From a virus (lineage: Duplodnaviria; Caudoviricetes): a stretch of 64,000 bases of DNA. The notes beneath the pieces were generated by a model. That model made no database searches. It saw only the letters and a program-made list of their open reading frames with translations, and was not told the origin of the DNA. The position numbers and the translations under genes were made by a program. Shown piece after piece: positions 1 through 64,000 of the stretch; positions within the stretch are counted from its first letter, which is position 1; each line of letters starts with the position of its first letter. The stretch is taken from IMG/VR virus record IMGVR_UViG_3300047169_000010, positions 4,216 through 68,215 of that record; one strand, written 5' to 3'.

Positions 1-55
1 ACTGGTACGTCGCGCGCGCAGCCACACCGAGGGAAATAGAACAAGACCACATGGT

Positions 56-2143
56 GTGGGAGGCGCATTCATAGTGGCCTTCCTGAAAGAACCAGACCCG
101 AAAGAATTCATGCGCGCCAAACTTCGTCTAAGCGGTCTGGATGAAGAAGACGCTAAAAGACTTGATTTCCGACCGTATGTGAACAGTGCTGACAAGCCGG
201 ACCCTGCGCTCAAGGGAATCCCGCCAGGATCAGGTTTCATGATCCCGTACTATACGGCGACGGGCAAAGCCCTAAGCACGTTTAGATTCAGGTACGGTCT
301 ACCCAAGGTGGACGCCAACGGACGTCCACGCAAGTACAGCCAGCCCACTGGAACTCCTCCAGCCGTTTACCTGCCGCGCATAAAGGGTGTGAACTGGGAG
401 GCTGTACAAGAAAACGCCAACACTGAGATAGTGATAACTGAGGGCGAGCTCAAAGCGGCCTGCGCGACCAAGACCAACTTCCCTTGTATAGGTCTTGGCG
501 GTGTGTGGAACTTCATGTCTAAATCACATGACCTGGATTTCCTGCCGCAACTTGACGAGTTCGTGTGGCTTGACCGTCCCGTAGTAATCTGCTACGACAG
601 CGATAGCGTCCATAACATCCAGGTGCAGAAAGCGCTGAACGCGTTGGCGCGGCTGCTTACCGCCAAACGCGCCAAGGTGAGAATCGCGGTACCGCCTGCC
701 GTGGCTGGCAGCGCGGACAAGGTGGGTCTTGACGACTACATCGTCAAAAACGGAAAGATTGACGGCGAGTTGCTGAGTGCGTTGCTGGCCGACGCTGAAA
801 GCTGGGAGGAGACCAGTGAAATTTACAAGCTCAATGCCGAAGTGGCGTACATTGAGACGCCGAGCAGCGTGGTGGTGTTCCCGCAGCCGCACTTCCCAAA
901 GGATTGGCAAAAACGACCGGAGTTGATAAGCCCGGCAGTGTTCACACGCCAGCGCTTCTTCAACAGAACGTATAAGGTAGTTACTGACGATGGGAAGGTG
1001 ACTGTCAAACGAACGGCCGAGATGTGGTTCGGCGACGCAAGGCGACGCAGCCATCACAGTATTGTGTACGAGCCGGGCCAGCCCGCCGTGATTGACAATC
1101 AGTTCAACATGTGGCAAGGCTGGCCCAATGATCCAACTCCGGGTGATGTGAAACCGTTCCTTGAGCTTATTGAAACGATGTTTCATGGCAAGGAGTACGA
1201 AGCTGAGAAGGAGTGGTTTCTAAACTGGCTGTCGTACCCGATAAAACATCCCGGTGTGAAGATGAACAGCGCCGTACTGCTGTGGGGTAACACGGGCACA
1301 GGCAAAAGTACCATCGGCGTAACCATGCAGGCCATATATGGTGACCTGAATTGCAGCGTGCCGGGGCAGAACGAACTGGAGCGGGACTTCAATAGCTGGC
1401 TGGCAGACAAGCAGTTCATCATAGCCGAGGAAGTAGCTGGCAACGATGCTCGCAAGTACGTCGGCAAACTCAAGCACATGATAACCGGACGCAGCTTGCA
1501 CATCAACAAGAAGGGAATTGAAGCCTTTGACTACCCCAACCGCGCCAACTTCCTCTTTACCAGCAACTACAGCAATGCGCTATATATTGAAGAGGATGAC
1601 AGAAGGTTCTTCGTTCACAATCTGTGCGTGAAACTGCCCGCAAGCTGGTGGACAAAGTATCGCGCATGGCTGTACGATGCAAACGGCGCGGCGCACCTAC
1701 ACCAATGGTTCATAGATCGTGACACGGGTGACTTCAACCCCGGCGCTGCGCCGCCGGTGACCAAGTCTAAGATGGAAGTGATTGAGTCAGGAATGAGCGA
1801 GCTTGATCTGTGGGTGTATGAGCTCAAGCTTGATCCGGACAGTAAACTTCGCAAGGGTGCCGTAGTCGTCCCTTACCGTTTATGGTCTATAGAAGAATTG
1901 CATACACTGTATGTAGCGGCAGGGGAGAACAACGCACGCACCACCAAGAACGCTTTTGGTCGTGCCATCGGCCGCGCCGGGTTTGCCAAAGTCAACCGCG
2001 GAAACTGGATTCAACTTGAGAAGGGAGGTTATAAGCGGTCGGTGTGGGCAATTCGTGACGCAAGTGATGCAAGACTGGCGCAGCGAGCGGCTGAGGATTT
2101 GTACCAGAACGAACGGAAAGAGTTTCAAATGAGGAAGTTCTAA
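56..2143 (+). CDS. Primase-helicase (N-terminal DUF3854/TOPRIM-like domain plus C-terminal SF3/DUF5906-type ATPase)
   Basis: VITEGELKA and ICYDSD TOPRIM-like motifs; Walker A LWGNTGTGKST; AEEV Walker B. The frame is open to the window start, so the true start is uncertain (ATG at 110 is possible). Confidence 0.88.
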   Translation: MGGAFIVAFLKEPDPKEFMRAKLRLSGLDEEDAKRLDFRPYVNSADKPDPALKGIPPGSGFMIPYYTATGKALSTFRFRYGLPKVDANGRPRKYSQPTGTPPAVYLPRIKGVNWEAVQENANTEIVITEGELKAACATKTNFPCIGLGGVWNFMSKSHDLDFLPQLDEFVWLDRPVVICYDSDSVHNIQVQKALNALARLLTAKRAKVRIAVPPAVAGSADKVGLDDYIVKNGKIDGELLSALLADAESWEETSEIYKLNAEVAYIETPSSVVVFPQPHFPKDWQKRPELISPAVFTRQRFFNRTYKVVTDDGKVTVKRTAEMWFGDARRRSHHSIVYEPGQPAVIDNQFNMWQGWPNDPTPGDVKPFLELIETMFHGKEYEAEKEWFLNWLSYPIKHPGVKMNSAVLLWGNTGTGKSTIGVTMQAIYGDLNCSVPGQNELERDFNSWLADKQFIIAEEVAGNDARKYVGKLKHMITGRSLHINKKGIEAFDYPNRANFLFTSNYSNALYIEEDDRRFFVHNLCVKLPASWWTKYRAWLYDANGAAHLHQWFIDRDTGDFNPGAAPPVTKSKMEVIESGMSELDLWVYELKLDPDSKLRKGAVVVPYRLWSIEELHTLYVAAGENNARTTKNAFGRAIGRAGFAKVNRGNWIQLEKGGYKRSVWAIRDASDARLAQRAAEDLYQNERKEFQMRKF

Positions 2144-2463
2144 TGAAATTGTCAGATATGAAACCGTGCGCGAGTTGCGGCGGTGCGTTGCCGCCTATAT
2201 GGTACGTTGTTCGTGTGTCGGCAGCCATGCTCAAACAGAGTGCGTTCAACAGCACGATGGGTTTGGTACAACACTTCGGCGGTATGCGGAACCCCGGAGC
2301 GCTGGCCGTTGCCGAAACACTGTCACCAGAGGCTGAGTGTGTTATGATCATGGGCGACGAACAGCCGAGTCTTATGACAGAAATAGCGCTGTGCCAACAG
2401 TGCTACACGATGAAAGAAGTGAATTTGGCGCTGCTGGCAGAGATTCAGGAAAGGAAGTTCTAA
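2143..2463 (+). CDS. Hypothetical protein with CxxC pairs
   Basis: Abuts the primase stop (TAATG); CASC and CQQC motifs. Confidence 0.55.
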   Translation: MKLSDMKPCASCGGALPPIWYVVRVSAAMLKQSAFNSTMGLVQHFGGMRNPGALAVAETLSPEAECVMIMGDEQPSLMTEIALCQQCYTMKEVNLALLAEIQERKF

Positions 2464-2694
2464 ATGCGAAAAGTAAAGTTTGTGAGCGTGGCGTTTGGCG
2501 ACAGATCGATTTATGCCGTTGATGAGTGCGGCAACTTGTGGTCGCTTGACGACAAGATGGAGTGGAATCAGTACGCGCCGCCTATGGTGGAGTCGTCAAT
2601 GCAGCTATGGATGCTGAAGTGGCTGGCGTATGCACTGGTCACAGGTGCAACAGTTTTCTCAGTCTGCCGGTGGGTGCTGCCGTTATGGAAATAG
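2464..2694 (+). CDS. Hypothetical protein with C-terminal hydrophobic segment
   Basis: Tight gene packing; hydrophobic C-terminus. Confidence 0.45.
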   Translation: MRKVKFVSVAFGDRSIYAVDECGNLWSLDDKMEWNQYAPPMVESSMQLWMLKWLAYALVTGATVFSVCRWVLPLWK

Positions 2695-3080
2695 TGTACC
2701 TGAAAGCACAGCAGTTGGAGAACGCTTGCGCAGCCCTGGAAGAGGTGATGAAGGGGCCACGCATGAGCTCTGTCAAAGACCACATGATGTTGATGATAAT
2801 GGCGGTAGCGCCGCACATTCAGTTTGAGTTGCAGGAGTTCAACGCCGACGAAATAAACTGGGCCGCGCAGGGTATTGAAGCCAATCGCAGAGCGCTGAGT
2901 GACTTTGCGCTGCGACTGGTGGCTGTACGGCGTATGCCTGCTGAGCAGCAAGAAGACCCGCGAGTGCCTGTGCTTACCGCCGTGGTCAACGCCATCGGTA
3001 CCGGGGCGTTGGGTGAGCAGGTAAGTCCAGAGGTGATTGCGAGGACGCTGGTGTCGGCGTTGCAGAAAGCGGGGTTATGA
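2685..3080 (+). CDS. Hypothetical protein
   Basis: Start reassigned to ATG 2685 (MEIVYL), overlapping the previous gene end. Confidence 0.5.
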   Translation: MEIVYLKAQQLENACAALEEVMKGPRMSSVKDHMMLMIMAVAPHIQFELQEFNADEINWAAQGIEANRRALSDFALRLVAVRRMPAEQQEDPRVPVLTAVVNAIGTGALGEQVSPEVIARTLVSALQKAGL

Positions 3081-3425
3081 ATGTTCGTTGACCACTACAA
3101 GGTGCTGGGCGTGCCGCCCGGAGCTGACTTCGAAGAAATTCGCAAAGCCTATATAGAGCTGGCCAAGATAAACCACCCAGACATGCTCAGCGGCACAGGC
3201 ATCTTCAGCGATATCACACATAGCTACTGCATTTTGAAAGACTCGGCGCTGCGTAAAATGTACGACGCAGAATGCGCGCTGTTGAAGATGCCTTGCGTAC
3301 CCTGTAAATGGTGCCATGGGCGCGGCGTGGTTGATAGGCAGCGAGGGTTTGGATCTTCTACACGCGGCCCGTGCGCTAAATGCGGTGGTAGCGGGCGCGC
3401 CACGGCCTCGGAGGGCATAAAATGA
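3081..3425 (+). CDS. J-domain (DnaJ-like) co-chaperone with partial zinc finger
   Basis: DHYKVLGV...EEIRKAY..LAKINHPD J-domain with HPD motif; two CxxCxGxG motifs. Confidence 0.88.
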   Translation: MFVDHYKVLGVPPGADFEEIRKAYIELAKINHPDMLSGTGIFSDITHSYCILKDSALRKMYDAECALLKMPCVPCKWCHGRGVVDRQRGFGSSTRGPCAKCGGSGRATASEGIK

Positions 3426-3967
3426 GTAGTCTTCTAAGCTACAATCAACTGATGAACTTGCTGCGCGACGGTGTGATTGAGAACAGCGACCCGAGCCATG
3501 TGAATGGGGCCAGTGTTGACGTAACGCTGGGGCGTGAGTTGATGATTGAGCAGAATTTCACGGGCATATCGGTCAGCTTGCGTGACAGACATCCACTGCC
3601 TGCGTTCAAATATACGATGGATGACGAAACAGGTTACAGACTCATGCCCGGAGAGTTCGTGTTGGCGCATACGCAACAAGCGTTCAATCTACCGTTGAGT
3701 CTAACGGCGCAGTTTCACTTGAAGTCGTCGGCGGGGCGCGTCGGCTTGCAACACGCACTCAGCGGCTGGTGTGATCCCGGTTGGAATAAGAGTGTGCTGA
3801 CGCTTGAGCTGACCAACAGCACACGATATACGCCAATCATCATCCGTCCCGGCGACCGAATCGGTCAAATGACGTTCATACGAATTCCAGCAATACCGGC
3901 AGAGAACGGATACGGACGGCGTGGGCGCTACAACGGTGACAGTTCAGTTTCTGGCTGTAAGCCGTAG
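3422..3967 (+). CDS. dcd: dCTP deaminase
   Basis: NGASVDVTLG, LKSSAGRVG, DPGW, LTLEL and PGDRIGQM motifs. Confidence 0.9.
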   Translation: MSSLLSYNQLMNLLRDGVIENSDPSHVNGASVDVTLGRELMIEQNFTGISVSLRDRHPLPAFKYTMDDETGYRLMPGEFVLAHTQQAFNLPLSLTAQFHLKSSAGRVGLQHALSGWCDPGWNKSVLTLELTNSTRYTPIIIRPGDRIGQMTFIRIPAIPAENGYGRRGRYNGDSSVSGCKP

Positions 3968-3984
3968 TATGCTGGTAACAGGTT

Positions 3985-4002
3985 GTAATTAGGCAGTTAT
4001 AA
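3985..4002 (+). promoter_or_regulatory. Conserved upstream motif GTAATTAGGYAGTTAYAA (copy 1)
   Basis: 16/18 identical to 7557-7574; both copies lie just upstream of a start codon. Confidence 0.55.
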
Positions 4003-4012
4003 GTGAGGGTAA

Positions 4013-4282
4013 ATGGCGCTGCACATAAAGGCTAACGGAACTGAAACTGTCGTCCACCCTACCAATGGCGTGGAGTTTTCGCTGGAGGAGTTGCAGAACT
4101 TCGTAGGCGGCTACATTGAGTTGGTCTTCACAAAAGAGAACAAGGAGATGTACGTCAATGAAGAAGGATTGCTGAAGAATCTTCCGTTGAACGACAAGGC
4201 TACTTATCTACTGGCGCACCGCTACGGTTTGCAAGGTATTCACGGAGACGTCATAATCTGTGAAAAAGGTGAGGCTAACTAA
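4013..4282 (+). CDS. DUF3846-like phage protein
   Basis: SLEELQNFVGGYIELV...VNEEG...LPLN..AT pattern. Confidence 0.7.
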   Translation: MALHIKANGTETVVHPTNGVEFSLEELQNFVGGYIELVFTKENKEMYVNEEGLLKNLPLNDKATYLLAHRYGLQGIHGDVIICEKGEAN

Positions 4283-4453
4283 CATGCTGACCGGTTGGAA
4301 ATACTGGTTCGTCCGTTACTTCGGCTGGTCGCCGTTGCAGCCGTGTCGCATGTGCCGAAAATGGTTCTGGGGCGGTTTGCCGTTGAATGGATGGCGCGCC
4401 GGGTACATGGAGTATTGTAGTCAGGAATGTCATGACGAAGAGGAGGAAATACC

Positions 4454-4633
4454 GTGGTGAAACCTGTAGTGAAGTTATCGGAGGAGGACGGCAACGTATT
4501 CAGCATCATTGGGCGTTGTGCCAGAGCTTTGAAACCTAGCGGCAAAGCTGATGAGTTTAGACAGAAAGCAATGTCGGCTGGCAGCTATGACGAAGTGTTG
4601 CGCCTTGCAATGGAATACTGTGAGGTTGAGTAA
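4454..4633 (+). CDS. Small conserved phage protein (59 aa, not in the ORF track)
   Basis: GTG start; translates to VVKPVVKLSEEDGNVFSIIGRCARALK...AMSAGSYDEVLRLAMEYCEVE, resembling a DGN(A/V)F..IG..GDY-type small phage protein pattern. Confidence 0.55.
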   Translation: MVKPVVKLSEEDGNVFSIIGRCARALKPSGKADEFRQKAMSAGSYDEVLRLAMEYCEVE

Positions 4634-4774
4634 TGCGCGCATGGACTACCAAGACTGGACATATCGTGCTTTCACTGCATGGGCTGAAGCTGACGTTGCT
4701 GCCCAGCACATGGAAGCGAGTAATCAACGCAATCAGCCCCGAACTGTACTACGCTGTTATGAAAGGAACTGAAG

Positions 4775-5701
4775 ATGGTGCGAAGACCGTTTGAACCGAT
4801 GACCGCGGCAACTGTCAAGAACCTAACAGAAGTAAAATTCCCCGTGCTGGGCAGTCCCAAGATTGATGGATTCCGGTGCGTGATCCGCGACGGCGTGGCG
4901 TTGACGCGCAACCTGATGCGATTCCCCAATCTGCATTTGAATAAACTCTTCAACAAGAAGGAACTGAATGGCCTGGACGGTGAGATTGTTAGCGGCAACC
5001 CTTTTGGTGACGGTGTGTATAGTCGCACCAGCAGCGCTGTTACGTCCATCGCCGGCGAGCCGCCGCTTACGCTGTATGCGTTTGACGTAACTACAAGCCC
5101 AGACGTTGTGTACTTCAACGAAGACATGAACAGGTACCAAAGATATCAGATGACTGAGGCTATGGGTATGATGTCTGGTCATGTGAATGTAGAGGTGGTG
5201 CAGCAACACTGGATTGAAAAGGTTTCTGAGCTTGAAGAGTATCTTGACAAACAGCTTTCGTTGCTATACGAAGGCATCATGCTGCGCAGCCCACAGTCAC
5301 TCTACAAGCACGGGCGCAGCACCATGCGCGAACAGTACCTGATGAAGGTGAAGCCGTTTGAGGAGAGTGATTGCGTAGTACTCGGCGTTGAAGAGAAGCT
5401 CACCAACACCAACGAGGAAGGCAATGCGGGCCGGAAGAGGACGCTCAAGGCGGGTATGGTGCCAGCCGGTACGCTTGGCAAGATGCTGGTGCGTGACCTG
5501 AAAAGCGGCGCGGAGTTCCATCTTGGGTTGGGTAAGATGACGCATACCGAGGCCAAGATATGGTGGGACAATCGTGCCATAAAGCCCGGTATTGTGGGTA
5601 AGGTGGCCAAGTACAAGTTCCAGCGCATCGGCATGGTGACCAGCGCGCCACGGCAGCCTATCTGGCTGGCTTGGCGTGAGAAATTTGATCTGGGAAAGTG
5701 A
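4775..5701 (+). CDS. lig: ATP-dependent DNA ligase
   Basis: SPKIDGFRC (KxDG), YAFD, EGIMLR and KVKP motifs, followed by an OB domain. Confidence 0.92.
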   Translation: MVRRPFEPMTAATVKNLTEVKFPVLGSPKIDGFRCVIRDGVALTRNLMRFPNLHLNKLFNKKELNGLDGEIVSGNPFGDGVYSRTSSAVTSIAGEPPLTLYAFDVTTSPDVVYFNEDMNRYQRYQMTEAMGMMSGHVNVEVVQQHWIEKVSELEEYLDKQLSLLYEGIMLRSPQSLYKHGRSTMREQYLMKVKPFEESDCVVLGVEEKLTNTNEEGNAGRKRTLKAGMVPAGTLGKMLVRDLKSGAEFHLGLGKMTHTEAKIWWDNRAIKPGIVGKVAKYKFQRIGMVTSAPRQPIWLAWREKFDLGK

Positions 5702-5754
5702 GGTTGTATGAAAGCGAAGCAGTATATTCCACGGAATGGTTCAAGTGAGGGATT

Positions 5755-5961
5755 ATGGCAGACGCTATTGGAGATCAACGCGATGTGCTGTTGAATGGAA
5801 AGCCGGTTACACGAAAACGTGGTCGTGTGTCGGTTGCGTTTAGACAACCACCGCCTGTAGTTGACATAGATTTAGGTTGGGGAAGATATCAGTCTATTTC
5901 AATGGAAGAGGCGAAGAAGATGCATGAACAGCTTACTGAAATACTGAGGTCGCAACCATGA
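5755..5961 (+). CDS. Hypothetical protein
   Basis: GAGG-type RBS upstream; plausible small ORF. Confidence 0.4.
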   Translation: MADAIGDQRDVLLNGKPVTRKRGRVSVAFRQPPPVVDIDLGWGRYQSISMEEAKKMHEQLTEILRSQP

Positions 5962-6075
5962 CAGCACCTCACACAGTGCCGCCCGAGATGCACACCGCGA
6001 AATTGATGGAAGCCGTGCGCCAGCTTAGACCGTTCAGCATATGGCGCGCAGGTGAATTGATAGGAAGGACGTACA

Positions 6076-6975
6076 ATGACAGAAAAAGAAATCATACAGA
6101 CCGCTGAGCGTTTGGCCGGTAGCAAGTGGCGACTGGTGTACCCGCGCATCTACACCAACGCGCCGCAAGGATTCTGCAGTCCTAAGCTGCCAGCAGCCAT
6201 GTTGACGGAAAGTCTGCTGGCGTCTGCACAGAGTAGACCGTTTGAAAAACCGATCGTACACCGGCTGATGGAATACAGTATGCCGACGCTGTGGCTTAGC
6301 CCAGCGCTGCGCGACGCCATGCGGAACACCACGCCGCCCGATACGTACGATCTGCTGGATCTTCCACTGCCCATGCCGGCGATGACAATAATGCTACCGG
6401 ATGACACCATTCACACACGCGGCCATGAAGTTCGTTTCATAAGCTATGCCCGCTATGAAGCGCACGAGGTAACGGCTGGCGGCACGTCAAAAGACCCACA
6501 TCTGTTCTTTGTGTCGGGTTCTACAGATCTCACAATCCAGACGATGAGTATAGGCCGCGCCAGCTCAAGAATAAATCTCGGTGATCTGGACGGCTTCTTG
6601 CGCGTGCTGCATCAGCCTGGACACTTGCACCACGACGATACGGGGCAAGGAAGCGACGAAGAGCGCAATAAGATGGTGATGTTCTACTTCCTGAGCACGA
6701 TGCTGATCATGCTGGCGCGCCCTGATCTTGAAACAAAACCGGCGCTGTTGAACCGCATACAGAAGAAAGGAAAGGAGCCGCGAGAGTTCTGGTCACCGCA
6801 TTTGTTGGGCGCGAAATACGTCGCAAAGCGGGAGGCTCCGGCGCTTGGCACTCATAATTCGCCACGGCTACACTGGGTACGCGGGTTTTACCGCAACCAA
6901 CCCATAGGCTCGCGCAGTGCGATTGAGAAGCAGCGCAAGCTGATGTGGATTGAACCGTTTCTGAGAGGAGTGTAA
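6076..6975 (+). CDS. Hypothetical phage protein with C-terminal SPR.HWVRG...WIEP motif
   Basis: AGGA RBS; 299-aa ORF; the C-terminal motif recurs in uncharacterised phage proteins. Confidence 0.65.
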   Translation: MTEKEIIQTAERLAGSKWRLVYPRIYTNAPQGFCSPKLPAAMLTESLLASAQSRPFEKPIVHRLMEYSMPTLWLSPALRDAMRNTTPPDTYDLLDLPLPMPAMTIMLPDDTIHTRGHEVRFISYARYEAHEVTAGGTSKDPHLFFVSGSTDLTIQTMSIGRASSRINLGDLDGFLRVLHQPGHLHHDDTGQGSDEERNKMVMFYFLSTMLIMLARPDLETKPALLNRIQKKGKEPREFWSPHLLGAKYVAKREAPALGTHNSPRLHWVRGFYRNQPIGSRSAIEKQRKLMWIEPFLRGV

Positions 6976-6979
6976 GACT

Positions 6980-7429
6980 ATCCAAACATTTCTTCCGTAC
7001 AAAGATTTCGAGCGCTCGATGTCCGTATTAGACGATAAACGACTTGGCAAGCAACGCGTTGAAGCTGCGCAGATTTTGCGCATTCTGACGGGCCAGCGCT
7101 TGTTCGTTACGCAGCCCACCGGTCAAGCGTCAAACGCTTGGCAGAATCACCCTGCTGTGCTGATGTGGCGCGGCCACGACCATTGGTTGCGCGCCTATAT
7201 CGCCGCCAGTATCAGAGAGTGGCGAGCGCGTGGCTTCAACAACACGATACTGACGCCAGAGTTTTGCCTGTCCGCGCAAGCTCCACCGGCATGGTTGGGG
7301 CTGCGACGATTCCATGTCAGTCATCAAGCCAATTTGGTGCGGAAGCTGCCCGCTGTGTACGGCAAGCTGTGGCCGACCGTTGACCCCACGCTGCCGTACT
7401 GGTGGCCGAGCAAGGAGGTTCCACGATGA
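6980..7429 (+). CDS. Pyrimidine-dimer DNA glycosylase/T4 endonuclease V-like protein (MSMEG_6728-type), probable ATC start
   Basis: IQTFLPYKDF..S..LDDKRLGKQRVEA...HPAVLMWRG...SHQANLVRK. The family N-terminus (MQTFLP) lies upstream of the tracked ATG. Confidence 0.8.
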   Translation: MQTFLPYKDFERSMSVLDDKRLGKQRVEAAQILRILTGQRLFVTQPTGQASNAWQNHPAVLMWRGHDHWLRAYIAASIREWRARGFNNTILTPEFCLSAQAPPAWLGLRRFHVSHQANLVRKLPAVYGKLWPTVDPTLPYWWPSKEVPR

Positions 7430-7554
7430 GTGACCAGCCCAACGAAACAATAATCCGCCGCATCCAGAAGCTGCTGAGCCTTGCCACGGGCGGCAACAAT
7501 AGCCAAGAGGAAGCGGCTGCGGCCATTGCAATTCTGTTTTGCCGTGCCGCATAA
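7426..7554 (+). pseudogene. Isolated DUF2786-like fragment (42 aa)
   Basis: MSDQPNETIIRRIQKLLSLATGGNNSQEEAAAA matches the I.RI.KLL.LA...N..EA..A pattern, which is normally N-terminal to a longer protein; it stops where an upstream-motif cassette begins. Confidence 0.5.
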
Positions 7555-7556
7555 TG

Positions 7557-7574
7557 GTAATTAGGTAGTTACAA
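7557..7574 (+). promoter_or_regulatory. Conserved upstream motif GTAATTAGGYAGTTAYAA (copy 2)
   Basis: 16/18 identical to 3985-4002; overlaps TACAAT at 7570-7575. Confidence 0.55.
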
Positions 7575-7586
7575 TAAGGTGCCAAC

Positions 7587-7931
7587 ATGGAAGCTCAAAC
7601 GCAAACTGCCGATAGCGGTCTATCGGCACGGGTAACACACACGCCACACGCAGACACCGACGGCGTTCCGCCGGGGCTTGATCTTGCACTGTACGGCACC
7701 AAAGGTTACGTCACATTCAACGGCGTGTTCTACGCCAATCCCGGCGCTGGACAGATGATGTTCAAGCGGCGCGTACAGATTCTCTTCGCCAGCAAGGAGA
7801 TTCTGGTGGCGTACGATCTGATGATGAAGAACATATACGTCATCAACCGTGAGACGGGCATCAGCCTCGGTTGCCGGATGAACGCCGTATACACGCCCGA
7901 GAACGCAGTGGTCGCGCTGCCGGTATGCTGA
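7587..7931 (+). CDS. Hypothetical protein
   Basis: AAGGTG RBS; 114 aa. Confidence 0.55.
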   Translation: MEAQTQTADSGLSARVTHTPHADTDGVPPGLDLALYGTKGYVTFNGVFYANPGAGQMMFKRRVQILFASKEILVAYDLMMKNIYVINRETGISLGCRMNAVYTPENAVVALPVC

Positions 7932-8075
7932 CCGTGTGCAGCGCCGCTTGGGACGGGAAGCATACATTCCGAGGTGGATACTGTATCTTCTGCGGCAATG
8001 AGAACCCACGTAAATCAACGAGTAAGAAATCAAACGCAAAGAAATCTCAAACACGTAAACGAGGGGCGACAAAAA

Positions 8076-9158
8076 ATGTTCAGCATAAGTGATGGCAGCG
8101 TATACGGCCCACAGATACGCCAGTTCTTCCAAACGCAGTTCCCAACCAACACCGCCAAGACGGACGGTGACGTACTCGAGCTGCTGACGGCGGCGATAGT
8201 CGCCACAGGTAAGGTGCGGCTCGGGGCCAAGCCCAGCATTGAGACTCTGTACCTGATAAGGAAGTACGTGACCGGGCAGATATTCTTGCAGAAGCCCATA
8301 AACTTCCTAATGCCGTGGGGCAGCGAAAAGCCGGGGCATTTGCAGACAGTTGACATTGCCGAGGTAGCGGCCATGAAGACGCTGAGCTGCTTACAACAGC
8401 GTGTGCAACATGTGTACGCGCCTGGAATTCACATCCGCGTTCGTGTGGAGGATGCGACTGCACCCAATCTGTTCCCAGACAATCGTGAGCAGGCGCGCAT
8501 GGACGCCAAGGTGTACACCACAAGTCTTGAACGACTTGTGTGGGTGCTAGGTGTGCGTGACTACGTAGAGCTGGTGCCGGAATCGCATATGATAACGGAA
8601 GAAAAGTTTGAGCGCGCATTTGCACCCAATTACGACGCAATGCTTGCGTTTCTTTCAGATACAGAAGGTATGCCGGAGGAGCTATATGCCGCGACCACGG
8701 CGCATTGGCATCTGCGCGACCTAGGCTGGATGGGTATTGTGCCGCTTGCCCAACGCGAACACTACCGCGCCACCTACAGGCGTCTGTACGGTCTTAGCGA
8801 CCAAGCCGCTACCGCCATGCTGGCGCGCTACCTCGCACAGTCGCTTACACGCAAACACTTGCGGATGCTGGGTAACTTAGACTGGGCGGATTATCTAGGA
8901 CTCAGCTTCGTTGGACCGATACCAGGAGACCCAACCGGCATCGCCAGCAAGCGGCTCTACTATCGCACACTGCCAGAGAACGTGAGCAGTATGCACCTAG
9001 CGCCGTGGAGGGCCAAGGGCTACCTAGCCGTCGGTGAAGACGGACTTCGCCCACGCTTGGCAAGCTGGCAGGAGCATCGGCAGTACACACGCAATACAGT
9101 GACGCTGACAGCCGGTGACGTAAGCGTGGACGTACAATCTGATTACGAGGTGATGTGA
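8076..9158 (+). CDS. Divergent Dit1/PvcA/IsnA (isonitrile synthase)-like protein
   Basis: PINFLMPWGSEKP...VDIAEVAAMKTL..LQQRVQHVYAPGIHIRVRVED parallels the PI.F.LPAFP.KS...PD.AE..AL..L.....VYAPGA.I.I.SDG pattern. Start reassigned to ATG 8076 behind GAGGGG. Confidence 0.6.
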   Translation: MFSISDGSVYGPQIRQFFQTQFPTNTAKTDGDVLELLTAAIVATGKVRLGAKPSIETLYLIRKYVTGQIFLQKPINFLMPWGSEKPGHLQTVDIAEVAAMKTLSCLQQRVQHVYAPGIHIRVRVEDATAPNLFPDNREQARMDAKVYTTSLERLVWVLGVRDYVELVPESHMITEEKFERAFAPNYDAMLAFLSDTEGMPEELYAATTAHWHLRDLGWMGIVPLAQREHYRATYRRLYGLSDQAATAMLARYLAQSLTRKHLRMLGNLDWADYLGLSFVGPIPGDPTGIASKRLYYRTLPENVSSMHLAPWRAKGYLAVGEDGLRPRLASWQEHRQYTRNTVTLTAGDVSVDVQSDYEVM

Positions 9159-9523
9159 TGAAAGAATTCATAACACTGTTCAAGAAGTCTACCAATGCTG
9201 GCAGGGTGATGACGGAACGGAAGTATCTTGGCGTTCCAGTGGCCGGATTCTATCGCGGCGTGTACATACTGCTGGACGTCACCGATACCGAAGTAGAGAT
9301 AGTTCTGGTGTGGACGCCAAAACTCAAACGGGGTGACGGCAAGGCGCGGCGTGCGCTTACATTTTTGTCCAGCGTCAGCGCTGCGTGCCGAATTCCTCTG
9401 TGTGTGATTCCACATACGTATGACAACGACGGGATGCCGCTGGATGCCTTGGCGCGCTGGTTCTTTCGCCAAGGCGTTCGTGTGATCGGCGGAGTACCGA
9501 GGTATTTGAAGGAGGCTGCCTGA
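9155..9523 (+). CDS. Putative GNAT-fold acetyltransferase
   Basis: IVLVWTPKLKRGDGKARRAL resembles GNAT motif A; LARWFFRQG resembles motif B. Overlaps the upstream gene (ATGA). Confidence 0.5.
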   Translation: MMKEFITLFKKSTNAGRVMTERKYLGVPVAGFYRGVYILLDVTDTEVEIVLVWTPKLKRGDGKARRALTFLSSVSAACRIPLCVIPHTYDNDGMPLDALARWFFRQGVRVIGGVPRYLKEAA

Positions 9524-9747
9524 TGGTGATAATGGGTAAATACAAGCTGGGTGCCGTTACCGTTAGCGGTAGAAAGTACAATCGTCTGTATGCACGCGAA
9601 AATTGCGTGGCACTGGCCTTTGTGGCACCCAGTAGGACGCTTGAGTACACGTTAGTGACAAGCCTTGAGGAGCTGAGCACACAGTACGGCTTGAAGACAG
9701 CCGTGCTGGTGCGAACGGCGCTACTCAAAGCTGGATGGCAGGTTTAG
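9523..9747 (+). CDS. Hypothetical protein
   Basis: Translationally coupled (TGATG). Confidence 0.45.
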   Translation: MVIMGKYKLGAVTVSGRKYNRLYARENCVALAFVAPSRTLEYTLVTSLEELSTQYGLKTAVLVRTALLKAGWQV

Positions 9748-9762
9748 AAGGCGAGGAATTAC

Positions 9763-10266
9763 ATGGCTGTAAAGAAGAATGTGTTGAAGTTCAACCGATG
9801 TGAGGAAATCACCAATGGTGGCGGTAAGTTCTACCGCTGCACGGGCAAGGCTGGGCACCTGCGCGGACACAAATTCGGCGTTCACCCGCTGCGCGGGCAG
9901 CAGCCGCTTGAAGTTGTGAAGAAGTTCATGCCGGTGAAGGTTGCGAAGAAAGAGAAGTCTGTCCTCGCTAAGAACACCGCGGAAACGTTCTTGAAGGCGC
10001 TGACCGAGTACTATGCCAACGACCGCCTAGCTCCGGGACTGGTGTTGGCGTGGCTGCCCGACAAGAATGTATGGTACGGCAGTGTATGTCGTTACGAACA
10101 CGGCACAAAGACTATTGTGACGCGTATTGAGCGAACCGATTCGCTTGCCAACGTGTTGAAGAACTTGGTGGGCGCGTGGCGCAAATCCATCGCCAGACCA
10201 GACAAATCCAATCTTCGATACATTCTTACACACGAGGACACGCAAGACTTTAGCGTGGAGTTTTGA
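9763..10266 (+). CDS. Hypothetical protein
   Basis: GAGGA RBS; 167 aa. Confidence 0.55.
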   Translation: MAVKKNVLKFNRCEEITNGGGKFYRCTGKAGHLRGHKFGVHPLRGQQPLEVVKKFMPVKVAKKEKSVLAKNTAETFLKALTEYYANDRLAPGLVLAWLPDKNVWYGSVCRYEHGTKTIVTRIERTDSLANVLKNLVGAWRKSIARPDKSNLRYILTHEDTQDFSVEF

Positions 10267-10272
10267 CGAAAT

Positions 10273-10301
10273 TTGCTCACACGTAAGTACTGGCTTATAA
10301 T
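10273..10301 (+). promoter_or_regulatory. Sigma70-type promoter
   Basis: TTGCTC-17 nt-TATAAT, ahead of a GAGGG RBS and ATG 10322. Confidence 0.65.
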
Positions 10302-10321
10302 TACTAACAGCGAGGGCACCA

Positions 10322-10717
10322 ATGGCAAAACCGAAAGTTTTCAAGCTGCCGAAGACCTTGGCGCAGTGTGCGGACATGCTGTACGAAAAGCGAGCTGAGC
10401 GCTTGGCGGTGCAGAAAGAAGTTGACCGCATTGCGACAGAGGAAGGGCTGCTGCGCGAACACCTGATCAACAACCTGCCGAAGTCCCAGGCCACGGGAAT
10501 TGAAGGCAAGGTAGCCCGCGCCAAGATTGAAACAAAGGACGTTCCGCAAGTCACCAATCGTGAAGAGTTGCAGAGGTATATCAAGAAACACAACCGCTTT
10601 GATTTGTTGCAGAACCGTCTCAGCGAGTCGGCCGTGCTGGAAATGTGGGCCGATAAGAAGACGGTGCCCGGTGTGGGCAGCTTTACCGTGGTGAAGGTTA
10701 GCTGCACTAAGAAGTAA
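10322..10717 (+). CDS. Conserved coiled-coil phage replication-module protein (Gam/Gp157-like)
   Basis: Helical N-terminus, then DLLQNRLS..AV......VPGV pattern; lies upstream of the SSB-like gene. Confidence 0.5.
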   Translation: MAKPKVFKLPKTLAQCADMLYEKRAERLAVQKEVDRIATEEGLLREHLINNLPKSQATGIEGKVARAKIETKDVPQVTNREELQRYIKKHNRFDLLQNRLSESAVLEMWADKKTVPGVGSFTVVKVSCTKK

Positions 10718-11010
10718 GTATCTAACACGCGCCGCCTGTGCAGAATGCTTTTGTTTGTGAGTAGTGAGTCCGTGGTAACACTAAGTTCACGGTAGATGGG
10801 CCATTTCGTTTTTAGTCCATAGGCGAGTTTGGCAATCCAGCGAAAACATCCTACCTGCACAGGCGGGGCGCGTTGGGTACACTAGGTTTGTCAGCGGAGC
10901 CGCTGATAAGAACCACGGTTGACGCATAATGCCGCCGTGGAACATACTGGGTAAAGCCGGGGAGATCAGCATTGAGCTCCTCGGCCCAGATGTAACAATC
11001 ACAAAGGAGA
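10718..11010 (+). ncRNA. Candidate structured RNA or leader
   Basis: Intergenic. GCCTGTGCAG/CTGCACAGGC perfect 10-bp stem is extended by CGCGCC/GGCGCG; further hairpins are CCGTG/CACGG, TCAGCGG/CCGCTGA, CCACGG/CCGTGG and GCCGGGGAG/CTCCTCGGC. Confidence 0.5.
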
Positions 11011-11015
11011 ACCAC

Positions 11016-11198
11016 ATGGATCACTGTTCATTCCACACAAAATACACCCACGGATGCGCCGCTTGTCACAAGGCGAACGGCAGCGAAAGTTCACTCCAGC
11101 CAGCGACAGAGGAAGAGCCGCAATCGGCGGTAACAACTGAAGAACATGAGCCCGAATCGGCAGACGAAGACACAGTTCTTGAAGACGAAGAACTCTAA
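11016..11198 (+). CDS. Small protein with Cys/His N-terminus and very acidic tail
   Basis: AAGGAG RBS before ATG 11016; CSFH..CAACH, then an E/D-rich tail. Confidence 0.5.
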   Translation: MDHCSFHTKYTHGCAACHKANGSESSLQPATEEEPQSAVTTEEHEPESADEDTVLEDEEL

Positions 11199-11234
11199 CA
11201 TCCAAACACTCTAACATCCCTAAGGAGAAACACA

Positions 11235-12137
11235 ATGGCAGGAAAGAAGAATGCACCCACATCAAATCCCGGAACGAGCATGGTGAAGTGGGAAGAGGAG
11301 ATGGAGAAGCGTAGTCAGATAGCGGCTGCTGCAACGGCGGCAGCGAGCGGCACCTTTGTCGGGCTGAAGGCTGGCGTCATCTCCATTGACAAGGTGCCCG
11401 TCAAGGGTAACGAGATTGAGGCCGTGGTGCTCAGCCATTGCTTTGAAAACGCTCTGTATCCCGGCAAGTATGATCCTGAAAATCCGACGTCACCCATTTG
11501 TTTTGCGTTCGGCGTGGCTACACCCGACATGACGGCGGATCAAGTGTCCAAGTTGCAGGACACCATGGTGCCGCACGAGATGTCTGTTGAGCCGCAAGGT
11601 CACAAAGACAAAGCAGACGCCGGAAAACCCGGAGGCAAGTGTTCAACATGCTGGGCGAACCAGTGGGCCAGTGCTGAGGAGGGGCGCGGCAAGGCGTGTA
11701 AGAATGTTCGGCGGTTGGGTTTGATTGCTGGTGATGATGACAGTATCAAGTCTGCCGACGCTATCGCTGCGGAAAAAGTGTATTACCTCAAGACTCCTGT
11801 GATGAGCGGCAAGAACTGGGACAGCTACGTGAAGGACGTGGCCAAAACGTTGAAGCGCCCGCCGTTGGGTGTGGTGACCAAGATCGGAATTCAACGCGAC
11901 GAAAAAGCTCAGTTCCTGGTGATCTTTGACGTTGTGAAGAAGATCGACAGCGCCGAACAGTTTGAGGCTATTATTGCGAAGGCGGACGACGTAACCGCGC
12001 AGATCTCCTTCCCATACCAACCACCGAGTGACGACGCCAAGACTGCCGCGCAGCCTGCACGGGGCAGCAACGCGGGGGCGCGCAAGTTTGCAGGCAAGCC
12101 CGCGCCAACGCCTACACGGGGCGCGGGCAGGCGGTAA
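11235..12137 (+). CDS. Putative single-stranded DNA-binding/recombination protein
   Basis: PICFAFG...C..CWANQWAS..GRGKACKNVRRL pattern; position upstream of the DNA polymerase; AAGGAG RBS. Confidence 0.6.
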   Translation: MAGKKNAPTSNPGTSMVKWEEEMEKRSQIAAAATAAASGTFVGLKAGVISIDKVPVKGNEIEAVVLSHCFENALYPGKYDPENPTSPICFAFGVATPDMTADQVSKLQDTMVPHEMSVEPQGHKDKADAGKPGGKCSTCWANQWASAEEGRGKACKNVRRLGLIAGDDDSIKSADAIAAEKVYYLKTPVMSGKNWDSYVKDVAKTLKRPPLGVVTKIGIQRDEKAQFLVIFDVVKKIDSAEQFEAIIAKADDVTAQISFPYQPPSDDAKTAAQPARGSNAGARKFAGKPAPTPTRGAGRR

Positions 12138-12143
12138 ACGGTG

Positions 12144-12174
12144 CGCTGTAGGCGTATTGGCAGCGCCTACAGCG
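12144..12174. terminator. Hairpin after the SSB-like gene
   Basis: CGCTGTAGGCG/CGCCTACAGCG 11-bp inverted repeat; no clear U-tract. Confidence 0.45.
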
Positions 12175-12197
12175 GCCTAAACCTAAAGGAGACCAAG

Positions 12198-12389
12198 GTG
12201 GCACAAGAGAAGGTTACATGGCAGCGGTTGAACGATATGTTGCGCGGCACTGATGACGAAAAAGTGATTTCCAAATTGTTGAAGAACGAGCAAGAAGGCG
12301 CTAACCGTCCGGGCTGGGTGCTGCGCATTCACCAGCGGCTGAACCGCGTTCGCAGCTTCCGTGAACAGAGAGAATTGGTGGGAAGATGA
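12198..12389 (+). CDS. Small conserved hypothetical protein
   Basis: AAGGAG RBS and GTG start; LL..E..G.NR..W..RIHQR..R.R pattern. Confidence 0.5.
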   Translation: MAQEKVTWQRLNDMLRGTDDEKVISKLLKNEQEGANRPGWVLRIHQRLNRVRSFREQRELVGR

Positions 12390-12523
12390 AGAAGCGTGTG
12401 AATGTGTATTTTTCTAGAGATCACTGGTATACATCAGATCTAAATATGCGTATGACGGTGGGTATTCATCGCACGTGGGTTGCCGCAATTGCGCACGCAG
12501 TCGTGTATGTGAAAGGTTGACGA

Positions 12524-14464
12524 ATGGCGTTCAAGTGCCCAAAGTGGACGACGTTGGATTTTGAGACGTTTGAAATAAAGCCGCGCCCTGATTTCCCACC
12601 CGTGCCGGTGGGCTGTGCGCTAAAACTTCCTGGTGAACGCAAAGGGAAGTATTGGGCGTGGGGGCACCCCACTAAGAACAACTGTACACCCGCTGAGGGG
12701 CACGCGCGAGTGTTGCAAGCGGTTGATGAGGCTGAGTTTATTCTGTGTCAGGAAGCGAAGTTTGATACAGAGGTTGGAATCAAACATATCAAAGGATTCG
12801 GCGCTATATTGCAGAAGCGCGGAATGGATACGTTCGTCCACGACACGAAGTACATGCTGTTCCTGCGAAACCCGCACGCCATAAGCCTCAGTCTAAAACC
12901 AAGCGCTGAAGAATACCTTGGGATGCCGCCCGATGAGCAAGATGATTTGCGCGACTGGATTCTTCACAACGTGCGCGGCGCGACCAAGGGAAATTGGGGT
13001 GCGTACATTGCCTTAGCGCCGGGTGACCTTGTAGGTAAGTACGCCGTGGGCGACGTCGTCAGGACTGATGGGTTGGGAAAGTTGCTGCTGCCGTATATAC
13101 ACGAACATGGGATGATGGAAGCCTACGATCGTGAACGGCGGCTGATGCCCGTACTCATGCCCAATGAGCAGGTGGGTATCAAGTGTGATGTTGACAAGTT
13201 GGCCGTGGATATCCCACGCATGGAATTTGACATTGAAACATGTGACCGATTTATTCGTAAGCGGCTGGGGAACAAAGACCTGAACGTGGGCAGTGACATT
13301 GACTTTGCGAATGCGTTGGCTGCGGCTGGCGTGGTACCCGACGACGCTTGGAAGATGACCAAGACCGGCAGGAAGAGCACAAGCAAGAAGAATCTGCTGC
13401 CGCACATGTTCAAAGACCAGCGAGTGTTCCAAGCGTTCTCGCATCGCAACAAGCTCAGCACCTGCGTCGCTACGTTCGCGCAGCCGTGGTTTGACCAAGC
13501 TACCGCAACGGGCGGCACCATCCATACGTCGCACAGGCAGGTGAAGGGTACCGGCGGGAGTGACGGTACGGGTGGCGCACGCAGTGGTCGCAAGCAGACC
13601 CATCCTAACTTTCAAAATATCCCAAAGAATTTCAACAAGAAGGATCCCAACTACAGCAAGCCCGTACACCTTGACGTGCTTGACCTGCCGCTGATGCGTA
13701 AGTATCTGTTGCCTGACAGCCCGAAGCATGTGTGGTGTAGGCGCGACTTCGCGCAACAGGAAATTCGCATCTTAGCACATTTTGAATCTGGTTCACTGCT
13801 AAAAAATTATCTTGACGATCCACGGTATGACATGCACCAGTTGGTGCATGACGGAGTGCTTGAAATCGTGGGTGTGGACTTTGATCGTGATCGTATCAAG
13901 GCGTTCAATTTCCAGGATATCTATGGTGGAGGCCTGACGGCGTTCTGTGAGTCGTTGGGTTGCGACTATGCCACGGCCAAACGCGTCAAAGCGGCCAAGG
14001 CTGCTTTGATGCCGGACGTGCAGGCTTTGCGCGACGACATTGAACGACACGCCAAGGAAGGCAATCCTATCAAGACGTGGGGTGGTCGTGAGTACTTCGT
14101 AGAGGAAAGTCACTACGTTGAAAAACACCAGCGCGTAATGGACTTCTACTATAAGCTACTCAACTATCTTATTCAGGGGTCTGCGGCCGACACAACGAAG
14201 GAAGCGCTCATACGCTATGATGCGCATCCCAAACGTGTCGGTCGGTTGCTGATTGACGTACACGATGAAATCAATATCAGCGTGCCCGCTAAGGCCGTCA
14301 AGCAAGAAATGCAGTTATTGCGCGAGGTTATGCAAAACATTGAGTTTGACCTTCCAATGCTGAGTGACGGAGAAACGGGTGAAAATTGGGGTAGTCTTAC
14401 GAAGTTTGTTGAGCCAGAATTTACGATGAAGTCTTGGAGGAATACAAGTGCCAATCAAACCTGA
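12524..14464 (+). CDS. polA: Family A DNA polymerase with 3'-5' exonuclease
   Basis: LDFET (ExoI), DFAQQEIR (motif A), KAFNFQDIYGGG (motif B), IQGSAAD, VHDE (motif C). Confidence 0.95.
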   Translation: MAFKCPKWTTLDFETFEIKPRPDFPPVPVGCALKLPGERKGKYWAWGHPTKNNCTPAEGHARVLQAVDEAEFILCQEAKFDTEVGIKHIKGFGAILQKRGMDTFVHDTKYMLFLRNPHAISLSLKPSAEEYLGMPPDEQDDLRDWILHNVRGATKGNWGAYIALAPGDLVGKYAVGDVVRTDGLGKLLLPYIHEHGMMEAYDRERRLMPVLMPNEQVGIKCDVDKLAVDIPRMEFDIETCDRFIRKRLGNKDLNVGSDIDFANALAAAGVVPDDAWKMTKTGRKSTSKKNLLPHMFKDQRVFQAFSHRNKLSTCVATFAQPWFDQATATGGTIHTSHRQVKGTGGSDGTGGARSGRKQTHPNFQNIPKNFNKKDPNYSKPVHLDVLDLPLMRKYLLPDSPKHVWCRRDFAQQEIRILAHFESGSLLKNYLDDPRYDMHQLVHDGVLEIVGVDFDRDRIKAFNFQDIYGGGLTAFCESLGCDYATAKRVKAAKAALMPDVQALRDDIERHAKEGNPIKTWGGREYFVEESHYVEKHQRVMDFYYKLLNYLIQGSAADTTKEALIRYDAHPKRVGRLLIDVHDEINISVPAKAVKQEMQLLREVMQNIEFDLPMLSDGETGENWGSLTKFVEPEFTMKSWRNTSANQT

Positions 14465-15227
14465 AAAAAGAATTACCGCCGTCAGCTACAGCCGCTACCT
14501 GCTGTACAAAGAATGCCCGCTCAAGTGCTATCTGCAGAACGTCGCCAAGATACAAGACACCAGCCCGAGCACTGCGATGGATCGCGGCACGGTCATTCAC
14601 AACATGGCAGCGGCGTACGTAGGCGGTGAAGTGCCGAAGATTGACCAGCGCGACGGCGACCGTTTGAAGCCATACGAAACGGTGATCAAGGCTGCGGCCA
14701 AGGGCAAGCTGCCCAAAGACATTGCCACCTTCAAGAATGAACTGGCCAAGGTGCGCAAGCTGGGCACCGCCATCGTTGAGCAGGAGTGGGCGTTTGACGT
14801 CAACTGGAAGCCGACGACTTGGTTTGCCATGCACGGCCCCACGGCGGCCTTCTTGCGCGTAAAGGTTGACCTCCACTACGTGCAGGAAAGCGTGCTACCA
14901 ATTATTGACTTCAAGACGGGGAAGGTGTACGCTGAGAAGAACAAGGAACAGCTTGAGCTGTACGGGCTGGCCGGGTTGCTCATGTACCCTGCGGTGAAAC
15001 TAGTGCAGGCTGCGCTGTGGTATACCGACGCCGGACACGAGGAGAAGCTTGAGGTGAAGCGTGAGGAATTGCCGAAACTCAAGAAAACCTGGATGACGCG
15101 GTTCGCGCCCGTACTCAATGACCGGCAGTTCGGGCCGCGTCCCAACGAGAAATGCCGCTGGTGCTTTTACCGGAAGAGCAACACGGCGAACAATGGCACT
15201 GGGAAGGAGTTGTGTCCGCATGGATAG
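14448..15227 (+). CDS. PD-(D/E)XK exonuclease (Cas4/RecB-like)
   Basis: SYSRY..Y.ECP, IIDFKTGK, QLELY and C-terminal CRWC motifs. Confidence 0.85.
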   Translation: MPIKPEKRITAVSYSRYLLYKECPLKCYLQNVAKIQDTSPSTAMDRGTVIHNMAAAYVGGEVPKIDQRDGDRLKPYETVIKAAAKGKLPKDIATFKNELAKVRKLGTAIVEQEWAFDVNWKPTTWFAMHGPTAAFLRVKVDLHYVQESVLPIIDFKTGKVYAEKNKEQLELYGLAGLLMYPAVKLVQAALWYTDAGHEEKLEVKREELPKLKKTWMTRFAPVLNDRQFGPRPNEKCRWCFYRKSNTANNGTGKELCPHG

Positions 15228-15431
15228 AGAATTCGCGCCTGCGCAAATAGGTCGCCATGGAGCCGGTGGACGAGCCTCCCCTTGGCAGTATGCGTGGTGC
15301 GCGACGTGCAATGGGTTGCTAGGGCGCGACAGCCTAAGCGAGGAGTGGCATCATCGCGGGGAAGATTGCGGCAATACTGTTCCTGAGCGGTTGGACACAG
15401 ATAAGACATCCCTCTCATTGGAAGTGAAGCC

Positions 15432-15641
15432 ATGACGACTATCCCAGAAGAGAGACGACGTATCGCATCGCAGGGTTTGCATGATTACTTGATGGATCAA
15501 ATCGAGGACTCGCCGCTGAAGGCCCGTCTTACACATGCGGAAGATTTACTGCGGGATTGGGATGCAGAATTGATGGCAGAGGGCTATGGGCCTGGACATT
15601 ATTGGCGTAAGAGGATAGCCGCGTTTCTGGAGGAAGCATGA
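15432..15641 (+). CDS. Hypothetical protein
   Basis: Coupled to its neighbours. Confidence 0.4.
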   Translation: MTTIPEERRRIASQGLHDYLMDQIEDSPLKARLTHAEDLLRDWDAELMAEGYGPGHYWRKRIAAFLEEA

Positions 15642-16801
15642 CAGGGAAAGAAGAGGTTATACAAGAGTATCCTGACGCCCGCGAATCATTCGACTTTGGA
15701 TGCGAAATCATCACAGGAAAAGGATTCGATGTCAAGGTTATTGGGCGCGGCTCCCCTAATTATGGACCTACCCCGTTTAGCGGGTACGACCACCAAAATG
15801 CGTGGGACAATGCTCTCAAGAGGCTACGTAGGCGTAAGTTGCGGACCTCCGTAGTCGAGAAGATCGCGCCAGCGCCCGCAGAGAATGCTGCCGTCTACGA
15901 TCTTGGTTGTGCTGAACTGGAAGTAGTTGGCCCGCACGAAACACAGGAAGAGTGGAGCGCAAAGCTTGAGGCCAAGCTGAAGGCAGAGAATGTGCCCGTC
16001 TGCGAGCATGGAGTGTTGCGCGCTCGTAAATGCTCGGAATGTTCATACGAAGCAGAGTGCATGACAGACTTTGACCTCGAAGAAGAGAATGCGCCGAGTG
16101 AGAGCGTAGGGAAGCAGGAGTGGCCGAAATATTGGTTAGGCGAATGGCAGCGCGTGATGGGACTGGCCGTAATGCGACAGCGTACCGCTACTGAAAATTC
16201 TCAGTTGATTGCCAGTATCGCGATGCCCAAAGATGAAGCCGAGGCGCTTGGCAATAAACTGCTATCCGTACTGAGGCCCCAGCAGAGCGAGTCCCCGGCT
16301 GCTACAGCCATTCTCGACGGCAAATTTCCAGTCAACATCATGCCCAGCCTGCCCAAGGATGCAATCCATATGGGCACAGAAGCGGCGGCTTACTTGATCC
16401 TGAAGTATCAGCCCAAACTCCAGCATAGCGAGTCTTCGGCCGTGGAGGAGTTGCCGCTGCTAGAGCCTTATTTTGCCAGCCACATACTGACCTGTTCGCC
16501 CGAAGGAGGGAATACAGATTGCTACCTCCGAAAAGACGTGGATGCTTATGTGGAGTCCGCCCGCGCAACAATAGCCGCTCTCATCAAAGAACGTACGCAA
16601 GCCAATAGCATGATTCTTTCTTTGATCGCCCAGAAGAACGAACTCCGCCAACGTCTCGAAGATGCCGAGGGGTTGGGCGCGAAGCTGAGAGCCGAGAAGA
16701 AGGAGATCTACGAGAAGTGCATCGGACTGCTAAAAAGCATATCCGACCTTGCAGGAAATCCCGCAGAATTGGAAGCGCAGATCGCGGAACTAGAAAAGTA
16801 A
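15638..16801 (+). CDS. Hypothetical mosaic protein with C-terminal coiled coil
   Basis: 387-aa ORF; CEHG..CSEC segment; coiled-coil end. Confidence 0.55.
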   Translation: MTGKEEVIQEYPDARESFDFGCEIITGKGFDVKVIGRGSPNYGPTPFSGYDHQNAWDNALKRLRRRKLRTSVVEKIAPAPAENAAVYDLGCAELEVVGPHETQEEWSAKLEAKLKAENVPVCEHGVLRARKCSECSYEAECMTDFDLEEENAPSESVGKQEWPKYWLGEWQRVMGLAVMRQRTATENSQLIASIAMPKDEAEALGNKLLSVLRPQQSESPAATAILDGKFPVNIMPSLPKDAIHMGTEAAAYLILKYQPKLQHSESSAVEELPLLEPYFASHILTCSPEGGNTDCYLRKDVDAYVESARATIAALIKERTQANSMILSLIAQKNELRQRLEDAEGLGAKLRAEKKEIYEKCIGLLKSISDLAGNPAELEAQIAELEK

Positions 16802-16975
16802 AGGAGCCACCATGCTACACGTCCTACTCGCCCTCATGCTGCAACAGTCGACTCCGTGTCCCGGAATTGGTAGTTGGCGATGCCGGACACGCCTATTTAT
16901 GCAAAGATGGAGCGTGGATCCCAGAGAACAGTGGTGTGATAGATTTGACGAAGCTATTCGTGGATTAGAGGTGCG

Positions 16976-17353
16976 ATGAAAATAGTCCTTGAAAAGGACG
17001 TAGAGGTGCCAGTCGTGCAACGCGCACGCGACCGGGGAATCCTGGTGGTGAAGCAGACCCACGCTGGAGCGCGGAGCCACCCTGACCGAGCGTTCTACTT
17101 CCCACACGGGCGGTTGGTGCAGATAGAGTTCAAGGCTCCGGGCAAGCTGCCCACAGCGCAACAGTACGACACGATTACCAAGTTGCTGGCGTTGGGTTAT
17201 GAGGTTTACGTAGTGGACAGCAAGGACGACGGACTTATGCTGATTGACTACTGTCTTGGTCGCGCTGCCAGCGGGCCGCGCCACGTTAGGTGTGAAAACA
17301 GAACGAACAACATTCTTGCCGCGTGCGGCGCAAAGCTGAGGAGCAAACGATGA
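16976..17353 (+). CDS. VRR-NUC nuclease
   Basis: HPDRAF...QIEFKAPG..PT..Q......L..LG.EVYVVDS. Confidence 0.85.
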   Translation: MKIVLEKDVEVPVVQRARDRGILVVKQTHAGARSHPDRAFYFPHGRLVQIEFKAPGKLPTAQQYDTITKLLALGYEVYVVDSKDDGLMLIDYCLGRAASGPRHVRCENRTNNILAACGAKLRSKR

Positions 17354-17550
17354 AGCAATACGTGGTAACAGAAGAAGAGTTTATGTCGCTAATTGAAGGA
17401 TTGAAACTAGAACAGTTTCATTCTGCCAGCGACCCCAATAGGTTTCTAGACGCAACTGGTAAACCGGATGTTCCACGTCTACATAAAGCATTCCATCATC
17501 GTGTAATCGTATGGATGCAAAGCATGGGTTTCAAGGGGTACCGTGAATAA
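17350..17550 (+). CDS. Hypothetical protein
   Basis: ATG 17350 overlaps the VRR-NUC stop. Confidence 0.4.
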   Translation: MKQYVVTEEEFMSLIEGLKLEQFHSASDPNRFLDATGKPDVPRLHKAFHHRVIVWMQSMGFKGYRE

Positions 17551-19024
17551 GATATCAGGACAAGCATGGAATCCGCACCAGTATCAGCGCAAGGCGATGA
17601 AGTGGCTGCTTGAACATGCCTGCGCCGCGCTGTGGCTTGATCCAGGACTGGGGAAGACGTCTATTGTGATGGGCGCGTTCAAGGTTCTGAAGAAAAAGGG
17701 GCTGGTGACGAGGATGTTGGTGCTGGCCCCGCTGCGTCCGTGCTTTCTTGTATGGCCAGCTGAGTTGCAGAAGTGGACGGACTTCCACGGTTTGAAGATG
17801 ATCGTGCTGCACGGCCCCGACAAGGAAAAACTTCTGCACGAAGAAGCTGACATCTACGTCATGAACTACGAAGGGTTGGATTGGCTTACCGGCACGCGCA
17901 AGTTCGGTGAGAAGAGCCGGCTCCAGCAATGGATGGCAGCCGGTAGCAATCAGGTGATGTTGACTGTAGACGAAGTTACAAAGCTCAAATCGACGAACAG
18001 CAAACGCTTCAAGCTGTTGAAACCGTGGCTGGGCAAGTTCAGCCGCCGCTGGACGCTAACCGGCACCTGTGCCCCCAACGGTTACATGGATCTATTTGGA
18101 CAAATATATGTCGCGGACGAAGGTGTTTCGTTGGGTCGTTATATCAGCCACTACCGGCGTTCCTATTTTGACGCGGGCGGGTATGGAAACTATACTTTCA
18201 CGCTCAGAGAAGGAGCCGACAAAGAAATTCAAGAAAAGATAAAACCGCTTGTGCTGCGCATGGACGCCGACGATTATCTTGACCTACCCAAGGTGCTGGT
18301 CAACAAGGTATACGTTGAGCTGCCCGGGGAGGCGAGACGCATCTACGACGACCTTGAAAGCGAGATGTTCAGCGTTCTACAGGACGCCAAGGTGATTACC
18401 GCGTTGGGCGCGGCGGCGGCCAGCATCAAATGCAGGCAAGTGGCCAACGGCGGAATCTACCTGCAACCCGAGGAAGACCCCGGCGTGGTGCAACGCAAGG
18501 ACACACGTGAGTGGCGAGACCTGCACACAGCCAAGACTGACGCCGTGTTAGAGCTTATTGAAGGCGTACAGGGTAAGCCCGTATTCATCACATACGACTT
18601 CGCGCACGACCTTGCGCGGCTACGCGCCGTGCTGGGGAAGGATGTACCAGTGCTAGGCGGCAAAGGCAGCGGCCCATCAGGTATAAAGAATGACAAGATG
18701 CTTGAGGACGCGTGGAATAAGAATCTATTGCCCGTGCTGCTCGGCCACCCGATGAGTGTGGGTCACGGTTTGAACCTGCAATTGAGTGATTGCCAAGACA
18801 TGATCATCCACAGCGACACGTGGGATCACGAGCTTTATGACCAGATGATCCGCCGCATACGGCGGCAGGGCAATAAGTTCTCGTTCATGCGGCTTCATCA
18901 CATCATTGCTGTGGACACAGTTGACGAGGCACTGTACGCCAGCCACGGGTACAAGGGTGGAATCCAGAAGGCTCTCATGGACGCGTTCAAAAAGAGGCGC
19001 AAAATTCCTGTTTCACGCTTGTAA
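17543..19024 (+). CDS. SNF2-family helicase
   Basis: DPGLGKT (Walker A), VDEVT (Walker B), LTGT, GHGLNLQ, QMIRRIRRQG. Confidence 0.92.
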   Translation: MNKISGQAWNPHQYQRKAMKWLLEHACAALWLDPGLGKTSIVMGAFKVLKKKGLVTRMLVLAPLRPCFLVWPAELQKWTDFHGLKMIVLHGPDKEKLLHEEADIYVMNYEGLDWLTGTRKFGEKSRLQQWMAAGSNQVMLTVDEVTKLKSTNSKRFKLLKPWLGKFSRRWTLTGTCAPNGYMDLFGQIYVADEGVSLGRYISHYRRSYFDAGGYGNYTFTLREGADKEIQEKIKPLVLRMDADDYLDLPKVLVNKVYVELPGEARRIYDDLESEMFSVLQDAKVITALGAAAASIKCRQVANGGIYLQPEEDPGVVQRKDTREWRDLHTAKTDAVLELIEGVQGKPVFITYDFAHDLARLRAVLGKDVPVLGGKGSGPSGIKNDKMLEDAWNKNLLPVLLGHPMSVGHGLNLQLSDCQDMIIHSDTWDHELYDQMIRRIRRQGNKFSFMRLHHIIAVDTVDEALYASHGYKGGIQKALMDAFKKRRKIPVSRL

Positions 19025-19047
19025 TTCCGCCAGCGCGCAATTACAAT
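19019..19047 (+). promoter_or_regulatory. Sigma70-type promoter
   Basis: TTGTAA-17 nt-TACAAT, upstream of a GAGGG RBS for ORF 19088. Confidence 0.65.
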
Positions 19048-19087
19048 AAATTCAGTAAGCAATACACGCAAGCGAGGGCACCGGCAG

Positions 19088-19834
19088 ATGTCAAAGAAGC
19101 GAGGGAACCACCCACCACCAGAACCTGAACCAGCGCCACTAAGTCTGCTTGAAACGCTCCTGCTACAGGACGTTCCACGCGATTTTTTGCTGGCAAGCGG
19201 ACAGCACCGTGAAGACGGTGTGTTGGCACAGCTTTCTAGATATGAGCTTCAAGAGCTGGTTCCGCGCACCGCGCAATTGGATGTACCCATGCCCAAAGAG
19301 AACATTCTTAGCTTGGCACGGTGGGTTGTAGAACGAGCTTTGCTGGTGAAACACGGTGTTACAGACGAGAAGTTGGCGGAATACGATGAGAAGGCTGCCA
19401 GATGGACAGCCTTCACCTACACAAACCACGCGGCGCGCGTCGCCGCTCAAACCAAAGAAAAAGCTCAAAGGAGAGCGAATACAGTGGCAGACGAACAGGT
19501 AGCGGCAGTGAAGACGGCAGCAAAGAAAGTTGCGAAGAAGGTTGCAGAGAAGAAGGCGGCGAAGGTCGCAACGAAGAAGGCAGAGAAGGAAGCTGGCCCG
19601 TCCGTGTACGAGACCATGGTGGTCGCAACCAAGAAGGAAGTCCGCGAAGGCAGCTTCTTCGATCAGGTGGTGAAGTTCGCGCAGAACCCGATCAAGTTGG
19701 AGACGCTGATCCAGAAGCTGGTGAAGGAAGTCGGCCCGTCGCTGCGCAGCAGCAAGGACCCCGAGCATGTGGTGCGCACCCGCACACGGGATGCGTTCAG
19801 CCGGTTGGGCTTCTTGAAGGTTGCCAAGGGGTAA
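19088..19834 (+). CDS. Lys/Ala-rich putative DNA-binding protein; paralog of the 58090 gene
   Basis: AKKVAKKVAEKKAAK linker; the C-terminal ~70 aa align with the C-terminus of 58090-58566. Confidence 0.7.
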   Translation: MSKKRGNHPPPEPEPAPLSLLETLLLQDVPRDFLLASGQHREDGVLAQLSRYELQELVPRTAQLDVPMPKENILSLARWVVERALLVKHGVTDEKLAEYDEKAARWTAFTYTNHAARVAAQTKEKAQRRANTVADEQVAAVKTAAKKVAKKVAEKKAAKVATKKAEKEAGPSVYETMVVATKKEVREGSFFDQVVKFAQNPIKLETLIQKLVKEVGPSLRSSKDPEHVVRTRTRDAFSRLGFLKVAKG

Positions 19835-20097
19835 CGTTCTGGCTGTCGTGTATAATCTAGCCAGCCCAGTATGGGCTGGCTAGGACTTTCTGTAAGGAGG
19901 TTCACCGTGACGGCATACATGCGCATCAAGATGCTGCTGGAAAGCGAAGGATGGAAGCGCGGAACGTGGGGCAGCGGTGTCGTGCAGTTCACAAAAGGAA
20001 AGCGATACATAAACATCCAAGGCGCTGGCTATTGGCGTCTCTACAAAGGTGGTAGCCACATCAACGGAAAAGGAATTGACACACTGAGGGCGGCGTT

Positions 20098-20910
20098 ATG
20101 ATGGAAATCTACATACCAACACGAATGGCGATGGCCCGGTTCCATACCGCGCCGTTGCTCAAGGCGGCGGGCGTAAAGTTCACACTGGTGGTTGACAATG
20201 AGGAACAACGGGCGGCGGCGCATAAGCTGGGCTACAAGCGAACAATGCTCACGCCCAACGTGGCCGACCTAGCGGCTAAGCGTACGGCCATCAACCAGCA
20301 GCACGGCAAAGGCTTCTACATCTCCATGGATGACAACATCCAGGAATTTCAGGCCGTCATGCCGAAGTACATGAAACAGAAAGACCTTGACACCGGCAAC
20401 ACGGCGTTCGCTTGGCGCAAGGTGTTCAATCAACGGATTGCGCCCGCGGACATGGTGGACGCGCTGGGCGATCTGTCTGAAATGTGCGTCCACCATGGCA
20501 CTGTATACGGCGGCGTGGCTACGATGGAAAACCCTTTCTTTCGCGGCGGTGAGCGCTACGCTTATCGCCGGTTTGTGAAGGGGAAGATATTCGTCATGGA
20601 GGCCGACCCGCAACTTGAATTCAAGTACAGTATGGTCGAAGACTCCTACATGACGGCGCAAGTGCTGGCCATGTACGGCAGCGTGGTCGTGGACAAGCGA
20701 CTGTTTTACCGGGCGCGCTGGTACGAGCCCGGAGGCCATGGAACGCGAGAGCAGCGCGAGGCAAACGGTTTGATGGATCACCTGCGCAGTATCTGCGCTG
20801 AGTATCCAGGCTTGGTTGGCGTGGGCAAGGGCGGCAACACGGCCTTGCGCGTGCTGCGAACGAGTGAGAACGGAATCAATAAGTGGCGAGAGGAGAACGG
20901 GTATCTATGA
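20098..20910 (+). CDS. TAGT/GREB1-like glycosyltransferase 1
   Basis: IYIPTR N-terminus, AKR..I, SMDDN (DxD-like), VEDSYMT.Q.L..YG, PGGHG, EYPGLV. Confidence 0.75.
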   Translation: MMEIYIPTRMAMARFHTAPLLKAAGVKFTLVVDNEEQRAAAHKLGYKRTMLTPNVADLAAKRTAINQQHGKGFYISMDDNIQEFQAVMPKYMKQKDLDTGNTAFAWRKVFNQRIAPADMVDALGDLSEMCVHHGTVYGGVATMENPFFRGGERYAYRRFVKGKIFVMEADPQLEFKYSMVEDSYMTAQVLAMYGSVVVDKRLFYRARWYEPGGHGTREQREANGLMDHLRSICAEYPGLVGVGKGGNTALRVLRTSENGINKWREENGYL

Positions 20911-21761
20911 AAGACAATCGGTTGGTGATTTATCACGGCAATTGCATGGACGGCTTCACGGCGGCGTGGGCTGTATGGCTAAAGCACCCGGACGCTGAGT
21001 TCGTAGCGGGTGTGTACGGCGAACCGCCGCCGGACTGCACGGGGCGCGACGTGATTCTGGTTGACTTCAGCTACAAGCGACCGGTGATGGAGCAGATCAT
21101 TGCCGTGGCTAAGTCGGTGTTGGTGCTTGACCATCACAAGACTGCACAAGCAGACCTTGCCGGGCTGGACACAGTTTTTGAATTGCACGATAAAGTGAAT
21201 GTGATCTTCGACATGGACAAGTCCGGCGCGCGACTGGCGTGGGAGCACTTCCATCCATTTATGGGTTTGCCGTTGTTCGTGCAGATGGTGGAGGATCGTG
21301 ACCTCTGGAAGTTCTCACTTCCTGATTGCCGCGCACTTAGCGCTTACTTCTTCAGCTTTGAGTATGACTTCATGACGTGGAACGGGTTTCTCAACGATAT
21401 GGAAGCCGTTGCGACGCGTACGCGATGCATCGCAGCCGGCGAAGCCATTGAGCGCAAACATCACAAGGACGTCGCCGAGTTAGTGACTAAGACACGGCAC
21501 GTACGATACTTCGTGCATGGTGCGCTGGGTCCGATTCCGTGTGCGAACCTGCCTTACACCTTAGCCAGTGACGCTGCCAACCTGATGGCTGAGGATGCAC
21601 CGTTCGCCGCCACTTACTACATGGATGCGCGCGGCGATTACGTATTCAGTCTGCGCAGCCGCGAAGACGGTGCGGACGTCAGCGCTGTCGCAGCAAAGTA
21701 CGGCGGTGGCGGTCATGCGCACGCTGCCGGGTTCCGCATCAAAAGTCTGGAGGAGCTGTGA
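20907..21761 (+). CDS. DHH/DHHA1 phosphoesterase
   Basis: YHGNCMDG, VDFS, LDHH, DRDLW, GGGGHAHAAGF. Confidence 0.9.
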   Translation: MKDNRLVIYHGNCMDGFTAAWAVWLKHPDAEFVAGVYGEPPPDCTGRDVILVDFSYKRPVMEQIIAVAKSVLVLDHHKTAQADLAGLDTVFELHDKVNVIFDMDKSGARLAWEHFHPFMGLPLFVQMVEDRDLWKFSLPDCRALSAYFFSFEYDFMTWNGFLNDMEAVATRTRCIAAGEAIERKHHKDVAELVTKTRHVRYFVHGALGPIPCANLPYTLASDAANLMAEDAPFAATYYMDARGDYVFSLRSREDGADVSAVAAKYGGGGHAHAAGFRIKSLEEL

Positions 21762-22525
21762 AAATTTACATCCCAACCTTGGCGCGTACAGACAATCAGA
21801 TTACACTGCACAACCTTCCTAATTTAGTTTTGGAGGATGTGGTGCTGGTGGTCGACAAGAAAGATCGTATACCGTTTGGCGGTGCGTCTACTATACTGAC
21901 TTGCCCTGCACACGGAATCGGCAAGGTGCGCCAGTGGATCATTGACAATCACGATGTGAAGAAGTACGGTAGGTCATTGCTGATGTTGGACGACGACCTG
22001 TCATTCGCCGTGCGGCGCAAGGATGATCCCACCAAGTTTCTACCTTCTACAGCTGCTGACGTTATAGCGATGTTGAACGAAACAGCTGATATGGCGCAAG
22101 AGTACGCGCATGGTGGAATTCTTAGTCGCGAAGGAGGAAATCGTGTTCTTAGCAACTACAAAGAAAATAGCAGAAATCTGCGCGCGCTATTTTACGATGT
22201 GACCATAATGCGAAAACTTGACATTCGCTTCGATAGAATTCCCGTCATGGAAGATTTCGATGTCGCGCTTCAGTTACTGCGTGCTGGATACCAGAGTATA
22301 ACCGTGGCCCGGTATGTGCAGGATCAGATTCGCAGCAACGCACCGGGCGGCTGTAGCACCTACCGCACCCGCGAAGTGCAGCGGAAGGGCGCGCTGGGTT
22401 TGCAGAAGTTGCATCCGCAGTTTGTGAAGACCGTTGAGAAGACCACCAAAACCGCCTGGAACGGCGAAACCCGCACCGACGTCATGGTGCAATGGAAGAA
22501 GGCATATGAGTCAAGCCAACGATAA
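21758..22525 (+). CDS. TAGT/GREB1-like glycosyltransferase 2
   Basis: KIYIPT.AR, RQWI, MLDDD, MEDFDVALQLLRAGY, SNAPGGCSTYRT, HPQFVK. Confidence 0.85.
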   Translation: MKIYIPTLARTDNQITLHNLPNLVLEDVVLVVDKKDRIPFGGASTILTCPAHGIGKVRQWIIDNHDVKKYGRSLLMLDDDLSFAVRRKDDPTKFLPSTAADVIAMLNETADMAQEYAHGGILSREGGNRVLSNYKENSRNLRALFYDVTIMRKLDIRFDRIPVMEDFDVALQLLRAGYQSITVARYVQDQIRSNAPGGCSTYRTREVQRKGALGLQKLHPQFVKTVEKTTKTAWNGETRTDVMVQWKKAYESSQR

Positions 22526-22647
22526 GAAAGTGACTTTGAAGCAGGTTGAGAAAGCGATTGAGAAACACATGTATTCTTGCTGTACGTACGCCAGTCAAGC
22601 GGAGTTGCTCAGGGACAGAGTTCTTAGCGATCTTAGGCGGGTGAAAG

Positions 22648-23625
22648 ATGAATAAGCCTTACATCCAAGAACCGCCGTTTTCTGTTCAGGTTGAGCTTGT
22701 TCAGGGCTGCAACCTGATGTGTGGATTCTGTGGTATCAACGGAATTCGTGAGAAAGCTGGCAACTACGACTTCGCCAACATTGAAACAATCCACGCCACA
22801 GCGTCGCAGATGGCCGAGGCTGGCTGGACGAGCATGATCATCTTAGCCATGCACGGCGAGCCGAGTTTGCACCCACGACTTGCTGACTGCATTGCCACGC
22901 TGCGCAGATACCTACCTAAGAACGATATTACACTTGTCAGTAACGGCAGTGGATTCAATCGTCCTGGAAAGCAGAAGCAACTGGTTCAGGACGTGTTTGA
23001 TGCTGGTCTCACCAAGCTAGCCCTTGACGACTACGAGCACAGCGGCTACATTCCAAAGTTGCTGACGGCTCTGGGAGACGACGTACCGTTCAAGGTGCTG
23101 CACTACCCGGCCGACGGGTTGGACACCAGCCCGTGGCGGCGCTGGCCTGCTAAAAAGCAGGCGATTGTGGTGCTGGCGGACTTGCAGAAAAACGCGGCCA
23201 ACCATGTAGGCTTGGCGCAGCTCAGCAACCACTGTGGGGCCGCTGGGCCGCTTACTGAAAAACTTGCTGGGCAAAGGTGCGCCAAAGTTTTTCGGGAGTT
23301 TAGCGTGCGCTGGGACGGCGGCGTGGCGTGCTGTTGTCAAGACTGGAGAGGCACCGTAAAGGTAGGTAACGTCAACGACACGTCAATCGACAGACTGTGG
23401 AACAATAGCGTTATGCAGGCACTCCGGCGCAAACTGTACCACGGCGAAAGAGATTTCGGTGCTTGTCTAGGCTGTGACTATCGTAGTACACGCGTCGGGC
23501 TGCTACCCGATAAGATGGGTAAGGACAGTCTGCCGCGTGCCGATAAGAAGGACATGACTGTGTTGGCTGCGGCAAGCGCCGGTGATTCTTTGACGCAGAT
23601 TGTATTGCGTCCGTGGGAGAAGTGA
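22648..23625 (+). CDS. Radical SAM enzyme with SPASM/Twitch domain
   Basis: CNLMCGFC (CxxxCxxC), HGEP, and C-terminal C...WDG...CCCQDW...GNV...LWN...C..C. Confidence 0.9.
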   Translation: MNKPYIQEPPFSVQVELVQGCNLMCGFCGINGIREKAGNYDFANIETIHATASQMAEAGWTSMIILAMHGEPSLHPRLADCIATLRRYLPKNDITLVSNGSGFNRPGKQKQLVQDVFDAGLTKLALDDYEHSGYIPKLLTALGDDVPFKVLHYPADGLDTSPWRRWPAKKQAIVVLADLQKNAANHVGLAQLSNHCGAAGPLTEKLAGQRCAKVFREFSVRWDGGVACCCQDWRGTVKVGNVNDTSIDRLWNNSVMQALRRKLYHGERDFGACLGCDYRSTRVGLLPDKMGKDSLPRADKKDMTVLAAASAGDSLTQIVLRPWEK

Positions 23626-23626
23626 A

Positions 23627-24034
23627 ATGTTTCTTTCTGACGAAGCAGTGCAACGCTTCATGGCAAAGATAAAGTACGATGGTGACTGTTGGATATGGCA
23701 GGGTGCTACCAACGGTCCCGGTAACTATGGACACATGGGTGTTCCTGGTCGTAAGACTATGACAACTCACCGTGTGTCTTATCTACACTTTATCGGGCCA
23801 ATACCAGACGGTCTGGATGTTCTTCATAGTTGCGACAGAACACTTTGCGTAAACCCAGACCATCTATTTACAGGTACAGATGAGGACAATAAGAAAGATA
23901 TGGAACGCAAAGGTCGTCAGCGAGATCTGACCAAGCGAACGGCGACTGGACAATTTGCGGCTTACTTGAAACCTCTTCCTATCGTTGACGATAGGAATGA
24001 CAACCCGGATTATGCAGCATGGAAGGACATCTAG
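23627..24034 (+). CDS. HNH (His-Cys box/HNH_3-type) endonuclease
   Basis: CWIWQG...YG...HRVSY..FIGPIP.GL.VLHSCD..LCVNPDHL..GT..DN..DM..KGR. Confidence 0.88.
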   Translation: MFLSDEAVQRFMAKIKYDGDCWIWQGATNGPGNYGHMGVPGRKTMTTHRVSYLHFIGPIPDGLDVLHSCDRTLCVNPDHLFTGTDEDNKKDMERKGRQRDLTKRTATGQFAAYLKPLPIVDDRNDNPDYAAWKDI

Positions 24035-24035
24035 T

Positions 24036-24575
24036 ATGGCGCGAGCAACGCTAAAGAAAAAGAGTAAAGCAGGCAAGGAGTATGCTTGTGATAGATGCAC
24101 CAACAAGATTGTTGCGGGCGAACAGTATTACATGTGGAGCTTCCGCTATGGCGGCACACACTTCCAGCACGCCAGCCACGGTATGCCCAAGTTCAGCCAA
24201 CTGACGCAAAGCAAAATGAGTGGCGCGTACAGAGCCATCGAAGACTGTGAAGCTACACTCCAAAGCTGCGGCAGCGCCAGTGAAGTCGCGGATGCACTTG
24301 GCGCGTGCATTGAAGAGATCGGCAACGTTCGTGACGAGTATCAGGAAGCTATTGACGCCATGGTTTCGCCCGATGGCGTGGTTGGTCAGAATTGTCAAGA
24401 GGCGATTGACAACCTGGAATCGTTCATCAGTGAGTTGGAAGAGGCACAGCAAGAAGCTGAGAATGCTGAAGAACCTGACGATGATGACGACCAAGATGCA
24501 AAGGCTGCACTTGAAACAGCGCTTGCAGACTGCATCAGCAAGGCAGAAGAAGCACTGGGCAGCGCCAGTTTCTAA
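24036..24575 (+). CDS. Hypothetical protein (basic CxxC N-terminus, acidic helical C-terminus)
   Basis: ATG 24036 directly follows the HNH stop. Confidence 0.55.
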   Translation: MARATLKKKSKAGKEYACDRCTNKIVAGEQYYMWSFRYGGTHFQHASHGMPKFSQLTQSKMSGAYRAIEDCEATLQSCGSASEVADALGACIEEIGNVRDEYQEAIDAMVSPDGVVGQNCQEAIDNLESFISELEEAQQEAENAEEPDDDDDQDAKAALETALADCISKAEEALGSASF

Positions 24576-24595
24576 GAACTGAAAGCGAGGGAAGT

Positions 24596-25453
24596 ATGAA
24601 AAGACTTGAAGATTTGTTCGCCTTTATGAAGGAACGGTATTCTATCACACAGAAGAAGAATGCCGGTGAACCGAAGCCGTGGACATCAGACGAAGTTCTG
24701 CAAAAATATCGCTTTTGCAATATCAATCGCGAAGACGATACGGTCACACGGTGGATCGCCAAGAACTGGCGCAAGCCCAACGCCGCAGACCCACACCTAT
24801 GGTTCGCAATGGTGGTGGCTCGGTTTATCAACTGGCCAGATACTTTGGCGGAGATTGAATATCCGCACATAGACGTGTTTGAGAAGTGGGTACAGCTCAG
24901 GTTCGCGAAGTCTGTGCAGTACAGAGAAGTAAATGGGTTGAAGGTGTACGGCGGCGCGTACACCATCAGCACCAACGGGCGCGCCATGGTGAAGTGGAAA
25001 TACCTTGTTGAACATGTGTTCAAACCGCTGTGGGAAGCGCATGAAGAAATTGAATCCGTGCTGGCGACGCCACGATTGCATCTTGCGGCTCTACACGAAG
25101 AACTGTGTAGATTCCAAGGGTTGGGCAGTTTCATGTCTGCACAAGTTATCGCTGATCTGAAATACGTACAGCTGAAGAAAGCGCCCGACTGGTGGACGTT
25201 CGCGGCCAGCGGCCCTGGAAGTAGACGTGGGCTGAATATAGTATTCGGCGCAGACATGAACCGTAGCTGGCGTCCCGGCGAATGGGATGAAAACTTCATG
25301 GAACTGTATGGAAGAGTGGCGCTGATGTGGGCGTCAGAGGGATTTCCGCGCATTCATGCACAAGACGTTCAGAACAGTTTGTGCGAGTTTTCGAAGTACT
25401 ACAAGGTGCTGACGGGCGCGGGTAGACCACGACAATTGTACACAGGAGTATGA
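24596..25453 (+). CDS. 5-hmdU DNA kinase helical-domain family protein (aGPT-Pplase1-like)
   Basis: F..ER..I...K..G.P.PWT.D.VLQKYRFCNI.REDD.VT.WI signature; GPGSRRGL; VQNSLCEFSKY. No Walker A motif is visible. Confidence 0.85.
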   Translation: MKRLEDLFAFMKERYSITQKKNAGEPKPWTSDEVLQKYRFCNINREDDTVTRWIAKNWRKPNAADPHLWFAMVVARFINWPDTLAEIEYPHIDVFEKWVQLRFAKSVQYREVNGLKVYGGAYTISTNGRAMVKWKYLVEHVFKPLWEAHEEIESVLATPRLHLAALHEELCRFQGLGSFMSAQVIADLKYVQLKKAPDWWTFAASGPGSRRGLNIVFGADMNRSWRPGEWDENFMELYGRVALMWASEGFPRIHAQDVQNSLCEFSKYYKVLTGAGRPRQLYTGV

Positions 25454-25528
25454 TAATGCAATTCATACTGGTAGAAGAATCGTTAGTGCTAGAACCGTGC
25501 CGCACACCATGATCAAGGAGTCCTAAGA

Positions 25529-25744
25529 ATGTACGTCCTCAACAAGAAGAAAGACAAACTGTACGCCGTGAACTATGACACTAAGGCCGTCGTAGAATTG
25601 GGAATCATATTGAGACTTGAGCGCACCGCCATGGGTGTTATGACCACCGGCGGTCGCAAGGTTGACCACAGAATTGTGAGCGTATATCTCACCAATCGCA
25701 CACGACTAAGAATACCAATCGCTTTGTTCTACGAGGAGGAGTAA
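25529..25744 (+). CDS. Hypothetical protein
   Basis: AAGGAG RBS; abuts the next gene. Confidence 0.45.
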   Translation: MYVLNKKKDKLYAVNYDTKAVVELGIILRLERTAMGVMTTGGRKVDHRIVSVYLTNRTRLRIPIALFYEEE

Positions 25745-26766
25745 TGCACGTAATCACAGCAGTTGACGTAAATGACGCATTGGCACAGGGACTTGAATAT
25801 ATTTTCACGTACGGCAAAGAAGAACCCAGCCGCAACGGGCCGGTGCTGGTAGCACCCACGCCGGTGACCACCAAGTATCTGTACCCGCACCGACGCGTGC
25901 TATTCAGCCCCACGCGAGATGCTAACCCGGTATTTCATTGTCTAGAGGCGCTCTGGATGCTCGCAGGCCACAACGACATCGCGTTCCCCAAGAAGTTCAA
26001 CAGCAAGTTCGGCGCTTACAGTGACGACGGCGTAACCCAACGTGGCGCGTACGGCTACAGGTGGCGGCAGTGGTTCGGGTATGATCAACTCAAGGTTATC
26101 ATCGACGAGTTGAAGACCAACTCTGCCAGTCGTCGGTGTGTGCTTGCCATGTGGGATGGAGGACAGCTGTCGTACTGGGATAACGACACAACTCGTGGCG
26201 AACCACATCCGGGAGACCTTCTTGCCACGACAGTTGACAAACCATGCAATACTCACATCTACTTCCGCGTTCGCGACGGTGTGCTTGATATGACAGTGTG
26301 CTGCCGTAGCAACGACATTCTGTGGGGTGCGTACGGGGCCAACGCCGTCCACATGAGCTTCCTGTTGGAGTACATGGCCACCGCCATCGGTGTCAGTATG
26401 GGTGTGTATTATCAGGTCAGCAACAACTACCACCTCTACACTGATGTCCTGGGTCGTGAGAAGGGAGAACAGATTATAGAGGAATGCCACGGGGCGCTGT
26501 TAGTCGTTGAGAATGTGCCGCTTGTGGCAAACCCAGAAACCTTTGACAAAGAACTTCAGCGGTTCATGCAAAACCCCGGCGCGGCGTTTGACTATGAAAA
26601 TGAGTTCCTGGGCCGCGTTGGTATGCCGATGTATCTTGCGTGGGAAGCCAAGTCGACGTCTATCACGGATGCGCTAGCGCACGCAGCTTACATCACTGAC
26701 ACAGCTTGGAGATTAGCATGTACCGAATGGTTAGAAAGACTTGAGGTAAGACGAAGTGGAAGATAG
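25744..26766 (+). CDS. Thymidylate synthase-fold dUMP hydroxymethylase (5-hmdU synthase)
   Basis: SRNGPV, DANPVFH.LEALWMLAG, GAYGYRW, SRR, KPCN (catalytic Cys), RSND and WGAYGAN. Asn at the specificity position indicates dUMP rather than dCMP. Confidence 0.85.
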   Translation: MHVITAVDVNDALAQGLEYIFTYGKEEPSRNGPVLVAPTPVTTKYLYPHRRVLFSPTRDANPVFHCLEALWMLAGHNDIAFPKKFNSKFGAYSDDGVTQRGAYGYRWRQWFGYDQLKVIIDELKTNSASRRCVLAMWDGGQLSYWDNDTTRGEPHPGDLLATTVDKPCNTHIYFRVRDGVLDMTVCCRSNDILWGAYGANAVHMSFLLEYMATAIGVSMGVYYQVSNNYHLYTDVLGREKGEQIIEECHGALLVVENVPLVANPETFDKELQRFMQNPGAAFDYENEFLGRVGMPMYLAWEAKSTSITDALAHAAYITDTAWRLACTEWLERLEVRRSGR

Positions 26767-27322
26767 AACCGTTCTAAAGAAGAAGCTGCAATTCATGCTT
26801 GAGGGCAGCGCGGTACAGCGCTTCCACACACGAGCACCGCTGCGACCCAATACCGTGGGGCACCATAGCAACGGCGTTGCTCTAATCTGCTACATGATCT
26901 GGTGGGGTGACAACGCCTGTCTACCACGCCCACATCTGATACTGGCAGCTTGTACGCACGATCTTGCTGAGCAAGTAACTAGTGACGTTAGCGCGCCCGC
27001 CAAGCGACTGCTCGACATTCGCGATATTCTACACCTTTTAGAGAACGAAAAGTTGGCTGACCATGGCATGGACTTCGATCGCTATCTAACAGAGGAAGAG
27101 CTGGCGGCGTTGCGTATGGCCGACCTGTTTGACGCCATGCTGCTGTGCTGCCAGGAAGTTGCGGCGGGTAACAAGATGATGATACTGCCGTATAGACGGA
27201 TGCGTGAATGGGTGCGAGAAGTCTACACTACGCTCACACCGACCATGGCTGAACTCTTTATGGCCATACAAGAAATCATGCAGGAATACAGGGAGGAACC
27301 GACTTATGACTGTTTCAGCTAA
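26756..27322 (+). CDS. HD-domain 5'-deoxynucleotidase/dNTPase (YfbR-like)
   Basis: VQRFH...TVGHHS...THDLAE...D...P.K...MAD..D. Confidence 0.8.
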   Translation: MEDRTVLKKKLQFMLEGSAVQRFHTRAPLRPNTVGHHSNGVALICYMIWWGDNACLPRPHLILAACTHDLAEQVTSDVSAPAKRLLDIRDILHLLENEKLADHGMDFDRYLTEEELAALRMADLFDAMLLCCQEVAAGNKMMILPYRRMREWVREVYTTLTPTMAELFMAIQEIMQEYREEPTYDCFS

Positions 27323-27920
27323 CCCCAATGACCGACAAGTGGGCGGCACCCACTACCAAGACCAAGCAGGTACATGCCCCCACTGTGGCGGTACCATCCA
27401 ACACTGGGACTTGTTCGGCCGCATGAACTATCTGGTGGGCTACGCAGTGCGCTACATCATGCGATTCAAGAATGGCGAGGAAGATCTGGACAAGGCCATT
27501 CACACTATTGAGAAGATGAAGTCTGTGTTCTATCCAAAATCCAAAGATAAGTGCGGCGGCGATGGGCCGTATGCACCGCTACTCACGGCGCTACCCTACC
27601 CCCTACCCGGCGCTCTAGAAGAAGCCGAGAAGTGGGCGCATCAACACGCAGAAGACACCATGCGTACTGAGTGGGCTAACACGCGACCTCCATTGTCTGA
27701 ACAGGAAGCTGCTGACGAAGTGCGTGCCCGCGCCACGGCGTACGCTAACGCCAAACCAGATGCTGACGTGCCACGAGGTTACATACTTGAGGAAGTCAGT
27801 TCGCCTCCGGGCTGTTGGCATTGGCGTAAGGTTGGCGGTACGTGGGGGGTTACATATGAAAGTCGTGCGTCGGCGCTGCGAGCACTGCTAGAACACAGAC
27901 TTGTTTTCAACACTAAGTAG
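27306..27920 (+). CDS. DUF3310-domain protein (related to T7 gp1.7-type nucleotide kinases)
   Basis: ANPNDRQVGGTHY...IQHWD...GYAVRYIMR.KNG.EDLDKA.H. Confidence 0.75.
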   Translation: MTVSANPNDRQVGGTHYQDQAGTCPHCGGTIQHWDLFGRMNYLVGYAVRYIMRFKNGEEDLDKAIHTIEKMKSVFYPKSKDKCGGDGPYAPLLTALPYPLPGALEEAEKWAHQHAEDTMRTEWANTRPPLSEQEAADEVRARATAYANAKPDADVPRGYILEEVSSPPGCWHWRKVGGTWGVTYESRASALRALLEHRLVFNTK

Positions 27921-27938
27921 TGGCGCATGTGGGCCGCT

Positions 27939-27978
27939 CGCCCGCAAATGGCGCAAACTTACTGGCCATTTGCGGGCG
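27939..27978. terminator. Hairpin at the convergence of the + and - arms
   Basis: CGCCCGCAAATGGC/GCCATTTGCGGGCG perfect 14-bp inverted repeat. Confidence 0.6.
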
Positions 27979-28111
27979 CTTTAGCGCCACAGCCGAGGAT
28001 ATTATACGTACTACCCTAGCGGGCAACATGTTCGGACGCAGCCCGCGTAAGTTCCGATATCGGCAATTGCGGCGCTGGCTGCTACACAGGCCCATACAGG
28101 CCGCTGGCAAC

Positions 28112-28804
28112 CTAAAACGGGCATGAATGCGTTACTAGACACGCAATGTTGACGCCCGTGGTGCCGTACGCCCCCAGCTTTTGGTACCACGGCTTCGGTG
28201 CGGTCAGCGCGTCAGCTTCCTTATGCACATCTACCGCTATACTATGGACTTCAACACTGGTACCGGCTATAGATGTAGATATTGCGGCGACGTTAGCGGC
28301 TATCAACGCTGCTCTTGGGCTTGCCAGCGCAGTGTTGAATCTGTCTACGGAGGCATTCCCAGACGTGAGTAAGGCGTTGGTTTTGTCAAACAACAGACTG
28401 GTCTTGCTGTACAGTGCGTCACCCTGACTGTCCCACTTGGTCAGGTTACGGTCTTCGTGGTCAGCAGCAGTTTCAATATGACCAACAGTGCCGCGAATCG
28501 TGGCAAGCGTTCGGTTCACGTCTGGCAACGTACCGCACGGCGCGGGCAGGCATGGTCGATTCAGTGTGTCTGACGTATTGCTGATAGCGCCGGTGGCAGC
28601 TTTCAATAGCGGTGCCACGGCAGCGAGCGTCGTTTTGGTTGTGGCAAGCGTGGAGTTCAGGTTGTCTGTCGTGATCTTAGAGCTGACTGCGACAGACGAT
28701 TCAATTCGTTGCAAAGACCAGAACGTCTGCAATGCCACAAACACAACGACCGCCCCCACTACGGGGACGGTCATATATGCGAGGATGCGAGCAATGCGTT
28801 CCAT
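28112..28804 (-). CDS. Membrane-anchored coiled-coil protein (possible spanin-like lysis protein)
   Basis: N-terminal transmembrane segment, long helical region, position in the lysis cassette. Confidence 0.45.
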   Translation of the reverse strand: MERIARILAYMTVPVVGAVVVFVALQTFWSLQRIESSVAVSSKITTDNLNSTLATTKTTLAAVAPLLKAATGAISNTSDTLNRPCLPAPCGTLPDVNRTLATIRGTVGHIETAADHEDRNLTKWDSQGDALYSKTSLLFDKTNALLTSGNASVDRFNTALASPRAALIAANVAAISTSIAGTSVEVHSIAVDVHKEADALTAPKPWYQKLGAYGTTGVNIACLVTHSCPF

Positions 28805-28807
28805 CGA

Positions 28808-29161
28808 TTACCCGGCAGTCGCGTTGGTGATAACACCAGCGGCGAAAGTGTACGCGGTTTGGATCATCCAGTCAACCACGCCCGAACCCATCACGGTAAG
28901 ATCATGGCCTGCGGTCTTGGCGTCAGCGATGAACAGCGCCTTGGCTGCGGCAAACTTGTCCGCGTTGGTTGCGCCCGTAGCCAAGCTAACGGCGTCAATA
29001 GCCAGCTTGCCAAGATCAGTCTTGGCAAAGACGATGATGCTCTGCTCAACCGACGCCAATTCTGCCACGGCTGCCGCCTCAAGACTTGGAAGATTCTTGG
29101 TGAAAATTCCCGCGAAAAACTTACCGAGCGCCGGTAAGATAGATGAAAACTTGAACGTCAT
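28808..29161 (-). CDS. Lysis-cassette hypothetical protein
   Basis: GGAGG RBS; Ala-rich 117 aa. Confidence 0.5.
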   Translation of the reverse strand: MTFKFSSILPALGKFFAGIFTKNLPSLEAAAVAELASVEQSIIVFAKTDLGKLAIDAVSLATGATNADKFAAAKALFIADAKTAGHDLTVMGSGVVDWMIQTAYTFAAGVITNATAG

Positions 29162-29187
29162 AGGTGTTACCTCCTCCGCTTTTGCGG

Positions 29188-29466
29188 TTACTGCTTTGGG
29201 ATGTTTGAGTCCGTTTTGACTATGGATGTGTCTGTGGTTGTGGTTCCTGGCGGCATGTCTGCCGGGTCGCGCCCCTTGGTTACATCCTTACCCGTCAGTA
29301 TGGTGGATGCGATGGCTGCCAGTGCGGACACAAGTCCGGTGCCCGCTACCAAGGCGGCGATCCTTAGTGACGGATCAGTACGCGATCCGGCGAACAGATA
29401 GATCATCAGCAGGATTGCGCCAATAAGAATCAGAAACGCTATAGTATTCGTGCTGATAGTCTTCAT
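29188..29466 (-). CDS. Putative holin (two transmembrane segments)
   Basis: Two hydrophobic helices and a polar tail; adjacent to the endolysin; GGAGG RBS. Confidence 0.55.
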   Translation of the reverse strand: MKTISTNTIAFLILIGAILLMIYLFAGSRTDPSLRIAALVAGTGLVSALAAIASTILTGKDVTKGRDPADMPPGTTTTDTSIVKTDSNIPKQ

Positions 29467-29484
29467 TTTACCTCCGGTGCAAAA

Positions 29485-29512
29485 AGTATACCACGCGCCT
29501 TGAGTTCATCAA
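29485..29512 (-). promoter_or_regulatory. Sigma70-like promoter for the holin-like gene
   Basis: TTGATG-16 nt-TATACT with TGG extended -10. Confidence 0.45.
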
Positions 29513-29552
29513 ACGCTAGTGCGCATTCACGACACGGACAATCTGATACAAA

Positions 29553-29574
29553 CTGTCTGAATTTATTCAGACAG
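29553..29574 (-). terminator. Hairpin downstream of the endolysin
   Basis: CTGTCTGAA/TTCAGACAG 9-bp stem followed by TTTG on the - strand. Confidence 0.45.
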
Positions 29575-29578
29575 AGAG

Positions 29579-30073
29579 TTAGGACGTGGGTGCGTTGAAG
29601 TGGAGCGGTATGTTGTACTGCGCCCATACGGCCTCCAGTCCGCCTTGCTTGTACGCAGCACGGTCAGCATTGGTAGGTACGGCTGGAATCTCAGCCAGCT
29701 CAAAGTGATCATTGTCGCCTTTGCAGCCGCCGCGCAACGGCAACCCCGCCGCTGTGAGTGCTGCTATCATCGCTTTGAAGTGTGCGTCATTCACGTTCCA
29801 ATCAACAGCGCCGCCCGTGCCCACTATGAATGGAACGCAGTCAATCGCGAAGCCGTGATTATGCTGTGACCATCCACCGCGTGCGTTGGTGTCAACCGGC
29901 CCCGGCGCTGTGCGACCCTTGGCGTAGTCAGCATCAGAATCGGCATAGCTGCGCAGTGCCTCAACCACACGATAGTAGATGCCTTGCACAGCTAGTGCGT
30001 CAGACGCCTGATTGGCGCGTGCAATCACGGCTGGATGAGAGCCTGCTAATCGTTGTTCACTCAGAGGTTCCAT
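29579..30073 (-). CDS. Endolysin, M15C L-Ala-D-Glu peptidase-like
   Basis: EALRS..D.D..YAKGRT..G...T.ARGG.SQHN.G.AID.V...DNDHFE. Confidence 0.88.
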   Translation of the reverse strand: MEPLSEQRLAGSHPAVIARANQASDALAVQGIYYRVVEALRSYADSDADYAKGRTAPGPVDTNARGGWSQHNHGFAIDCVPFIVGTGGAVDWNVNDAHFKAMIAALTAAGLPLRGGCKGDNDHFELAEIPAVPTNADRAAYKQGGLEAVWAQYNIPLHFNAPTS

Positions 30074-30101
30074 TGTAGTCCTTCCTCAAGCTGTGTTCTG
30101 G

Positions 30102-32849
30102 CTAAAAAGCCGTGCAGGTTGTCCCAGCCACACCTGACGTATTCGTAGTCCAGCCCAGTTTACCATTCGCCGCGTAGCAAGCGAGCGTATTCGTGCTGGG
30201 TGGTGTGTCAACAACAAACTGATGAGATTGATTGGAACCTGTTGTTCCTGACGGATTTGAGCCCGCTAAAGTGGTTAGGTCAACCGTAGCTGTCGGCCCT
30301 CCTGGGAAGCTGTTGTCTTCGACTGGATTGCGGATAATAGCGGCCCCCGGCAGCGTTGAAGCATGGTCAAAAGTTATGACCACTGGAATCGTTGATGTTG
30401 TAGTCACGCAAGCGTCAACGTAATAGAAAGGCGACGCTCCGTTGCTCATCTCTAACTTAGTAACTGACCCCCACGATGAGCCTGAGTAGTTTGCGCGACG
30501 AAACGTAAGGCTTGGTGTTGCCCCGTATGCGGAAGACACAAAATCCCAAAGACTATCGGCATAGTTCCCCGCTTGCGATATCTCAAACGATCCGGCAACG
30601 TTTGGAAGACCTTGAGGCAGTAAAGACGTGTCGACAACTCGGTAGCACCCACTATGACCGGATGCCGGAGCCTGCGCCGGGATGAAGGTCGCTATCGTGT
30701 TGGGTGACGTAGCATGACTGTAATTCATAGTCATGGGATAGCCGTTGAATCCGCCTCCGCTCAAACCTTGTCCGACTTGAGTTCCCCAGAACTTATCAGT
30801 GAGCGCCACAGGCACCGGACCACTGTGGTACGAACCAACATCCAATCCGTGAATTTCCACCTGCGAGTCAACGCTGGTGATGCAGGTCTGTGAAGTGATA
30901 GTATAGACAAAGGCACAAGTCACACCCTCCACAACCGTACTGGTGTTGGTGTGGTCAATATAGATATACGGAATACTGGAGCTGACCATTTCGTCCTGTT
31001 CCGTGTAGACATTCTTCAATGTTAGACCTGAGGATTGTGATACTAAAACTGTAGGCAGTCCAGGGTATCCGTAAAACTCGTTTGCCGTGAAGTTGGAAAG
31101 AAGAATCCTACTCACGTCGCTGAAATAAGGCGCATTTGCCGGGGTAATTTCAAGTGTTGTGTTTGGATTAGTTGCCGTTGCGTTCGCACTGAGCGTAATT
31201 GTAGTTCCCGTCACACTCGTGATAGTTCCTACAATAGTTTCGCCCGACAAGTTGCCTGTGCGCGGGTCGATATTGTCAACCGTTCTAGCAGAGGCGCCAA
31301 TCAACTTGTACATGTTGTCCGTGGTGATATTTGTATAGGTCACCGTAGGCGACCCGCTTGTAGTAGACACTCCCGTCGCAAGTTCGTTGTACCCGATCTG
31401 TACACCACTCTGCCAGCTATCGACCGCAGACCCACAGCATCCGCCGATACCAAAACCAAAGGGGTTGACGGAGGGATAATTACTGCCGCCCCCTGTGACT
31501 GCGATTGACGCCACATGACCGCCCGATAAGGTGGTCGTGAACGTGGCACCTGTTCCGCTGTTTAGAGTAAACAATCGGCCCCACGTTACTGTACCGCTGC
31601 ATCCCGAGCCGAACCTGACACCATCGGGTGAAGCCGCTTGAATCACTCCCTGGAAAGACCGTGCGTACATATACGCCGGGGTTGAACATCCGCTGGTGCT
31701 AACAAAACCTATTCCTGTGCCGTCGGGAGGTGGCTCTGAAAGTACGTTCTTATACTGCGACTGGTCAACCAACCCCCAGATATATGTTGGGTGACCTACG
31801 AAAATAGCGCCTGAGTTAGATTGAAACTCAATCCCAGACATTTGAGTATACAAGCCCCCGAAAGCCGTGTGGGCGTTCGTGGAGTAGATGTGCGAAAGAT
31901 TCGCGCCTGTTGCTGCCACTAGAAGTAGCTCAGTTCCACGGAAACTCTCACCGACTGGGTGGATAGAAGTGTTATTGAGTTGAGTGATTCCCGGAATTAC
32001 CACTCTGCCCGTATCACTCACGCTGGTGATGTTCGCATGAGGTAGCGGAACCACGATTGTCGTAGCACTGACCGAGGTCGGATATAACTCGTCCGCGCCG
32101 CTGAGGCCCGCGCAACCTCCGCTAAAGCCTGTTACCGCAAAAGGGATAAAGGGCGCAGACGTCGGCAACCCTGTAAAGCTGCCGGTAAGCGTGGCCACGT
32201 TGCCGGAAACTGCGCAGGCCGTGACCGCATATCCCGGGCTGGTGACCGTCCATGTGGCCCCCGTTGGGATAATCAACGCCATCGACGTAGTACCGTTGCC
32301 CCAGACAAGATGGTCGAAACTCTTACCGAAAAACATGGCCGCATCACACGTCCCGCCTCCGTTGGCGATAAGCTGTGCGCCGCACGCTGTTATCTGCGCC
32401 GCAATGTCTGACCCGCTAAAGGTTGAAGCATCCAACTTCCCGCGAAACACTTGAAAGTATGTGTTAGCAGTCGCCCACGAAGGAAGATTGTATGCTGTGT
32501 ACGTGGTTCCTTTAGGCGTTTCACACTGATTGTCTTGCGGCACGTAAAACATTCCAGAAACATTGCAATTAGTTTGATCCGACAAAGCGTCTTGAAGCTG
32601 CGCTGCGGTAATGTTAGCGACCCAACCGCCAACGCCGCAAGTGTAAGCCGTGTTCGGCGTAGCAGCTACATCTAGATACGGCTGGCCATAATTCGCTGAC
32701 GAACAGGTAGCGCTCGGCGCTCCGCTTCCTGTTATCTGCGGCCATTTTATCTGCGACGCAGGATTTATCTGTGTCTGACCAAAAGCAATGCCGCAAAAAG
32801 CTAGAATCGTCAGAAATATCGCGTTGCACTTATACATGTCATACTCCAT
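30102..32849 (-). CDS. Tail fibre/spike-like beta-rich protein with apparent signal peptide
   Basis: Position after the central tail gene; Gly/Ser/Thr-rich beta-helix-like sequence; N-terminus MYKCNAIFLTILAFCGIAFG-Q. Confidence 0.6.
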   Translation of the reverse strand: MEYDMYKCNAIFLTILAFCGIAFGQTQINPASQIKWPQITGSGAPSATCSSANYGQPYLDVAATPNTAYTCGVGGWVANITAAQLQDALSDQTNCNVSGMFYVPQDNQCETPKGTTYTAYNLPSWATANTYFQVFRGKLDASTFSGSDIAAQITACGAQLIANGGGTCDAAMFFGKSFDHLVWGNGTTSMALIIPTGATWTVTSPGYAVTACAVSGNVATLTGSFTGLPTSAPFIPFAVTGFSGGCAGLSGADELYPTSVSATTIVVPLPHANITSVSDTGRVVIPGITQLNNTSIHPVGESFRGTELLLVAATGANLSHIYSTNAHTAFGGLYTQMSGIEFQSNSGAIFVGHPTYIWGLVDQSQYKNVLSEPPPDGTGIGFVSTSGCSTPAYMYARSFQGVIQAASPDGVRFGSGCSGTVTWGRLFTLNSGTGATFTTTLSGGHVASIAVTGGGSNYPSVNPFGFGIGGCCGSAVDSWQSGVQIGYNELATGVSTTSGSPTVTYTNITTDNMYKLIGASARTVDNIDPRTGNLSGETIVGTITSVTGTTITLSANATATNPNTTLEITPANAPYFSDVSRILLSNFTANEFYGYPGLPTVLVSQSSGLTLKNVYTEQDEMVSSSIPYIYIDHTNTSTVVEGVTCAFVYTITSQTCITSVDSQVEIHGLDVGSYHSGPVPVALTDKFWGTQVGQGLSGGGFNGYPMTMNYSHATSPNTIATFIPAQAPASGHSGCYRVVDTSLLPQGLPNVAGSFEISQAGNYADSLWDFVSSAYGATPSLTFRRANYSGSSWGSVTKLEMSNGASPFYYVDACVTTTSTIPVVITFDHASTLPGAAIIRNPVEDNSFPGGPTATVDLTTLAGSNPSGTTGSNQSHQFVVDTPPSTNTLACYAANGKLGWTTNTSGVAGTTCTAF

Positions 32850-35800
32850 TTATTTGAACTTCGTTTATACCGCCTTGGCTGTTCGCCGATCCAAATGGCG
32901 TGTACGAGTAAACCGTCGCGGCTGCCAATGATTGGACAACGGTGCCGAATGTGTTGAAGCTGAGAATTTTGAAGAACAGCTCACGACCCAACCATACTAC
33001 GGGTATCGGTAGCTTTACAATACCGATGCCATCAGGCGATAAGAAAGCGAATCGCGAACCTATGGTGTGATCATTTCCGACACCCGGCGACGGTGCGCCG
33101 AATACACCACGGTTTAGGTGATTTTGCGCGGTTTGATAATACACTGTGATCGTAAACGCTTGCCCGATAAACACACGAACCGTGTCGGGGACGTTAGCGG
33201 CCATGGCAAAGCCGAATGTTCCTGACGTAACGGCTGCCAGCAACGCTGCTGCTGAGAGACCCCATAGATCAGTGGGGCCTCCGTATGTCTCAACCGCTAT
33301 AACTGGTGAGAACGGTGTGTTCGGTGTTTTGACAGTGCCGAACGCAGCACCATTCCATAAAGATACCTGCGAAAGAACGCCAGAAGTCTCGCTCTGCGAA
33401 ACCAGCGCTGCGCTGACTTCAATACCTAGAATCGTGGAACCTGCCGGTATGCTGATATCAGCAAAGTTGGTGAAGTTCAGATCGCTGAGACTTGTGACAA
33501 CAGGTTCGTAATGTGTCCGGAATTGGTTGCCGACATACTGCCACACACTCGATCCGTATTGCGTATACGCTACAGAAGAAGAATTAGATTCTGTTGTCCC
33601 GGTTGCCTTCAGCGTGTAGCTGTTTGGACCAGTTAGATCAGCCACGGCGTAAGTCATCAACTCGTACGGCTGTGTGGGCATGGTCGCCTCAGCAGCGACA
33701 GTTGCATTATTCGCAAAATTAGATACGAAAGTTAGTGGTTTCGCCCACGCCACACCCTGACCGCTAGGAACGCTAAACGGAGGCGGAATGGAACTGTCGA
33801 TAACTGGCGTAGCGCTGGTGTAGTAAATCGCATAGCCTGCGGCTGTAAGCGCCGCTGAGCAAGCCGTCCCCGCGCTCGTAGTGGTTCCACTCTGCGCTTG
33901 AATCATTATTCCTTGACCGGTAAGCAGACTAAGCAACGTGCCGATAGACGGTCCGTATAGTTCTGTGAGCGATGAAGACGAAAGAGGGTAGCCCGGAAAA
34001 TACGTGCCTGCGGCAGGACCACCGCTAACCATAGCTGCCGCCGCACCGTAAGACAACGATCCAAGCGCTGGGCTGCCGCCTGTAAACGATGCGATAGCAA
34101 CTGGATAGATACCCTGAATAACGGCGTCAGCTGGCAGTGACGGAACCGATAACGTGCTGAACACAGCGGCGGCAACCCCGTTGATATAATTGCCTGGACC
34201 AAGCGGCTGTGCTGTAAGCTTTGCACGGGCATTGGCGCTTGTGTCGTCACCGGCTACGTAACACGGATACTGAAAACCGTCTTCCGTCTGAACGCTATAG
34301 CTTTGCAACTCGCCGTTGCTTTCAGAAAGATCAACTGCAAGATCATTCGTAGTGTCTGGCGTATTAGCTGCGGGCCAGTCAGCTGTCAGGTCTCCTGTAG
34401 TCGCGCTACCGCTCGTGGGATTTCCTATCGCCGTGTAACTATTTCCTCCGTCAGTTGATACATACACCTGCGCGCCGCCAAACTGTGAATCTGGCGAAGA
34501 AATAACAATCCAAAGCTCGCCTTGATTGTTATATCCCTGTAGTGCTGCCGTGGGCTGAAAGATTATCGGTGGATTGACATCTCCAGCCGGTTTATTCACG
34601 TTGGGTGTGTATGGTACCGGCGCGACGGCAGCCAACGGCAATGGATCATTCATACCGTAGACAAAAGGTTGCGCTTCACATGCGAACGTACCGTCTGCGG
34701 ATCGTTCCTGAATGCTGGTGATACGCACTGGCTGACCATTGATTCCAGCCAGCGGGTCTGTAACTGTTATCAAGTCCATAGGTGCAAGCAACGCCCACTT
34801 AGATGACAATGTGAATTCGTATATGTCGCTACCATACTGCAAACGCCGGACTTGAATACCCAGCAGCAGTCGCGCCACGGCCACGTCCTGCACTGCATAG
34901 TTCTGTATGGGGTCAGCCTTACGAACGCCGTACAGTGCGATTGACCCCGCGTCCGGCACACTCACCACACTGGGATTGTAGTTGCTAGTTCTGTTGATAC
35001 ACTGCATCTGCAGTACGTTCGGCTGGTTGACACGAGCCGCCGTCGTAACAGTGATTGGTGAGTCCTTTCCGGTGGTTATGAAATCACCATTGACGGTGCT
35101 AAGATTTGCGATGGGGCCGTTAGCTGTGGGTGCAATAAAGATGCTACCATTACCCACAGCAGACACTTCAGAATAAGGGATACTGAACAGCTTGAATCCC
35201 ATGAATACGGGTGCTGCGTTGGCGGCGGCGTAAAGAAGATCAAGCCACGCACTTGCGGCCTGCTGACTGTTCATAGTCAGAGACCCGTACAGACCGTTGG
35301 CGCGGCACTGCGCCCTTACTTCATCTAACGACGAAAAGTCTATGAAATCTTCAACGGGTTGCGGATACCCAGACGGCTGTGAACTCTTGAACGCCAATAT
35401 GCACATCTGGTTTGGGTTGCCAGCAATTGCTAGACCGTAAGTCCCTGGATTCTGCGTCACGCGCTCCAGCACCAGATGATACTCGCTGGCACCGCCATAC
35501 AAACCACTGTCAGCGGCCAACACAGCGTCCCAGTTTGGCGTGTTGGGCGTGTTTGCGCCGTATGGCGTATTCCACAAACCGATGCCCAGAATATATGATG
35601 CGAAGCCATTGGTGTTACTGGTAGTGATGTTGGCCGCGCCGTTGTGCCCCACGACAACAGCGTCAAATATGTTTACGCCAGACAATTCAAATATACTTAT
35701 CTGCGTCCCACTGCCAGGAAATCCTGCGATCGTCACTAGGTTGTTCAGGCTGCCGCCCAGCGCCGTGGCATACCATGCTTGACTACTGCCTCCGGTTGTG

Positions 35801-36951
35801 AATACCGGCGTCCATGTGTTTCCGTCGGTGTCTGAAATAGCAAGTGTGCCACCGACCACACTGCATGACGCTAACACAACTAAGAAATTTCCGGGCGTGT
35901 TTGGAAGATCGTAGGGCAGCGCATCGTCTAGAGCTAGACCGTACGCCATCTTTCGTTGTATGCATCCCGGGAAAGAACTGGCGTTCAAACCCTTCTGCAT
36001 CTGCGTGTAAGATGGCGACGACGGATCACCAATAGCGGCTTGCGCTATACCAGACTTGAATATGTCCTCAATCATGTCAGCGAAATCTGCATCCCCTGAA
36101 CTATACAACCCGAAGCAACCTTGCGTCTCAACCTGTAGTTGTGGAATAACCCCGCCGCTGCCAAGGTCAATATCACTACTTCCTACGCCTGCGTACATGG
36201 GATATAGAATCTGTTGTTCTGGTACGTTTGAATTGGCGTATTCATCACCACTGCCCAGTACAGGCTCAAACTCTAACCGTTGGCGCGCCAACGGCGGCTG
36301 ATTGCTGGTCGCGGCCGTCAGCTGTGCGTAGTACACGGTGACAACACCACTGATTCCGGGTGCGTCAATATACACCGTGTTTCCGTATCCTGGTTCCCAC
36401 CTGTAGCAGAACGGCCAGTTGCGCACGCCGCTGCCATGCACGGGATCAGGCCCAGTTTGCAGCGTATTCCAGAATGGAATCTGCATAGTGCCGGTCTCAT
36501 GAATCGGCCCCTGCCCGCCGTAATCGTTGAAAGTTTCATCGTAAGCGTCGGCGATGCTTACGCCCAACACAGCGTAGAAATTAGGGTCTGGTATAGATAT
36601 AGAACGGATATCGGTGCCAGTCACAACGTGTGTGGTGAATGCAAGAGGGATGGTGCCGCCGTTGTTCCATATCTGCAATACACCCAAGATAGGATTTGCA
36701 CCGATAAGAAAATCGATGTTCTCAATGTATGTCGCACCACCGCTCTTCTTCTGACTAAAACTTTGTTTTCCCTTTTTACCGCTGCCGCCTTGCCGCAAAT
36801 TGGCCGTCCATATGGCCAGAAGATTGCTCATGGTGGTGCCGTATATGGTGGGTATAGTCATACCGTAGGTGGCCGCTTGAAGAAGACTGCCATAAGCATA
36901 CGGCTGCTGACTGGATTGATTCTTTCCGCTGAACATTACGGTTTCTCCCAT
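32839..36951 (-). CDS. GTA-type central tail/host-specificity protein with inserted domains
   Basis: TYGMTIPTIYGT N-terminus; RAARVNQPNVLQ...YN...GVRKAD...MDLITV..P..GI...PVRITSIQE phage-tail core; position downstream of NlpC/P60. Confidence 0.75.
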   Translation of the reverse strand: MGETVMFSGKNQSSQQPYAYGSLLQAATYGMTIPTIYGTTMSNLLAIWTANLRQGGSGKKGKQSFSQKKSGGATYIENIDFLIGANPILGVLQIWNNGGTIPLAFTTHVVTGTDIRSISIPDPNFYAVLGVSIADAYDETFNDYGGQGPIHETGTMQIPFWNTLQTGPDPVHGSGVRNWPFCYRWEPGYGNTVYIDAPGISGVVTVYYAQLTAATSNQPPLARQRLEFEPVLGSGDEYANSNVPEQQILYPMYAGVGSSDIDLGSGGVIPQLQVETQGCFGLYSSGDADFADMIEDIFKSGIAQAAIGDPSSPSYTQMQKGLNASSFPGCIQRKMAYGLALDDALPYDLPNTPGNFLVVLASCSVVGGTLAISDTDGNTWTPVFTTGGSSQAWYATALGGSLNNLVTIAGFPGSGTQISIFELSGVNIFDAVVVGHNGAANITTSNTNGFASYILGIGLWNTPYGANTPNTPNWDAVLAADSGLYGGASEYHLVLERVTQNPGTYGLAIAGNPNQMCILAFKSSQPSGYPQPVEDFIDFSSLDEVRAQCRANGLYGSLTMNSQQAASAWLDLLYAAANAAPVFMGFKLFSIPYSEVSAVGNGSIFIAPTANGPIANLSTVNGDFITTGKDSPITVTTAARVNQPNVLQMQCINRTSNYNPSVVSVPDAGSIALYGVRKADPIQNYAVQDVAVARLLLGIQVRRLQYGSDIYEFTLSSKWALLAPMDLITVTDPLAGINGQPVRITSIQERSADGTFACEAQPFVYGMNDPLPLAAVAPVPYTPNVNKPAGDVNPPIIFQPTAALQGYNNQGELWIVISSPDSQFGGAQVYVSTDGGNSYTAIGNPTSGSATTGDLTADWPAANTPDTTNDLAVDLSESNGELQSYSVQTEDGFQYPCYVAGDDTSANARAKLTAQPLGPGNYINGVAAAVFSTLSVPSLPADAVIQGIYPVAIASFTGGSPALGSLSYGAAAAMVSGGPAAGTYFPGYPLSSSSLTELYGPSIGTLLSLLTGQGIMIQAQSGTTTSAGTACSAALTAAGYAIYYTSATPVIDSSIPPPFSVPSGQGVAWAKPLTFVSNFANNATVAAEATMPTQPYELMTYAVADLTGPNSYTLKATGTTESNSSSVAYTQYGSSVWQYVGNQFRTHYEPVVTSLSDLNFTNFADISIPAGSTILGIEVSAALVSQSETSGVLSQVSLWNGAAFGTVKTPNTPFSPVIAVETYGGPTDLWGLSAAALLAAVTSGTFGFAMAANVPDTVRVFIGQAFTITVYYQTAQNHLNRGVFGAPSPGVGNDHTIGSRFAFLSPDGIGIVKLPIPVVWLGRELFFKILSFNTFGTVVQSLAAATVYSYTPFGSANSQGGINEVQINGV

Positions 36952-37391
36952 GGGTCAAAAATGGCCATGGCAGTAAAGCATGTGGCCGCATACTTGACAG
37001 CGTTGCATTCAGCCACAACAGGTTTCATGGCGTGTATCATACGAGGCCATGTTGTGACGATACCGCCGTGGTTGTACAGCGTGCTTCCAGCAACCTTGAA
37101 CAGAACTATATTTCCTGGCAGCGCCGCCGTGGGTGTTCCTCGCGCTATGGTCTCCATAGTCTTTTTGACGTGACGTATCAAGCTCAACATATAGCGATCT
37201 TCTGTTGTGTTGCAAAACCAGTCGCTTGAATAAACGCCGAGGTCTTGTTGCGTGGCCGCGCCTATATCGGTCAGATATTCAGCTATAAGACTGGCGCAAT
37301 CACATCCAGCGCCTTTGACGCGACCACCCAGTCGGTACGGCGTACCTACCCAGGAACGAGCGATTTCTACAGATTCTTCACGACTAAGCAT
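36936..37391 (-). CDS. NlpC/P60 peptidase (tail-associated)
   Basis: ARSWVGTPY...GCDCASLI...HGGIV...MIHA. Confidence 0.88.
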   Translation of the reverse strand: MLSREESVEIARSWVGTPYRLGGRVKGAGCDCASLIAEYLTDIGAATQQDLGVYSSDWFCNTTEDRYMLSLIRHVKKTMETIARGTPTAALPGNIVLFKVAGSTLYNHGGIVTTWPRMIHAMKPVVAECNAVKYAATCFTAMAIFDPWEKP

Positions 37392-37403
37392 TCTATCCTC
37401 TGT

Positions 37404-38375
37404 TCAGACAGCGGTGACGGGTGCTGGGACGTAGGGGAAGCCATAGAAATCTCCGTCACTAAGATTTATTGGTGCTGCGGGTGACACATAGAATGTGTCC
37501 ACCCCCGGCGTGGGTGCCCACGGCAATGGGCTGTAAATGGCGAACGCACTGTGGTGATTGCCGTTCCCATCTGTGAACGCACCGTTGTTACCAATAGCCG
37601 ACCAGTATCCAGCCAGCGTAGCACCGGGACCGGACAAGAACACCATGTAACCGCCGACGAATATGTTGCCCGGATATATCTTACCAGGAGATGGACTGGT
37701 GCAGTCGGCTATCACGCTAACTGTGGTAGACCCTGCAAACGCCGTGAACGTCGGCTGTCCAGTTTCACCAGCCACCAAGCTCGCTCCGGTATACCCGGCC
37801 AGTGTTGACGTTGACTCAATAACGTTCGGCGGCAATTTTTGCGTGACCACATCAAGAAAACTAGATACTGTGAAAATCACGCCGCTGCGACTGGCTTTGC
37901 AGCTGGCTACACGACCGCCGAACCAAGGGTATCCACCTAGGGTCATAGCGTCACCTGATGACGGCATGAATATCTTCCATATGCGAACGGGCCAGTTATC
38001 AAAAATATGATTAGTGGCAAGCTGTACAGGATTGGCCGTGGCCAGTGACTGTGTGAAAGCATTCACGCCGAGCGTTTGCAGGACGCCTGGAGTCCAGTTG
38101 ACGGTTGTCTTCTGTATCTCTGTTCCTATCTTTGTAGTGAGGTCACCGCGTGTAATCACAGCGGGTTGGAACGTACCCCACGGCGCGTACACCACAGGCG
38201 CTTCGTGATCGGTAAGATAATACGATGCCGGATCGCCGGGTGTGCCGATTATAAACAGATGGCGAATAATCGGGTCGTCCGTGCCTGTTAGATACGCTTG
38301 GCACGCTACCGTAGAATCAACCCCGTAACCGTTTGTACACTGACGCATTTCTAAACCCCTTCGCTTATGCTGCAA
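37404..38375 (-). CDS. DUF2163-like baseplate hub protein
   Basis: GTA-type gene order; Y.LTDHE...RG...WF.GRV...and terminal F.GFPYVP. Confidence 0.7.
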   Translation of the reverse strand: MQHKRRGLEMRQCTNGYGVDSTVACQAYLTGTDDPIIRHLFIIGTPGDPASYYLTDHEAPVVYAPWGTFQPAVITRGDLTTKIGTEIQKTTVNWTPGVLQTLGVNAFTQSLATANPVQLATNHIFDNWPVRIWKIFMPSSGDAMTLGGYPWFGGRVASCKASRSGVIFTVSSFLDVVTQKLPPNVIESTSTLAGYTGASLVAGETGQPTFTAFAGSTTVSVIADCTSPSPGKIYPGNIFVGGYMVFLSGPGATLAGYWSAIGNNGAFTDGNGNHHSAFAIYSPLPWAPTPGVDTFYVSPAAPINLSDGDFYGFPYVPAPVTAV

Positions 38376-39975
38376 CCGGTCGCGCCGTAGTCAACTTCAA
38401 AGTTCCGGCACCGTTTTGACTCTCGCTTCCGCCGATGGTCCAATACCCGCCGCCCTGCCCAGCGCGTACGGCGGCGGCACCGACGCCCAAGAATTTTTCA
38501 AAGTCTTGGCTGTCGGCCTCAAATCTTACACGGAAGTAAAAGTAGAATTCTGCTGTGATAGGTGCCGTTGGTCCGACATAATACCCTTGATCAGTCCAAA
38601 CAAGACTACCACTGCCATCTGGTGTGGTGCCGCCAGCATCGTTGAACACCGGACGTGTGCTGCCTGCCGTACCCGCCACAGTTGCCTTCTGGATGTGCCC
38701 TGCGGGGTCCAGGATGGTAGCATTTAGGGCGTAAGCGGTGCCCGCAACCCACGCAGCGGCCCCAGCACCCCATTTGAGGTATAAGCCCATATAGCTAGCG
38801 CCCGGTATGGCCAGCCCCGGCCCTGCGACAGTGTATTGCCCCGGCGCGGTGCCTAAACTGGCCAACACACCGCCGCTATATACATCGATGGTTCCGTTCA
38901 AGTCAGTTACGTCTTCAAAGAATATACCGTCTAGCGTGCGCTGGATGGGGCTGTAGTAATTGCCCATGCCATCGTTGACCAGCGAAAGTTGCGCCAGTGG
39001 CGCGTTGATAGACATTCCAATGCTGAACGCGGTGTTGGTGCCGTTTATAGGACCTGTAGGAATCTGGCTAAGACCAGATGAGGTCCCGTCTAAGACGATA
39101 GCGTAAAGCTTGTCACCGACACTGGGCGCAACGTTGAACGCTATCGTACCAGCCACCAGAAGGTAATCTATGGATGGACTCATGAATATACCATTTAGGA
39201 ATACTGACAGAACCAGATCTCCACCACTTACATGAAAAATGGAGTTGACGCCGTTTACGGGTCCTGATGGAACTTGCTGTGTAACTGTAGCCGTGCTGCC
39301 GTTCGCCAACCCCGCAACATATATGTGTGATCCAACCGAAGGCGCTGTGTTGAATGTGATGGTTGACCCTGAAAGAGTGTAGTCAAACCCTCCTGGCGTT
39401 TGGTATATACCGTTTAGAAAGACCATGGCCAGCACAGGTGTGCCGCCGCTTATGGTGAATACTGTGTTAGTGCCGTTTATCGTACCACTCGGCACTTGAC
39501 CCAACGGCGTCTGTCCGGCAGATGTTGTAGTCAATCCAGATGCATACAGAGAATTTCCGAACGCGGGAGCTGTTACGAATGTGATTGAAGAACCAGACAA
39601 TGTGTAGTCAACACCACCCGGAGTCTGAAAAACGCCGCCTTGAAACAATAGAAGAAACAACGGCGTAGCGCCTGTGAGCAACGCGGGGCCAACGTAACAA
39701 TCATCTTCGTCAGTGAACAGAAAGCTGCCAGCCTTACCACCCATCTGCAGAAAAAACCCCATCAACGTACGTAACTCTGTTACGGTAGTGTAGCTACCCC
39801 ACGCAAAGTCATGTAGAAAATCATAGATGAGCGTGTAGTTCCACGTTGGGTTGATGGTCTGTTTTATACGAGTTTCGTAGGCGTTGGGCGCACGCGTGTC
39901 CAGTGTGTCGAACTCTGGAGTCTTGAGCATGGTGAATGTGAGACCCGGCAACGTTGGAAACACTGGTAGCGTCAT
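38365..39975 (-). CDS. DUF2460-like distal tail protein with internal repeat domains
   Basis: KTPEFDT...G.ETR...W.YTL.Y..L...L.GFF....G....FLF.D and terminal F.FRVRF..D flank a large insert. Confidence 0.75.
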   Translation of the reverse strand: MTLPVFPTLPGLTFTMLKTPEFDTLDTRAPNAYETRIKQTINPTWNYTLIYDFLHDFAWGSYTTVTELRTLMGFFLQMGGKAGSFLFTDEDDCYVGPALLTGATPLFLLLFQGGVFQTPGGVDYTLSGSSITFVTAPAFGNSLYASGLTTTSAGQTPLGQVPSGTINGTNTVFTISGGTPVLAMVFLNGIYQTPGGFDYTLSGSTITFNTAPSVGSHIYVAGLANGSTATVTQQVPSGPVNGVNSIFHVSGGDLVLSVFLNGIFMSPSIDYLLVAGTIAFNVAPSVGDKLYAIVLDGTSSGLSQIPTGPINGTNTAFSIGMSINAPLAQLSLVNDGMGNYYSPIQRTLDGIFFEDVTDLNGTIDVYSGGVLASLGTAPGQYTVAGPGLAIPGASYMGLYLKWGAGAAAWVAGTAYALNATILDPAGHIQKATVAGTAGSTRPVFNDAGGTTPDGSGSLVWTDQGYYVGPTAPITAEFYFYFRVRFEADSQDFEKFLGVGAAAVRAGQGGGYWTIGGSESQNGAGTLKLTTARPVAA

Positions 39976-42900
39976 TATCGTGGCACCTTGATTGCGCCGG
40001 AGCTCACAGCTCCGCGAACTATATCTACAATATCACTAGAATGAGCCTGTAACGTACTCCGCATCCCGGACCGATCATACGCTTGCACCTTTGGTTCATA
40101 GTGTAAATGTACGGGCGATCCGCCGCCACCTGTGGGCGCGTTACCGGCAGCACCGCCGTTCACCATCTTCTCAAATGTAGCGGTCTGCCCCGTGGTAAGC
40201 ACGCGCTCACCACCGTGACCGATAATAGGCACCGCGCCACTGCCCGGAATGATACCACCAACGTCAAACGAACCCAGCGCCATAACTGCGGCAAACGTGA
40301 CGGCGGCGGCTATGGCACCCAACTCCGGCCCCACTACAGGTATGCCCGCCAGCGCCTTGAACGCACCGGCTGCGGCGGTCTTAGCGTCAATGAAGATTTC
40401 TTCAGCCGCGGATGTTTTCTTGATAATAGCACTAGTGCCTGCGGCAGTGGCATCGTTAGCCACAATAGCTGCATTCTTGACGCTATTTACTATCTGCATT
40501 TTTACAGCATTTTCAGCTGCAGACAGAACCATTTTTTCCCACACTATTTCAGTCTGCTCAATGAGGTCGATGCCCATCTTGCCAAACGCGCGACTGATGG
40601 ATTGCGTTCCATTGAATATACTCTGCTGTGCTTTGAAGAAGTCTGTCTCAATGGTTTGGAAAGCCTTCGTAAACGGCTGAGTGATGTCCTGTGTTATCTT
40701 GCCGTTGTCCGTAATAGCGGCTGCGGTCTTCGCACCCTGTGCTTTCAAAATCTGATTGGCTACTGATTGTTGTTGCTGAATATTCTTTTCGTAACCTTCG
40801 TCACCAGGATGAAGGTTCTGTGCAAGCACCTTGAGTCGCGCCAGTTGCTCATTCAAATCCTTCAATTCAGCAACATACTCGGCCGCGTGGATGGCGGCAA
40901 GCTGCTGATCTTCACTCAGTTGCGTGATTGACCCACCTGCGTGCGCGGCAGCTAGCGCGGCTTTCTCAATGGCATATGCGCTGGTCGCTTGTATATCTTC
41001 GCCATTTTTTATTTCGCGATAATAATCCGCCCAGTGCTCGCCTGTACGCATAACGTCGGCACCCACAGAGGCCTGCCATTTATTCATGTCTGCGATGTTG
41101 CGCTGCACGCCTTCGTCACTTATGTATTTGTCCTGCGACGCCAGCCCTTTCTTCACGGCTTCTTGCAGTTCGGTATGCATACGACTCTGAAACTGAACGA
41201 ACTGTGTCAGCACTTCGCGAGCTTGGTCACTTCCGCTTTTGAATGTGGTAAGATAAGCTTCCCAGAAACTAGTTCCTTCGCCAGCTGTGAATTCACCATG
41301 CGTACTGACCATCTGCGCTTTGTATTCTTCAAACTGATCACGAATCTGTTTCAGTTTGGCAATATTCGGGTCTTTGCCCGGTTTATCGTCCTTGATTTGC
41401 TGGTGCTTTGCTTCTTCCGCTTCCTTAGCTTGTTCAGCAGTGAGCGCGTTTTGTTCACCCTCTAACGCGGTTATCATCTGCAGCAACGCTGTAGCTTCTT
41501 TGTCGTAGCGTGTAGCAGATTTATCGTTTCCAGATGCTTCGTGGGCCTGTTTTACCTTGTCAAGAGTTTCGTAGTATTTTCCATACAGAACGTCGCCGTA
41601 GCTAGTAAGTTCATTCTGCTTTGCCTGCTCGGTGTTCGCCATCTGCATCCACTTCACATGTTCCTGAAGCATTATATCTTCATCATGCAGCCCAGCAGAC
41701 CCGAACGAACCGGGTAACATTTTCTGTAGTGTGGACGGTGCGAGGCCACCCTTGGTGATGTCAAGGTTGAGAAGACGCAGTTCTTTCTCATACGCACCAT
41801 CTAAACTCTTTTGGAATTTGTCAGCGGCGTCGGCAGCTTCAAGCAATGCGAGTTTGGCACCGTTGAACGGCACCTTTTCAATCTTGGCGTCCTGCTCCTT
41901 CATCTTCTCAGTTTGCAACTCTATACTGTCTGCAAGATGTTTGAAATCAAGGTCTAGAGCTTCAAGGTTCTGCCCCAGCTTGTAAGCGCCGGTATTGCCT
42001 ATGTCAAACGATTTATATAGATACTCGCCCAGCTCCACAACGGCGTAGCCAACGGCTGCTATCAACGCGACGGGCATCGCTGCCTCTAGCAACGGCCCCA
42101 TGATGCTAGAGGCAGCGCCGATTCTCGCGATTCCGTACTCAACACCTGTCAAACTGCCAGTGGCTAATCCGGCTGCGATGCGCGCCGTACCAAACGCCTC
42201 TGCACGATTGTACGTCGCGGCTGTGTCGACCTCACTGGCGACTGCATTGGCTCGTAGACTAGCTGTGTTGGCCGCGTTGCTGGCAGTGCTAGCGTTGACA
42301 GCGGCTACGGCTGCGTTCATCGCCTCTGTGAAGCCCAGACCGCTGGCAAGTGCTTTATCGTATGCAGCGGCCAACTGCACACCAACTAATTCACCCTTTT
42401 TAGCCAGTGCTTGATATGCTGCGAGAGCAGCATTTGTCGCACTTATGGCGACAGTCTGTGCGGCGTTTTGTTCCGCAAGCGTCGCTGTACTGGCGCTGAG
42501 CCCTGCGTTGGCAGCCGTGGCCGCAACCGTGGCCTCTGTAGCTGACGTCGTAGTGGCTTGATTCTGCAACCACAACAAACCCTGCGCTTCAATCTGAGCG
42601 TTGGCTTCTTCAACGGTAAGACCAAGACTTGCTTCTGCGGCAACTGTCGCCTCCAACGCCGTCTGCGCGGCTGCATTCGCCGCTTGCTGCGCTGTGAGCG
42701 CGGCGTAGCTGGCCGCTACGGCCTCAACGGATGCGGCGTATGACGCATTTGACTCAATGGCGAACGCCGTACGTGATGCCTGCTCGGCGTCTATACCGCG
42801 CCGAACGTTGGCTGCGGCTATTTCCTTTGCTGACCGTTGTACAGAAGTCTCTGCAAGAATAATCTGCGCAATGTTCTCAGCGGCCAAGGCCTCGGCGGCT

Positions 42901-43169
42901 TGCTGACGCGCTACAATCTGTGCTGTAACACCGTCTATAACAGCCTGCTCGGCAGCTACCAGAGCGTCATGTTGCGCGATGTTGTTTGCCAGAATTGCGT
43001 CAAACTCTTTGAAGGCGTCCATTACAGCATCGATGGCCTGCTCTTCAAGACTGGTTTCTTGTACAAGGTCTTCGATACCCACCTTGGCGGCGGCTAGCCC
43101 TTCTTCAAGGCCGGACAAATCAACGCTTGTCGTGAAATTTAGACTATTGTCCTGCGGCATGGTCACCAT
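39975..43169 (-). CDS. Tape measure protein
   Basis: 1064-aa Ala-rich helical ORF after the tail chaperones; C-terminal FDVGG...HGGERVLT. Confidence 0.88.
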   Translation of the reverse strand: MVTMPQDNSLNFTTSVDLSGLEEGLAAAKVGIEDLVQETSLEEQAIDAVMDAFKEFDAILANNIAQHDALVAAEQAVIDGVTAQIVARQQAAEALAAENIAQIILAETSVQRSAKEIAAANVRRGIDAEQASRTAFAIESNASYAASVEAVAASYAALTAQQAANAAAQTALEATVAAEASLGLTVEEANAQIEAQGLLWLQNQATTTSATEATVAATAANAGLSASTATLAEQNAAQTVAISATNAALAAYQALAKKGELVGVQLAAAYDKALASGLGFTEAMNAAVAAVNASTASNAANTASLRANAVASEVDTAATYNRAEAFGTARIAAGLATGSLTGVEYGIARIGAASSIMGPLLEAAMPVALIAAVGYAVVELGEYLYKSFDIGNTGAYKLGQNLEALDLDFKHLADSIELQTEKMKEQDAKIEKVPFNGAKLALLEAADAADKFQKSLDGAYEKELRLLNLDITKGGLAPSTLQKMLPGSFGSAGLHDEDIMLQEHVKWMQMANTEQAKQNELTSYGDVLYGKYYETLDKVKQAHEASGNDKSATRYDKEATALLQMITALEGEQNALTAEQAKEAEEAKHQQIKDDKPGKDPNIAKLKQIRDQFEEYKAQMVSTHGEFTAGEGTSFWEAYLTTFKSGSDQAREVLTQFVQFQSRMHTELQEAVKKGLASQDKYISDEGVQRNIADMNKWQASVGADVMRTGEHWADYYREIKNGEDIQATSAYAIEKAALAAAHAGGSITQLSEDQQLAAIHAAEYVAELKDLNEQLARLKVLAQNLHPGDEGYEKNIQQQQSVANQILKAQGAKTAAAITDNGKITQDITQPFTKAFQTIETDFFKAQQSIFNGTQSISRAFGKMGIDLIEQTEIVWEKMVLSAAENAVKMQIVNSVKNAAIVANDATAAGTSAIIKKTSAAEEIFIDAKTAAAGAFKALAGIPVVGPELGAIAAAVTFAAVMALGSFDVGGIIPGSGAVPIIGHGGERVLTTGQTATFEKMVNGGAAGNAPTGGGGSPVHLHYEPKVQAYDRSGMRSTLQAHSSDIVDIVRGAVSSGAIKVPR

Positions 43170-43512
43170 CCATCATGAGCTTGTCAACTAACTTCTGTAA
43201 CGACGGTGAGTTCTTCATCCACGCTGGCGCTTGCTGTGGCTTGCTTACCAACTTCGGCATGTGAAGCAAAGTTCCCATGGGTGTGTTCTGTTGTGCTGGT
43301 GCCTGCCGCTTATCGTCACCTTTGTACCCAAGAAATTGACCAAGAAGAATATGCGTGGGCGGCTCTATAGCCATGTAGTCACACGCATCCCAAACGTCGG
43401 TAAGAAGCATTTCGTCAATAGTTGGGAATGTGTAGCCAAACGCTGTAGCTATACGCCCGTAAATGACGAGCCAATCTATTCCGCCGGACTCGCCTCGGCC
43501 TCTGCTTTTCCC
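43144..43512 (-). CDS. Tail assembly chaperone, -1 frameshift extension (gpGT-like)
   Basis: The -1 frame from GGGAAAA reads SRGRGESGGIDWLVIYGRIATAFGYTFPTIDEMLL and runs into the tracked ORF 43144-43410. Confidence 0.75.
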   Translation of the reverse strand, partial: GKSRGRGESGGIDWLVIYGRIATAFGYTFPTIDEMLLTDVWDACDYMAIEPPTHILLGQFLGYKGDDKRQAPAQQNTPMGTLLHMPKLVSKPQQAPAWMKNSPSLQKLVDKLMMDGDHAAGQ

Positions 43513-43784
43513 ACTGATTCCTTCTTGAAGCCGTTGACGACCAACGCCGCCTCAATAAATTCAGCATACTTGCCGTCTACGAAATAAGGAAGGTTGTCTA
43601 TAAAATCCTCCGTGACAGGATTTCCGCCTGACTCTAAGCTGGCCAACACAAGCCGCGTGTTCGTTTCTGCTGACGACATTTTAGTGCCGTCTGTGTTTGA
43701 AAACACATAACCCCGACCCACCTTGGCCGTAATGGTGGTCAAGGTGTAGTCGGTGCCTTCGTACGAAACAATCTTTTTCAGCAT
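43476..43784 (-). CDS. Tail assembly chaperone (gpG-like)
   Basis: Lies between the tube and tape measure genes; ends in a slippery sequence. Confidence 0.75.
   Translation of the reverse strand: MLKKIVSYEGTDYTLTTITAKVGRGYVFSNTDGTKMSSAETNTRLVLASLESGGNPVTEDFIDNLPYFVDGKYAEFIEAALVVNGFKKESVGKAEAEASPAE
43506..43512 (-). other. Programmed -1 frameshift heptamer G GGA AAA
   Basis: X XXY YYZ in the correct phase (GTG GGA AAA); similar to lambda G/T GGGAAAG. Confidence 0.8.
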
Positions 43785-43805
43785 GATTCCCTCGCTTAGT
43801 TTCGT

Positions 43806-44573
43806 TTAGAACTGGTTGTACCAGTTGAGTGGGTTATCCGCCGCGCCGGCGAACGCTGTAAAGTCGGTGGTGAGCATGGTGTAATCGTCCTGCTTGGTCG
43901 CCAAGTCGATCTTTCCAAGACGCACGTTGGGTAGATTGATGCTGTTCACAGCGCCTTGATACAACAGTGGGATTGTCATGGACAAGATTGGCCCCCAACC
44001 CATGATGTGATTCACGGCTGTGAGTGTGGTTCCCACTGCCGACTGGCTGTAGGTGTAGCTAATGGCGATAGGTACGAGCGTGTCCGCGGCCGCGAACGTG
44101 TACGCGCCCGTGCTGGTGTTCACCACATACTGTCCCGTTGCGGGTGTACCTGTAGGTAGACGCAAAAACTGGACGCCTGTGGTCAGATTCACTACGCCAA
44201 GGTCAGACACAAACACGCCAGAGCTAGGCGGCACGAGTGTCACCATGTACGGCGTGGCCGGAATGGTGTGCAGCTCGTGATACGCCGTGCTGACAACACC
44301 GGCGGTGACAACATCAGCGAAGAAGCATTGGTTGAAGAACGCGTTATCCATCTGCGCGAACTCAAACGTACCCTTGATGCTGCGCTTGCCGATGGCGCTG
44401 TCAACAGCCCACTGCTTCTGACCGAACAGCTCTTTGATGTCGCCAGAAATCGTCATTTTGATGTTCTGAATGATGCCCACCTCTTGCGGTGTGGGGTCAA
44501 CTGCGAGATTGCCAGCCGTGGGTGTCGCGAACAGTACGCCAGAGCCGAATTGAATTCCAGGAAGGGGTGCCAT
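43806..44573 (-). CDS. Major tail tube protein
   Basis: Position; QFGSGVLF...G.IQN......K.LFG beta-rich pattern. Confidence 0.8.
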   Translation of the reverse strand: MAPLPGIQFGSGVLFATPTAGNLAVDPTPQEVGIIQNIKMTISGDIKELFGQKQWAVDSAIGKRSIKGTFEFAQMDNAFFNQCFFADVVTAGVVSTAYHELHTIPATPYMVTLVPPSSGVFVSDLGVVNLTTGVQFLRLPTGTPATGQYVVNTSTGAYTFAAADTLVPIAISYTYSQSAVGTTLTAVNHIMGWGPILSMTIPLLYQGAVNSINLPNVRLGKIDLATKQDDYTMLTTDFTAFAGAADNPLNWYNQF

Positions 44574-44592
44574 GTCGTTCTCCTTTACGATT

Positions 44593-45087
44593 TTAGATGC
44601 CCACCAATATCTTGATGGGTATATGAATAAGCGACGGTGTGTCTAACAGCCCCTCGTCTGTAAGACCATCCCCATCCTTGTAACACTGCGTGACCAAACC
44701 GCCTAGCGTTTGGCCCGAACCGGCTCGCTGCCCATTCAATAATACCGTAGCTGGGTTGCCCGGTACAATAAGTGTCGTCAGCAAAGCGTCACTCAGAGCG
44801 TCGTAGTAGTTATTCAACGCGGGCGACACAACATCATCAAAACTCTGACTTCCAGGAAGATACACAAACCAGCTGACGCCTATTTCTTCCTTGGGAATTT
44901 TACGAACACCGCCGCTGGTGTTGCGTGTTGGGGCCTGGAATTGGAAGAATGCTGGGTACATGCTGGGATCAACGTCTTTGAAATGACGAAATCGCCTACT
45001 CATGTACGAAAACGGTGTGGTACTGGTCTTCAGGGCCAACGCAATAGAGAACAAGTTCTGCATGATGCTTTCAGTGCTTACACTCAC
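44593..45087 (-). CDS. Tail terminator-like protein
   Basis: Position upstream of the tube gene; size. Confidence 0.6.
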   Translation of the reverse strand: MSVSTESIMQNLFSIALALKTSTTPFSYMSRRFRHFKDVDPSMYPAFFQFQAPTRNTSGGVRKIPKEEIGVSWFVYLPGSQSFDDVVSPALNNYYDALSDALLTTLIVPGNPATVLLNGQRAGSGQTLGGLVTQCYKDGDGLTDEGLLDTPSLIHIPIKILVGI

Positions 45088-45569
45088 CGCATCACCTCAC
45101 CCATAGCCTGCTGAAGTTGTGACGACATCTCTGTTTGCGCTTCGTCAACTGCTGGGCCAAACCATTCCCTGTGCGGTGTGGGTGGGTGGTTCACAACGCG
45201 TGCAAATATACGTTCCCCTTCTTGCATGAACGCCAACACCTTAGCATTGACCGGCACGATCTTGTAGAAACCACGCCCACCTTCTTCAAAGAATATACCG
45301 TACGGCGCTTCCGGTCCTCCGGCAGTGACGTTGCCTGAAATAACAGAATTTCCAAGAAACCGCGTTGGAATCTGCTTCACAGTACCCAGCAACTTACCGC
45401 TGACGCTATTCAATACCCCGCCAGAAAGATTGCTGCGAACTCTGTCCGCAAGCATACTGTTCACGATATCAATGCGTTCGGCCAACACGCTACGCGCCAA
45501 CAACTTTTTCGCATCAATGTACTCAAGCACATTGGCGGCACTGTCCGTGATTGTAAACGCGCGACCCAT
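45084..45569 (-). CDS. Tail completion/neck protein (HK97 gp10-like)
   Basis: SG.L..S...Y..F.EEGG...HP.T..R.WF.PA pattern. Confidence 0.65.
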   Translation of the reverse strand: MGRAFTITDSAANVLEYIDAKKLLARSVLAERIDIVNSMLADRVRSNLSGGVLNSVSGKLLGTVKQIPTRFLGNSVISGNVTAGGPEAPYGIFFEEGGRGFYKIVPVNAKVLAFMQEGERIFARVVNHPPTPHREWFGPAVDEAQTEMSSQLQQAMGEVMR

Positions 45570-45572
45570 TGG

Positions 45573-46502
45573 CTAGTTCCCCACGCTACGCCGCTTGTAG
45601 TAGTTCACAACACGCAAAATCTCTGGGTCAAGAAGAAGAGTATATGAAGTAGAACCGACATCTTTCATGGCGACGCTACGCTGTCCAATCCAGTTCCTGC
45701 GCTTGTAATTCAACGCGACCATCTGATTGACAGTTTGAATGATGTCGCTCGGCGTCCCTGCCGCGGTGTATGAAATCACCACCTGCTTCCCTGCGTCACC
45801 GGCATTGAATAGATAAAACCCATTGCCTTGCACATAGTACTGACCCACGGCTGGCGCGGTTAGCGACGGTGTGAGCGCTCCGCCGCCTACAAAGTATGTG
45901 ACGCCTTCGTCAGCCAACCACGCCGCGCCGGTAAGTAGCGACTGAACCTGAACTATGGGCGTACCTGTGGTGGGAATCGTATCAAGATCAACCAACGTCT
46001 GTGTCGCAAACCCGGCGTTATAGCTAACTTGAATGTTTGACAGTCCACGAGGAAACCCATAACGCGGCCAGCCGCCTACGCCGTACGGGTACGTATAGAA
46101 TGTGTCGGGCGCGTTGCCAGCCCCGGTCAAAACTACGATACTGCGACCACTGTTGCCAATGCCATAGCCCGCGCTGCCCGCGCCGGTGCTGGCTTGTATA
46201 GCCTGCCCGCTCACGGTGACAGACGATATGGTATTGATGGGAAAATTGCGGAGGTAAATTTCTGCGTTGCCGTTGCCGTTGTATGTTTCAACATAGTCGA
46301 CGGGTTGTGCATATGGCGAATTGAAAGGCACGCTGAAATTCATAGGTCCGCGCCCGGTCAATCTAAGAAACTCGACGCTGGCTGCCGTCAGGCATAGCGC
46401 CATGTTCCCGGCCACATTAGACGGGTCAGGGCTGGGCAGTGTAACGCCTGCCCAGCTCGCCGCCGATTGCACCGTTGAAAGATTTACGTTCATTGTCGTC
46501 AT
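45573..46502 (-). CDS. Head-tail connector/adaptor with inserted domain
   Basis: E.YNG.G...L.NFPI..ISSV...NIQVSYNAGF...P.DI..V..MVAL.YKRR. Confidence 0.7.
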   Translation of the reverse strand: MTTMNVNLSTVQSAASWAGVTLPSPDPSNVAGNMALCLTAASVEFLRLTGRGPMNFSVPFNSPYAQPVDYVETYNGNGNAEIYLRNFPINTISSVTVSGQAIQASTGAGSAGYGIGNSGRSIVVLTGAGNAPDTFYTYPYGVGGWPRYGFPRGLSNIQVSYNAGFATQTLVDLDTIPTTGTPIVQVQSLLTGAAWLADEGVTYFVGGGALTPSLTAPAVGQYYVQGNGFYLFNAGDAGKQVVISYTAAGTPSDIIQTVNQMVALNYKRRNWIGQRSVAMKDVGSTSYTLLLDPEILRVVNYYKRRSVGN

Positions 46503-46526
46503 TAGCTAATCCTAGTGTAAAGGGTT

Positions 46527-46572
46527 GTGCGGTACACCAACCCCACCTTCCGCGAGGGGTGGTGTACCGCAC
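46527..46572. promoter_or_regulatory. Strong hairpin after the capsid gene (stabiliser, attenuator or processing site)
   Basis: GTGCGGTACACC/GGTGTACCGCAC 12-bp perfect stem plus ACCCC/GGGGT; no U-tract. Confidence 0.5.
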
Positions 46573-46624
46573 GCCTTCAACGCAGCCCGTGGAAAGCGAG
46601 GGCGAACCGCAAGCTGCGAAGCCT

Positions 46625-48427
46625 TTAGGAAATGCCGATACCAGTGATAACGCCGGTCAGCCAAGGGGTGTAGTGCCCCAAGGTTTCGTCCGCATAGGTG
46701 CCGAACGACCAAGCGCGCTGGATGGCAGGCCACTCATACCCGTAGTAATCGCGCATCAGCATGATGGAGCGCGTGTACGGAATACGAGACATCACATATG
46801 GATTCTTCGTGATGTCGAAGTAGATCGTACCTACGGGAATCATGGGGTGCATGTGCAGTGGGATGATGTTTGCGCCGGTAGGGCTGTCAACCGCGTAACG
46901 GCTCTGGTAGCCGGACACGATCATACCGCCGACGATGTTGTCCTGATTGTCCTTGGTCAGATACACCTGATAACCGCTGGCGGTCTGGCTTCCGTTCTTC
47001 AGGATGGTGCGTTGCAAGCTGGTGATCGCATCAGGGCTCCCCCAGATGGCATCGACACCAGCTTGATAATTGGTGAAGAAGTACTCCAGCGCCGTTTCAA
47101 CCTCCAGGCACTGACCGCCCTGTAAGCTAGTGAGTTGCGCACCTTGCAGGTCCTGCCAGTAGCCGTAGGTCGCAGCCCAGCTCAACAGACCGGTGAAGTC
47201 TGTGGTCTGCGCGCTGTGATCAGCGTTCAACCCGGTTGCGTTGGCCAACTGCGTCGTTGTGACGACGTTGGTTTTCTGTGTGTACGTACCGTACTGTGTC
47301 ACCGCCTGGAGGTAAGCATTCGCCGTGGTCGGGCTGCCGCTGGCGCTGATGAACCACGCGAACCCGAAGGTGCCGTTGGGGTAACCGCCTGCACCAACGG
47401 TGCTGGCAGGCTTCACCGTGAAGGACGCGGACAAGTTGCCGCCCGACGTGGTGACGCTGTTGCTGGCCGCCGACAGCGCGGACATACCGCCATTGTAGGT
47501 GATGCTCGCTCCGGTACCGGGTGCGCTCACGTTGAAGGACGGAACCAACCCGTTCGTCACATTGGGCGCTGCCTGATAGCCATACTGCGCATTGCTGGGA
47601 TTGCCCAGACCGGTAAGAAGGATAACGTACCCTGTAAGCGTGGTGGCCGTTGTCACAGCGCCGCCCGCTACCAGCGCCGCCACGGGGGTGGGTGCCGTGC
47701 CAAGTGCAAACCCGTTCTGTCCGAGGCTGCCCGTGCCGTCGTTGCCAAGAAGGATAATGCCTTCCTCCTGCAACCACAAGCTCTGCAATCCGCGCAGATG
47801 TTCGTCTGCAAGGTTGCCGGTAAAGCCTTCGCCGGCCCACTCTGCCTCAACCGTGACCAAACGCTCAACGCCAAGACCCTTGTAGGTCGAAGCGAAGTTG
47901 TTCTCGTCCGGCGCACTGACCTGTGCGCGCTGGCCTTCTGGTACGCCCGCGTACTGACTGCCGACAACGCGGTTGGTCTTCCACTGCGCCATGGTGCCAA
48001 CGCCCGCATTCGGTCCGCTGGTGCGTGGAATCTGGTCACGGAACGGTGTGTTGACCGGGTACAGCAACGCAGCTGGTCCGCGAAGGTCGATAAAGTTGTA
48101 TCCCAAGCTGGTAGTGACTCCAGCCTTGGACAACCCAAGATCACCCTTCCAGGTTCCACTCACAATCTGCTTCATGACGATGTCGGCGATGCGCATCCGT
48201 TCGTCTGCGGTTGTGATGGCACCCTTCTTCAACAAGCTGAAAGAGGAGCCTTTGCTAACGTCGCGCTTCAACTCGTCAATCTTGGCCGGAAGCCATGCGA
48301 GGTCGGCGCTCTTCGCAGCAGCCTTCTTGAAGGTGCTGAGATACAGGTCATTTGCGTCAGTCAGCGCCTTGTGCATTCCAGGGCTAAAGCTGTTGACGCT
48401 GCTTTGTCCTACGCGAACGGAGTTCAT
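46625..48427 (-). CDS. Major capsid protein (HK97-fold) with large insertion
   Basis: Follows the protease; LYPVNTPFRD.IPR...W; start set at ATG 48427 behind GGAG. Confidence 0.8.
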   Translation of the reverse strand: MNSVRVGQSSVNSFSPGMHKALTDANDLYLSTFKKAAAKSADLAWLPAKIDELKRDVSKGSSFSLLKKGAITTADERMRIADIVMKQIVSGTWKGDLGLSKAGVTTSLGYNFIDLRGPAALLYPVNTPFRDQIPRTSGPNAGVGTMAQWKTNRVVGSQYAGVPEGQRAQVSAPDENNFASTYKGLGVERLVTVEAEWAGEGFTGNLADEHLRGLQSLWLQEEGIILLGNDGTGSLGQNGFALGTAPTPVAALVAGGAVTTATTLTGYVILLTGLGNPSNAQYGYQAAPNVTNGLVPSFNVSAPGTGASITYNGGMSALSAASNSVTTSGGNLSASFTVKPASTVGAGGYPNGTFGFAWFISASGSPTTANAYLQAVTQYGTYTQKTNVVTTTQLANATGLNADHSAQTTDFTGLLSWAATYGYWQDLQGAQLTSLQGGQCLEVETALEYFFTNYQAGVDAIWGSPDAITSLQRTILKNGSQTASGYQVYLTKDNQDNIVGGMIVSGYQSRYAVDSPTGANIIPLHMHPMIPVGTIYFDITKNPYVMSRIPYTRSIMLMRDYYGYEWPAIQRAWSFGTYADETLGHYTPWLTGVITGIGIS

Positions 48428-48547
48428 TTGTATTCTTCTCCTAATTGCGAGTTGGTTTGTATCTTGTTCCGGTACGCTCATCGCGTTCGGAAAAGAATAA
48501 TACTATTGATAAACTACGCTGCGTCCGCTCGCCGCAGCGTAACCCGT

Positions 48548-50473
48548 TTACAGGCCAGCCGTGGTGGCGCTGGGTGCGATACCGGCAAACGCGAAGGCTT
48601 CTTCCTGACCGTCGCGTCCGACCACACGAACGCCCTTGCTGACGTCCGCGGTGGCACCCGCTACGCGAACACCGTCGGGCGCAAGCGTAGTCTTGCGCAA
48701 GGCGTCAAGTTCGGCGTCGAGACGGGTCTGCGCCATGGACTTGATTGCATCCTTGTAGGCGGGCGTATTGCGCAGCTCTTCAGCGGCGGCAGCGACGTCA
48801 GTCTCCAGGGTTGGTGTAGCCGTAGTCTTCACAACTGGTGAATCGGTCGCAGCTTCAGCCGCCGCCGTAGCAGCCTTGAACGCTTCAACCGCCTTCTTGT
48901 GCTCGTCGGTATCGCACTCGTCGGCCATCTTGTGGCAGGCCGTCGCCATCGCACCATGAGTCTTGGCACAACCCATGCACGTCTTGGCCATGGCCTTGTG
49001 ATGTTCGCCGGCAGCCTTGTGGAATTCCTGAACGTCAGCAATGACTTCGTGGACACCCTTTGGCCCTTCCTTTGCCTCGACCACGTCAGCTTTTGACATA
49101 CCGGCATGTGCCGACTTGTGGAATTCGTGCATGGCGGTATGGTGTTCAGCCTTGAGAGTTTCGCCGGCTTCCATCTTCTCGTGATGATGTGCTGTCTTGG
49201 TGAGGTGCGTCGCCATCGTTCGCTTGGCCAGCTTGTCAGCCTCTTCGCGAGTCTTTTGCAGTTCCTGCTCCGTCATGGTGGTGTCTCCTGTAGTGGATTT
49301 GTTGCCAACGGCAGCGGCCTGCGCAGCCAGCTCCCTTGCTTCTTCCTCAGCCAAGACAAGAAAAGTCTCAATCAAGGAATCGAGGTTGTCAGCGATTTCC
49401 TCCGGTACTTGCGAGTCATCGCCTTCCATATCGCGTTCATACATAAGATCGCGACAAATATAGCCTAGCATACTCAGCACTTCGGCGAACATACCGACGT
49501 GATACAAACCCTTGCGAAATCCGCTCTCTGCAGCGGCCTTGTCCACACGCGCCACGATACACTTCGGCGGCGTGCGGTACTCAACGAGCGCTTTTTCGCT
49601 TACTTCGATGCCGTTCTGACGCGCGGCTGACTCAATCCGGGCCTTGACCTTGCTCTTCTCAGTTTCTGGTATACCCTGCGTTTGATCAAATCGTGCCAGA
49701 GCGTTTCTGATGTGACTCTTGGTTTTGGCGTCGTCACCGGGAAACTCAATCGGCAGTTTCCAAGTTTCGGTTTTCTCCGGATCGCCCACATAAGCGAAGC
49801 AATGCGCCTCAAGCGCTACGCCCGCCACGGTCTTTGTCTTGGCCATGATACTGCTCTCCTTCTTTTTGAATTTGACCACTTCGACGCTGCCGTTGGCTTT
49901 CACATGCTCAAACCCTTCGGCGGTACATGGGCTGTCCACGTAGCTGACCTCGGCAAGACTAGCCAGCCCATACAGCACAGCCACGTGAGTCTTACAGGTA
50001 GGGCAGTAGTTGCTACGCTGCTTCAATCCCAGGTCCGTGTCACAAGTTACACACTTTCGCCAAGCGTAGCTTCCGCCTTGACTGTACCCGGTATAGTAAC
50101 CGTCCTTGAGCTGCTGGTGCATCGCCTCGTTGATTGGCTCACTGCCCAGCCATATCTCACGCTCGTCGTCGTTGAAATCCAGCTTGGTGGCTTTGCCGCC
50201 CACATCCAACCCGTGCTGAATACGAATGTTGCCAAGACTGGCCTTTTGACCAGCCTTGGCCGTGCGCTTTAGCGCCGCCGCCGACCATTCCATATAGACT
50301 GGTTTAGCGGTATCGTAATGGCAGATTTCGCCGTCAAGGTCTTCCTTCTCAAAGGTGGCAATACCCCAGACGGTAGGTGCACCCTTCTTCGCGTCCTCGA
50401 CCTTGCGGAACGGTACGAATTTTACGAACATCCCATCGGTTGGAACATTCGGCACTACGGCGGCGCTGGCCAT
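48548..50473 (-). CDS. Prohead protease-scaffold fusion
   Basis: WGIAT.E..DLDGE...IRIQH...GGK...G.S.GG...EVSYVD.P protease core, followed by a long helical His-rich tail. Confidence 0.75.
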   Translation of the reverse strand: MASAAVVPNVPTDGMFVKFVPFRKVEDAKKGAPTVWGIATFEKEDLDGEICHYDTAKPVYMEWSAAALKRTAKAGQKASLGNIRIQHGLDVGGKATKLDFNDDEREIWLGSEPINEAMHQQLKDGYYTGYSQGGSYAWRKCVTCDTDLGLKQRSNYCPTCKTHVAVLYGLASLAEVSYVDSPCTAEGFEHVKANGSVEVVKFKKKESSIMAKTKTVAGVALEAHCFAYVGDPEKTETWKLPIEFPGDDAKTKSHIRNALARFDQTQGIPETEKSKVKARIESAARQNGIEVSEKALVEYRTPPKCIVARVDKAAAESGFRKGLYHVGMFAEVLSMLGYICRDLMYERDMEGDDSQVPEEIADNLDSLIETFLVLAEEEARELAAQAAAVGNKSTTGDTTMTEQELQKTREEADKLAKRTMATHLTKTAHHHEKMEAGETLKAEHHTAMHEFHKSAHAGMSKADVVEAKEGPKGVHEVIADVQEFHKAAGEHHKAMAKTCMGCAKTHGAMATACHKMADECDTDEHKKAVEAFKAATAAAEAATDSPVVKTTATPTLETDVAAAAEELRNTPAYKDAIKSMAQTRLDAELDALRKTTLAPDGVRVAGATADVSKGVRVVGRDGQEEAFAFAGIAPSATTAGL

Positions 50474-50485
50474 GCGAGTATCTCC

Positions 50486-50653
50486 TTACCGAAGTGGCGT
50501 AGGCTGTGTGGGGATGCTGCCTGCCGGGAATCCTGTGGGTTGGACATTGCCTTGCAGAGGAGCGTTGGCGGTACCGCCGTTGCGCGGCGCGGGCTGCGTA
50601 TTGCGTATAGGATACGGCATGGTGGGATTGTTCTGGTTCGCATTCTTAGCCAT
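50486..50653 (-). CDS. Small Pro/Asn/Gln-rich ORF (55 aa, not in the track)
   Basis: GGAG RBS; MAKNANQNNPTMPYPIRNTQ...PTPLR fills the gap exactly. Confidence 0.5.
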   Translation of the reverse strand: MAKNANQNNPTMPYPIRNTQPAPRNGGTANAPLQGNVQPTGFPAGSIPTQPTPLR

Positions 50654-51044
50654 TGATGCTCCTTTTCGCCTTCAAAGCTTCCTTCGTCCACTTGCGAAAA
50701 CTCTTGCGTCGCAGCTTGCGGAACTCGGCACTTGTCATACTAGCAGGTTTTAGGTTGGTGTAGTCAACCTTATTGCCGTCATTGATAAATTTAGGCGGCG
50801 GCGCGGCTGGTGCGCCGTACTTACTGGCGCGAAATTGATCGGCTATCATCTTCCTTGACTCAGGCGTCTGAAGCTGTGACAGTATGTGGTCAGGCAGATG
50901 GCTAACGTCGCCGATAAGGTTGCCGTCCTTATCACAGGTGATGGATACGGTTGGTGTGTCGTCGGTGGGTTTTCCAAGACGTACTGCTTCAATGTCCGCA
51001 GCCAGCTCGCCGTCTACGAATTGTATCTCTTCTGTCATTGTCAA
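50646..51044 (-). CDS. Hypothetical protein
   Basis: Coupled to its neighbours. Confidence 0.5.
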   Translation of the reverse strand: MTMTEEIQFVDGELAADIEAVRLGKPTDDTPTVSITCDKDGNLIGDVSHLPDHILSQLQTPESRKMIADQFRASKYGAPAAPPPKFINDGNKVDYTNLKPASMTSAEFRKLRRKSFRKWTKEALKAKRSING

Positions 51045-51499
51045 TTACTCACATTTCTAGCTTTGAACCTGTCGTCTATGTGCAGAAACAACAATAGCGA
51101 CATACCCATACCCAATATCGTACCAGCCACGGTGACTGCTGTATAAATCTTGGTTTGCATTACCTCTATCTGACCCACAAGGTCAGCTTTATCTAACGCT
51201 TCTTTCAGCTGAAGTTGATCCACCCGGTCAACAACGTCTTTTATCTGTGATTCATTCTTAGTGGTTCTTTCCTTAGAATCAAGGATTTGAACGCCCTGCG
51301 CAGCGTTGCTGGTCATATCGTCATGTAACTGACGCTGCTGTGTATCCACGGCCAACGCCACGCCAATCACAGGCTTTGGCGCTATCGTCGACATTATGCG
51401 CGCAACATACCCGCCGCCCGCCGTAGCCGCACTGACGCAAACACATACGACAGAAATGACAGTCTTCAACACCGATACCATCCTTTCATATCTAAACAT
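51041..51499 (-). CDS. Membrane protein with two hydrophobic segments flanking a coiled coil
   Basis: Hydropathy visible in the translation. Confidence 0.55.
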   Translation of the reverse strand: MFRYERMVSVLKTVISVVCVCVSAATAGGGYVARIMSTIAPKPVIGVALAVDTQQRQLHDDMTSNAAQGVQILDSKERTTKNESQIKDVVDRVDQLQLKEALDKADLVGQIEVMQTKIYTAVTVAGTILGMGMSLLLFLHIDDRFKARNVSN

Positions 51500-52955
51500 T
51501 AGATGCTGGCTTTACAGCTGCTTGAGCTCGCGCAGCCGCGCCAGCAAGTGGGACAGGACCGTTGGGTGTGATAACCATCAGTTCATCAGCCTCAGATTCG
51601 GGTCTTGGTGACAGCCCTCTGTCATCGCGAACTTCGTTGATGGTCTTTACGCCGCCTGAAATGTAGATTTTGTCAACTTCAGCTTGCTTGGCTGGGTCAA
51701 GTTCGGTGTCAGTGTCAAACACCAGCTCATAACCGGGATATCCCATCTGCCGTTGTATTATAAAGTCTATCGTATCCTTCATCCACTTGATACGCGGCAG
51801 CATCCCTTCTTTTTCGCTAGCGCTCTGCCCAGCTTCTGCGCTGGCACGGTTCAATGTTTTCTGCAACCGCTGTGCGCTGGTGCCGTACCCGAACGCAATC
51901 TTTCGTATCAGATAGTCGTCAAACACGTCTGCGAGTACAGGTTCTGGAATCTGTATCACCTGATCCTGTTTGGAATCGGCGCGATCGTGGAATCCAGGCA
52001 GCAGTCGCCACTGCCGACGACGGGCTAGGTTCCCAGCCATTTCACTATTCATGGCCTGCATGGTTTCGTTGATAGAATCGGGGGTTACGTCGTTGGGGAC
52101 AATATGTACCAGCCCGGGAACGCTGCCCTGCGTGTAGTACGCCATAATAAATTTCAATCGCTCGATACCGATAGCTATTTCTTCTGCCAACTGCTCGGTA
52201 GCGCTGTAGCCATATAACTGACTGGCCAATGTATTCCTGGGCGCGATATTGCTTGGGCGATAGCACAGCTGATTCTGTGTCAGCATGACGCGAGGAATGC
52301 CGTCCCATAGTTGTGTATAGGCTGGGCTGGGTACGACCGGCGTGTAACCTTGGTCGTCAATCAGTCGAAGGATGGTGGTGCCGTCAATAACTCTGGCCTG
52401 CATCAGATCGCCGTTGAGATTTCTGCGCAGTAAGATGCTTGGTGCGTCTACCACCAGCAAATCCTCAAGCAGTGGCCGACCCCAAAGGCTCCATGGATTC
52501 TCACCGTCAGGGCACATCCAAAAATCTGTCAGTTTAGGAATAATGTTGTCGCCTGATTCACGCAGACGCTTGTCCTTCAAACTCTCGCCGGGTCGTCGAA
52601 CCAACTGGATGGTCCATGGCAGGTTCAACACCTGATCTTTCACGTTCTCAATGCAGATGCGCGCCAACGGATACGTCGATAACTGCCGCAAGTTCTGAAA
52701 TGTGAGCGGTGCGTCCGGCCTCGGTGTGATGTTCTGGTTCACACCCTGCCAGAAACTGAATCGCAACGGCTGGCTTCCAGGCGGTCCGACGGGTTGCACG
52801 GGCTGTAGTGCGCTGGGCCAGTTCTGCGAGTCGACGCCGGCGATCGTATGCTCGGGCTTTTGATACAGACGACCGCGCATTGCCGCGCCCAAACGGGCCA
52901 GCGTGCCAAGTTGAATTATTTGTCCTTCGGCCATGCGCGCAACCTCAACACCCAT
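51492..52955 (-). CDS. Portal protein
   Basis: Follows TerL; DLLVVDA...L.VIDG.TI...YGYS..E...Y.T.GSVP.G...RKIAFGYG.S...L pattern. Confidence 0.85.
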   Translation of the reverse strand: MGVEVARMAEGQIIQLGTLARLGAAMRGRLYQKPEHTIAGVDSQNWPSALQPVQPVGPPGSQPLRFSFWQGVNQNITPRPDAPLTFQNLRQLSTYPLARICIENVKDQVLNLPWTIQLVRRPGESLKDKRLRESGDNIIPKLTDFWMCPDGENPWSLWGRPLLEDLLVVDAPSILLRRNLNGDLMQARVIDGTTILRLIDDQGYTPVVPSPAYTQLWDGIPRVMLTQNQLCYRPSNIAPRNTLASQLYGYSATEQLAEEIAIGIERLKFIMAYYTQGSVPGLVHIVPNDVTPDSINETMQAMNSEMAGNLARRRQWRLLPGFHDRADSKQDQVIQIPEPVLADVFDDYLIRKIAFGYGTSAQRLQKTLNRASAEAGQSASEKEGMLPRIKWMKDTIDFIIQRQMGYPGYELVFDTDTELDPAKQAEVDKIYISGGVKTINEVRDDRGLSPRPESEADELMVITPNGPVPLAGAAARAQAAVKPASNV

Positions 52956-53051
52956 CCCATGTATACCACATGCGTGGCTTGCATATTGTCTTGTGGACGT
53001 ACGATAGCGGCTTTCTCAAGACCATACCGCTCACGGATCAACTTTTCTTGC

Positions 53052-53357
53052 TCAGTTTCCGACTTTCGCGGCGATCGGGACGACATTTGTCAACTCCGTC
53101 TTTATAATGGGACTGCCGCTGCGCGCCACACCTAAGCGGTCAATCATGGGGAGCTTGTTCCACACCGCGCCGCACACCTTGCAGACGTGTTGCAGCATGA
53201 GGCGTCCATTTTCCTGCATACCGCGGATAATGCCGTTGGTGTGACCACAGCACGGGCACGGCTCATTCACGTCTTCTTGTGGGATAGGCGGCGGCGGTGG
53301 CGGACCGAATATCTTGATGAGCAAAGCCACGAACGCATTGATGTAGAAAAGTATCAC
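53052..53357 (-). CDS. Zinc-ribbon protein with hydrophobic N-terminus
   Basis: GTG overlapping the TerL stop; CPCC and CKVC motifs. Confidence 0.5.
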   Translation of the reverse strand: MILFYINAFVALLIKIFGPPPPPPIPQEDVNEPCPCCGHTNGIIRGMQENGRLMLQHVCKVCGAVWNKLPMIDRLGVARSGSPIIKTELTNVVPIAAKVGN

Positions 53358-55306
53358 GCTACACGTCCCATTTTCCTGACCTGACCGGCGCTGACAGGCT
53401 GCGACAGCACATTCTTCATCTCCTGGTGACCACACTGCGCACAACGAATCCCACCCGGAACACGTTGTAGAATAGCACACCCGCAGATTTCGCCGTCGAC
53501 CACGTTCTGACAGCGCGGCGTGTTGTCGCCGAACGGTATCTTGGCGATCGCGGCGGGGCGCACGTTCGGCACCTTGTCGCTAAACGGGCTGTAAAACTCC
53601 ACCATCTCGTCAGCAGCTGTGTGCGCTACTTCTTCCTTCACGGCAACCCCGGTCGCTGCCGCTAGCGTGTCCTGTCGCCACTTGCGATTCTTCATATCTT
53701 CCTCCTGCTGCTGTAGCAGCCACGCTACAAAGCCGCTTTTGAAGCCGTGCGCTTGCAAGTATACCCCAGCCTGTGTCATCATATCGACGTCGTCATCGTA
53801 CCGAATTCCTGGGAACTTGGTGATGTGCTCAATAAACGGCCCCGTCCATGCCGCGTTGCGATCGACATACCAGTTGTGCGCCTGCCACTCGCCGCATACG
53901 GCGTACATACGGCTCACCTTGCCGCCCTCGGGATCAACGGCAATCATCCCGGCCACTTTTTTGCGCATAGAAGCGATAACCGCGCTCCCATTCGCCTTGT
54001 CTTCAACCAGATTTGCACGCGCTTTCCACTTCAAACGCTGACGATTTATCTCTTTTTCAGTCGCCGGCGAGTCCAAATGTTTGGTCACGACCTCCAAAAT
54101 GAACCGATTCGGCCCTTTTACACCCACGGTGCCCACACATACGAAGTCACTCGTCTTCGTGTCCTTGAAAGCGCAATCCGTAGACGTTATCACAACATCA
54201 AAACGATCTGGAAGGTCAATATCGTTCTCGCCGGTATGTGGATTCATGCCTCCGTAGTACATGATATCCATCAATTTGATCATATTTCCTTCAAGGGACG
54301 TCGGTCTCCCTTGATATTGCGTCGTCCATATGTGTCTCAGAATCTTCCAAGCGTTCACAACCGACGGCGTAAACCTGTCCGGCTGCAATACGTCACCCAG
54401 CGGACGTTCGTGAACGGTGCCGCTTACAGGGTACACATATTTCTGCGTCAACGTTTTTGAGTCAACCGCGTCCTCGTCAGCCTCAAGCGGGATGCAAAGC
54501 GTCGTCCATTCAGGGTCTTTTCCGTCCGCAACGAGCTGTTTATCAGCTTCTTGGCAGTAACCGGTCAAGTCGAGTTCGCCGGTGCGCTGCTCAACGATGA
54601 TCATAACGTCTTCGCTGGGGTTGTTCAAGCGCGAACGCCATGTGTTGCTGAACCATGTGTGCAAACTGGTTACAATTGCCTCGCTGGCGACCTCGTCAGG
54701 CTTCAAACCGTCATCAACGATGAGGAAATTGCCGCCAATTCCCGTCAATGTGCCGCCCACCGACGTGGCGAACATCTGAGCCTGGAAGTTGTTCTGAAAC
54801 TTTGACTTCTGGTTCTGATCCTTCTGCAACCACACCCGGTCGCCCCACAGGCGTTGGAACCACGCTGACTCAAGCAGGCGGCGACGTTTTACACTGTGCT
54901 CTTCGCTGAGACCCTGCGCGTAGCTGGCACACACGAAACTTTGATTCGCAGTGCTCACCCCAGCGCCCTTGACGCGGCACCACACCCACACCGGGAACAT
55001 AACCGTGACCAACATTGACTTCAGCGTTCTGGGAGGGATGTTTATTATCAGCCGTCGGCATTTCTTGGCCGCGGCGAGTGACAGATACTCAGCGATCAGG
55101 TCGTAGTGCCAACTCCAAGAAAGCGGATTCCCGGGCTCAAGAATGGTCCATGCGGCCTTGGCAAACTCAGTAAACGACGACTCAAGCCGTCTTTTTTCTT
55201 CGAACGTCGTCTGCTCGTCACTCGTACGCTTCTTGTCGTCTTCCATAGACGCAAGCAGGAGCAGCAGTTCGTTCTGTTCTTCTTCACTCAGCTTGCTTAT
55301 ATCCAC
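53354..55306 (-). CDS. terL: Terminase large subunit
   Basis: LIINIPPRTLKS (Walker A), FLIVDD (Walker B), STDCAFK..SD, VEDKANG, DDDVD. GTG start at 55306. Confidence 0.93.
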   Translation of the reverse strand: MDISKLSEEEQNELLLLLASMEDDKKRTSDEQTTFEEKRRLESSFTEFAKAAWTILEPGNPLSWSWHYDLIAEYLSLAAAKKCRRLIINIPPRTLKSMLVTVMFPVWVWCRVKGAGVSTANQSFVCASYAQGLSEEHSVKRRRLLESAWFQRLWGDRVWLQKDQNQKSKFQNNFQAQMFATSVGGTLTGIGGNFLIVDDGLKPDEVASEAIVTSLHTWFSNTWRSRLNNPSEDVMIIVEQRTGELDLTGYCQEADKQLVADGKDPEWTTLCIPLEADEDAVDSKTLTQKYVYPVSGTVHERPLGDVLQPDRFTPSVVNAWKILRHIWTTQYQGRPTSLEGNMIKLMDIMYYGGMNPHTGENDIDLPDRFDVVITSTDCAFKDTKTSDFVCVGTVGVKGPNRFILEVVTKHLDSPATEKEINRQRLKWKARANLVEDKANGSAVIASMRKKVAGMIAVDPEGGKVSRMYAVCGEWQAHNWYVDRNAAWTGPFIEHITKFPGIRYDDDVDMMTQAGVYLQAHGFKSGFVAWLLQQQEEDMKNRKWRQDTLAAATGVAVKEEVAHTAADEMVEFYSPFSDKVPNVRPAAIAKIPFGDNTPRCQNVVDGEICGCAILQRVPGGIRCAQCGHQEMKNVLSQPVSAGQVRKMGRVA

Positions 55307-55455
55307 GTGGGAACCTCTTTGCGGTATTGCCTCCCGGCAGCGGAACGCCCGCCAAGGCCTCAAGCAGCAGGGCGGCGCAGAACTCTTCGCCCAGCAACGC
55401 AGCCATTTCATACGGTTGTATCAATTGCGTTGATGAATTGCGCCGCATCGTCCGT

Positions 55456-55647
55456 TCAGAATCCATAGCAGAACTTGTGCCCCGCATAGTAACTCAGCTC
55501 AAACATGCTCAGCGGTTCGTGTACGTCAGCCTTGGTAGCGGCCACGGCAGTCCTCTTCTGTTCACACAGCACGCACAGATGTCTGAACTGTACACCATGG
55601 CGGCAACGGTCATTCAGCGTAGCTTTTCGTCCTGGATTGTCGCTCAT
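55456..55647 (-). CDS. Small Cys/His hypothetical protein
   Basis: GAGGG RBS; CRHG..C..C. Confidence 0.45.
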   Translation of the reverse strand: MSDNPGRKATLNDRCRHGVQFRHLCVLCEQKRTAVAATKADVHEPLSMFELSYYAGHKFCYGF

Positions 55648-55674
55648 ATTCCCTCGTTTTCTGGTTTTCGTAGT

Positions 55675-56502
55675 CTATGGACAAACGTAAAACACGTCGT
55701 AATTGGTGGATGCGTTTATGGCCATCCAAGCGATAGACGTCGTTGTGGTGGAGCCGCCTTGGAATACCGAGTTGGCGTTGCTTGCAGAGCCGTAAATCAC
55801 AGCGTTGTAGACGCACACCGTGGGATAGGCTTGCGTTGTACCAAGGGTGAGCGTAAACAATCCGCCGAAACCTCTAGGCGAAGTTCCTACAATGACCTTG
55901 ACCGCGCCGTAGCGACTTGTACAGGTGTACCCGCTTCCGGTGTCACAAGCGACTGACCCACCCGTTCCCACGCCCGTAGCGTCAGCTACGACAGACCATC
56001 CAGCGGTATTAGAAGGAATAGCGGTGCTGCACATAGGCACACCCGAACTGTTGGTGCTGATAACGCCTGTATTGCAGGTCGCTATAAATCCAGTAGAATT
56101 CGGAGCAGTCTGCACCAAGATCTGATTGGCCGCGCCACCCGGTACTGACGACGGTGACGGTGCAGATGTAAAAGACGAACTGACGTTCTGACTTGATGAC
56201 GTTATCTGCACCTGCGCGGTGTAGCACGTAGCCGGTGTGTTGGCGGCGCATATGGTCAGCTGCGTAAGACTGGGGAAGTATGCTGAATACGTGTTCTGCC
56301 ACACATTGAGTGAAAACGTTCCGTTGCCGTCTATGTTGCCGCCTGCGGTGACGACGCTCGGCTTTCCGCCTCCCTGTGGGAGGAATGTCGCTGATACCGT
56401 GCCGCCCGCGTAAGACGGAATAGTTGCTGTAACTGTAGACCTCTGCGCATATGATACGACGCAGCACATAGCCGCAAGCAAACCCAGAATGATCTTTTTC
56501 AT
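55675..56502 (-). CDS. Ser/Thr/Gly-rich protein with Sec signal peptide
   Basis: GAGGGG RBS before ATG 56502; MKKIILGLLAAMCCVVSYA-Q. Confidence 0.7.
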   Translation of the reverse strand: MKKIILGLLAAMCCVVSYAQRSTVTATIPSYAGGTVSATFLPQGGGKPSVVTAGGNIDGNGTFSLNVWQNTYSAYFPSLTQLTICAANTPATCYTAQVQITSSSQNVSSSFTSAPSPSSVPGGAANQILVQTAPNSTGFIATCNTGVISTNSSGVPMCSTAIPSNTAGWSVVADATGVGTGGSVACDTGSGYTCTSRYGAVKVIVGTSPRGFGGLFTLTLGTTQAYPTVCVYNAVIYGSASNANSVFQGGSTTTTSIAWMAINASTNYDVFYVCP

Positions 56503-56511
56503 CTTCCCCTC

Positions 56512-56543
56512 AAAAAGAAATCCCGCCCACAAATGGGGCGGAA
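56512..56543 (-). terminator. Intrinsic terminator-like hairpin downstream of the tmRNA and (TG)n
   Basis: On the - strand CCGCCC...GGGCGG stem, then ATTTCTTTTT. Confidence 0.5.
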
Positions 56544-56575
56544 CTCAGTATAACAGGGAGGGCTGCGTTGGGTCA

Positions 56576-56684
<109 letters not shown>

Positions 56685-56694
56685 AGGTTTTGTA

Positions 56695-57208
56695 CATGGC
56701 GGTGATAAGTGCCGGGTATTCTGTTGCTAGGAACCCGGCGAACCCCGACCGCTGTTAGGCGGCCAACGGAAGAGCAGAACGCTCGGGCCGGGTAAAGGCA
56801 AGAACGTTGCTACGCTTCGTACTGTCACTTTGGGTGGCAGTTGTTTGTCAGGCTCTCGTTACGGTGAGCACCCAGTTCCGGCACGGTCCATGAATTGTTG
56901 AACACCCCGTCGAAGCCGTGACACGCCCACAAAGAAATACACTGTTCTTACTAACCGCTATCTACTGACGTAGACCGCGTGCGCGGTGCGCAGTGTACTT
57001 CTTGGTGGACGTGGCGGGAGTCGAACCCGCGTCCGCGACGTCCTCCAATTCACTTCATACTGTGCGTACTGCATGGGTGGCCCGCTTTGGGTTCTGTGTC
57101 CTGCGGGAGTCCCACTCGCGCAGTTGACAGAATCCCGGCGCTGCCACCCAACTTACGGGGCGACTAACGGCTTCGCCTCCACCACCCGGCGTACATAGCA
57201 CCGGGGCT
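56695..57208 (-). ncRNA. ssrA: Circularly permuted (two-piece) tmRNA gene
   Basis: The acceptor piece ends GCGGGTTCGACTCCCGC-CACGTCC-ACCA at 57003. After a 74-nt intervening segment, the coding piece starts GGGCGTG-TCACGGCTTCGACGGGG at 56928. The acceptor stem has G3-U70; helix 2 is CAATTCA/TGAATTG; the tag ORF ends LAA-stop. Outer ends are approximate. Confidence 0.9.
56755..56838 (-). other. tmRNA tag reading frame ATQSDSTKRSNVLAFTRPERSALPLAA*
   Basis: Resume codon GCC after ACAACT; 27 codons, then TAA. Confidence 0.85.
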
Positions 57209-57444
57209 GTACCCAGTATACATATTGGGCTGTGTGACGGCTAGCTCTTCTTGAAGAACGCAGATATGAACGCGATGGGTGCAACAATGGGTGTGATTAT
57301 AACGGCACCCACCTTGAGCGTGGTGTGGTCAAAGAAATCGCACTGCTCGGTTGATGTGAACATGTCACGGACCACATGACCAGTATGCGTGAACGGGTTT
57401 ACCATTGGCAGAACCTCCTGTGCACTCTTAGTGTATACGCAACG

Positions 57445-57744
57445 CTAGTAGTCGTCCCACTCAGGAATGGCCACCGTCTTACCCTTCATGGTGTGGGTAC
57501 AGTCGTCGAGGAACTGCATCTGTCCGTCTTTCACAAGCGAATGGCACAGATGCTCTGTCGGGTTGCTGCGACCCACGTTGTAGAGTACTGAGGGCGCGAG
57601 CGTCGGCGAATCAAAGCTGCCGTTCCACTGCCAACCGGCTCCGTTCTCCATTTTCTTACCGTTGACTGCCACCATATGATTGGTGTCGCATCCTGGGCAG
57701 TGCCAGACGACGTAGTTCGGTTCTATTTCGTGGAACTTGGCCAT
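57445..57744 (-). CDS. DUF6527-like Cys/His protein
   Basis: CPGC..H.V......W.WNGS.D.PTL.PSVL....CHS.V.DG..QFL.DCTH. Confidence 0.7.
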   Translation of the reverse strand: MAKFHEIEPNYVVWHCPGCDTNHMVAVNGKKMENGAGWQWNGSFDSPTLAPSVLYNVGRSNPTEHLCHSLVKDGQMQFLDDCTHTMKGKTVAIPEWDDY

Positions 57745-57940
57745 TGGGTGTGCCTCCTGCTGGGAAGTATAGCTTCTTCAGAACCTCCGATGGGCAAGAA
57801 CTCAGGCTTCGGCTCCTCCGTCATGATGATCGCCAAATTCAAAATCTTCGGAGTTCGAGTCGAGTCGGCCCGAACGAGGTGCCCATGGGGGTGAGTTTGG
57901 TTGTAAGAGGGTGGGGTACCAGCAATCGCATGGCCAGACG

Positions 57941-57980
57941 CCTGTGCAAAACCTGTGCAAACCCTGTGCAAAAGTGCAAA
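57941..57980 (+). repeat. Tandem (C)TGTGCAAA repeats upstream of the promoter
   Basis: CTGTGCAAA three times plus GTGCAAA. Confidence 0.7.
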
Positions 57981-58009
57981 TATATTTTGCCGTAAACGTA
58001 ATTTTGTGC

Positions 58010-58037
58010 TTGCAATTGCGGAGCGGTATGGTACTAT
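58010..58037 (+). promoter_or_regulatory. Sigma70-type promoter of the GA/TC-free gene
   Basis: TTGCAA-16 nt-TACTAT with TGG extended -10 and an AT-rich upstream tract. Confidence 0.7.
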
Positions 58038-58089
58038 TACCACAGTAGGCAGTAAGGTAATACACACTGTAACTAAGGCAGGTAACACA

Positions 58090-58566
58090 ATGGCAACTGT
58101 AGCAGCACAGCCCACCACGCAAGCCAAGCCCACCACGCAAGCCAAGCCCACCACGCAAGCCAAGCCCAGCAAAGCCGCACAGCGCGTAGCAGCGGCCAAA
58201 GCCATGGCCAAGGGCATTACCACACAAGCGCTTGCAGCACAGCCCACCACGCCTACGGTGCCCGCGCCCAAAGCCACTACGGCTTTGGTGGTGGCTACCA
58301 CGCAAGCGGCGCAAGTGGTAAACACTGCGTATTACCAAACCGTTGTTACCAGCGTTGGCGCGGCCAAGGTTGGCAAGCCGGGCACGTTTTTTGGCAACTT
58401 GCAAAACATGGCACAGCAGCCCATTACGTTGCAAGCGCTTATTGCACAGGCCGTGGCTGGTAACAAATTTACCAGCAAAAAAAGCCATGCCTTTGTGGCC
58501 ACGGTGCGTACGCGCCACGCGCTTACGCGGTTGGGGTACTTAGTTGCAGTACCCGCAAAAGCGTAA
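58090..58566 (+). CDS. Basic 158-aa protein with no Asp or Glu, encoded without any GA/TC dinucleotide
   Basis: ATG 58090 follows AAGGCAGGT; PTTQAK tandem repeat (18 nt, three copies); the C-terminal domain aligns with ORF 19088. Confidence 0.85.
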   Translation: MATVAAQPTTQAKPTTQAKPTTQAKPSKAAQRVAAAKAMAKGITTQALAAQPTTPTVPAPKATTALVVATTQAAQVVNTAYYQTVVTSVGAAKVGKPGTFFGNLQNMAQQPITLQALIAQAVAGNKFTSKKSHAFVATVRTRHALTRLGYLVAVPAKA

Positions 58567-58585
58567 CCCAAACGGTTACACAACA

Positions 58586-58620
58586 CAAAGGCCACTGCCC
58601 AACCGGGGCAGTGGCCTTTG
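58586..58620. terminator. Bidirectional terminator-like hairpin
   Basis: CAAAGGCCACTGCCC/GGGCAGTGGCCTTTG 15-bp perfect stem between convergent genes. Confidence 0.75.
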
Positions 58621-58700
58621 GTGCGTTGGTACCCATTTGTTTGGGGTGGGGCCGCGCACGCGCCCGCGCCATGCCATGCCCCGTCAAACCGAAACGACGC

Positions 58701-58896
58701 TCACGTCGCTGCGATGTGACTTCCTACGCCAAACGAAAGCCGCATCGCAGTGACCTGACATCCACACGACGTTCACGTCGCAGCGATACGAGGATGTCAC
58801 GTCGCTGCGATGTGAAAACCAAACTGCACACCACGGGCGCGTCGCATCGCTGCGACGTGAAAGCCGAAACGACGAACTCACATCGCAGCGACACGA
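58701..58896. repeat. Cluster of five 19-bp palindromic sites TCAC(A/G)TCGC(A/T)GCGA(T/C)GTGA
   Basis: Copies at 58701, 58773, 58797, 58842 and 58878; further copies at 59382, 59733 and 60357. Confidence 0.85.
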
Positions 58897-58977
58897 AAGC
58901 CGAAATCTACTTTAGAAGCCGAGGCGCTAAGGCCTCGGCTCCCAACGGCCTAAAGCCGAAAACGATCGCCGTCTGGG

Positions 58978-59283
58978 TTACCGGGCAATGGGTTCTTCCT
59001 CTTCATCCCACAATGTTTGCATAAAATCAACAAACACCATGCGAACCTCTTCCGGCGCGCTGTCCAGGTAACTTGTGCCGCCTGCTGGCACCGCCTTGCA
59101 TACGCCTGCGCGATGCTGAGCGGGCACAGTTGCCAGCCAAGTTTCTGCGGCGGCGAACTCTTCAGGGGTTGCGCTTGCGATGTCCTCAGGACCGCGCCCT
59201 TTGATGTCCATGTCTTGCCTGCCGGTTGCACGATTGTTGTCGGCTACAAATGCCTGTAGCGCCTGCGTGAGTAGTGGGTACAT
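58978..59283 (-). CDS. Small acidic hypothetical protein
   Basis: ATG 59283 follows AAGGCGG; acidic C-terminus DEEEE. Confidence 0.55.
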   Translation of the reverse strand: MYPLLTQALQAFVADNNRATGRQDMDIKGRGPEDIASATPEEFAAAETWLATVPAQHRAGVCKAVPAGGTSYLDSAPEEVRMVFVDFMQTLWDEEEEPIAR

Positions 59284-59421
59284 TTGATATGCCGCCTTTT
59301 GGGTGTGCCGTAGTTGCATATATAAAGGCTAACCAAATCGCGCCGCTGACAGCCAAATTTATTTTAGTCAAAGCCGAAACGTCACATCGTTGCGATTAGA
59401 CCTACACGAAAGTCGAAAACC

Positions 59422-59691
59422 TCACCTCAGCAGCTTGGGATCCGTGATCTCAGTAAACCGTTTATGGCCCACGTCTCGCGTCACGGGTATGTACACGCCG
59501 TTTATGACGGGTGACTCACGCACGGCCTGCGCCAGCGGGCCATAACCCTCGCCGCTCGGTGACTCAACAGCGGCGCGGAACTCGTCCTTGGTAAAGGCTC
59601 GTCCGCAGAAGCCTGTGAGTAGAACGTCCTTGTCCATGGCAACCAACTGTCGCCGCATTTGAATTTGCTTTGCCGCCTTTTTCAACGCCAT
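59422..59691 (-). CDS. Hypothetical protein
   Basis: GAGGTG RBS before ATG 59691. Confidence 0.55.
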   Translation of the reverse strand: MALKKAAKQIQMRRQLVAMDKDVLLTGFCGRAFTKDEFRAAVESPSGEGYGPLAQAVRESPVINGVYIPVTRDVGHKRFTEITDPKLLR

Positions 59692-59713
59692 GTGATACAC
59701 CTCGCTTGCGTTC

Positions 59714-59751
59714 CACTATAACAGTAGGGAGGTCACGTCGCTGCGATTTGA
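59714..59751 (-). promoter_or_regulatory. Extended -10 promoter (TGTTATAGT) with a 19-bp palindrome over the -35 position
   Basis: The same arrangement is repeated at 60339-60375. Confidence 0.6.
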
Positions 59752-59799
59752 CCACCTATAAGACGAAAAGAGCCGAGAATCACCTCGGCTCCTCAGGTC

Positions 59800-60150
59800 T
59801 TACGCGAGCGCTGCGTGGCGATTGCCGCCGAAGTCGCGATAGCTGCGAAATATACGGTTGCCGTCGTAATCCCAGCCAAGCTCGTTCAACTTGGACACAA
59901 TCTTGTTGCGCGCAGCAATCCAATCGCGCAACGGTAGCGCGTTCGCATAGCTGGGGCCGAGTGCGTCAAGTTCTTTTCCCAGTGCCAATACTTCACGTGT
60001 TTGTCGCCTGAGCCTCTTGGGCGCGACAGCCTTTGCAAGCTGCTTGGCAGTGTAGTCGCCCTCGGGCAGGCTGATCTTGCCAGCGCGGTCGGCTGCAATG
60101 GTTGCTGCTACGGTGGAGGCGGAGACGGTGGTTGCGATTTTCTTTGCCAT
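59800..60150 (-). CDS. Hypothetical protein
   Basis: GAGGGT RBS; 116 aa. Confidence 0.55.
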   Translation of the reverse strand: MAKKIATTVSASTVAATIAADRAGKISLPEGDYTAKQLAKAVAPKRLRRQTREVLALGKELDALGPSYANALPLRDWIAARNKIVSKLNELGWDYDGNRIFRSYRDFGGNRHAALA

Positions 60151-60660
60151 GATATTACCCTCGTGTTACCGGTTTGGACTGCCCTACTGCCTTACTGAAA
60201 CTATCTACGCGCTCAACAGAAAGAACGCAGGCATTATTTGCTGAAAATCCTCCTGGGGCAGCTTTAGCCTGCCGCCTATATAAAGGCTACGGCCCGCCAC
60301 GCATGACTGACAAGCCGAGGGTCACGGCTCTTCCAACCACTATAACAGCAGGGAGGTCACGTCGCTGCGATGTGACTTCCTACGCCAAACGAAAGCCGAG
60401 GCGCTAAGGCCTCGGCTCCCACGCTACTCAGCAAATTGCTTTCTTGTATAGCCCAGCATCAAGTCCCTGAAGTTTGCCACCCTGACCCTCTCCAACACGT
60501 TGGCCGCCTCACCATCCCCTGACTTCAACATGTGCTGTTGTGCGTTGAAAAGAATTCCCCATCCGTCGCGTATCGTTGATTTCATTGTACTGCCTCCATG
60601 GGCGGCATTGCCGCTACCTAAAGGCTACGGCCCGCGCCACATGAATGACAATAGCCGAAA

Positions 60661-61203
60661 TCACGCTTTCGCATCCTCGGCGTCCTGAACCCTCTGCTCT
60701 ATCTCCTCAACGGCGGCCATAGCCAAGAGCTCGGCTACTCGGGCCTTCTTTTCGTCGGGAGTCAAAGCCGAAATCTCAAGAGGTCCGCCCCCGGCTCCCG
60801 TCACAGCCGTCGCAGTGGCGAGCTTCCCCTCCACGCGATCTATCAGCAACTCAAAGCTCCGCATGTCGCCGTCCAACGCCTGCTTGAGCAGGTTAGCCGC
60901 CAACGCGTCGGCCTGCGTGAAGTTACGAGCCTTGTACGTCTTGCTCGGGCCTCGGTATGGTTCTTGAAGAAACTGCTTCATCTTAGAGGACAGAGGCTTT
61001 GGATTTCTTAGGGCCATCGGTCCTCCGTTCCCCGGTTGAAATCCTGCCTTGCGCCTGATTTCGTCTATTCCCGGGTCCTCGCCCTTCGGTCTGAAGAATC
61101 CTTTTGGTTTTGGTTTTTGGAGCTCTAAACTCGGGTCTTCCCGCGCTGGCAGGTGTTTATCGCCGGAAACTTCACTTTCTATCGTGACAGGAAAGCTGCT
61201 CAT
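60661..61203 (-). CDS. terS: Terminase small subunit (DUF5681-like)
   Basis: AGFQPGNGGP; ADALAANLLKQALDGDMRSFELLIDRVEGK; TGAGGGPL. Start set at ATG 61203. Confidence 0.7.
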   Translation of the reverse strand: MSSFPVTIESEVSGDKHLPAREDPSLELQKPKPKGFFRPKGEDPGIDEIRRKAGFQPGNGGPMALRNPKPLSSKMKQFLQEPYRGPSKTYKARNFTQADALAANLLKQALDGDMRSFELLIDRVEGKLATATAVTGAGGGPLEISALTPDEKKARVAELLAMAAVEEIEQRVQDAEDAKA

Positions 61204-61484
61204 CGTGAACGCCTCTGGTAGCCGAAATAGAACTAACTGACACAAGTATGCCACAGCCGTACAAATATGCCACAGCACGGCCACCGTGGGTGATTGCGGC
61301 GCGCGTCGCATTGCCATCACCAGAGGGCCAGCGAAGGTGCTGGGCTGGTACCCTACGCCAAACGGCTGCGAAGGCTGTAAAACGCCGCAACAATGGCAAA
61401 CTTTACAGGATAAAGTATATATCCTCTAACCCCTGTATAAAATAGATCTTAGCGAGCGTCAACTCTAAATTTGCATCAATCTGA

Positions 61485-61760
61485 GTGCATTACCCATACT
61501 TGGCAAAACGCCACAACCTCAACCCGCAGAGTATGTTAGATGAGTTACCCACACTACCCACGGCAAAACGGCCTGTTGGCGCTATTTATATACGGGGCAC
61601 CATTTTGGTGCTGCTACGGCTTACCACCCACTCTATATATATATACATAGTATGGGTATATATGGGTAGTGAGGGTAACAATGTGTTATGAGCAACATAG
61701 ACGCCCACACTACCCCGCCAAACGATGATCCTACCCACACTATGAAACAGTCAAAACGCG
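61485..61760. repeat. Origin-like region: TACCCA(C/T)AC iterons around a (TA)n core
   Basis: Copies near 61491, 61546, 61555 and 61732; inverted TATGGGTA copies near 61651-61668; TATATATATATA at about 61634-61645. Confidence 0.55.
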
Positions 61761-61991
61761 TGAATCACGCGCGATAACCCCAAAACTTTCACGACTTTGA
61801 CAGAGTTAGTCTGTACCCTGAGTAGCGAGCTACAAAGCCCTTTTCGGTAGTGATATCACACCACGACAACACAAAACCGTCAAACCGGCCGACCAGCCGA
61901 GGCCTGACAACCCAGTCCCCAGATCACCTACAAACGGCTATCACGCACCCCAAACCCACCTTCATAATGTTTGGGACGTCGTGTATAGTCA

Positions 61992-62276
61992 TCAGGACAC
62001 CCACTTCTTAGGTGCGAACCACGCCGCGTAATCTGCCGGTCTTTCAATGTTGAACTCAGGTCGGTGCAGCTTCACCAGGATGAATGCGGCCCGGAATGCC
62101 TCTTGCTCGTCACCGCAGACCACGGCGTAAAGGCACGACCTGAACCAGTAGTCGCGATGTTCATTCATTTGAAGTTCCATGGATCGCGCATCCTCACGAT
62201 ATTGCGGCGTGTGCATGAACGATTGATCGGTCATCTCTTTCACCTTTGCCGGTGTTGCTTCTAAGTTCTTTAGCAT
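61992..62276 (-). CDS. Hypothetical protein
   Basis: GGAGG RBS. Confidence 0.5.
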   Translation of the reverse strand: MLKNLEATPAKVKEMTDQSFMHTPQYREDARSMELQMNEHRDYWFRSCLYAVVCGDEQEAFRAAFILVKLHRPEFNIERPADYAAWFAPKKWVS

Positions 62277-62468
62277 TGAACCTCCTTGAATGCTTCGTGC
62301 GGCGGAAGAACTGAGGCCCGAAGCCCGAGCTCCCGCGCCGCATCATTCCTGCCAGCATTGCGGCGTAGTGCAGGATGCCGAATGCCTCAATATCGTTGAA
62401 GACATGATGTTGTGCGTGTTGAAGAACCCGCACCGCGTCAGCGTTAGACGTATAAGTTTGATCCGTCA

Positions 62469-62756
62469 TCATCTTTCCTCCCCGCATTGAATGCACACGT
62501 CGTACGCCGGTTCTATAAGCTCCCCATCGTCGTCCACGGCTTCCTGCCAGTCGTGGTCACACTCTTCAATCGGTAACATGCAGTTGCAATCCTCACCACC
62601 GAGGAGCTGCGCACCGCACTCGCCGCATTCACGAACGTCAATCCACGCACCCGGTTCGCCGTCTTCCTCTACCCATTTCTTATTTGCGTTGGGACATCCC
62701 GTCTCGTGGCAGAAGACGCCGTTGATCATCAGGGCTTGGCATTGGTCGCAGTTCAT
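62469..62756 (-). CDS. Cys-rich small phage protein
   Basis: MNCDQCQALMINGVFCHETGCP; start reassigned to 62756. Confidence 0.55.
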   Translation of the reverse strand: MNCDQCQALMINGVFCHETGCPNANKKWVEEDGEPGAWIDVRECGECGAQLLGGEDCNCMLPIEECDHDWQEAVDDDGELIEPAYDVCIQCGEER

Positions 62757-62760
62757 TGTC

Positions 62761-63189
62761 TTAGCCACCCCATCTTTCCTGCAACGCCGCCACATCCCCG
62801 CCCATGAGCGGTTCAAGGTCCGGGGTGTAATCGTGTATGACGTCCCAGCCGTCGCTGCCGTACATGAAACACACCCAGTCGTGCATAAGACCGCCTTTGG
62901 CGAGGCGCAGGCGATCAGTGTCAGTGTGGAACATGATCTCCAACACGCTGGCCAGATTTTGCGCCTTGGGAGATTCAAGCTCGTCTTCACCGTTGTCGTT
63001 GCCGACTATCGTGTACCCAGCCGCCAGCGCGTTGACCACGAACGCCATGACGATAGCGATTTCCATCCTCTGGCGCGCTTTGGCTCTTGGGTTGGTTGCC
63101 GTAACGTACCGCTCAATGCACACGGGACAGGACGGATCAACGCCCTTCCCGTGTGCGCCGCTGTTGTGAAGTTGTTCGTTGATTGTCAT
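62761..63189 (-). CDS. Hypothetical protein
   Basis: GAGGGAG RBS; 142 aa. Confidence 0.55.
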   Translation of the reverse strand: MTINEQLHNSGAHGKGVDPSCPVCIERYVTATNPRAKARQRMEIAIVMAFVVNALAAGYTIVGNDNGEDELESPKAQNLASVLEIMFHTDTDRLRLAKGGLMHDWVCFMYGSDGWDVIHDYTPDLEPLMGGDVAALQERWGG

Positions 63190-63270
63190 TTCTCCCTCAG
63201 TTTCTTGGGTGGCGTGCAGTCGTGGATCGGGAGCGGAACGCTATGATCTTGCCGCAGAGTGGGCATCTGC

Positions 63271-63465
63271 CTATGCTTCCCAAGGATGCACCGCCCTGTC
63301 TAGCGCCGCCGCAATCGCGGCTTTGCGGTGAAGGAAATCCACTGTGTCAAAATCGTTGCCAGCCTGTATTTGACAAAGCATTTCGTAAGCCAGCGCGAGC
63401 GCTTTGTCCTTATGCCCAGCTATTTGGTCAAGTTCTACACGAGACTTACTGGTGATGGTCGCCAT
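63271..63465 (-). CDS. Small hypothetical protein
   Basis: GGAGGG RBS before ATG 63465 (MATITSK). Confidence 0.45.
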   Translation of the reverse strand: MATITSKSRVELDQIAGHKDKALALAYEMLCQIQAGNDFDTVDFLHRKAAIAAALDRAVHPWEA

Positions 63466-63710
63466 GGTTGTGTTACCCTCCTGAATACATGCTAACAAGT
63501 TCACACGTTTGAATTCTGAGGAGCTGAGGCCTTTATTTGCGGTCCACGACCATGAGGCGTTCGTGTATTCGCTTGAAGAAGTCCAACCCATTTCTATCAG
63601 AGTCGGCATTTAGAACCGAATAAGTGGTGGCCAGCCCGCAGCTACACACCACCGCCTTGGTTGAGCCGAACTCGTTGCTGAAGACTTCATATTCGTGTGG
63701 TGCGTCCATG

Positions 63711-63995
63711 TCAAGCTCCCGCCTTCCGTGCCGCGTCTTCAGCGATCAGGAACGCCACGATGCGCCGATATTCAAGACCTTGCGCCGGTGTGTAGTCGTG
63801 TTTTTCGGCGACTCCAAGGACATGCTTTGTCCAGTATTCAAAGCTGTAGTGGCAGCACCCGATGCGAATGAATCCCGGCTCGGCCACATACGCCAGATGC
63901 ACGGTGCCTTGAACGCATGGCGGGTTGGAGTTCAGCTTCACGCCGTCGCCCAGCTTCACGCCGTCGCCCAGCTTCACCCAATTGCACAGCTTCAC
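63711..63995 (-). CDS. Hexapeptide-repeat protein, 5'-truncated by the window edge
   Basis: VKLGDG repeats (18-nt tandem repeat) followed by IRIGC.H....W. Confidence 0.6.
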   Translation of the reverse strand: MKLCNWVKLGDGVKLGDGVKLNSNPPCVQGTVHLAYVAEPGFIRIGCCHYSFEYWTKHVLGVAEKHDYTPAQGLEYRRIVAFLIAEDAARKAGA

Positions 63996-64000
63996 GCGGT

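Follow-up and report, generated by a model that had tools for sequence, protein, structure and literature searches.

A widespread phage gene cassette with a candidate kinase-independent route to glycosylated 5-hydroxymethyluracil in DNA

Can a phage hypermodify thymidine when it carries neither the 5-hmdU DNA kinase nor the amino acid:DNA transferase (ADDT)? This question is raised by an operon in a 64,000-nt stretch (the window) of the 68,215-base IMG/VR record IMGVR_UViG_3300047169_000010 (Caudoviricetes). An earlier note had proposed a 5-hmdU-based pathway that uses glycosyltransferases and a radical SAM enzyme in place of the kinase and ADDT, and our analysis supports this part of the proposal. 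The reading we favour, with somewhat better than even confidence, is a kinase-independent thymidine hypermodification in which 5-hmdU in DNA receives one or two sugars and is then tailored by oxidation; a mono- or di-glycosylated, tailored hmdU would be the product, as the note had suggested.

Genes of the operon

All operon genes named in the note are present, on the + strand between 20098 and 27920, with the dCTP deaminase encoded separately (Table 1). TAGT-a scored 19.5 bits against PF20691, under the cut-off, and was placed by phrog_842 and by profile-profile alignment (hhalign), in which its family matched that of TAGT-b with 98.7% probability (E 4e-16, 221 columns, DxD aligned). The DUF3310 label held in part: the Pfam match was weak (E 0.21, far under the cut-off), but the BLASTP match to PhiJL001 gp26, itself above the Pfam cut-off, spans the GG(T/S)HY motif, and the gene is syntenic with M6 gp61 and PhiJL001 gp26. 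Three further genes had not been listed in the note, namely the HNH endonuclease, the 179-aa acidic protein and the 71-aa ORF. The 179-aa protein had no relative among 160 fetched loci and no family at significant E. The hairpin immediately 5' of the operon may mark a transcription-unit boundary.

Table 1. Features of the operon and the separate dCTP deaminase gene
Feature	Position	Strand	Evidence
dCTP deaminase	3422..3967	+	PF22769 DCD E 2e-28
Terminator-like hairpin, 13-bp stem	19856..19884	+	consensus scan only
TAGT-a, divergent TAGT-like GT-A glycosyltransferase	20098..20910	+	phrog_842 2e-11
DHH/DHHA1 phosphoesterase	20907..21761	+	phrog_4771 8e-96; DHHA1 over cut-off; DHH and GGGH motifs readable
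TAGT-b, core glycosyltransferase	21758..22525	+	PF20691 E 9e-18, 65 bits (cut-off 27.5); phrog_842 4e-50
Twitch-type radical SAM enzyme, BtrN-like	22648..23625	+	PF04055 and PF13186 (Pfam label for C-terminal domain: SPASM)
HNH homing endonuclease, mobile insert, start codon uncertain	23600..24034	+	PF13392 9e-10; phrog_1872 1e-31
179-aa protein, acidic C-terminus, lineage-specific	24036..24575	+	no family at significant E
HMUDK_hel (clade-1 aGPT-Pplase)	24596..25453	+	PF18723 5e-43
71-aa ORF	25529..25744	+	none found in family search
Thymidylate-synthase homolog	25744..26766	+	phrog_5131 4e-102; catalytic Cys168
YfbR-like HD-domain deoxynucleotidase	26756..27322	+	PF12917 1e-9; syntenic with M6 gp59
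DUF3310-like protein	27306..27920	+	BLASTP to PhiJL001 gp26 1e-9; phrog_5839 3e-9

The thymidylate-synthase homolog is predicted from its active-site residues to be a dUMP hydroxymethylase, in agreement with the dUMP-type assignment made earlier. It has Asp at the position of ThyA Leu143, an RSND motif in which the Asp169 equivalent is retained, and Asn at the position of ThyA Asn177; the functional meaning of these residues was taken from PMC13326640. We aligned 70 sequences, comprising 65 homologs from cassette loci and those of the window, M6, LuckyBarnes, PhiJL001 and MW202897. All 70 retain the catalytic Cys and the R-S-N-D motif, including Asp169, and 68 have Asp at the Leu143 position. 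The Asn was seen when HMMER aligned the window protein to ThyA, and in eight sequences that were read individually. M6 gp58 shows the same motifs as the window homolog.

A recurring cassette and the missing kinase

To ask how often these genes occur together, 192 IMG/VR stretches with a relative of the radical SAM gene were collected, 80 were kept, and partners were scored within 10 kb of that gene. The synthase homolog was present in 73-74 of the 80 loci, HMUDK_hel in 68 and a TAGT in 57. Any recognisable glycosyltransferase was found in 65/80, and in 60 of the 68 loci having the radical SAM gene, the synthase homolog and HMUDK_hel. Where TAGT is absent, a GT-B enzyme that resembles the T4 DNA alpha-glucosyltransferase (atlas score 0.98, TM 0.83) or matches Glycos_transf_1 adjoins the radical SAM gene, and two unrelated transferase folds therefore occupy one slot. 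Since these genes accompany one another in dozens of viral contigs, the linkage is not due to chance. It is kept across unrelated phage backbones, of AEP-primase/UvrD types and of the SNF2/PD-(D/E)XK type to which the siphovirus-like window phage belongs. Instead of being peculiar to this phage, the enzyme set, which the earlier note had called unusual, is a widespread cassette that recurs in many uncultured phages. Counting against the reading we favour, about 7 of the 80 loci have the radical SAM gene with no cassette partner at all.

A role away from DNA, in which the transferases and radical SAM enzyme target, for example, the host envelope, virion proteins or a small molecule and have the nucleotide-metabolism genes as incidental neighbours, is improbable. 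GT-A, GT-B and Twitch radical SAM enzymes are versatile in their chemistry; however, over unrelated backbones the genes remain linked to a dUMP hydroxymethylase and to HMUDK_hel with its DNA-glycosylase fold, and TAGT and AGT-like enzymes are the ones known to act on hydroxymethylpyrimidines in DNA (PMC13390438, PMC8256090).

TAGT-b, whose family has an invariant DDD motif, is the candidate 5-hmdU DNA glycosyltransferase. TAGT-a was present in only 8 of the 80 loci, and is an accessory member and a candidate for the transfer of a second sugar. For both enzymes the acceptor is suggested by gene linkage only, which counts against the favoured reading. The DHH gene sits between the two transferase genes and overlaps both, at ATGA and GTGA junctions read directly from the sequence. 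It had been placed in the modification set by the note, but occurred in none of the 80 cassette loci, and no cassette gene lay near any of its best 80 relatives. The gene is of a generic phage type and was spliced into the operon of the window lineage; it is not a core part, and probably encodes a nucleotide or oligonucleotide phosphoesterase that performs no required step; co-translation with the transferases would be confined to this lineage.

Neither the 5-hmdU DNA kinase (PF18748) nor ADDT (PF18724) gave a match at E<=10 in the entire record, bearing out the note's observation. With M6 as positive control, both families were also missing from four relatives of 95-100% completeness, one of them with terminal repeats, and the M6 kinase, ADDT, PLP enzyme and Nmad5 each occurred in 0/80 loci within 10 kb of the radical SAM gene. 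The cultured phages PhiJL001 and LuckyBarnes likewise have HMUDK_hel, TAGT and the synthase homolog, and are without kinase and ADDT. CheckV estimated the record, which is linear and without terminal repeats, as 71% complete, so that further genes may lie beyond it. That a canonical kinase and ADDT are encoded there, the operon merely adding sugars to the known amino-acid route, is nevertheless very improbable, given the negative results in these four relatives and the 80 loci. Modules for packaging, head, tail, replication and modification are already in the record (the window alone has terminase, portal, tape measure and tail genes and a full replication module), and known hypermodification genes cluster tightly by the hydroxymethylase (PMC5889632).

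HMUDK_hel and the radical SAM enzyme

HMUDK_hel is a core member of the cassette with a helix-hairpin-helix glycosylase fold, and at the fold level a paralog of ADDT. The window protein is 38% identical to M6 gp55, and its model (pLDDT 94.4) matched Mag1, DUF2419 and PaMx11 gp46 (8z2m) with VIA Z of 9.7-9.8. A Cys263-Glu264 pair was invariant in a 35-sequence alignment, and the Cys shares a column with the essential Cys of ADDT (M6 gp51). A transferase-like catalytic step is therefore possible, and the note's claim that no amino-acid transferase is present stands for PF18724, but is qualified by this paralog. The aligned Cys hints at chemistry beyond sugar transfer, and a plain glycosylation scheme leaves HMUDK_hel without a step, which counts against the reading we favour.

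The sugar might serve as activation and not as end product, the transferase replacing the missing kinase and the final base not being a glycoside. The HMUDK_hel Cys would attack C6 and expel the O-linked group to give an exocyclic methylene, to which another nucleophile or hydride would be transferred, analogous to ADDT acting on 5-phosphomethyl-dU. We consider this doubtful. The invariant Cys-Glu pair and the match to PaMx11 gp46 (Z 9.7 over 226 residues) are in its favour. SP10 makes glutamyl-thymine although PF18724 is missing from its whole genome, where just an HMUDK_hel domain occurs as a fusion with the kinase; domains of the HEL type may therefore have transferase activity. In addition, leftover 5-hmdU is converted to thymine within the polymer in M6, ViI, SP10 and PhiW-14 by an unknown enzyme (PMC8989533). 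However, a sugar is a much worse leaving group than phosphate, and two stacked transferases, as in the window, LuckyBarnes and T6, fit better with a retained sugar. Further, the reaction proceeds in vitro without M6 gp55 (PMC8989533), the window protein has Gln instead of Glu four residues N-terminal to the Cys, and the hhalign comparison of the HEL family with M6 gp51 was not significant.

The radical SAM enzyme has a CX3CX2C motif and five invariant C-terminal Cys, enough for one auxiliary cluster. The top solved structure found by Foldseek for its model (pLDDT 89.6) was BtrN (4m7t; E 1.4e-14, TM 0.80), followed by the Twitch dehydrogenase SpeY, with anSME also among the matches; every NCBIfam match was far under its cut-off. 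The reaction of BtrN turns a cyclitol alcohol into a ketone (PMC10337720). BtrN and SpeY (4m7t, 7wzx) share with the window enzyme the CX3CX2C motif and one Cys4 auxiliary cluster domain, but are only 15-17% identical to it and about 80 residues shorter. The substrate of BtrN is a free aminocyclitol, whereas that of the window enzyme would be linked to DNA or a nucleotide. The window enzyme is a candidate alcohol dehydrogenase for a DNA-linked sugar or hydroxymethyl group. Its substrate could be an NDP-sugar or nucleotide rather than DNA, which counts against the favoured reading.

A credible, though unlikely, alternative has 5-hmdU in DNA as the direct substrate of the radical SAM enzyme and HMUDK_hel, which would work in parallel to glycosylation or replace it and generate a mixture of bases, for example by oxidation to 5-formyl-dU (as anSME does on the serine CH2OH) or removal of the hydroxyl. 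The radical SAM/HMUDK_hel/synthase trio is the most conserved core (68-74 of 80 loci, against 57 for TAGT), one 100% complete relative had no PF20691 match, and the fold matches BtrN and anSME are both enzymes that convert alcohols into carbonyls. However, a GT-B transferase adjoins the radical SAM gene in most TAGT-less loci. PhiJL001 and LuckyBarnes retain HMUDK_hel and TAGT with no radical SAM gene, and HMUDK_hel is therefore independent of the radical SAM enzyme.

Proposed pathway and known systems

The gene identities, active-site signatures, conserved linkage and absence of kinase and ADDT are observations, from which we propose the following chemistry. Before replication, the dCTP deaminase would probably provide the hydroxymethylase with dU nucleotides, the synthase homolog would convert dUMP to 5-hydroxymethyl-dUMP, and the HD nucleotidase would remove canonical dT and dU nucleotides, depleting the thymidine pool. 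The phage family-A polymerase would then incorporate 5-hmdU. After replication, TAGT-b would use a host NDP-sugar to glycosylate 5-hmdU in DNA at its hydroxyl, paralleling T-even glucosyl-hmC and base J, and the accessory TAGT-a may add a second. The BtrN-like enzyme would oxidise a hydroxyl in a two-electron step, either one of the DNA-linked sugar or that of the hydroxymethyl group itself, and HMUDK_hel, a base-flipping protein with its Cys-Glu pair, would act on the same 5-substituted uracil.

The predicted first product, hexosyl-5-hmU in DNA, would be the same kind of base as base J. JGT is reportedly a member of the TAGT family, an assignment attributed to Iyer and colleagues in 2013. In base J synthesis, however, hmU is made on DNA by the JBP dioxygenases of eukaryotes, and neither a second sugar nor a radical SAM step is involved.

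Thymidine hypermodification is known from M6/YuA, PaMx11, ViI, PhiW-14, SP10 and SH-Ab 15599 (Lee et al. 2018 PMC5889632; 2021 PMC8989533; PMC11472151; PMC13458397). M6-type phages share with the window the 5-hmdU precursor, made by a synthase homolog with identical active-site motifs, and a syntenic HMUDK_hel/synthase homolog/HD/DUF3310 block by the family-A polymerase. Upstream of HMUDK_hel, where M6 has ADDT, PLP enzyme, radical SAM and kinase, the window has two TAGTs and the Twitch radical SAM enzyme, and Nmad5 is also missing. The radical SAM enzyme of M6, the isomerase gp53, is not related to that of the window (tblastn, 0/80 loci).

T-even phages, including those with a second glucosyltransferase of the T6 type, a TAGT (PMC13390438), also make a hydroxymethylpyrimidine mononucleotide with a synthase homolog and glycosylate it after replication, possibly with a second TAGT-added sugar; the T6 enzyme belongs to phrog_842, which is also the family matched by both transferases of the window. 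The window base would be uracil instead of cytosine (Asn rather than Asp at the Asn177 position), and the window adds the radical SAM enzyme and HMUDK_hel on a siphovirus-like backbone. Phage TET/5mYOX systems (Burke et al. 2021 PMC8256090; bioRxiv 10.1101/2023.12.21.572611) likewise use TAGT-type or GT-B enzymes on C5-hydroxymethyl pyrimidines in DNA, but obtain the hydroxymethyl group from a dioxygenase and not from a pre-replicative synthase homolog. The passages searched in this literature describe metagenomic TAGT/GT-B transferases near thymidylate-synthase homologs (bioRxiv 10.1101/2023.12.21.572611), and mention neither HMUDK_hel nor Twitch radical SAM partners. SP-15, YerA41 and Carin-5 also carry sugars on a thymine derivative (PMC12686479), but through a dihydroxypentyl linker with phosphate and nucleotide-sugar gene blocks, none of which is in the window. 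The literature searched contained no chemical data on any cassette carrier, which counts against the favoured reading, and no report of the cassette's DNA product.

Most likely, then, the operon replaces thymine by hydroxymethyluracil, to which sugars are attached and tailored in DNA, and does so with a gene set that dispenses with the DNA kinase and amino-acid transferase present in all thymine-hypermodifying phages characterised to date.

Composition and conservation of the operon

The genes listed in the earlier note, which had described a thymidine hypermodification cluster with two glycosyltransferases, a DHH protein and a radical SAM enzyme, proved real on profile and family matches, the DUF3310 protein being supported through homology to PhiJL001 gp26 only. 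Three further genes, encoding an HNH endonuclease, an acidic protein of 179 aa and a 71-aa ORF, were absent from that account. Searches of PHROG and Pfam with the 179-aa and 71-aa proteins, and with a 248-aa neighbour, returned nothing; a homolog of the 248-aa protein (56% identical) lies just upstream of the cassette in two other loci, L087 and L088.

The source record is linear, 68,215 bases long and 71% complete by CheckV, and the window covers its bases 4216-68215. A plus-strand block for replication and nucleotide metabolism encodes a DUF3854/DUF5906 primase-helicase, a DnaJ-domain protein, dCTP deaminase, ligase, a T4 endoV-like glycosylase, family-A polymerase, a PD-(D/E)XK nuclease and an SNF2 helicase, and a minus-strand structural block encodes the large terminase, portal, tape measure and tail proteins, so that all main tailed-phage modules are present in the window. 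The operon region had no match among phages by megablast.

We found 98 relatives of the radical SAM protein in a large protein collection, including two (P0003 and P0006) that were 72-79% identical to that of the window and were located on contigs of 68-70 kb. A single-sequence search for loci with this protein returned nothing; a scan with an alignment of the 98 relatives identified 192 IMG/VR stretches encoding a relative, and 80 were kept. Up to 10 kb from the radical SAM gene, tblastn detected the synthase homolog at 73-74 of the 80 loci, HMUDK_hel (clade-1 aGPT-Pplase, PF18723) at 68 and a TAGT-type glycosyltransferase at 57. A recognisable glycosyltransferase was present in 60 of the 68 loci that also held the synthase homolog and HMUDK_hel. 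The usual gene order was HMUDK_hel, at times a zinc ribbon, TAGT, radical SAM and synthase homolog, and this order was seen on at least two unrelated backbones. The four core genes are adjacent in the window, and the same set was found in 60 loci.

In loci L112-L115 and L129, too, the radical SAM gene has HNH neighbours, and such elements seem to land in the cassette often. In the cultured Ralstonia jumbo phage phiRSL1, where HMUDK_hel adjoins a thymidylate-synthase gene, TAGT matches occur at two places in the record, and the best of them is about 5 kb away from HMUDK_hel.

The DHH gene, which the earlier note had counted in the enzyme set, did not belong to the conserved cassette, being detected by tblastn in 0/80 loci. 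Its product matched phrog_4771 (8e-96) and DHHA1 (27.1, cut-off 25.9), the DHH domain proper scored below its cut-off (18.2 against 28.1), and the LDHH and GGGGH motifs were intact. The 80 nearest IMG/VR relatives were 44-53% identical, none having a cassette gene within 8 kb, and the phages with cultured relatives include Vibrio H20-like and Caulobacter CbK-like types. In L085 and L088, the nearest loci by synteny, no DHH gene separates the two glycosyltransferase genes. The junctions of the DHH gene with TAGT-a and TAGT-b, the first and second glycosyltransferase genes of the operon, are ATGA and GTGA overlaps. The gene is a lineage-specific passenger; it is co-translated here but does not encode a step conserved in the cassette, and a role in, for example, the removal of NDP would be speculative.

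Coordinates of features in the window and in records used for comparison
Record	Coordinates	Strand	Feature	Remark
Window	3081-3425	+	DnaJ-domain protein	zinc-finger remnant; replication block
Window	7019-7429	+	T4 endonuclease V-like pyrimidine-dimer glycosylase	replication block
Window	19088-19834		248-aa protein	Lys/Ala-rich, histone-H1-like centre
Window	20098-20910		TAGT-a	
Window	21758-22525	+	TAGT-b	
Window	21758-26766	+	four core cassette genes	
Window	23600-24034		HNH homing endonuclease	between radical SAM gene and HMUDK_hel
Window	56664-57095	-	permuted tmRNA, 27-residue tag	ARAGORN call inside the phage; possibly false
L147	8967-9995		GT-B enzyme in place of TAGT, beside radical SAM gene	also in 18 other loci
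L103	8173-9300		GT-B enzyme in place of TAGT, beside radical SAM gene	
L004 (LuckyBarnes)	8436-9989		gp41, 517-aa synthase homolog	
L165 (Bacillus phage SP10)	1999-3912		gp186, kinase and HMUDK_hel fusion	
phiRSL1 (NC_010811.2)	~164-171 kb		HMUDK_hel adjoining thymidylate-synthase gene	

Kinase, amino acid:DNA transferase and known systems

The reported lack of a kinase and of an amino acid:DNA transferase (ADDT) was borne out well beyond the window. Neither the kinase profile PF18748 nor the ADDT profile PF18724 had a match at E<=10 in the whole 68,215-base record, and both were lacking in five relatives that share synteny, of which four reach 95-100% completeness and one carries terminal repeats, as well as in PhiJL001 and LuckyBarnes, two cultured phages with complete genomes, which encode HMUDK_hel, TAGT and the synthase homolog. 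As positive controls, M6 and SP10 were both detected with PF18748 and M6 with PF18724 (2e-48), the control scores ranging from 1e-19 to 2e-48. Over the same 10-kb range around the radical SAM gene, the M6 5-hmdU DNA kinase, ADDT, PLP enzyme, M6-type radical SAM enzyme and Nmad5 were each detected by tblastn in 0/80 loci. Two kinase candidates were rejected: a 196-aa ORF located where M6 has gp54 lacks a Walker A motif and matched no family, and the match of the DUF3310 protein to the 'nucleotide kinase' phrog_236 was limited to the DUF3310-like part of that profile.

The gene order in M6 is ADDT, PLP enzyme, radical SAM, kinase, HMUDK_hel, Nmad5, synthase homolog, HD, DUF3310 and polymerase. 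HMUDK_hel, the synthase homolog, HD and DUF3310 are common to M6 and the window, whereas the upstream slot in the window is occupied by TAGT-a, DHH, TAGT-b, a radical SAM enzyme of another type, HNH and a gene of unknown family. The six phage groups for which the cited papers cover the enzymology of thymidine hypermodification (M6/YuA, PaMx11, ViI, PhiW-14, SP10 and SH-Ab 15599) all proceed via phosphorylation of 5-hmdU (PMC5889632; PMC8989533; PMC11472151; PMC13458397). The operon genuinely belongs to a widespread, kinase-independent and previously uncharacterised variant of 5-hmdU hypermodification. A full-text literature search found no chemical characterisation of a cluster combining a hydroxymethylase, HMUDK_hel, a glycosyltransferase and a Twitch radical SAM enzyme; one preprint describes DNA-type transferases near thymidylate-synthase homologs in metagenomes (bioRxiv 10.1101/2023.12.21.572611).

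Enzymes of the cassette and the predicted base

On alignment to ThyA, the synthase homolog has the catalytic Cys, Asp at the position of Leu143, a conserved Asp169 and Asn at the position of Asn177. The Asp in place of Leu143 is typical of hydroxymethylases that admit water, and Asn at the Asn177 position indicates uracil and not cytosine as the base (PMC13326640). Identity as a dCMP hydroxymethylase is excluded by this Asn, and retention of Asp169 rules out the 5-hydroxy-dCMP synthase type (PMC13326640). In an alignment of 70 sequences, comprising 65 homologs from cassette loci, the protein of the window and those of M6, LuckyBarnes, PhiJL001 and MW202897, the Cys and an R-S-N-D motif were invariant, and the Leu143-position Asp was found in 68/70; Asn at the Asn177 position was present in all eight sequences read by eye, the tally being limited to those eight. 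The same motifs are seen in M6 gp58, the synthase homolog of a phage that builds on 5-hmdU (PMC5889632; PMC8989533). Judged by these residues, the protein is predicted to be a uracil-specific dUMP hydroxymethylase. LuckyBarnes gp41 carries a C-terminal extension of ~270 aa. The announcement of this phage merely guesses at DNA modification and names the enzyme a dCMP hydroxymethylase; the Asn of gp41 at the ThyA Asn177 position argues for dUMP instead.

TAGT-b is a clear member of PF20691 (65.3 bits, gathering score 27.5) with an invariant DDD motif, and TAGT-a scored 19.5 bits with this profile, below the Pfam cut-off. By BLASTP, similarity between the two was limited to an N-terminal MxIYIPT; on comparison of the two families with hhalign, the probability was 98.7% (E 4e-16), and the two families' DxD, ED and GG motifs were aligned with each other. 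A 275-aa ORF of locus L086 compared with the TAGT-a family gave nothing. We infer, from linkage to the hydroxymethylase and HMUDK_hel alone, that the putative acceptor of the TAGT enzymes is a hydroxymethylpyrimidine in DNA. Cassette loci without TAGT usually have a 340-aa gene beside the radical SAM gene, and this gene was placed in a protein atlas among GT-B enzymes that include T4 DNA alpha-glucosyltransferase (score 0.98, TM 0.83); another radical SAM neighbour in a TAGT-less locus had a Glycos_transf_1 match. That different transferase folds can occupy this slot speaks for sugar transfer as a conserved step. Some of the GT-B enzymes found in this slot resemble T4 DNA alpha-glucosyltransferase, and a search of PDB sequences with one GT-B family, c15, found nothing.

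The radical SAM family has an invariant CX3CX2C motif (C21, C25 and C28) and five invariant C-terminal Cys residues (C211, C229, C230, C273 and C276), a number sufficient for a single auxiliary cluster but too low for a complete SPASM domain, which has two. The NCBIfam twitch model matched residues 211-280 (7e-9). With a structural model of the enzyme (pLDDT 89.6), the best Foldseek match was BtrN (4m7t, E 1.4e-14, TM 0.80 by target), followed by the Twitch dehydrogenase SpeY (8.6e-7) and then by sactisynthases and anSME. The enzyme is of the Twitch type, with a predicted fold closest to BtrN, a protein that converts a cyclitol alcohol to the ketone and contains a single Cys4 auxiliary cluster (PMC10337720). 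The most economical prediction is that the enzyme would carry out a two-electron oxidation of a sugar hydroxyl or of the hydroxymethyl group.

The earlier note had proposed a glycosylated hmdU as the product; most likely, it is a mono- or di-glycosylated, oxidatively tailored hydroxymethyluracil. The cassette lacks a kinase and combines a DNA glycosyltransferase with a radical SAM enzyme of the BtrN-like kind; its product is therefore probably a DNA base that has not been described, perhaps an oxidised glycosyl-hmU.

HMUDK_hel and its possible role

The HMUDK_hel protein of the window matched positions 4-275 of the 281 in PF18723 (E 5e-43) and was 38% identical to M6 gp55, which is dispensable in vitro (PMC8989533) and for which we found no assigned function in the literature. 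The Pfam name derives from a fusion in SP10 gp186, which we confirmed (kinase at 35-193, HMUDK_hel at 313-598). Seventeen residues are invariant in the family, among them the pair Cys263-Glu264, and these are common to M6 gp55, SP10 gp186C and JL001 gp19. Residue 259, four residues before the invariant Cys, is Gln in the window and in LuckyBarnes, and the same position is occupied by Glu in HMUDK_hel of M6, SP10 and PhiJL001 and also in the M6 ADDT.

A structural model of HMUDK_hel (pLDDT 94.4) belongs to the helix-hairpin-helix glycosylase superfamily, and the tied top three VIA matches were Mag1, DUF2419 and the ADDT structure PaMx11 gp46 (Z 9.7-9.8; gp46 over 226 residues). Foldseek with the model returned weak helix-hairpin-helix glycosylase rows only, comparison with PDB sequences gave nothing even at E 10, and hhalign of the family against M6 gp51, an ADDT, aligned 17 columns without significance. 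In a profile-guided alignment, the invariant Cys of HMUDK_hel fell in the same column as the Cys of M6 gp51 that, with a nearby Glu, is essential in ADDT (PMC8989533). The 144-kb SP10 genome had no PF18724 match at E<=1. SP10 nevertheless makes glutamyl-thymine, and a HEL-type domain may therefore be its glutamate:DNA transferase.

These sequence features suggest that HMUDK_hel may be an enzyme rather than a passive kinase domain. A bolder proposal, which we regard as improbable, is that HMUDK_hel is the catalytic centre of a second, phosphate-independent route of thymine hypermodification, in which its Cys would activate C6 of a 5-hmdU already glycosylated, or oxidised by the radical SAM enzyme, and the C7 substituent would be exchanged or reduced; virion DNA would in that case contain a novel thymine derivative, rearranged or not a glycoside. 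Under this improbable proposal, HMUDK_hel could also be the long-sought converter of leftover 5-hmdU to thymine in M6, ViI, SP10 and PhiW-14.

Modified bases of this kind influence how well DNA withstands restriction, CRISPR and type IV nucleases, and the systems that make them supply enzymes for the labelling and sequencing of 5hmU. The role of HMUDK_hel is the main mechanistic question, and the analysis asks whether the clade-1 aGPT-Pplase of the M6 gp55 type is an enzyme in its own right. PhiJL001 and LuckyBarnes, as cultured phages with a version of the cassette that has no radical SAM gene, make part of the question directly testable.

Follow-up and report, generated by a model that had tools for sequence, protein, structure and literature searches.

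The closest described systems are those of Pseudomonas phage M6, Salmonella phage ViI, Delftia phage PhiW-14 and Acinetobacter phage SH-Ab 15599 (PMC5889632, PMC8989533, PMC6449724, PMC13458397). They encode a hydroxymethylase-type thymidylate synthase homolog, a 5-hmdU kinase and radical SAM enzymes. The contig analyzed here has members of these families, the thymidylate synthase homolog being a probable hydroxymethylase, and published evidence indicates that T is converted only in certain steps, TG or TC. The resistant restriction sites of M6, ViI and PhiW-14 have TG or TC in common (PMC6449724), while alpha-dapT occurs chiefly at TG and less at TC (PMC13458397). Such bases influence transcription: 5-hmU templates are transcribed in vitro at 250-350% of the normal level, and phosphorylation of 5-hmU by 5-HMUDK lowers transcription to ~10% (PMC6457204). 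According to a passage in PMC11550810 that cites PMC4838386, bulky groups in the major groove stop the RNA polymerases of E. coli and B. subtilis at promoters.

The locus described below differs from these systems in that it contains a site-free island, which is unreported in PMC5889632, PMC8989533, PMC6449724 and PMC13458397; we found no published description of a GA/TC-purged phage cassette. The contig also adds two glycosyltransferase-like genes to the M6-type set, while no amino-acid:DNA transferase was recognized among the scanned ORFs, and TC alone is avoided, TG not. Restriction-site avoidance likewise selects against a short word. In its classical form, however, it acts genome-wide on mostly palindromic words of 4-6 bp and rarely alters proteins, whereas in the cassette a dinucleotide is banned completely from one unit of 0.75-1.2 kb at the cost of two amino acids. 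The first-step-transfer region of T5 and the gene 0.3 region of T7 offer a parallel in idea only, as small units that host RNA polymerase expresses first. The T5 region also has adjoining repeats, as does the cassette, but the T5 and T7 early regions show no sequence similarity to it and are not dinucleotide-purged.

Extent of the GA/TC-purged zone

The analyzed window comprises 64,000 nt of an IMG/VR contig of 68,215 nt from an uncultured soil/moss phage; the contig is linear, without terminal repeats, and estimated to be ~71% complete. An earlier note, made from the window sequence, described a transcription unit lacking GA and TC. Recounting confirmed that the 663 nt from 58022 to 58684 contain neither dinucleotide on either strand, bounded by a GA at 58021-22 and a TC at 58684-85, and that this GA, within the promoter-like spacer, is the only one in 57938-58684. 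About 79 GA/TC sites would be expected from the base composition of the 663-nt segment itself. Elsewhere in the 68,215-nt contig, GA/TC gaps do not exceed 148 nt, and no other dinucleotide pair has a gap of comparable length. Under a first-order Markov model trained on the window, a single gap of 663 nt has P = 1.2e-40 (7.5e-36 over all start positions), and the naive estimate of 1e-38 given previously was of the right order of magnitude.

GA/TC returns abruptly at both borders, as had been claimed for the right one, with normal to high densities in the left (240 nt, ~0.155 sites/nt) and right (210 nt, ~0.16 sites/nt) flanks. Window-wide, GA and TC occur at observed/expected (o/e) ratios of 0.94 and 0.86, and the purge is confined to the cassette unit rather than being genome-wide; the remaining phage genes, including the leftward early-looking and replication genes, have normal GA/TC content. 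GA/TC-free stretches of 54-57 nt at promoter-like leaders occur at about chance frequency: 15 gaps of at least 54 nt were observed, including the island's own two and two compositional ones, against ~10 estimated with the GA/TC rate of the whole window. According to a promoter-pattern search, these leaders have no clear motif in common.

The purge is strand-symmetric and includes untranscribed DNA 5′ of the promoter, where the 83 purged nucleotides are significant by themselves (P = 5e-5). In two relatives (L006 and L007) it reaches 213-226 nt upstream of the promoter. Because of this symmetry and upstream reach, the data support a constraint that works on duplex DNA and not on mRNA.

Cassette anatomy

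Features of the cassette and of the modification genes are summarized in Table 1.

Table 1. Features distinguished in the window and their positions
Feature	Position	Strand	Remarks
dCTP deaminase	3422-3967	+	would feed the dUMP pool
Paralog P0011	19088-19834	+	248 aa, 32 Asp/Glu, normal composition
Glycosyltransferase-like gene	20098-20910	+	
DHHA1 phosphoesterase-like gene	20883-21761	+	
TET-associated glycosyltransferase	21758-22525	+	
Radical SAM/SPASM enzyme	22648-23625	+	
5-hmdU DNA kinase	24596-25453	+	PF18723 HMUDK_hel, E = 4.6e-43
Thymidylate-synthase homolog, probably dUMP hydroxymethylase	25744-26766	+	family match E = 7e-19
YfbR-like HD 5′-deoxynucleotidase	26756-27322	+	
GA/TC-purged zone	57938-58684	.	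747 nt; gaps of 663 nt and 84 nt
Four direct GTGCAAA repeats, operator-like (putative function)	57944-57980	+	starts at 57944, 57955, 57966, 57974
Putative promoter TTGCAA-16 nt-TACTAT	58010-58037	+	TTGCAA at 58010, TACTAT at 58032; aligns with TTGCTA-17-CATACT of L008
GA-free ribosome-binding site AAGGCAGGT	58075-58083	+	6 nt 5′ of ATG
CDS P0001	58090-58566	+	158 aa, pI 11.3, no Asp/Glu
Three tandem 18-nt copies encoding PTTQAK	58102-58162	+	repeat family D1
Perfect 15-bp GC-rich hairpin, terminator-like	58586-58620	+	inverted repeat I25

The GTGCAAA repeats lie upstream of the promoter, within the purged zone, and a related GTGCAA-rich stretch is also found 5′ of the orthologous gene in L008. 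The promoter itself was identified by visual inspection and from the alignment with this relative; it matches the consensus at 8 of 12 positions, too few for the consensus scan to list it. Downstream, the purge runs 64 nt past the terminator-like hairpin and is directly adjoined by about eight palindromic repeats of 19-20 bp (58701-60376). The cassette is placed between two terminase-related genes, encoding TerL (53354-55411) and a DUF5681 protein (60661-61320). Folding around a 31-nt antisense-like copy gives a hairpin no more stable than those of shuffled sequences (z = -1.55), and no equivalent was found in the available relatives.

The codon choices reported earlier for P0001 all hold: Phe is encoded only by TTT, Ser only by AGC and Ile only by ATT, the stop codon is TAA, and Asp and Glu are absent. 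When the acid-free protein was recoded with genome codon usage, 32.7 ± 4.6 GA/TC sites were obtained, with a minimum of 18 among 2000 draws, against zero observed.

P0001 consists of a disordered N-terminus carrying the PTTQAK repeats and a winged helix (residues about 79-158; AlphaFold2 pLDDT 83-89 for residues 80-158). VIA-align matched the model to many winged-helix chains with Z from 7.1 to 3.8, values in the range that this tool calls common; the top match was MibB (Z 7.1, rmsd 2.4 Å over 69 residues). A Foldseek search of the PDB gave no match at E ≤ 0.001, P0001 matched no Pfam or PHROGs family, and tblastn against GenBank phages returned nothing. The beta-three helix-beta arrangement of its 80 C-terminal residues is that of winged helices, which occur in RiPP recognition elements (MibB, NisB, PqqD) and in DNA binders (MecI/BlaI, histone H5, forkhead); linker histones, like P0001, combine a basic disordered tail with a globular winged helix. 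As a very basic winged-helix protein with a disordered tail, the product is probably a nucleic-acid binder, and the pI and the Lys/Ala/Pro/Thr-rich tail suggest that it may bind DNA or RNA, a peptide being another candidate ligand.

Orthologous purged loci

Four orthologous loci from other metagenomes share only 53-73% DNA identity with the P0001 gene (53-74% among all five loci), yet each has only 0-1 GA/TC in a stretch of 0.9-1.2 kb that takes in regulatory DNA. Neither the locus nor 20 kb of the window had blastn matches among GenBank phages. Pairwise, the five loci differ at 104-212 aligned positions, and 20 random substitutions introduced into the P0001 CDS create ~6 new GA/TC sites. Since 0-1 sites are kept despite this divergence, comparison of the sequences indicates that the purge is maintained by continuing selection.

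The notion of a single purged transcription unit, which fits the leader, CDS and terminator of P0001, was too narrow for the relatives, in which the purge reaches well beyond one transcript (150-370 nt upstream and up to ~550 nt downstream). In three loci its borders lie close to the promoter and to the terminator; in L005 and L008 it stops 53-54 nt after the last hairpin, and in several loci it runs on for 53-72 nt past the transcription signals at either end. Cassette content varies between one and two ORFs, which always lie inside the purge, and in L005 the cassette is arranged differently relative to TerL.

Paralog P0011 and the protein family

A second gene of the same family, encoding P0011, is located directly 5′ of the hypermodification genes and heads that cluster. 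P0011 is composed of a helical N-terminus, predicted to be a long helical hairpin of generic type, a Lys/Ala-rich linker and a C-terminal winged helix 39% identical to that of P0001. Its model also has MibB as the best match, its ESM Atlas matches are viral hypothetical proteins only, and it belongs to no PHROGs family. Searches of viral contigs with P0011, P0012 and P0023, and of reference genomes with the family alignment, gave no matches.

Among the family homologs (P0002-P0060), acid-free or near-acid-free forms occur in at least 3-4 clades, each beside acidic sisters, and the starred branches of the family tree require at least three changes of acid state. The residues replacing Asp and Glu are mostly one base away from GAN codons (E to A/K/Q, D to G/N). 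Because the state has changed repeatedly, and mostly through such single-base neighbours, the acid-free composition tracks genomic context and not protein function.

Thymidine-modification genes

The contig encodes a predicted full T-to-5-hmdU toolkit. The kinase shares 38% identity with those of M6 and YuA, and its relatives are encoded by M6/YuA-like phages, Bordetella phages, PhiW-14 and PaMx11. The assignment of the thymidylate-synthase homolog as a dUMP hydroxymethylase is probable, Pfam not separating these two enzymes. No amino-acid:DNA transferase or aGPT-Pplase was recognized among the scanned ORFs, which also included no methyltransferase. In the 68-kb contig no phage RNA polymerase was found and there was no match to TGT/DpdA (PF01702), although all control genomes matched; as the contig is ~71% complete, other modification genes may lie beyond it.

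The earlier note had placed a bulky group, probably a sugar, on T in 5′-TC. The 5-hmdU toolkit together with the kinase, the radical SAM enzyme and the two glycosyltransferase-like genes makes a bulky, possibly sugar-bearing thymine modification plausible, and a TC context has precedent in the published TG/TC steps (PMC6449724, PMC13458397). For this phage, the TC context is read from the purge itself, and to that extent the argument is circular.

Proposed mechanism and alternative explanations

With moderate confidence, we propose that T in 5′-TC is hypermodified and that the cassette is kept free of such sites, so that host RNA polymerase and regulators meet plain DNA there. T would be replaced by 5-hmdU through the action of the dCTP deaminase, the dUMP-hydroxymethylase-type thymidylate-synthase homolog and the HD nucleotidase. 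After replication, a subset of 5-hmdU would be converted into a bulky, possibly glycosylated base by the 5-hmdU DNA kinase, the radical SAM enzyme and the two glycosyltransferase-like proteins. The modified subset would be T before C (24% of all T in the phage genome), so that a stretch without TC on both strands would escape hypermodification and persist as plain 5-hmU DNA from virion through infection. Selection would keep the operator-like repeats, promoter, leader, CDS, terminator and ~60 nt beyond site-free, and host RNA polymerase and the regulators of the cassette could then bind and read the unit unhindered. The product would be a twin of the protein heading the modification cluster. 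We infer that the modification blocks transcription or binding and that the cassette is expressed early. Against this explanation counts the normal GA/TC content of the other genes, which must be transcribed as well.

More tentatively, some thymine-hypermodifying phages may reserve modification-free stretches for a bootstrap gene, a recoded acid-free twin of a modification-module protein. The missing two-letter word would then act as a cis-regulatory code for host-readable DNA, repeatedly gained and lost in one protein family. If this is true, the target context of an uncharacterized hypermodification becomes readable from sequence, the purged word naming the target, and a virus has a new way to combine a protective DNA coat with readability by host enzymes. 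The locus would also illustrate the reach of DNA-level selection on a protein, with two amino acids lost and Phe, Ile and Ser reduced to one codon each. A search of metagenomic phages for locally banned dinucleotides would single out modified genomes, indicate the restriction enzymes and sequencing chemistries that will not work on them, and point to the one gene that is probably essential when infection begins.

Of the alternatives, the one that survives best is still unlikely: without modified TC, the island would escape a host nuclease that is triggered by hypermodified bases and cleaves close to them, and the intact fragment would deliver an early anti-defence or protective protein. Modification-dependent END nucleases are indeed active early and recognize a variety of hypermodifications, and phages have proteins that counter them (PMC12191111); the 53-72-nt margins would offer the spacing needed if cuts fall some way from the sensed base. 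However, cuts elsewhere would still kill the infection, and a benefit needs cooperation between infections. P0001 is a basic winged-helix protein that does not resemble known nuclease inhibitors.

Rather improbable, too, is escape from a host enzyme attacking TC/GA regardless of modification, such as a TC-preferring deaminase, a DarT-type ADP-ribosyltransferase or a set of restriction enzymes. DddA/APOBEC-type deaminases prefer 5′-TC, which is also known from DarT motifs, and both the strand symmetry and the dinucleotide resolution of the purge match such a preference, as does the TT excess in the segment (o/e 2.05), expected from TC to TT changes. Such pressure should act genome-wide, yet the purge is limited to one unit and stops sharply at the regulatory and terminator ends, and the purging of untranscribed upstream DNA argues against deamination of single strands exposed by transcription. 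One-off hypermutation by a TC-specific deaminase is excluded, as the purge survives 104-212 substitutions between orthologs.

We also see little likelihood that the island avoids a modified purine in 5′-GA whose synthesis genes lie off the contig, for instance a Mom-like adenine adduct or the type of 7-deazaguanine found in CAjan and 9g. The dPreQ0 of phage CAjan is located at GA and GGC (PMC7544227), and the incompleteness of the contig leaves room for such genes; nevertheless, GGC is common within the island, the 68 kb gave no TGT/DpdA match and the scanned ORFs no methyltransferase, and a complete thymidine pathway is present instead. Just as doubtful is a mainly cis-acting element (replication origin, packaging site or protein anchor) that must stay unmodified, with the gene being incidental. 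The position between terminase-related genes beside the palindromic repeat array would suit it, as would the extension of the purge in relatives several hundred nucleotides past the CDS. On the other hand, the borders track promoter and terminator positions in three loci, the ORFs, whether one or two, are always covered, and the L005 cassette is arranged differently relative to TerL. Selection on the RNA, in which the transcript avoids GA/UC against an endoribonuclease, is barely credible: the ribosome-binding site avoids GGAG and the entire mRNA lacks both words, but DNA upstream of the promoter and past the terminator is purged too, and we know of no RNase that demands the loss of both a word and its reverse complement.

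Phages sharing modification genes, word counts and depth

No dinucleotide-free island was found in five cultured phages with related kinase/glycosyltransferase genes (M6, Bordetella CN1, LuckyBarnes, PhiJL001 and MW202897), nor in four uncultured kinase-sharing contigs, one of them complete. As these nine have related genes but no island, the genes are not sufficient for the trait. In one kinase-sharing contig (G001), a 534-nt TA-free and a 282-nt AT-free stretch were rejected as purges; both are low-complexity coding sequences, for an acidic/lysine-rich protein and a tandem-repeat protein, respectively.

Classical avoidance is visible in the phage genome as well: TTAA, a word without a TC step, does not occur (81 expected genome-wide), and none of the 12 most avoided 6-bp palindromes contains TC/GA (P = 0.02). 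Both observations fit TC-containing sites being shielded otherwise. TCGA (o/e 0.49) and GATC (o/e 0.73), however, occur less often than expected across the genome, and simple shielding gives no reason for this, so the palindrome test is mixed overall.

T-hypermodified DNA is poorly recovered in sequencing libraries (PMC12686479), and an excess of depth over the island fits this weakly and ambiguously, because the neighbouring GA/TC-rich repeats are also raised. Depth was taken from assembled unitigs, with runs X3 and X4 (~3x depth) giving no island coverage. In one moss metagenome, unitig k-mer depth was 24.6 over the island, 8.7 and 11 in the flanks, and 17 in the adjacent repeat region.

Extent and statistics of the GA/TC purge

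The local loss of GA and TC dinucleotides is real, conserved and far above chance expectation. Recounting of the sequence bore out the claim of the earlier note that 58022-58684 contains no GA or TC and 57938-58684 only one, in a promoter spacer. On both strands, the GA/TC-free gap extends from a GA at 58021-22 to a TC at 58684-85 (663 nt). The next site leftwards is located at 57937, and the purged zone therefore spans 747 nt (57938-58684) with a single site: a GA that falls between the two hexamers of a promoter-like TTGCAA-16-TACTAT sequence. The second-longest GA/TC gap of the whole 68,215-nt contig, which includes the window as bases 4216-68215, is 148 nt. Under a first-order Markov model of the window, the probability of 663 nt without GA/TC is 1.2e-40; 45 GA and 34 TC are expected from the base composition of the segment itself (observed 0 and 0), and the left and right flanks contain 0.155-0.16 sites per nt. 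A scan of all dinucleotides, suggested in the same note, was performed on the window and revealed no comparable gap for any other dinucleotide pair.

Organization of the purged cassette

The distinguished features of the cassette and the predicted modification genes are summarized in the table.

Features of the purged cassette and predicted nucleotide- and DNA-modification genes (window coordinates)
Feature	Position	Remarks
dCTP deaminase	3422-3967	
Second glycosyltransferase-like protein	20098-20910	
DHHA1 protein	20883-21761	
TET-associated glycosyltransferase	21758-22525	
Radical SAM/SPASM enzyme	22648-23625	
5-hmdU DNA kinase	24596-25453	
Thymidylate-synthase homolog	25744-26766	
YfbR-like HD nucleotidase	26756-27322	
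Direct repeats	57944-57980	GTGCAAA, four copies
Promoter-like site	58010-58037	TTGCAA-16-TACTAT
Shine-Dalgarno-like sequence	58075	AAGGCAGGT, GA-free
ORF (P0001)	58090-58566	158 codons
Perfect hairpin	58586-58620	15 bp

Past the hairpin, another 64 bases stay purged, and a GA/TC-rich array of 19-20-bp palindromic repeats starts immediately 3′ of the zone. Approximately eight TCACGTCGCTGCGATGTGA-like copies occur in both orientations within 58701-60376, the first of them 17 nt past the purged zone, and duplicated 29-42-nt blocks (58701/60357 and 58916/60393) lie beside them. These repeats and blocks are possibly operator, origin or packaging sites.

A codon count of the ORF agreed with the codon usage described previously: Phe is encoded by TTT only, Ile by ATT only and Ser by AGC only, the stop is TAA, and Asp and Glu are absent. 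The codons AGA (Arg), GGA (Gly), GTC (Val) and CTC (Leu) are also unused. Re-encoding of the acid-free protein with the codon usage of this genome would give 32.7 +/- 4.6 GA/TC, compared with 0 observed; beyond the loss of Asp/Glu, the constraint thus also reaches codon choice and the junctions between codons.

Conservation in related loci

The sole relative among viral contigs, L004/L005 (79% protein identity), shows 1 GA/TC over the initial 1,040 nt, with the purge running off the contig end. Orthologs on metagenome contigs (44-57% protein identity) are also purged, with GA/TC gaps of 226 and 940 nt in L006, of 213, 490 and 512 nt, reaching the contig end, in L007, and of 1,178 nt in L008. 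The check in related phages proposed by the earlier note was thus positive for the diverged orthologs L005-L008. Between any two of the five coding sequences, 104-212 aligned positions differ (nucleotide identity 53-74%), and 20 random substitutions in the P0001 coding sequence would create ~6 GA/TC (probability of none < 1/5000); the ban is therefore kept by continuing purifying selection. Its persistence across so many differing positions led us to reject the purge as the leftover of one event.

In every locus the purge begins 150-370 nt before the start codon and takes in operator-like repeats and palindromes; its far edge lies 53-64 nt past the last strong hairpin in the window locus, L005 and L008. 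The purged zones of L005 (742-939) and L006 (2578-2772) contain a second, homologous acid-free ORF of 64-65 aa (66-69% identical), no counterpart of which was found in the contig of this phage. In the L009 ortholog (1473-1949) the purge is relaxed in part, with 4 GA/TC over ~300 nt, and the N-terminus carries an acidic extension; this cassette may no longer be under the constraint. GA/TC content is normal in the more distant homologs L010-L014, whose neighbours look cellular (for example FG-GAP/Ig proteins, adenylosuccinate lyase and a response regulator).

The P0001 protein family

P0001 (pI 11.3) was predicted by AlphaFold2 to be disordered at residues 1-69 and to form a winged helix at residues 79-158 (pLDDT 83-89). 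Structurally it comes closest to RiPP-recognition-type winged helices such as MibB (Z 7.1, rmsd 2.4 Å, 69 residues) and PqqD, followed by DNA-binding winged helices such as those of MecI/BlaI, forkhead and histone H5, all with Z values in a range unremarkable by the alignment tool's own scale. A tblastn search identified a paralog in the same contig, P0011 (19088-19834; 248 aa, 32 Asp/Glu), whose last 70 residues share 39% identity with the P0001 domain. Its gene (0.126 GA/TC per nt) adjoins the hypermodification genes on their upstream side, and in G002, an IMG/VR record sharing the kinase, a long-form homolog is located ~3 kb upstream of the kinase gene.

An exhaustive profile search distinguished 52 clusters, of which six lack Asp/Glu (P0001, P0002, P0003, P0006, P0007 and P0023) and three have one such residue (P0012, P0018 and P0026); in all long forms (200-636 aa) the Asp/Glu share is 6-16%. 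In a tree of the shared domain, acid-free forms fall into at least 3-4 clades, each with acidic sisters beside it, and the well-supported branches cannot be reconciled with fewer than three changes of acid state. The sister of P0001-P0003 is the long acidic P0014, not P0011. At the Asp/Glu columns of the sisters, acid-free proteins carry mostly single-base neighbours of GAN codons: E to A (14), E to K (9), D to G (9), D to N (8) and E to Q (6). The acid-free state therefore tracks genomic setting, not protein function.

Possible relation to DNA modification

Neither a TGT/DpdA gene, in the contig (estimated by CheckV to be 71% complete), nor a methyltransferase, among the contig ORFs scanned, was found; a search for T7-type RNA polymerase gave no match in the contig, but carries no weight because the control genomes gave none either. 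TC steps account for 24.4% of all T in the genome. The sequence motifs of thymidine hypermodification were stated as not known by Lee et al. 2018 (PMC5889632). In M6, ViI and PhiW-14, the restriction sites that resist cleavage contain TG or TC, and a kinase preference for these steps was proposed (Flodman et al. 2019, PMC6449724). In phage SH-Ab 15599, alpha-dapT occurs mostly at TG steps and to a lesser extent at TC, and TTAA and AATT sites are fully cleavable (2026 study, PMC13458397).

Dinucleotide-free islands of any kind were absent from five GenBank records (the cultured phages M6, Bordetella CN1, LuckyBarnes and PhiJL001, the last two scanned over their first 50 kb, and the assembled genome MW202897) and from four IMG/VR records that share the kinase (G001, G002, G004 and G005, the last of them complete). 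Thus, the kinase and TAGT-type transferase are not sufficient for an island. All occurrences of the cassette to date come from this uncultured lineage, and a full-text literature search found no published counterpart or account of a locally purged dinucleotide island.

TTAA is absent from the 68-kb contig (~81 expected, Markov model) and from L005 (15 expected), and is scarcer than expected in L006-L008. Such a ban over the whole genome is the classical form of restriction-site avoidance, and TTAA has no TC step. All 12 of the most avoided 6-bp palindromes lack TC/GA (P = 0.02), and pooled observed/expected ratios are 0.69 for palindromes without and 0.88 for those with TC/GA. Both patterns fit, though indirectly, shielding in a TC context. 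However, the contig also has too few TCGA (0.49) and GATC (0.73), the two 4-bp palindromes in which each strand carries a TC step, and this counts against such shielding. GGCGCC (1 observed, 39 expected), GCATGC (0 and 15) and GTGCAC (2 and 15) are also strongly avoided.

Illumina libraries are hard to amplify from DNA with hypermodified T (PMC12686479). Logan unitig depths in one moss metagenome run (window 56800-62500) were 8.7 on the left, 24.6 in the island, 17 in the repeat region and 11 on the right; the signal is ambiguous because the neighbouring GA/TC-rich repeats are also raised. Unmodified DNA may have been recovered better in the library, or several strains may have the cassette in common.

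Possible causes of the purge

The purge is strand-symmetric and reaches DNA upstream of the promoter, which indicates that the constraint acts on duplex DNA. In the simplest account, which has about an even chance of being correct, the phage's own post-replicative thymine modification would target TC, and the target-free unit would stay plain 5-hmU DNA, usable by the host polymerase and the unit's own regulators. At promoters, the RNA polymerases of E. coli and B. subtilis are blocked by bulky groups in the major groove (PMC11550810, summarizing PMC4838386). Transcription from 5-hmU templates reaches 250-350% of normal and falls to ~10% after 5-HMUDK treatment (PMC6457204). This mechanism is plausible, and the suggestion that the cassette may be a "pioneer gene", read first by host RNA polymerase, is compatible with the data; its timing, where it lies with respect to the genome ends, and TC as the target context are all inferences.

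A variant with the same premise, in which the unit escapes a modification-sensing host nuclease, is unlikely. Nucleases of this kind, the host END enzymes, recognize a variety of hypermodified bases at an early stage of infection (PMC12191111). A host enzyme directed at TC is a still more doubtful cause; the purge is limited to one unit with borders near its regulatory and terminator ends, which argues against genome-wide pressures. We consider a purine modification at GA improbable, and to the same degree an island serving as a cis-acting DNA element. Selection at the RNA level is scarcely credible given a constraint on duplex DNA.

Other features of the contig

A permuted (two-piece) tmRNA gene on the minus strand (56755-57065; Rfam RF04321, 74.7 bits, gathering score 47) was also called by ARAGORN, with a tag peptide ending in ALPLAA. 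It adjoins a perfect (AC)54 microsatellite (56577-56684), unusual for a compact phage genome. The early/replication module encodes a DnaJ-domain protein (3081-3425, E = 5e-15) and a protein weakly matching the DIT1/PvcA-like isonitrile-synthase family (7974-9158, E = 0.0025).

At contig positions L043:3052-3082, 1.1 kb upstream of the window start, there is a 31-nt reverse-complement copy (30/31) of 58190-58220, the part of the purged gene encoding the family motif AA(K/R)AMAKGIT. The copy lies in a hairpin with a 15-bp stem (z = -1.55 against shuffles, not significant) within a divergent early control region. It might act in trans as an antisense RNA to the purged gene, or be what remains of a paralog.
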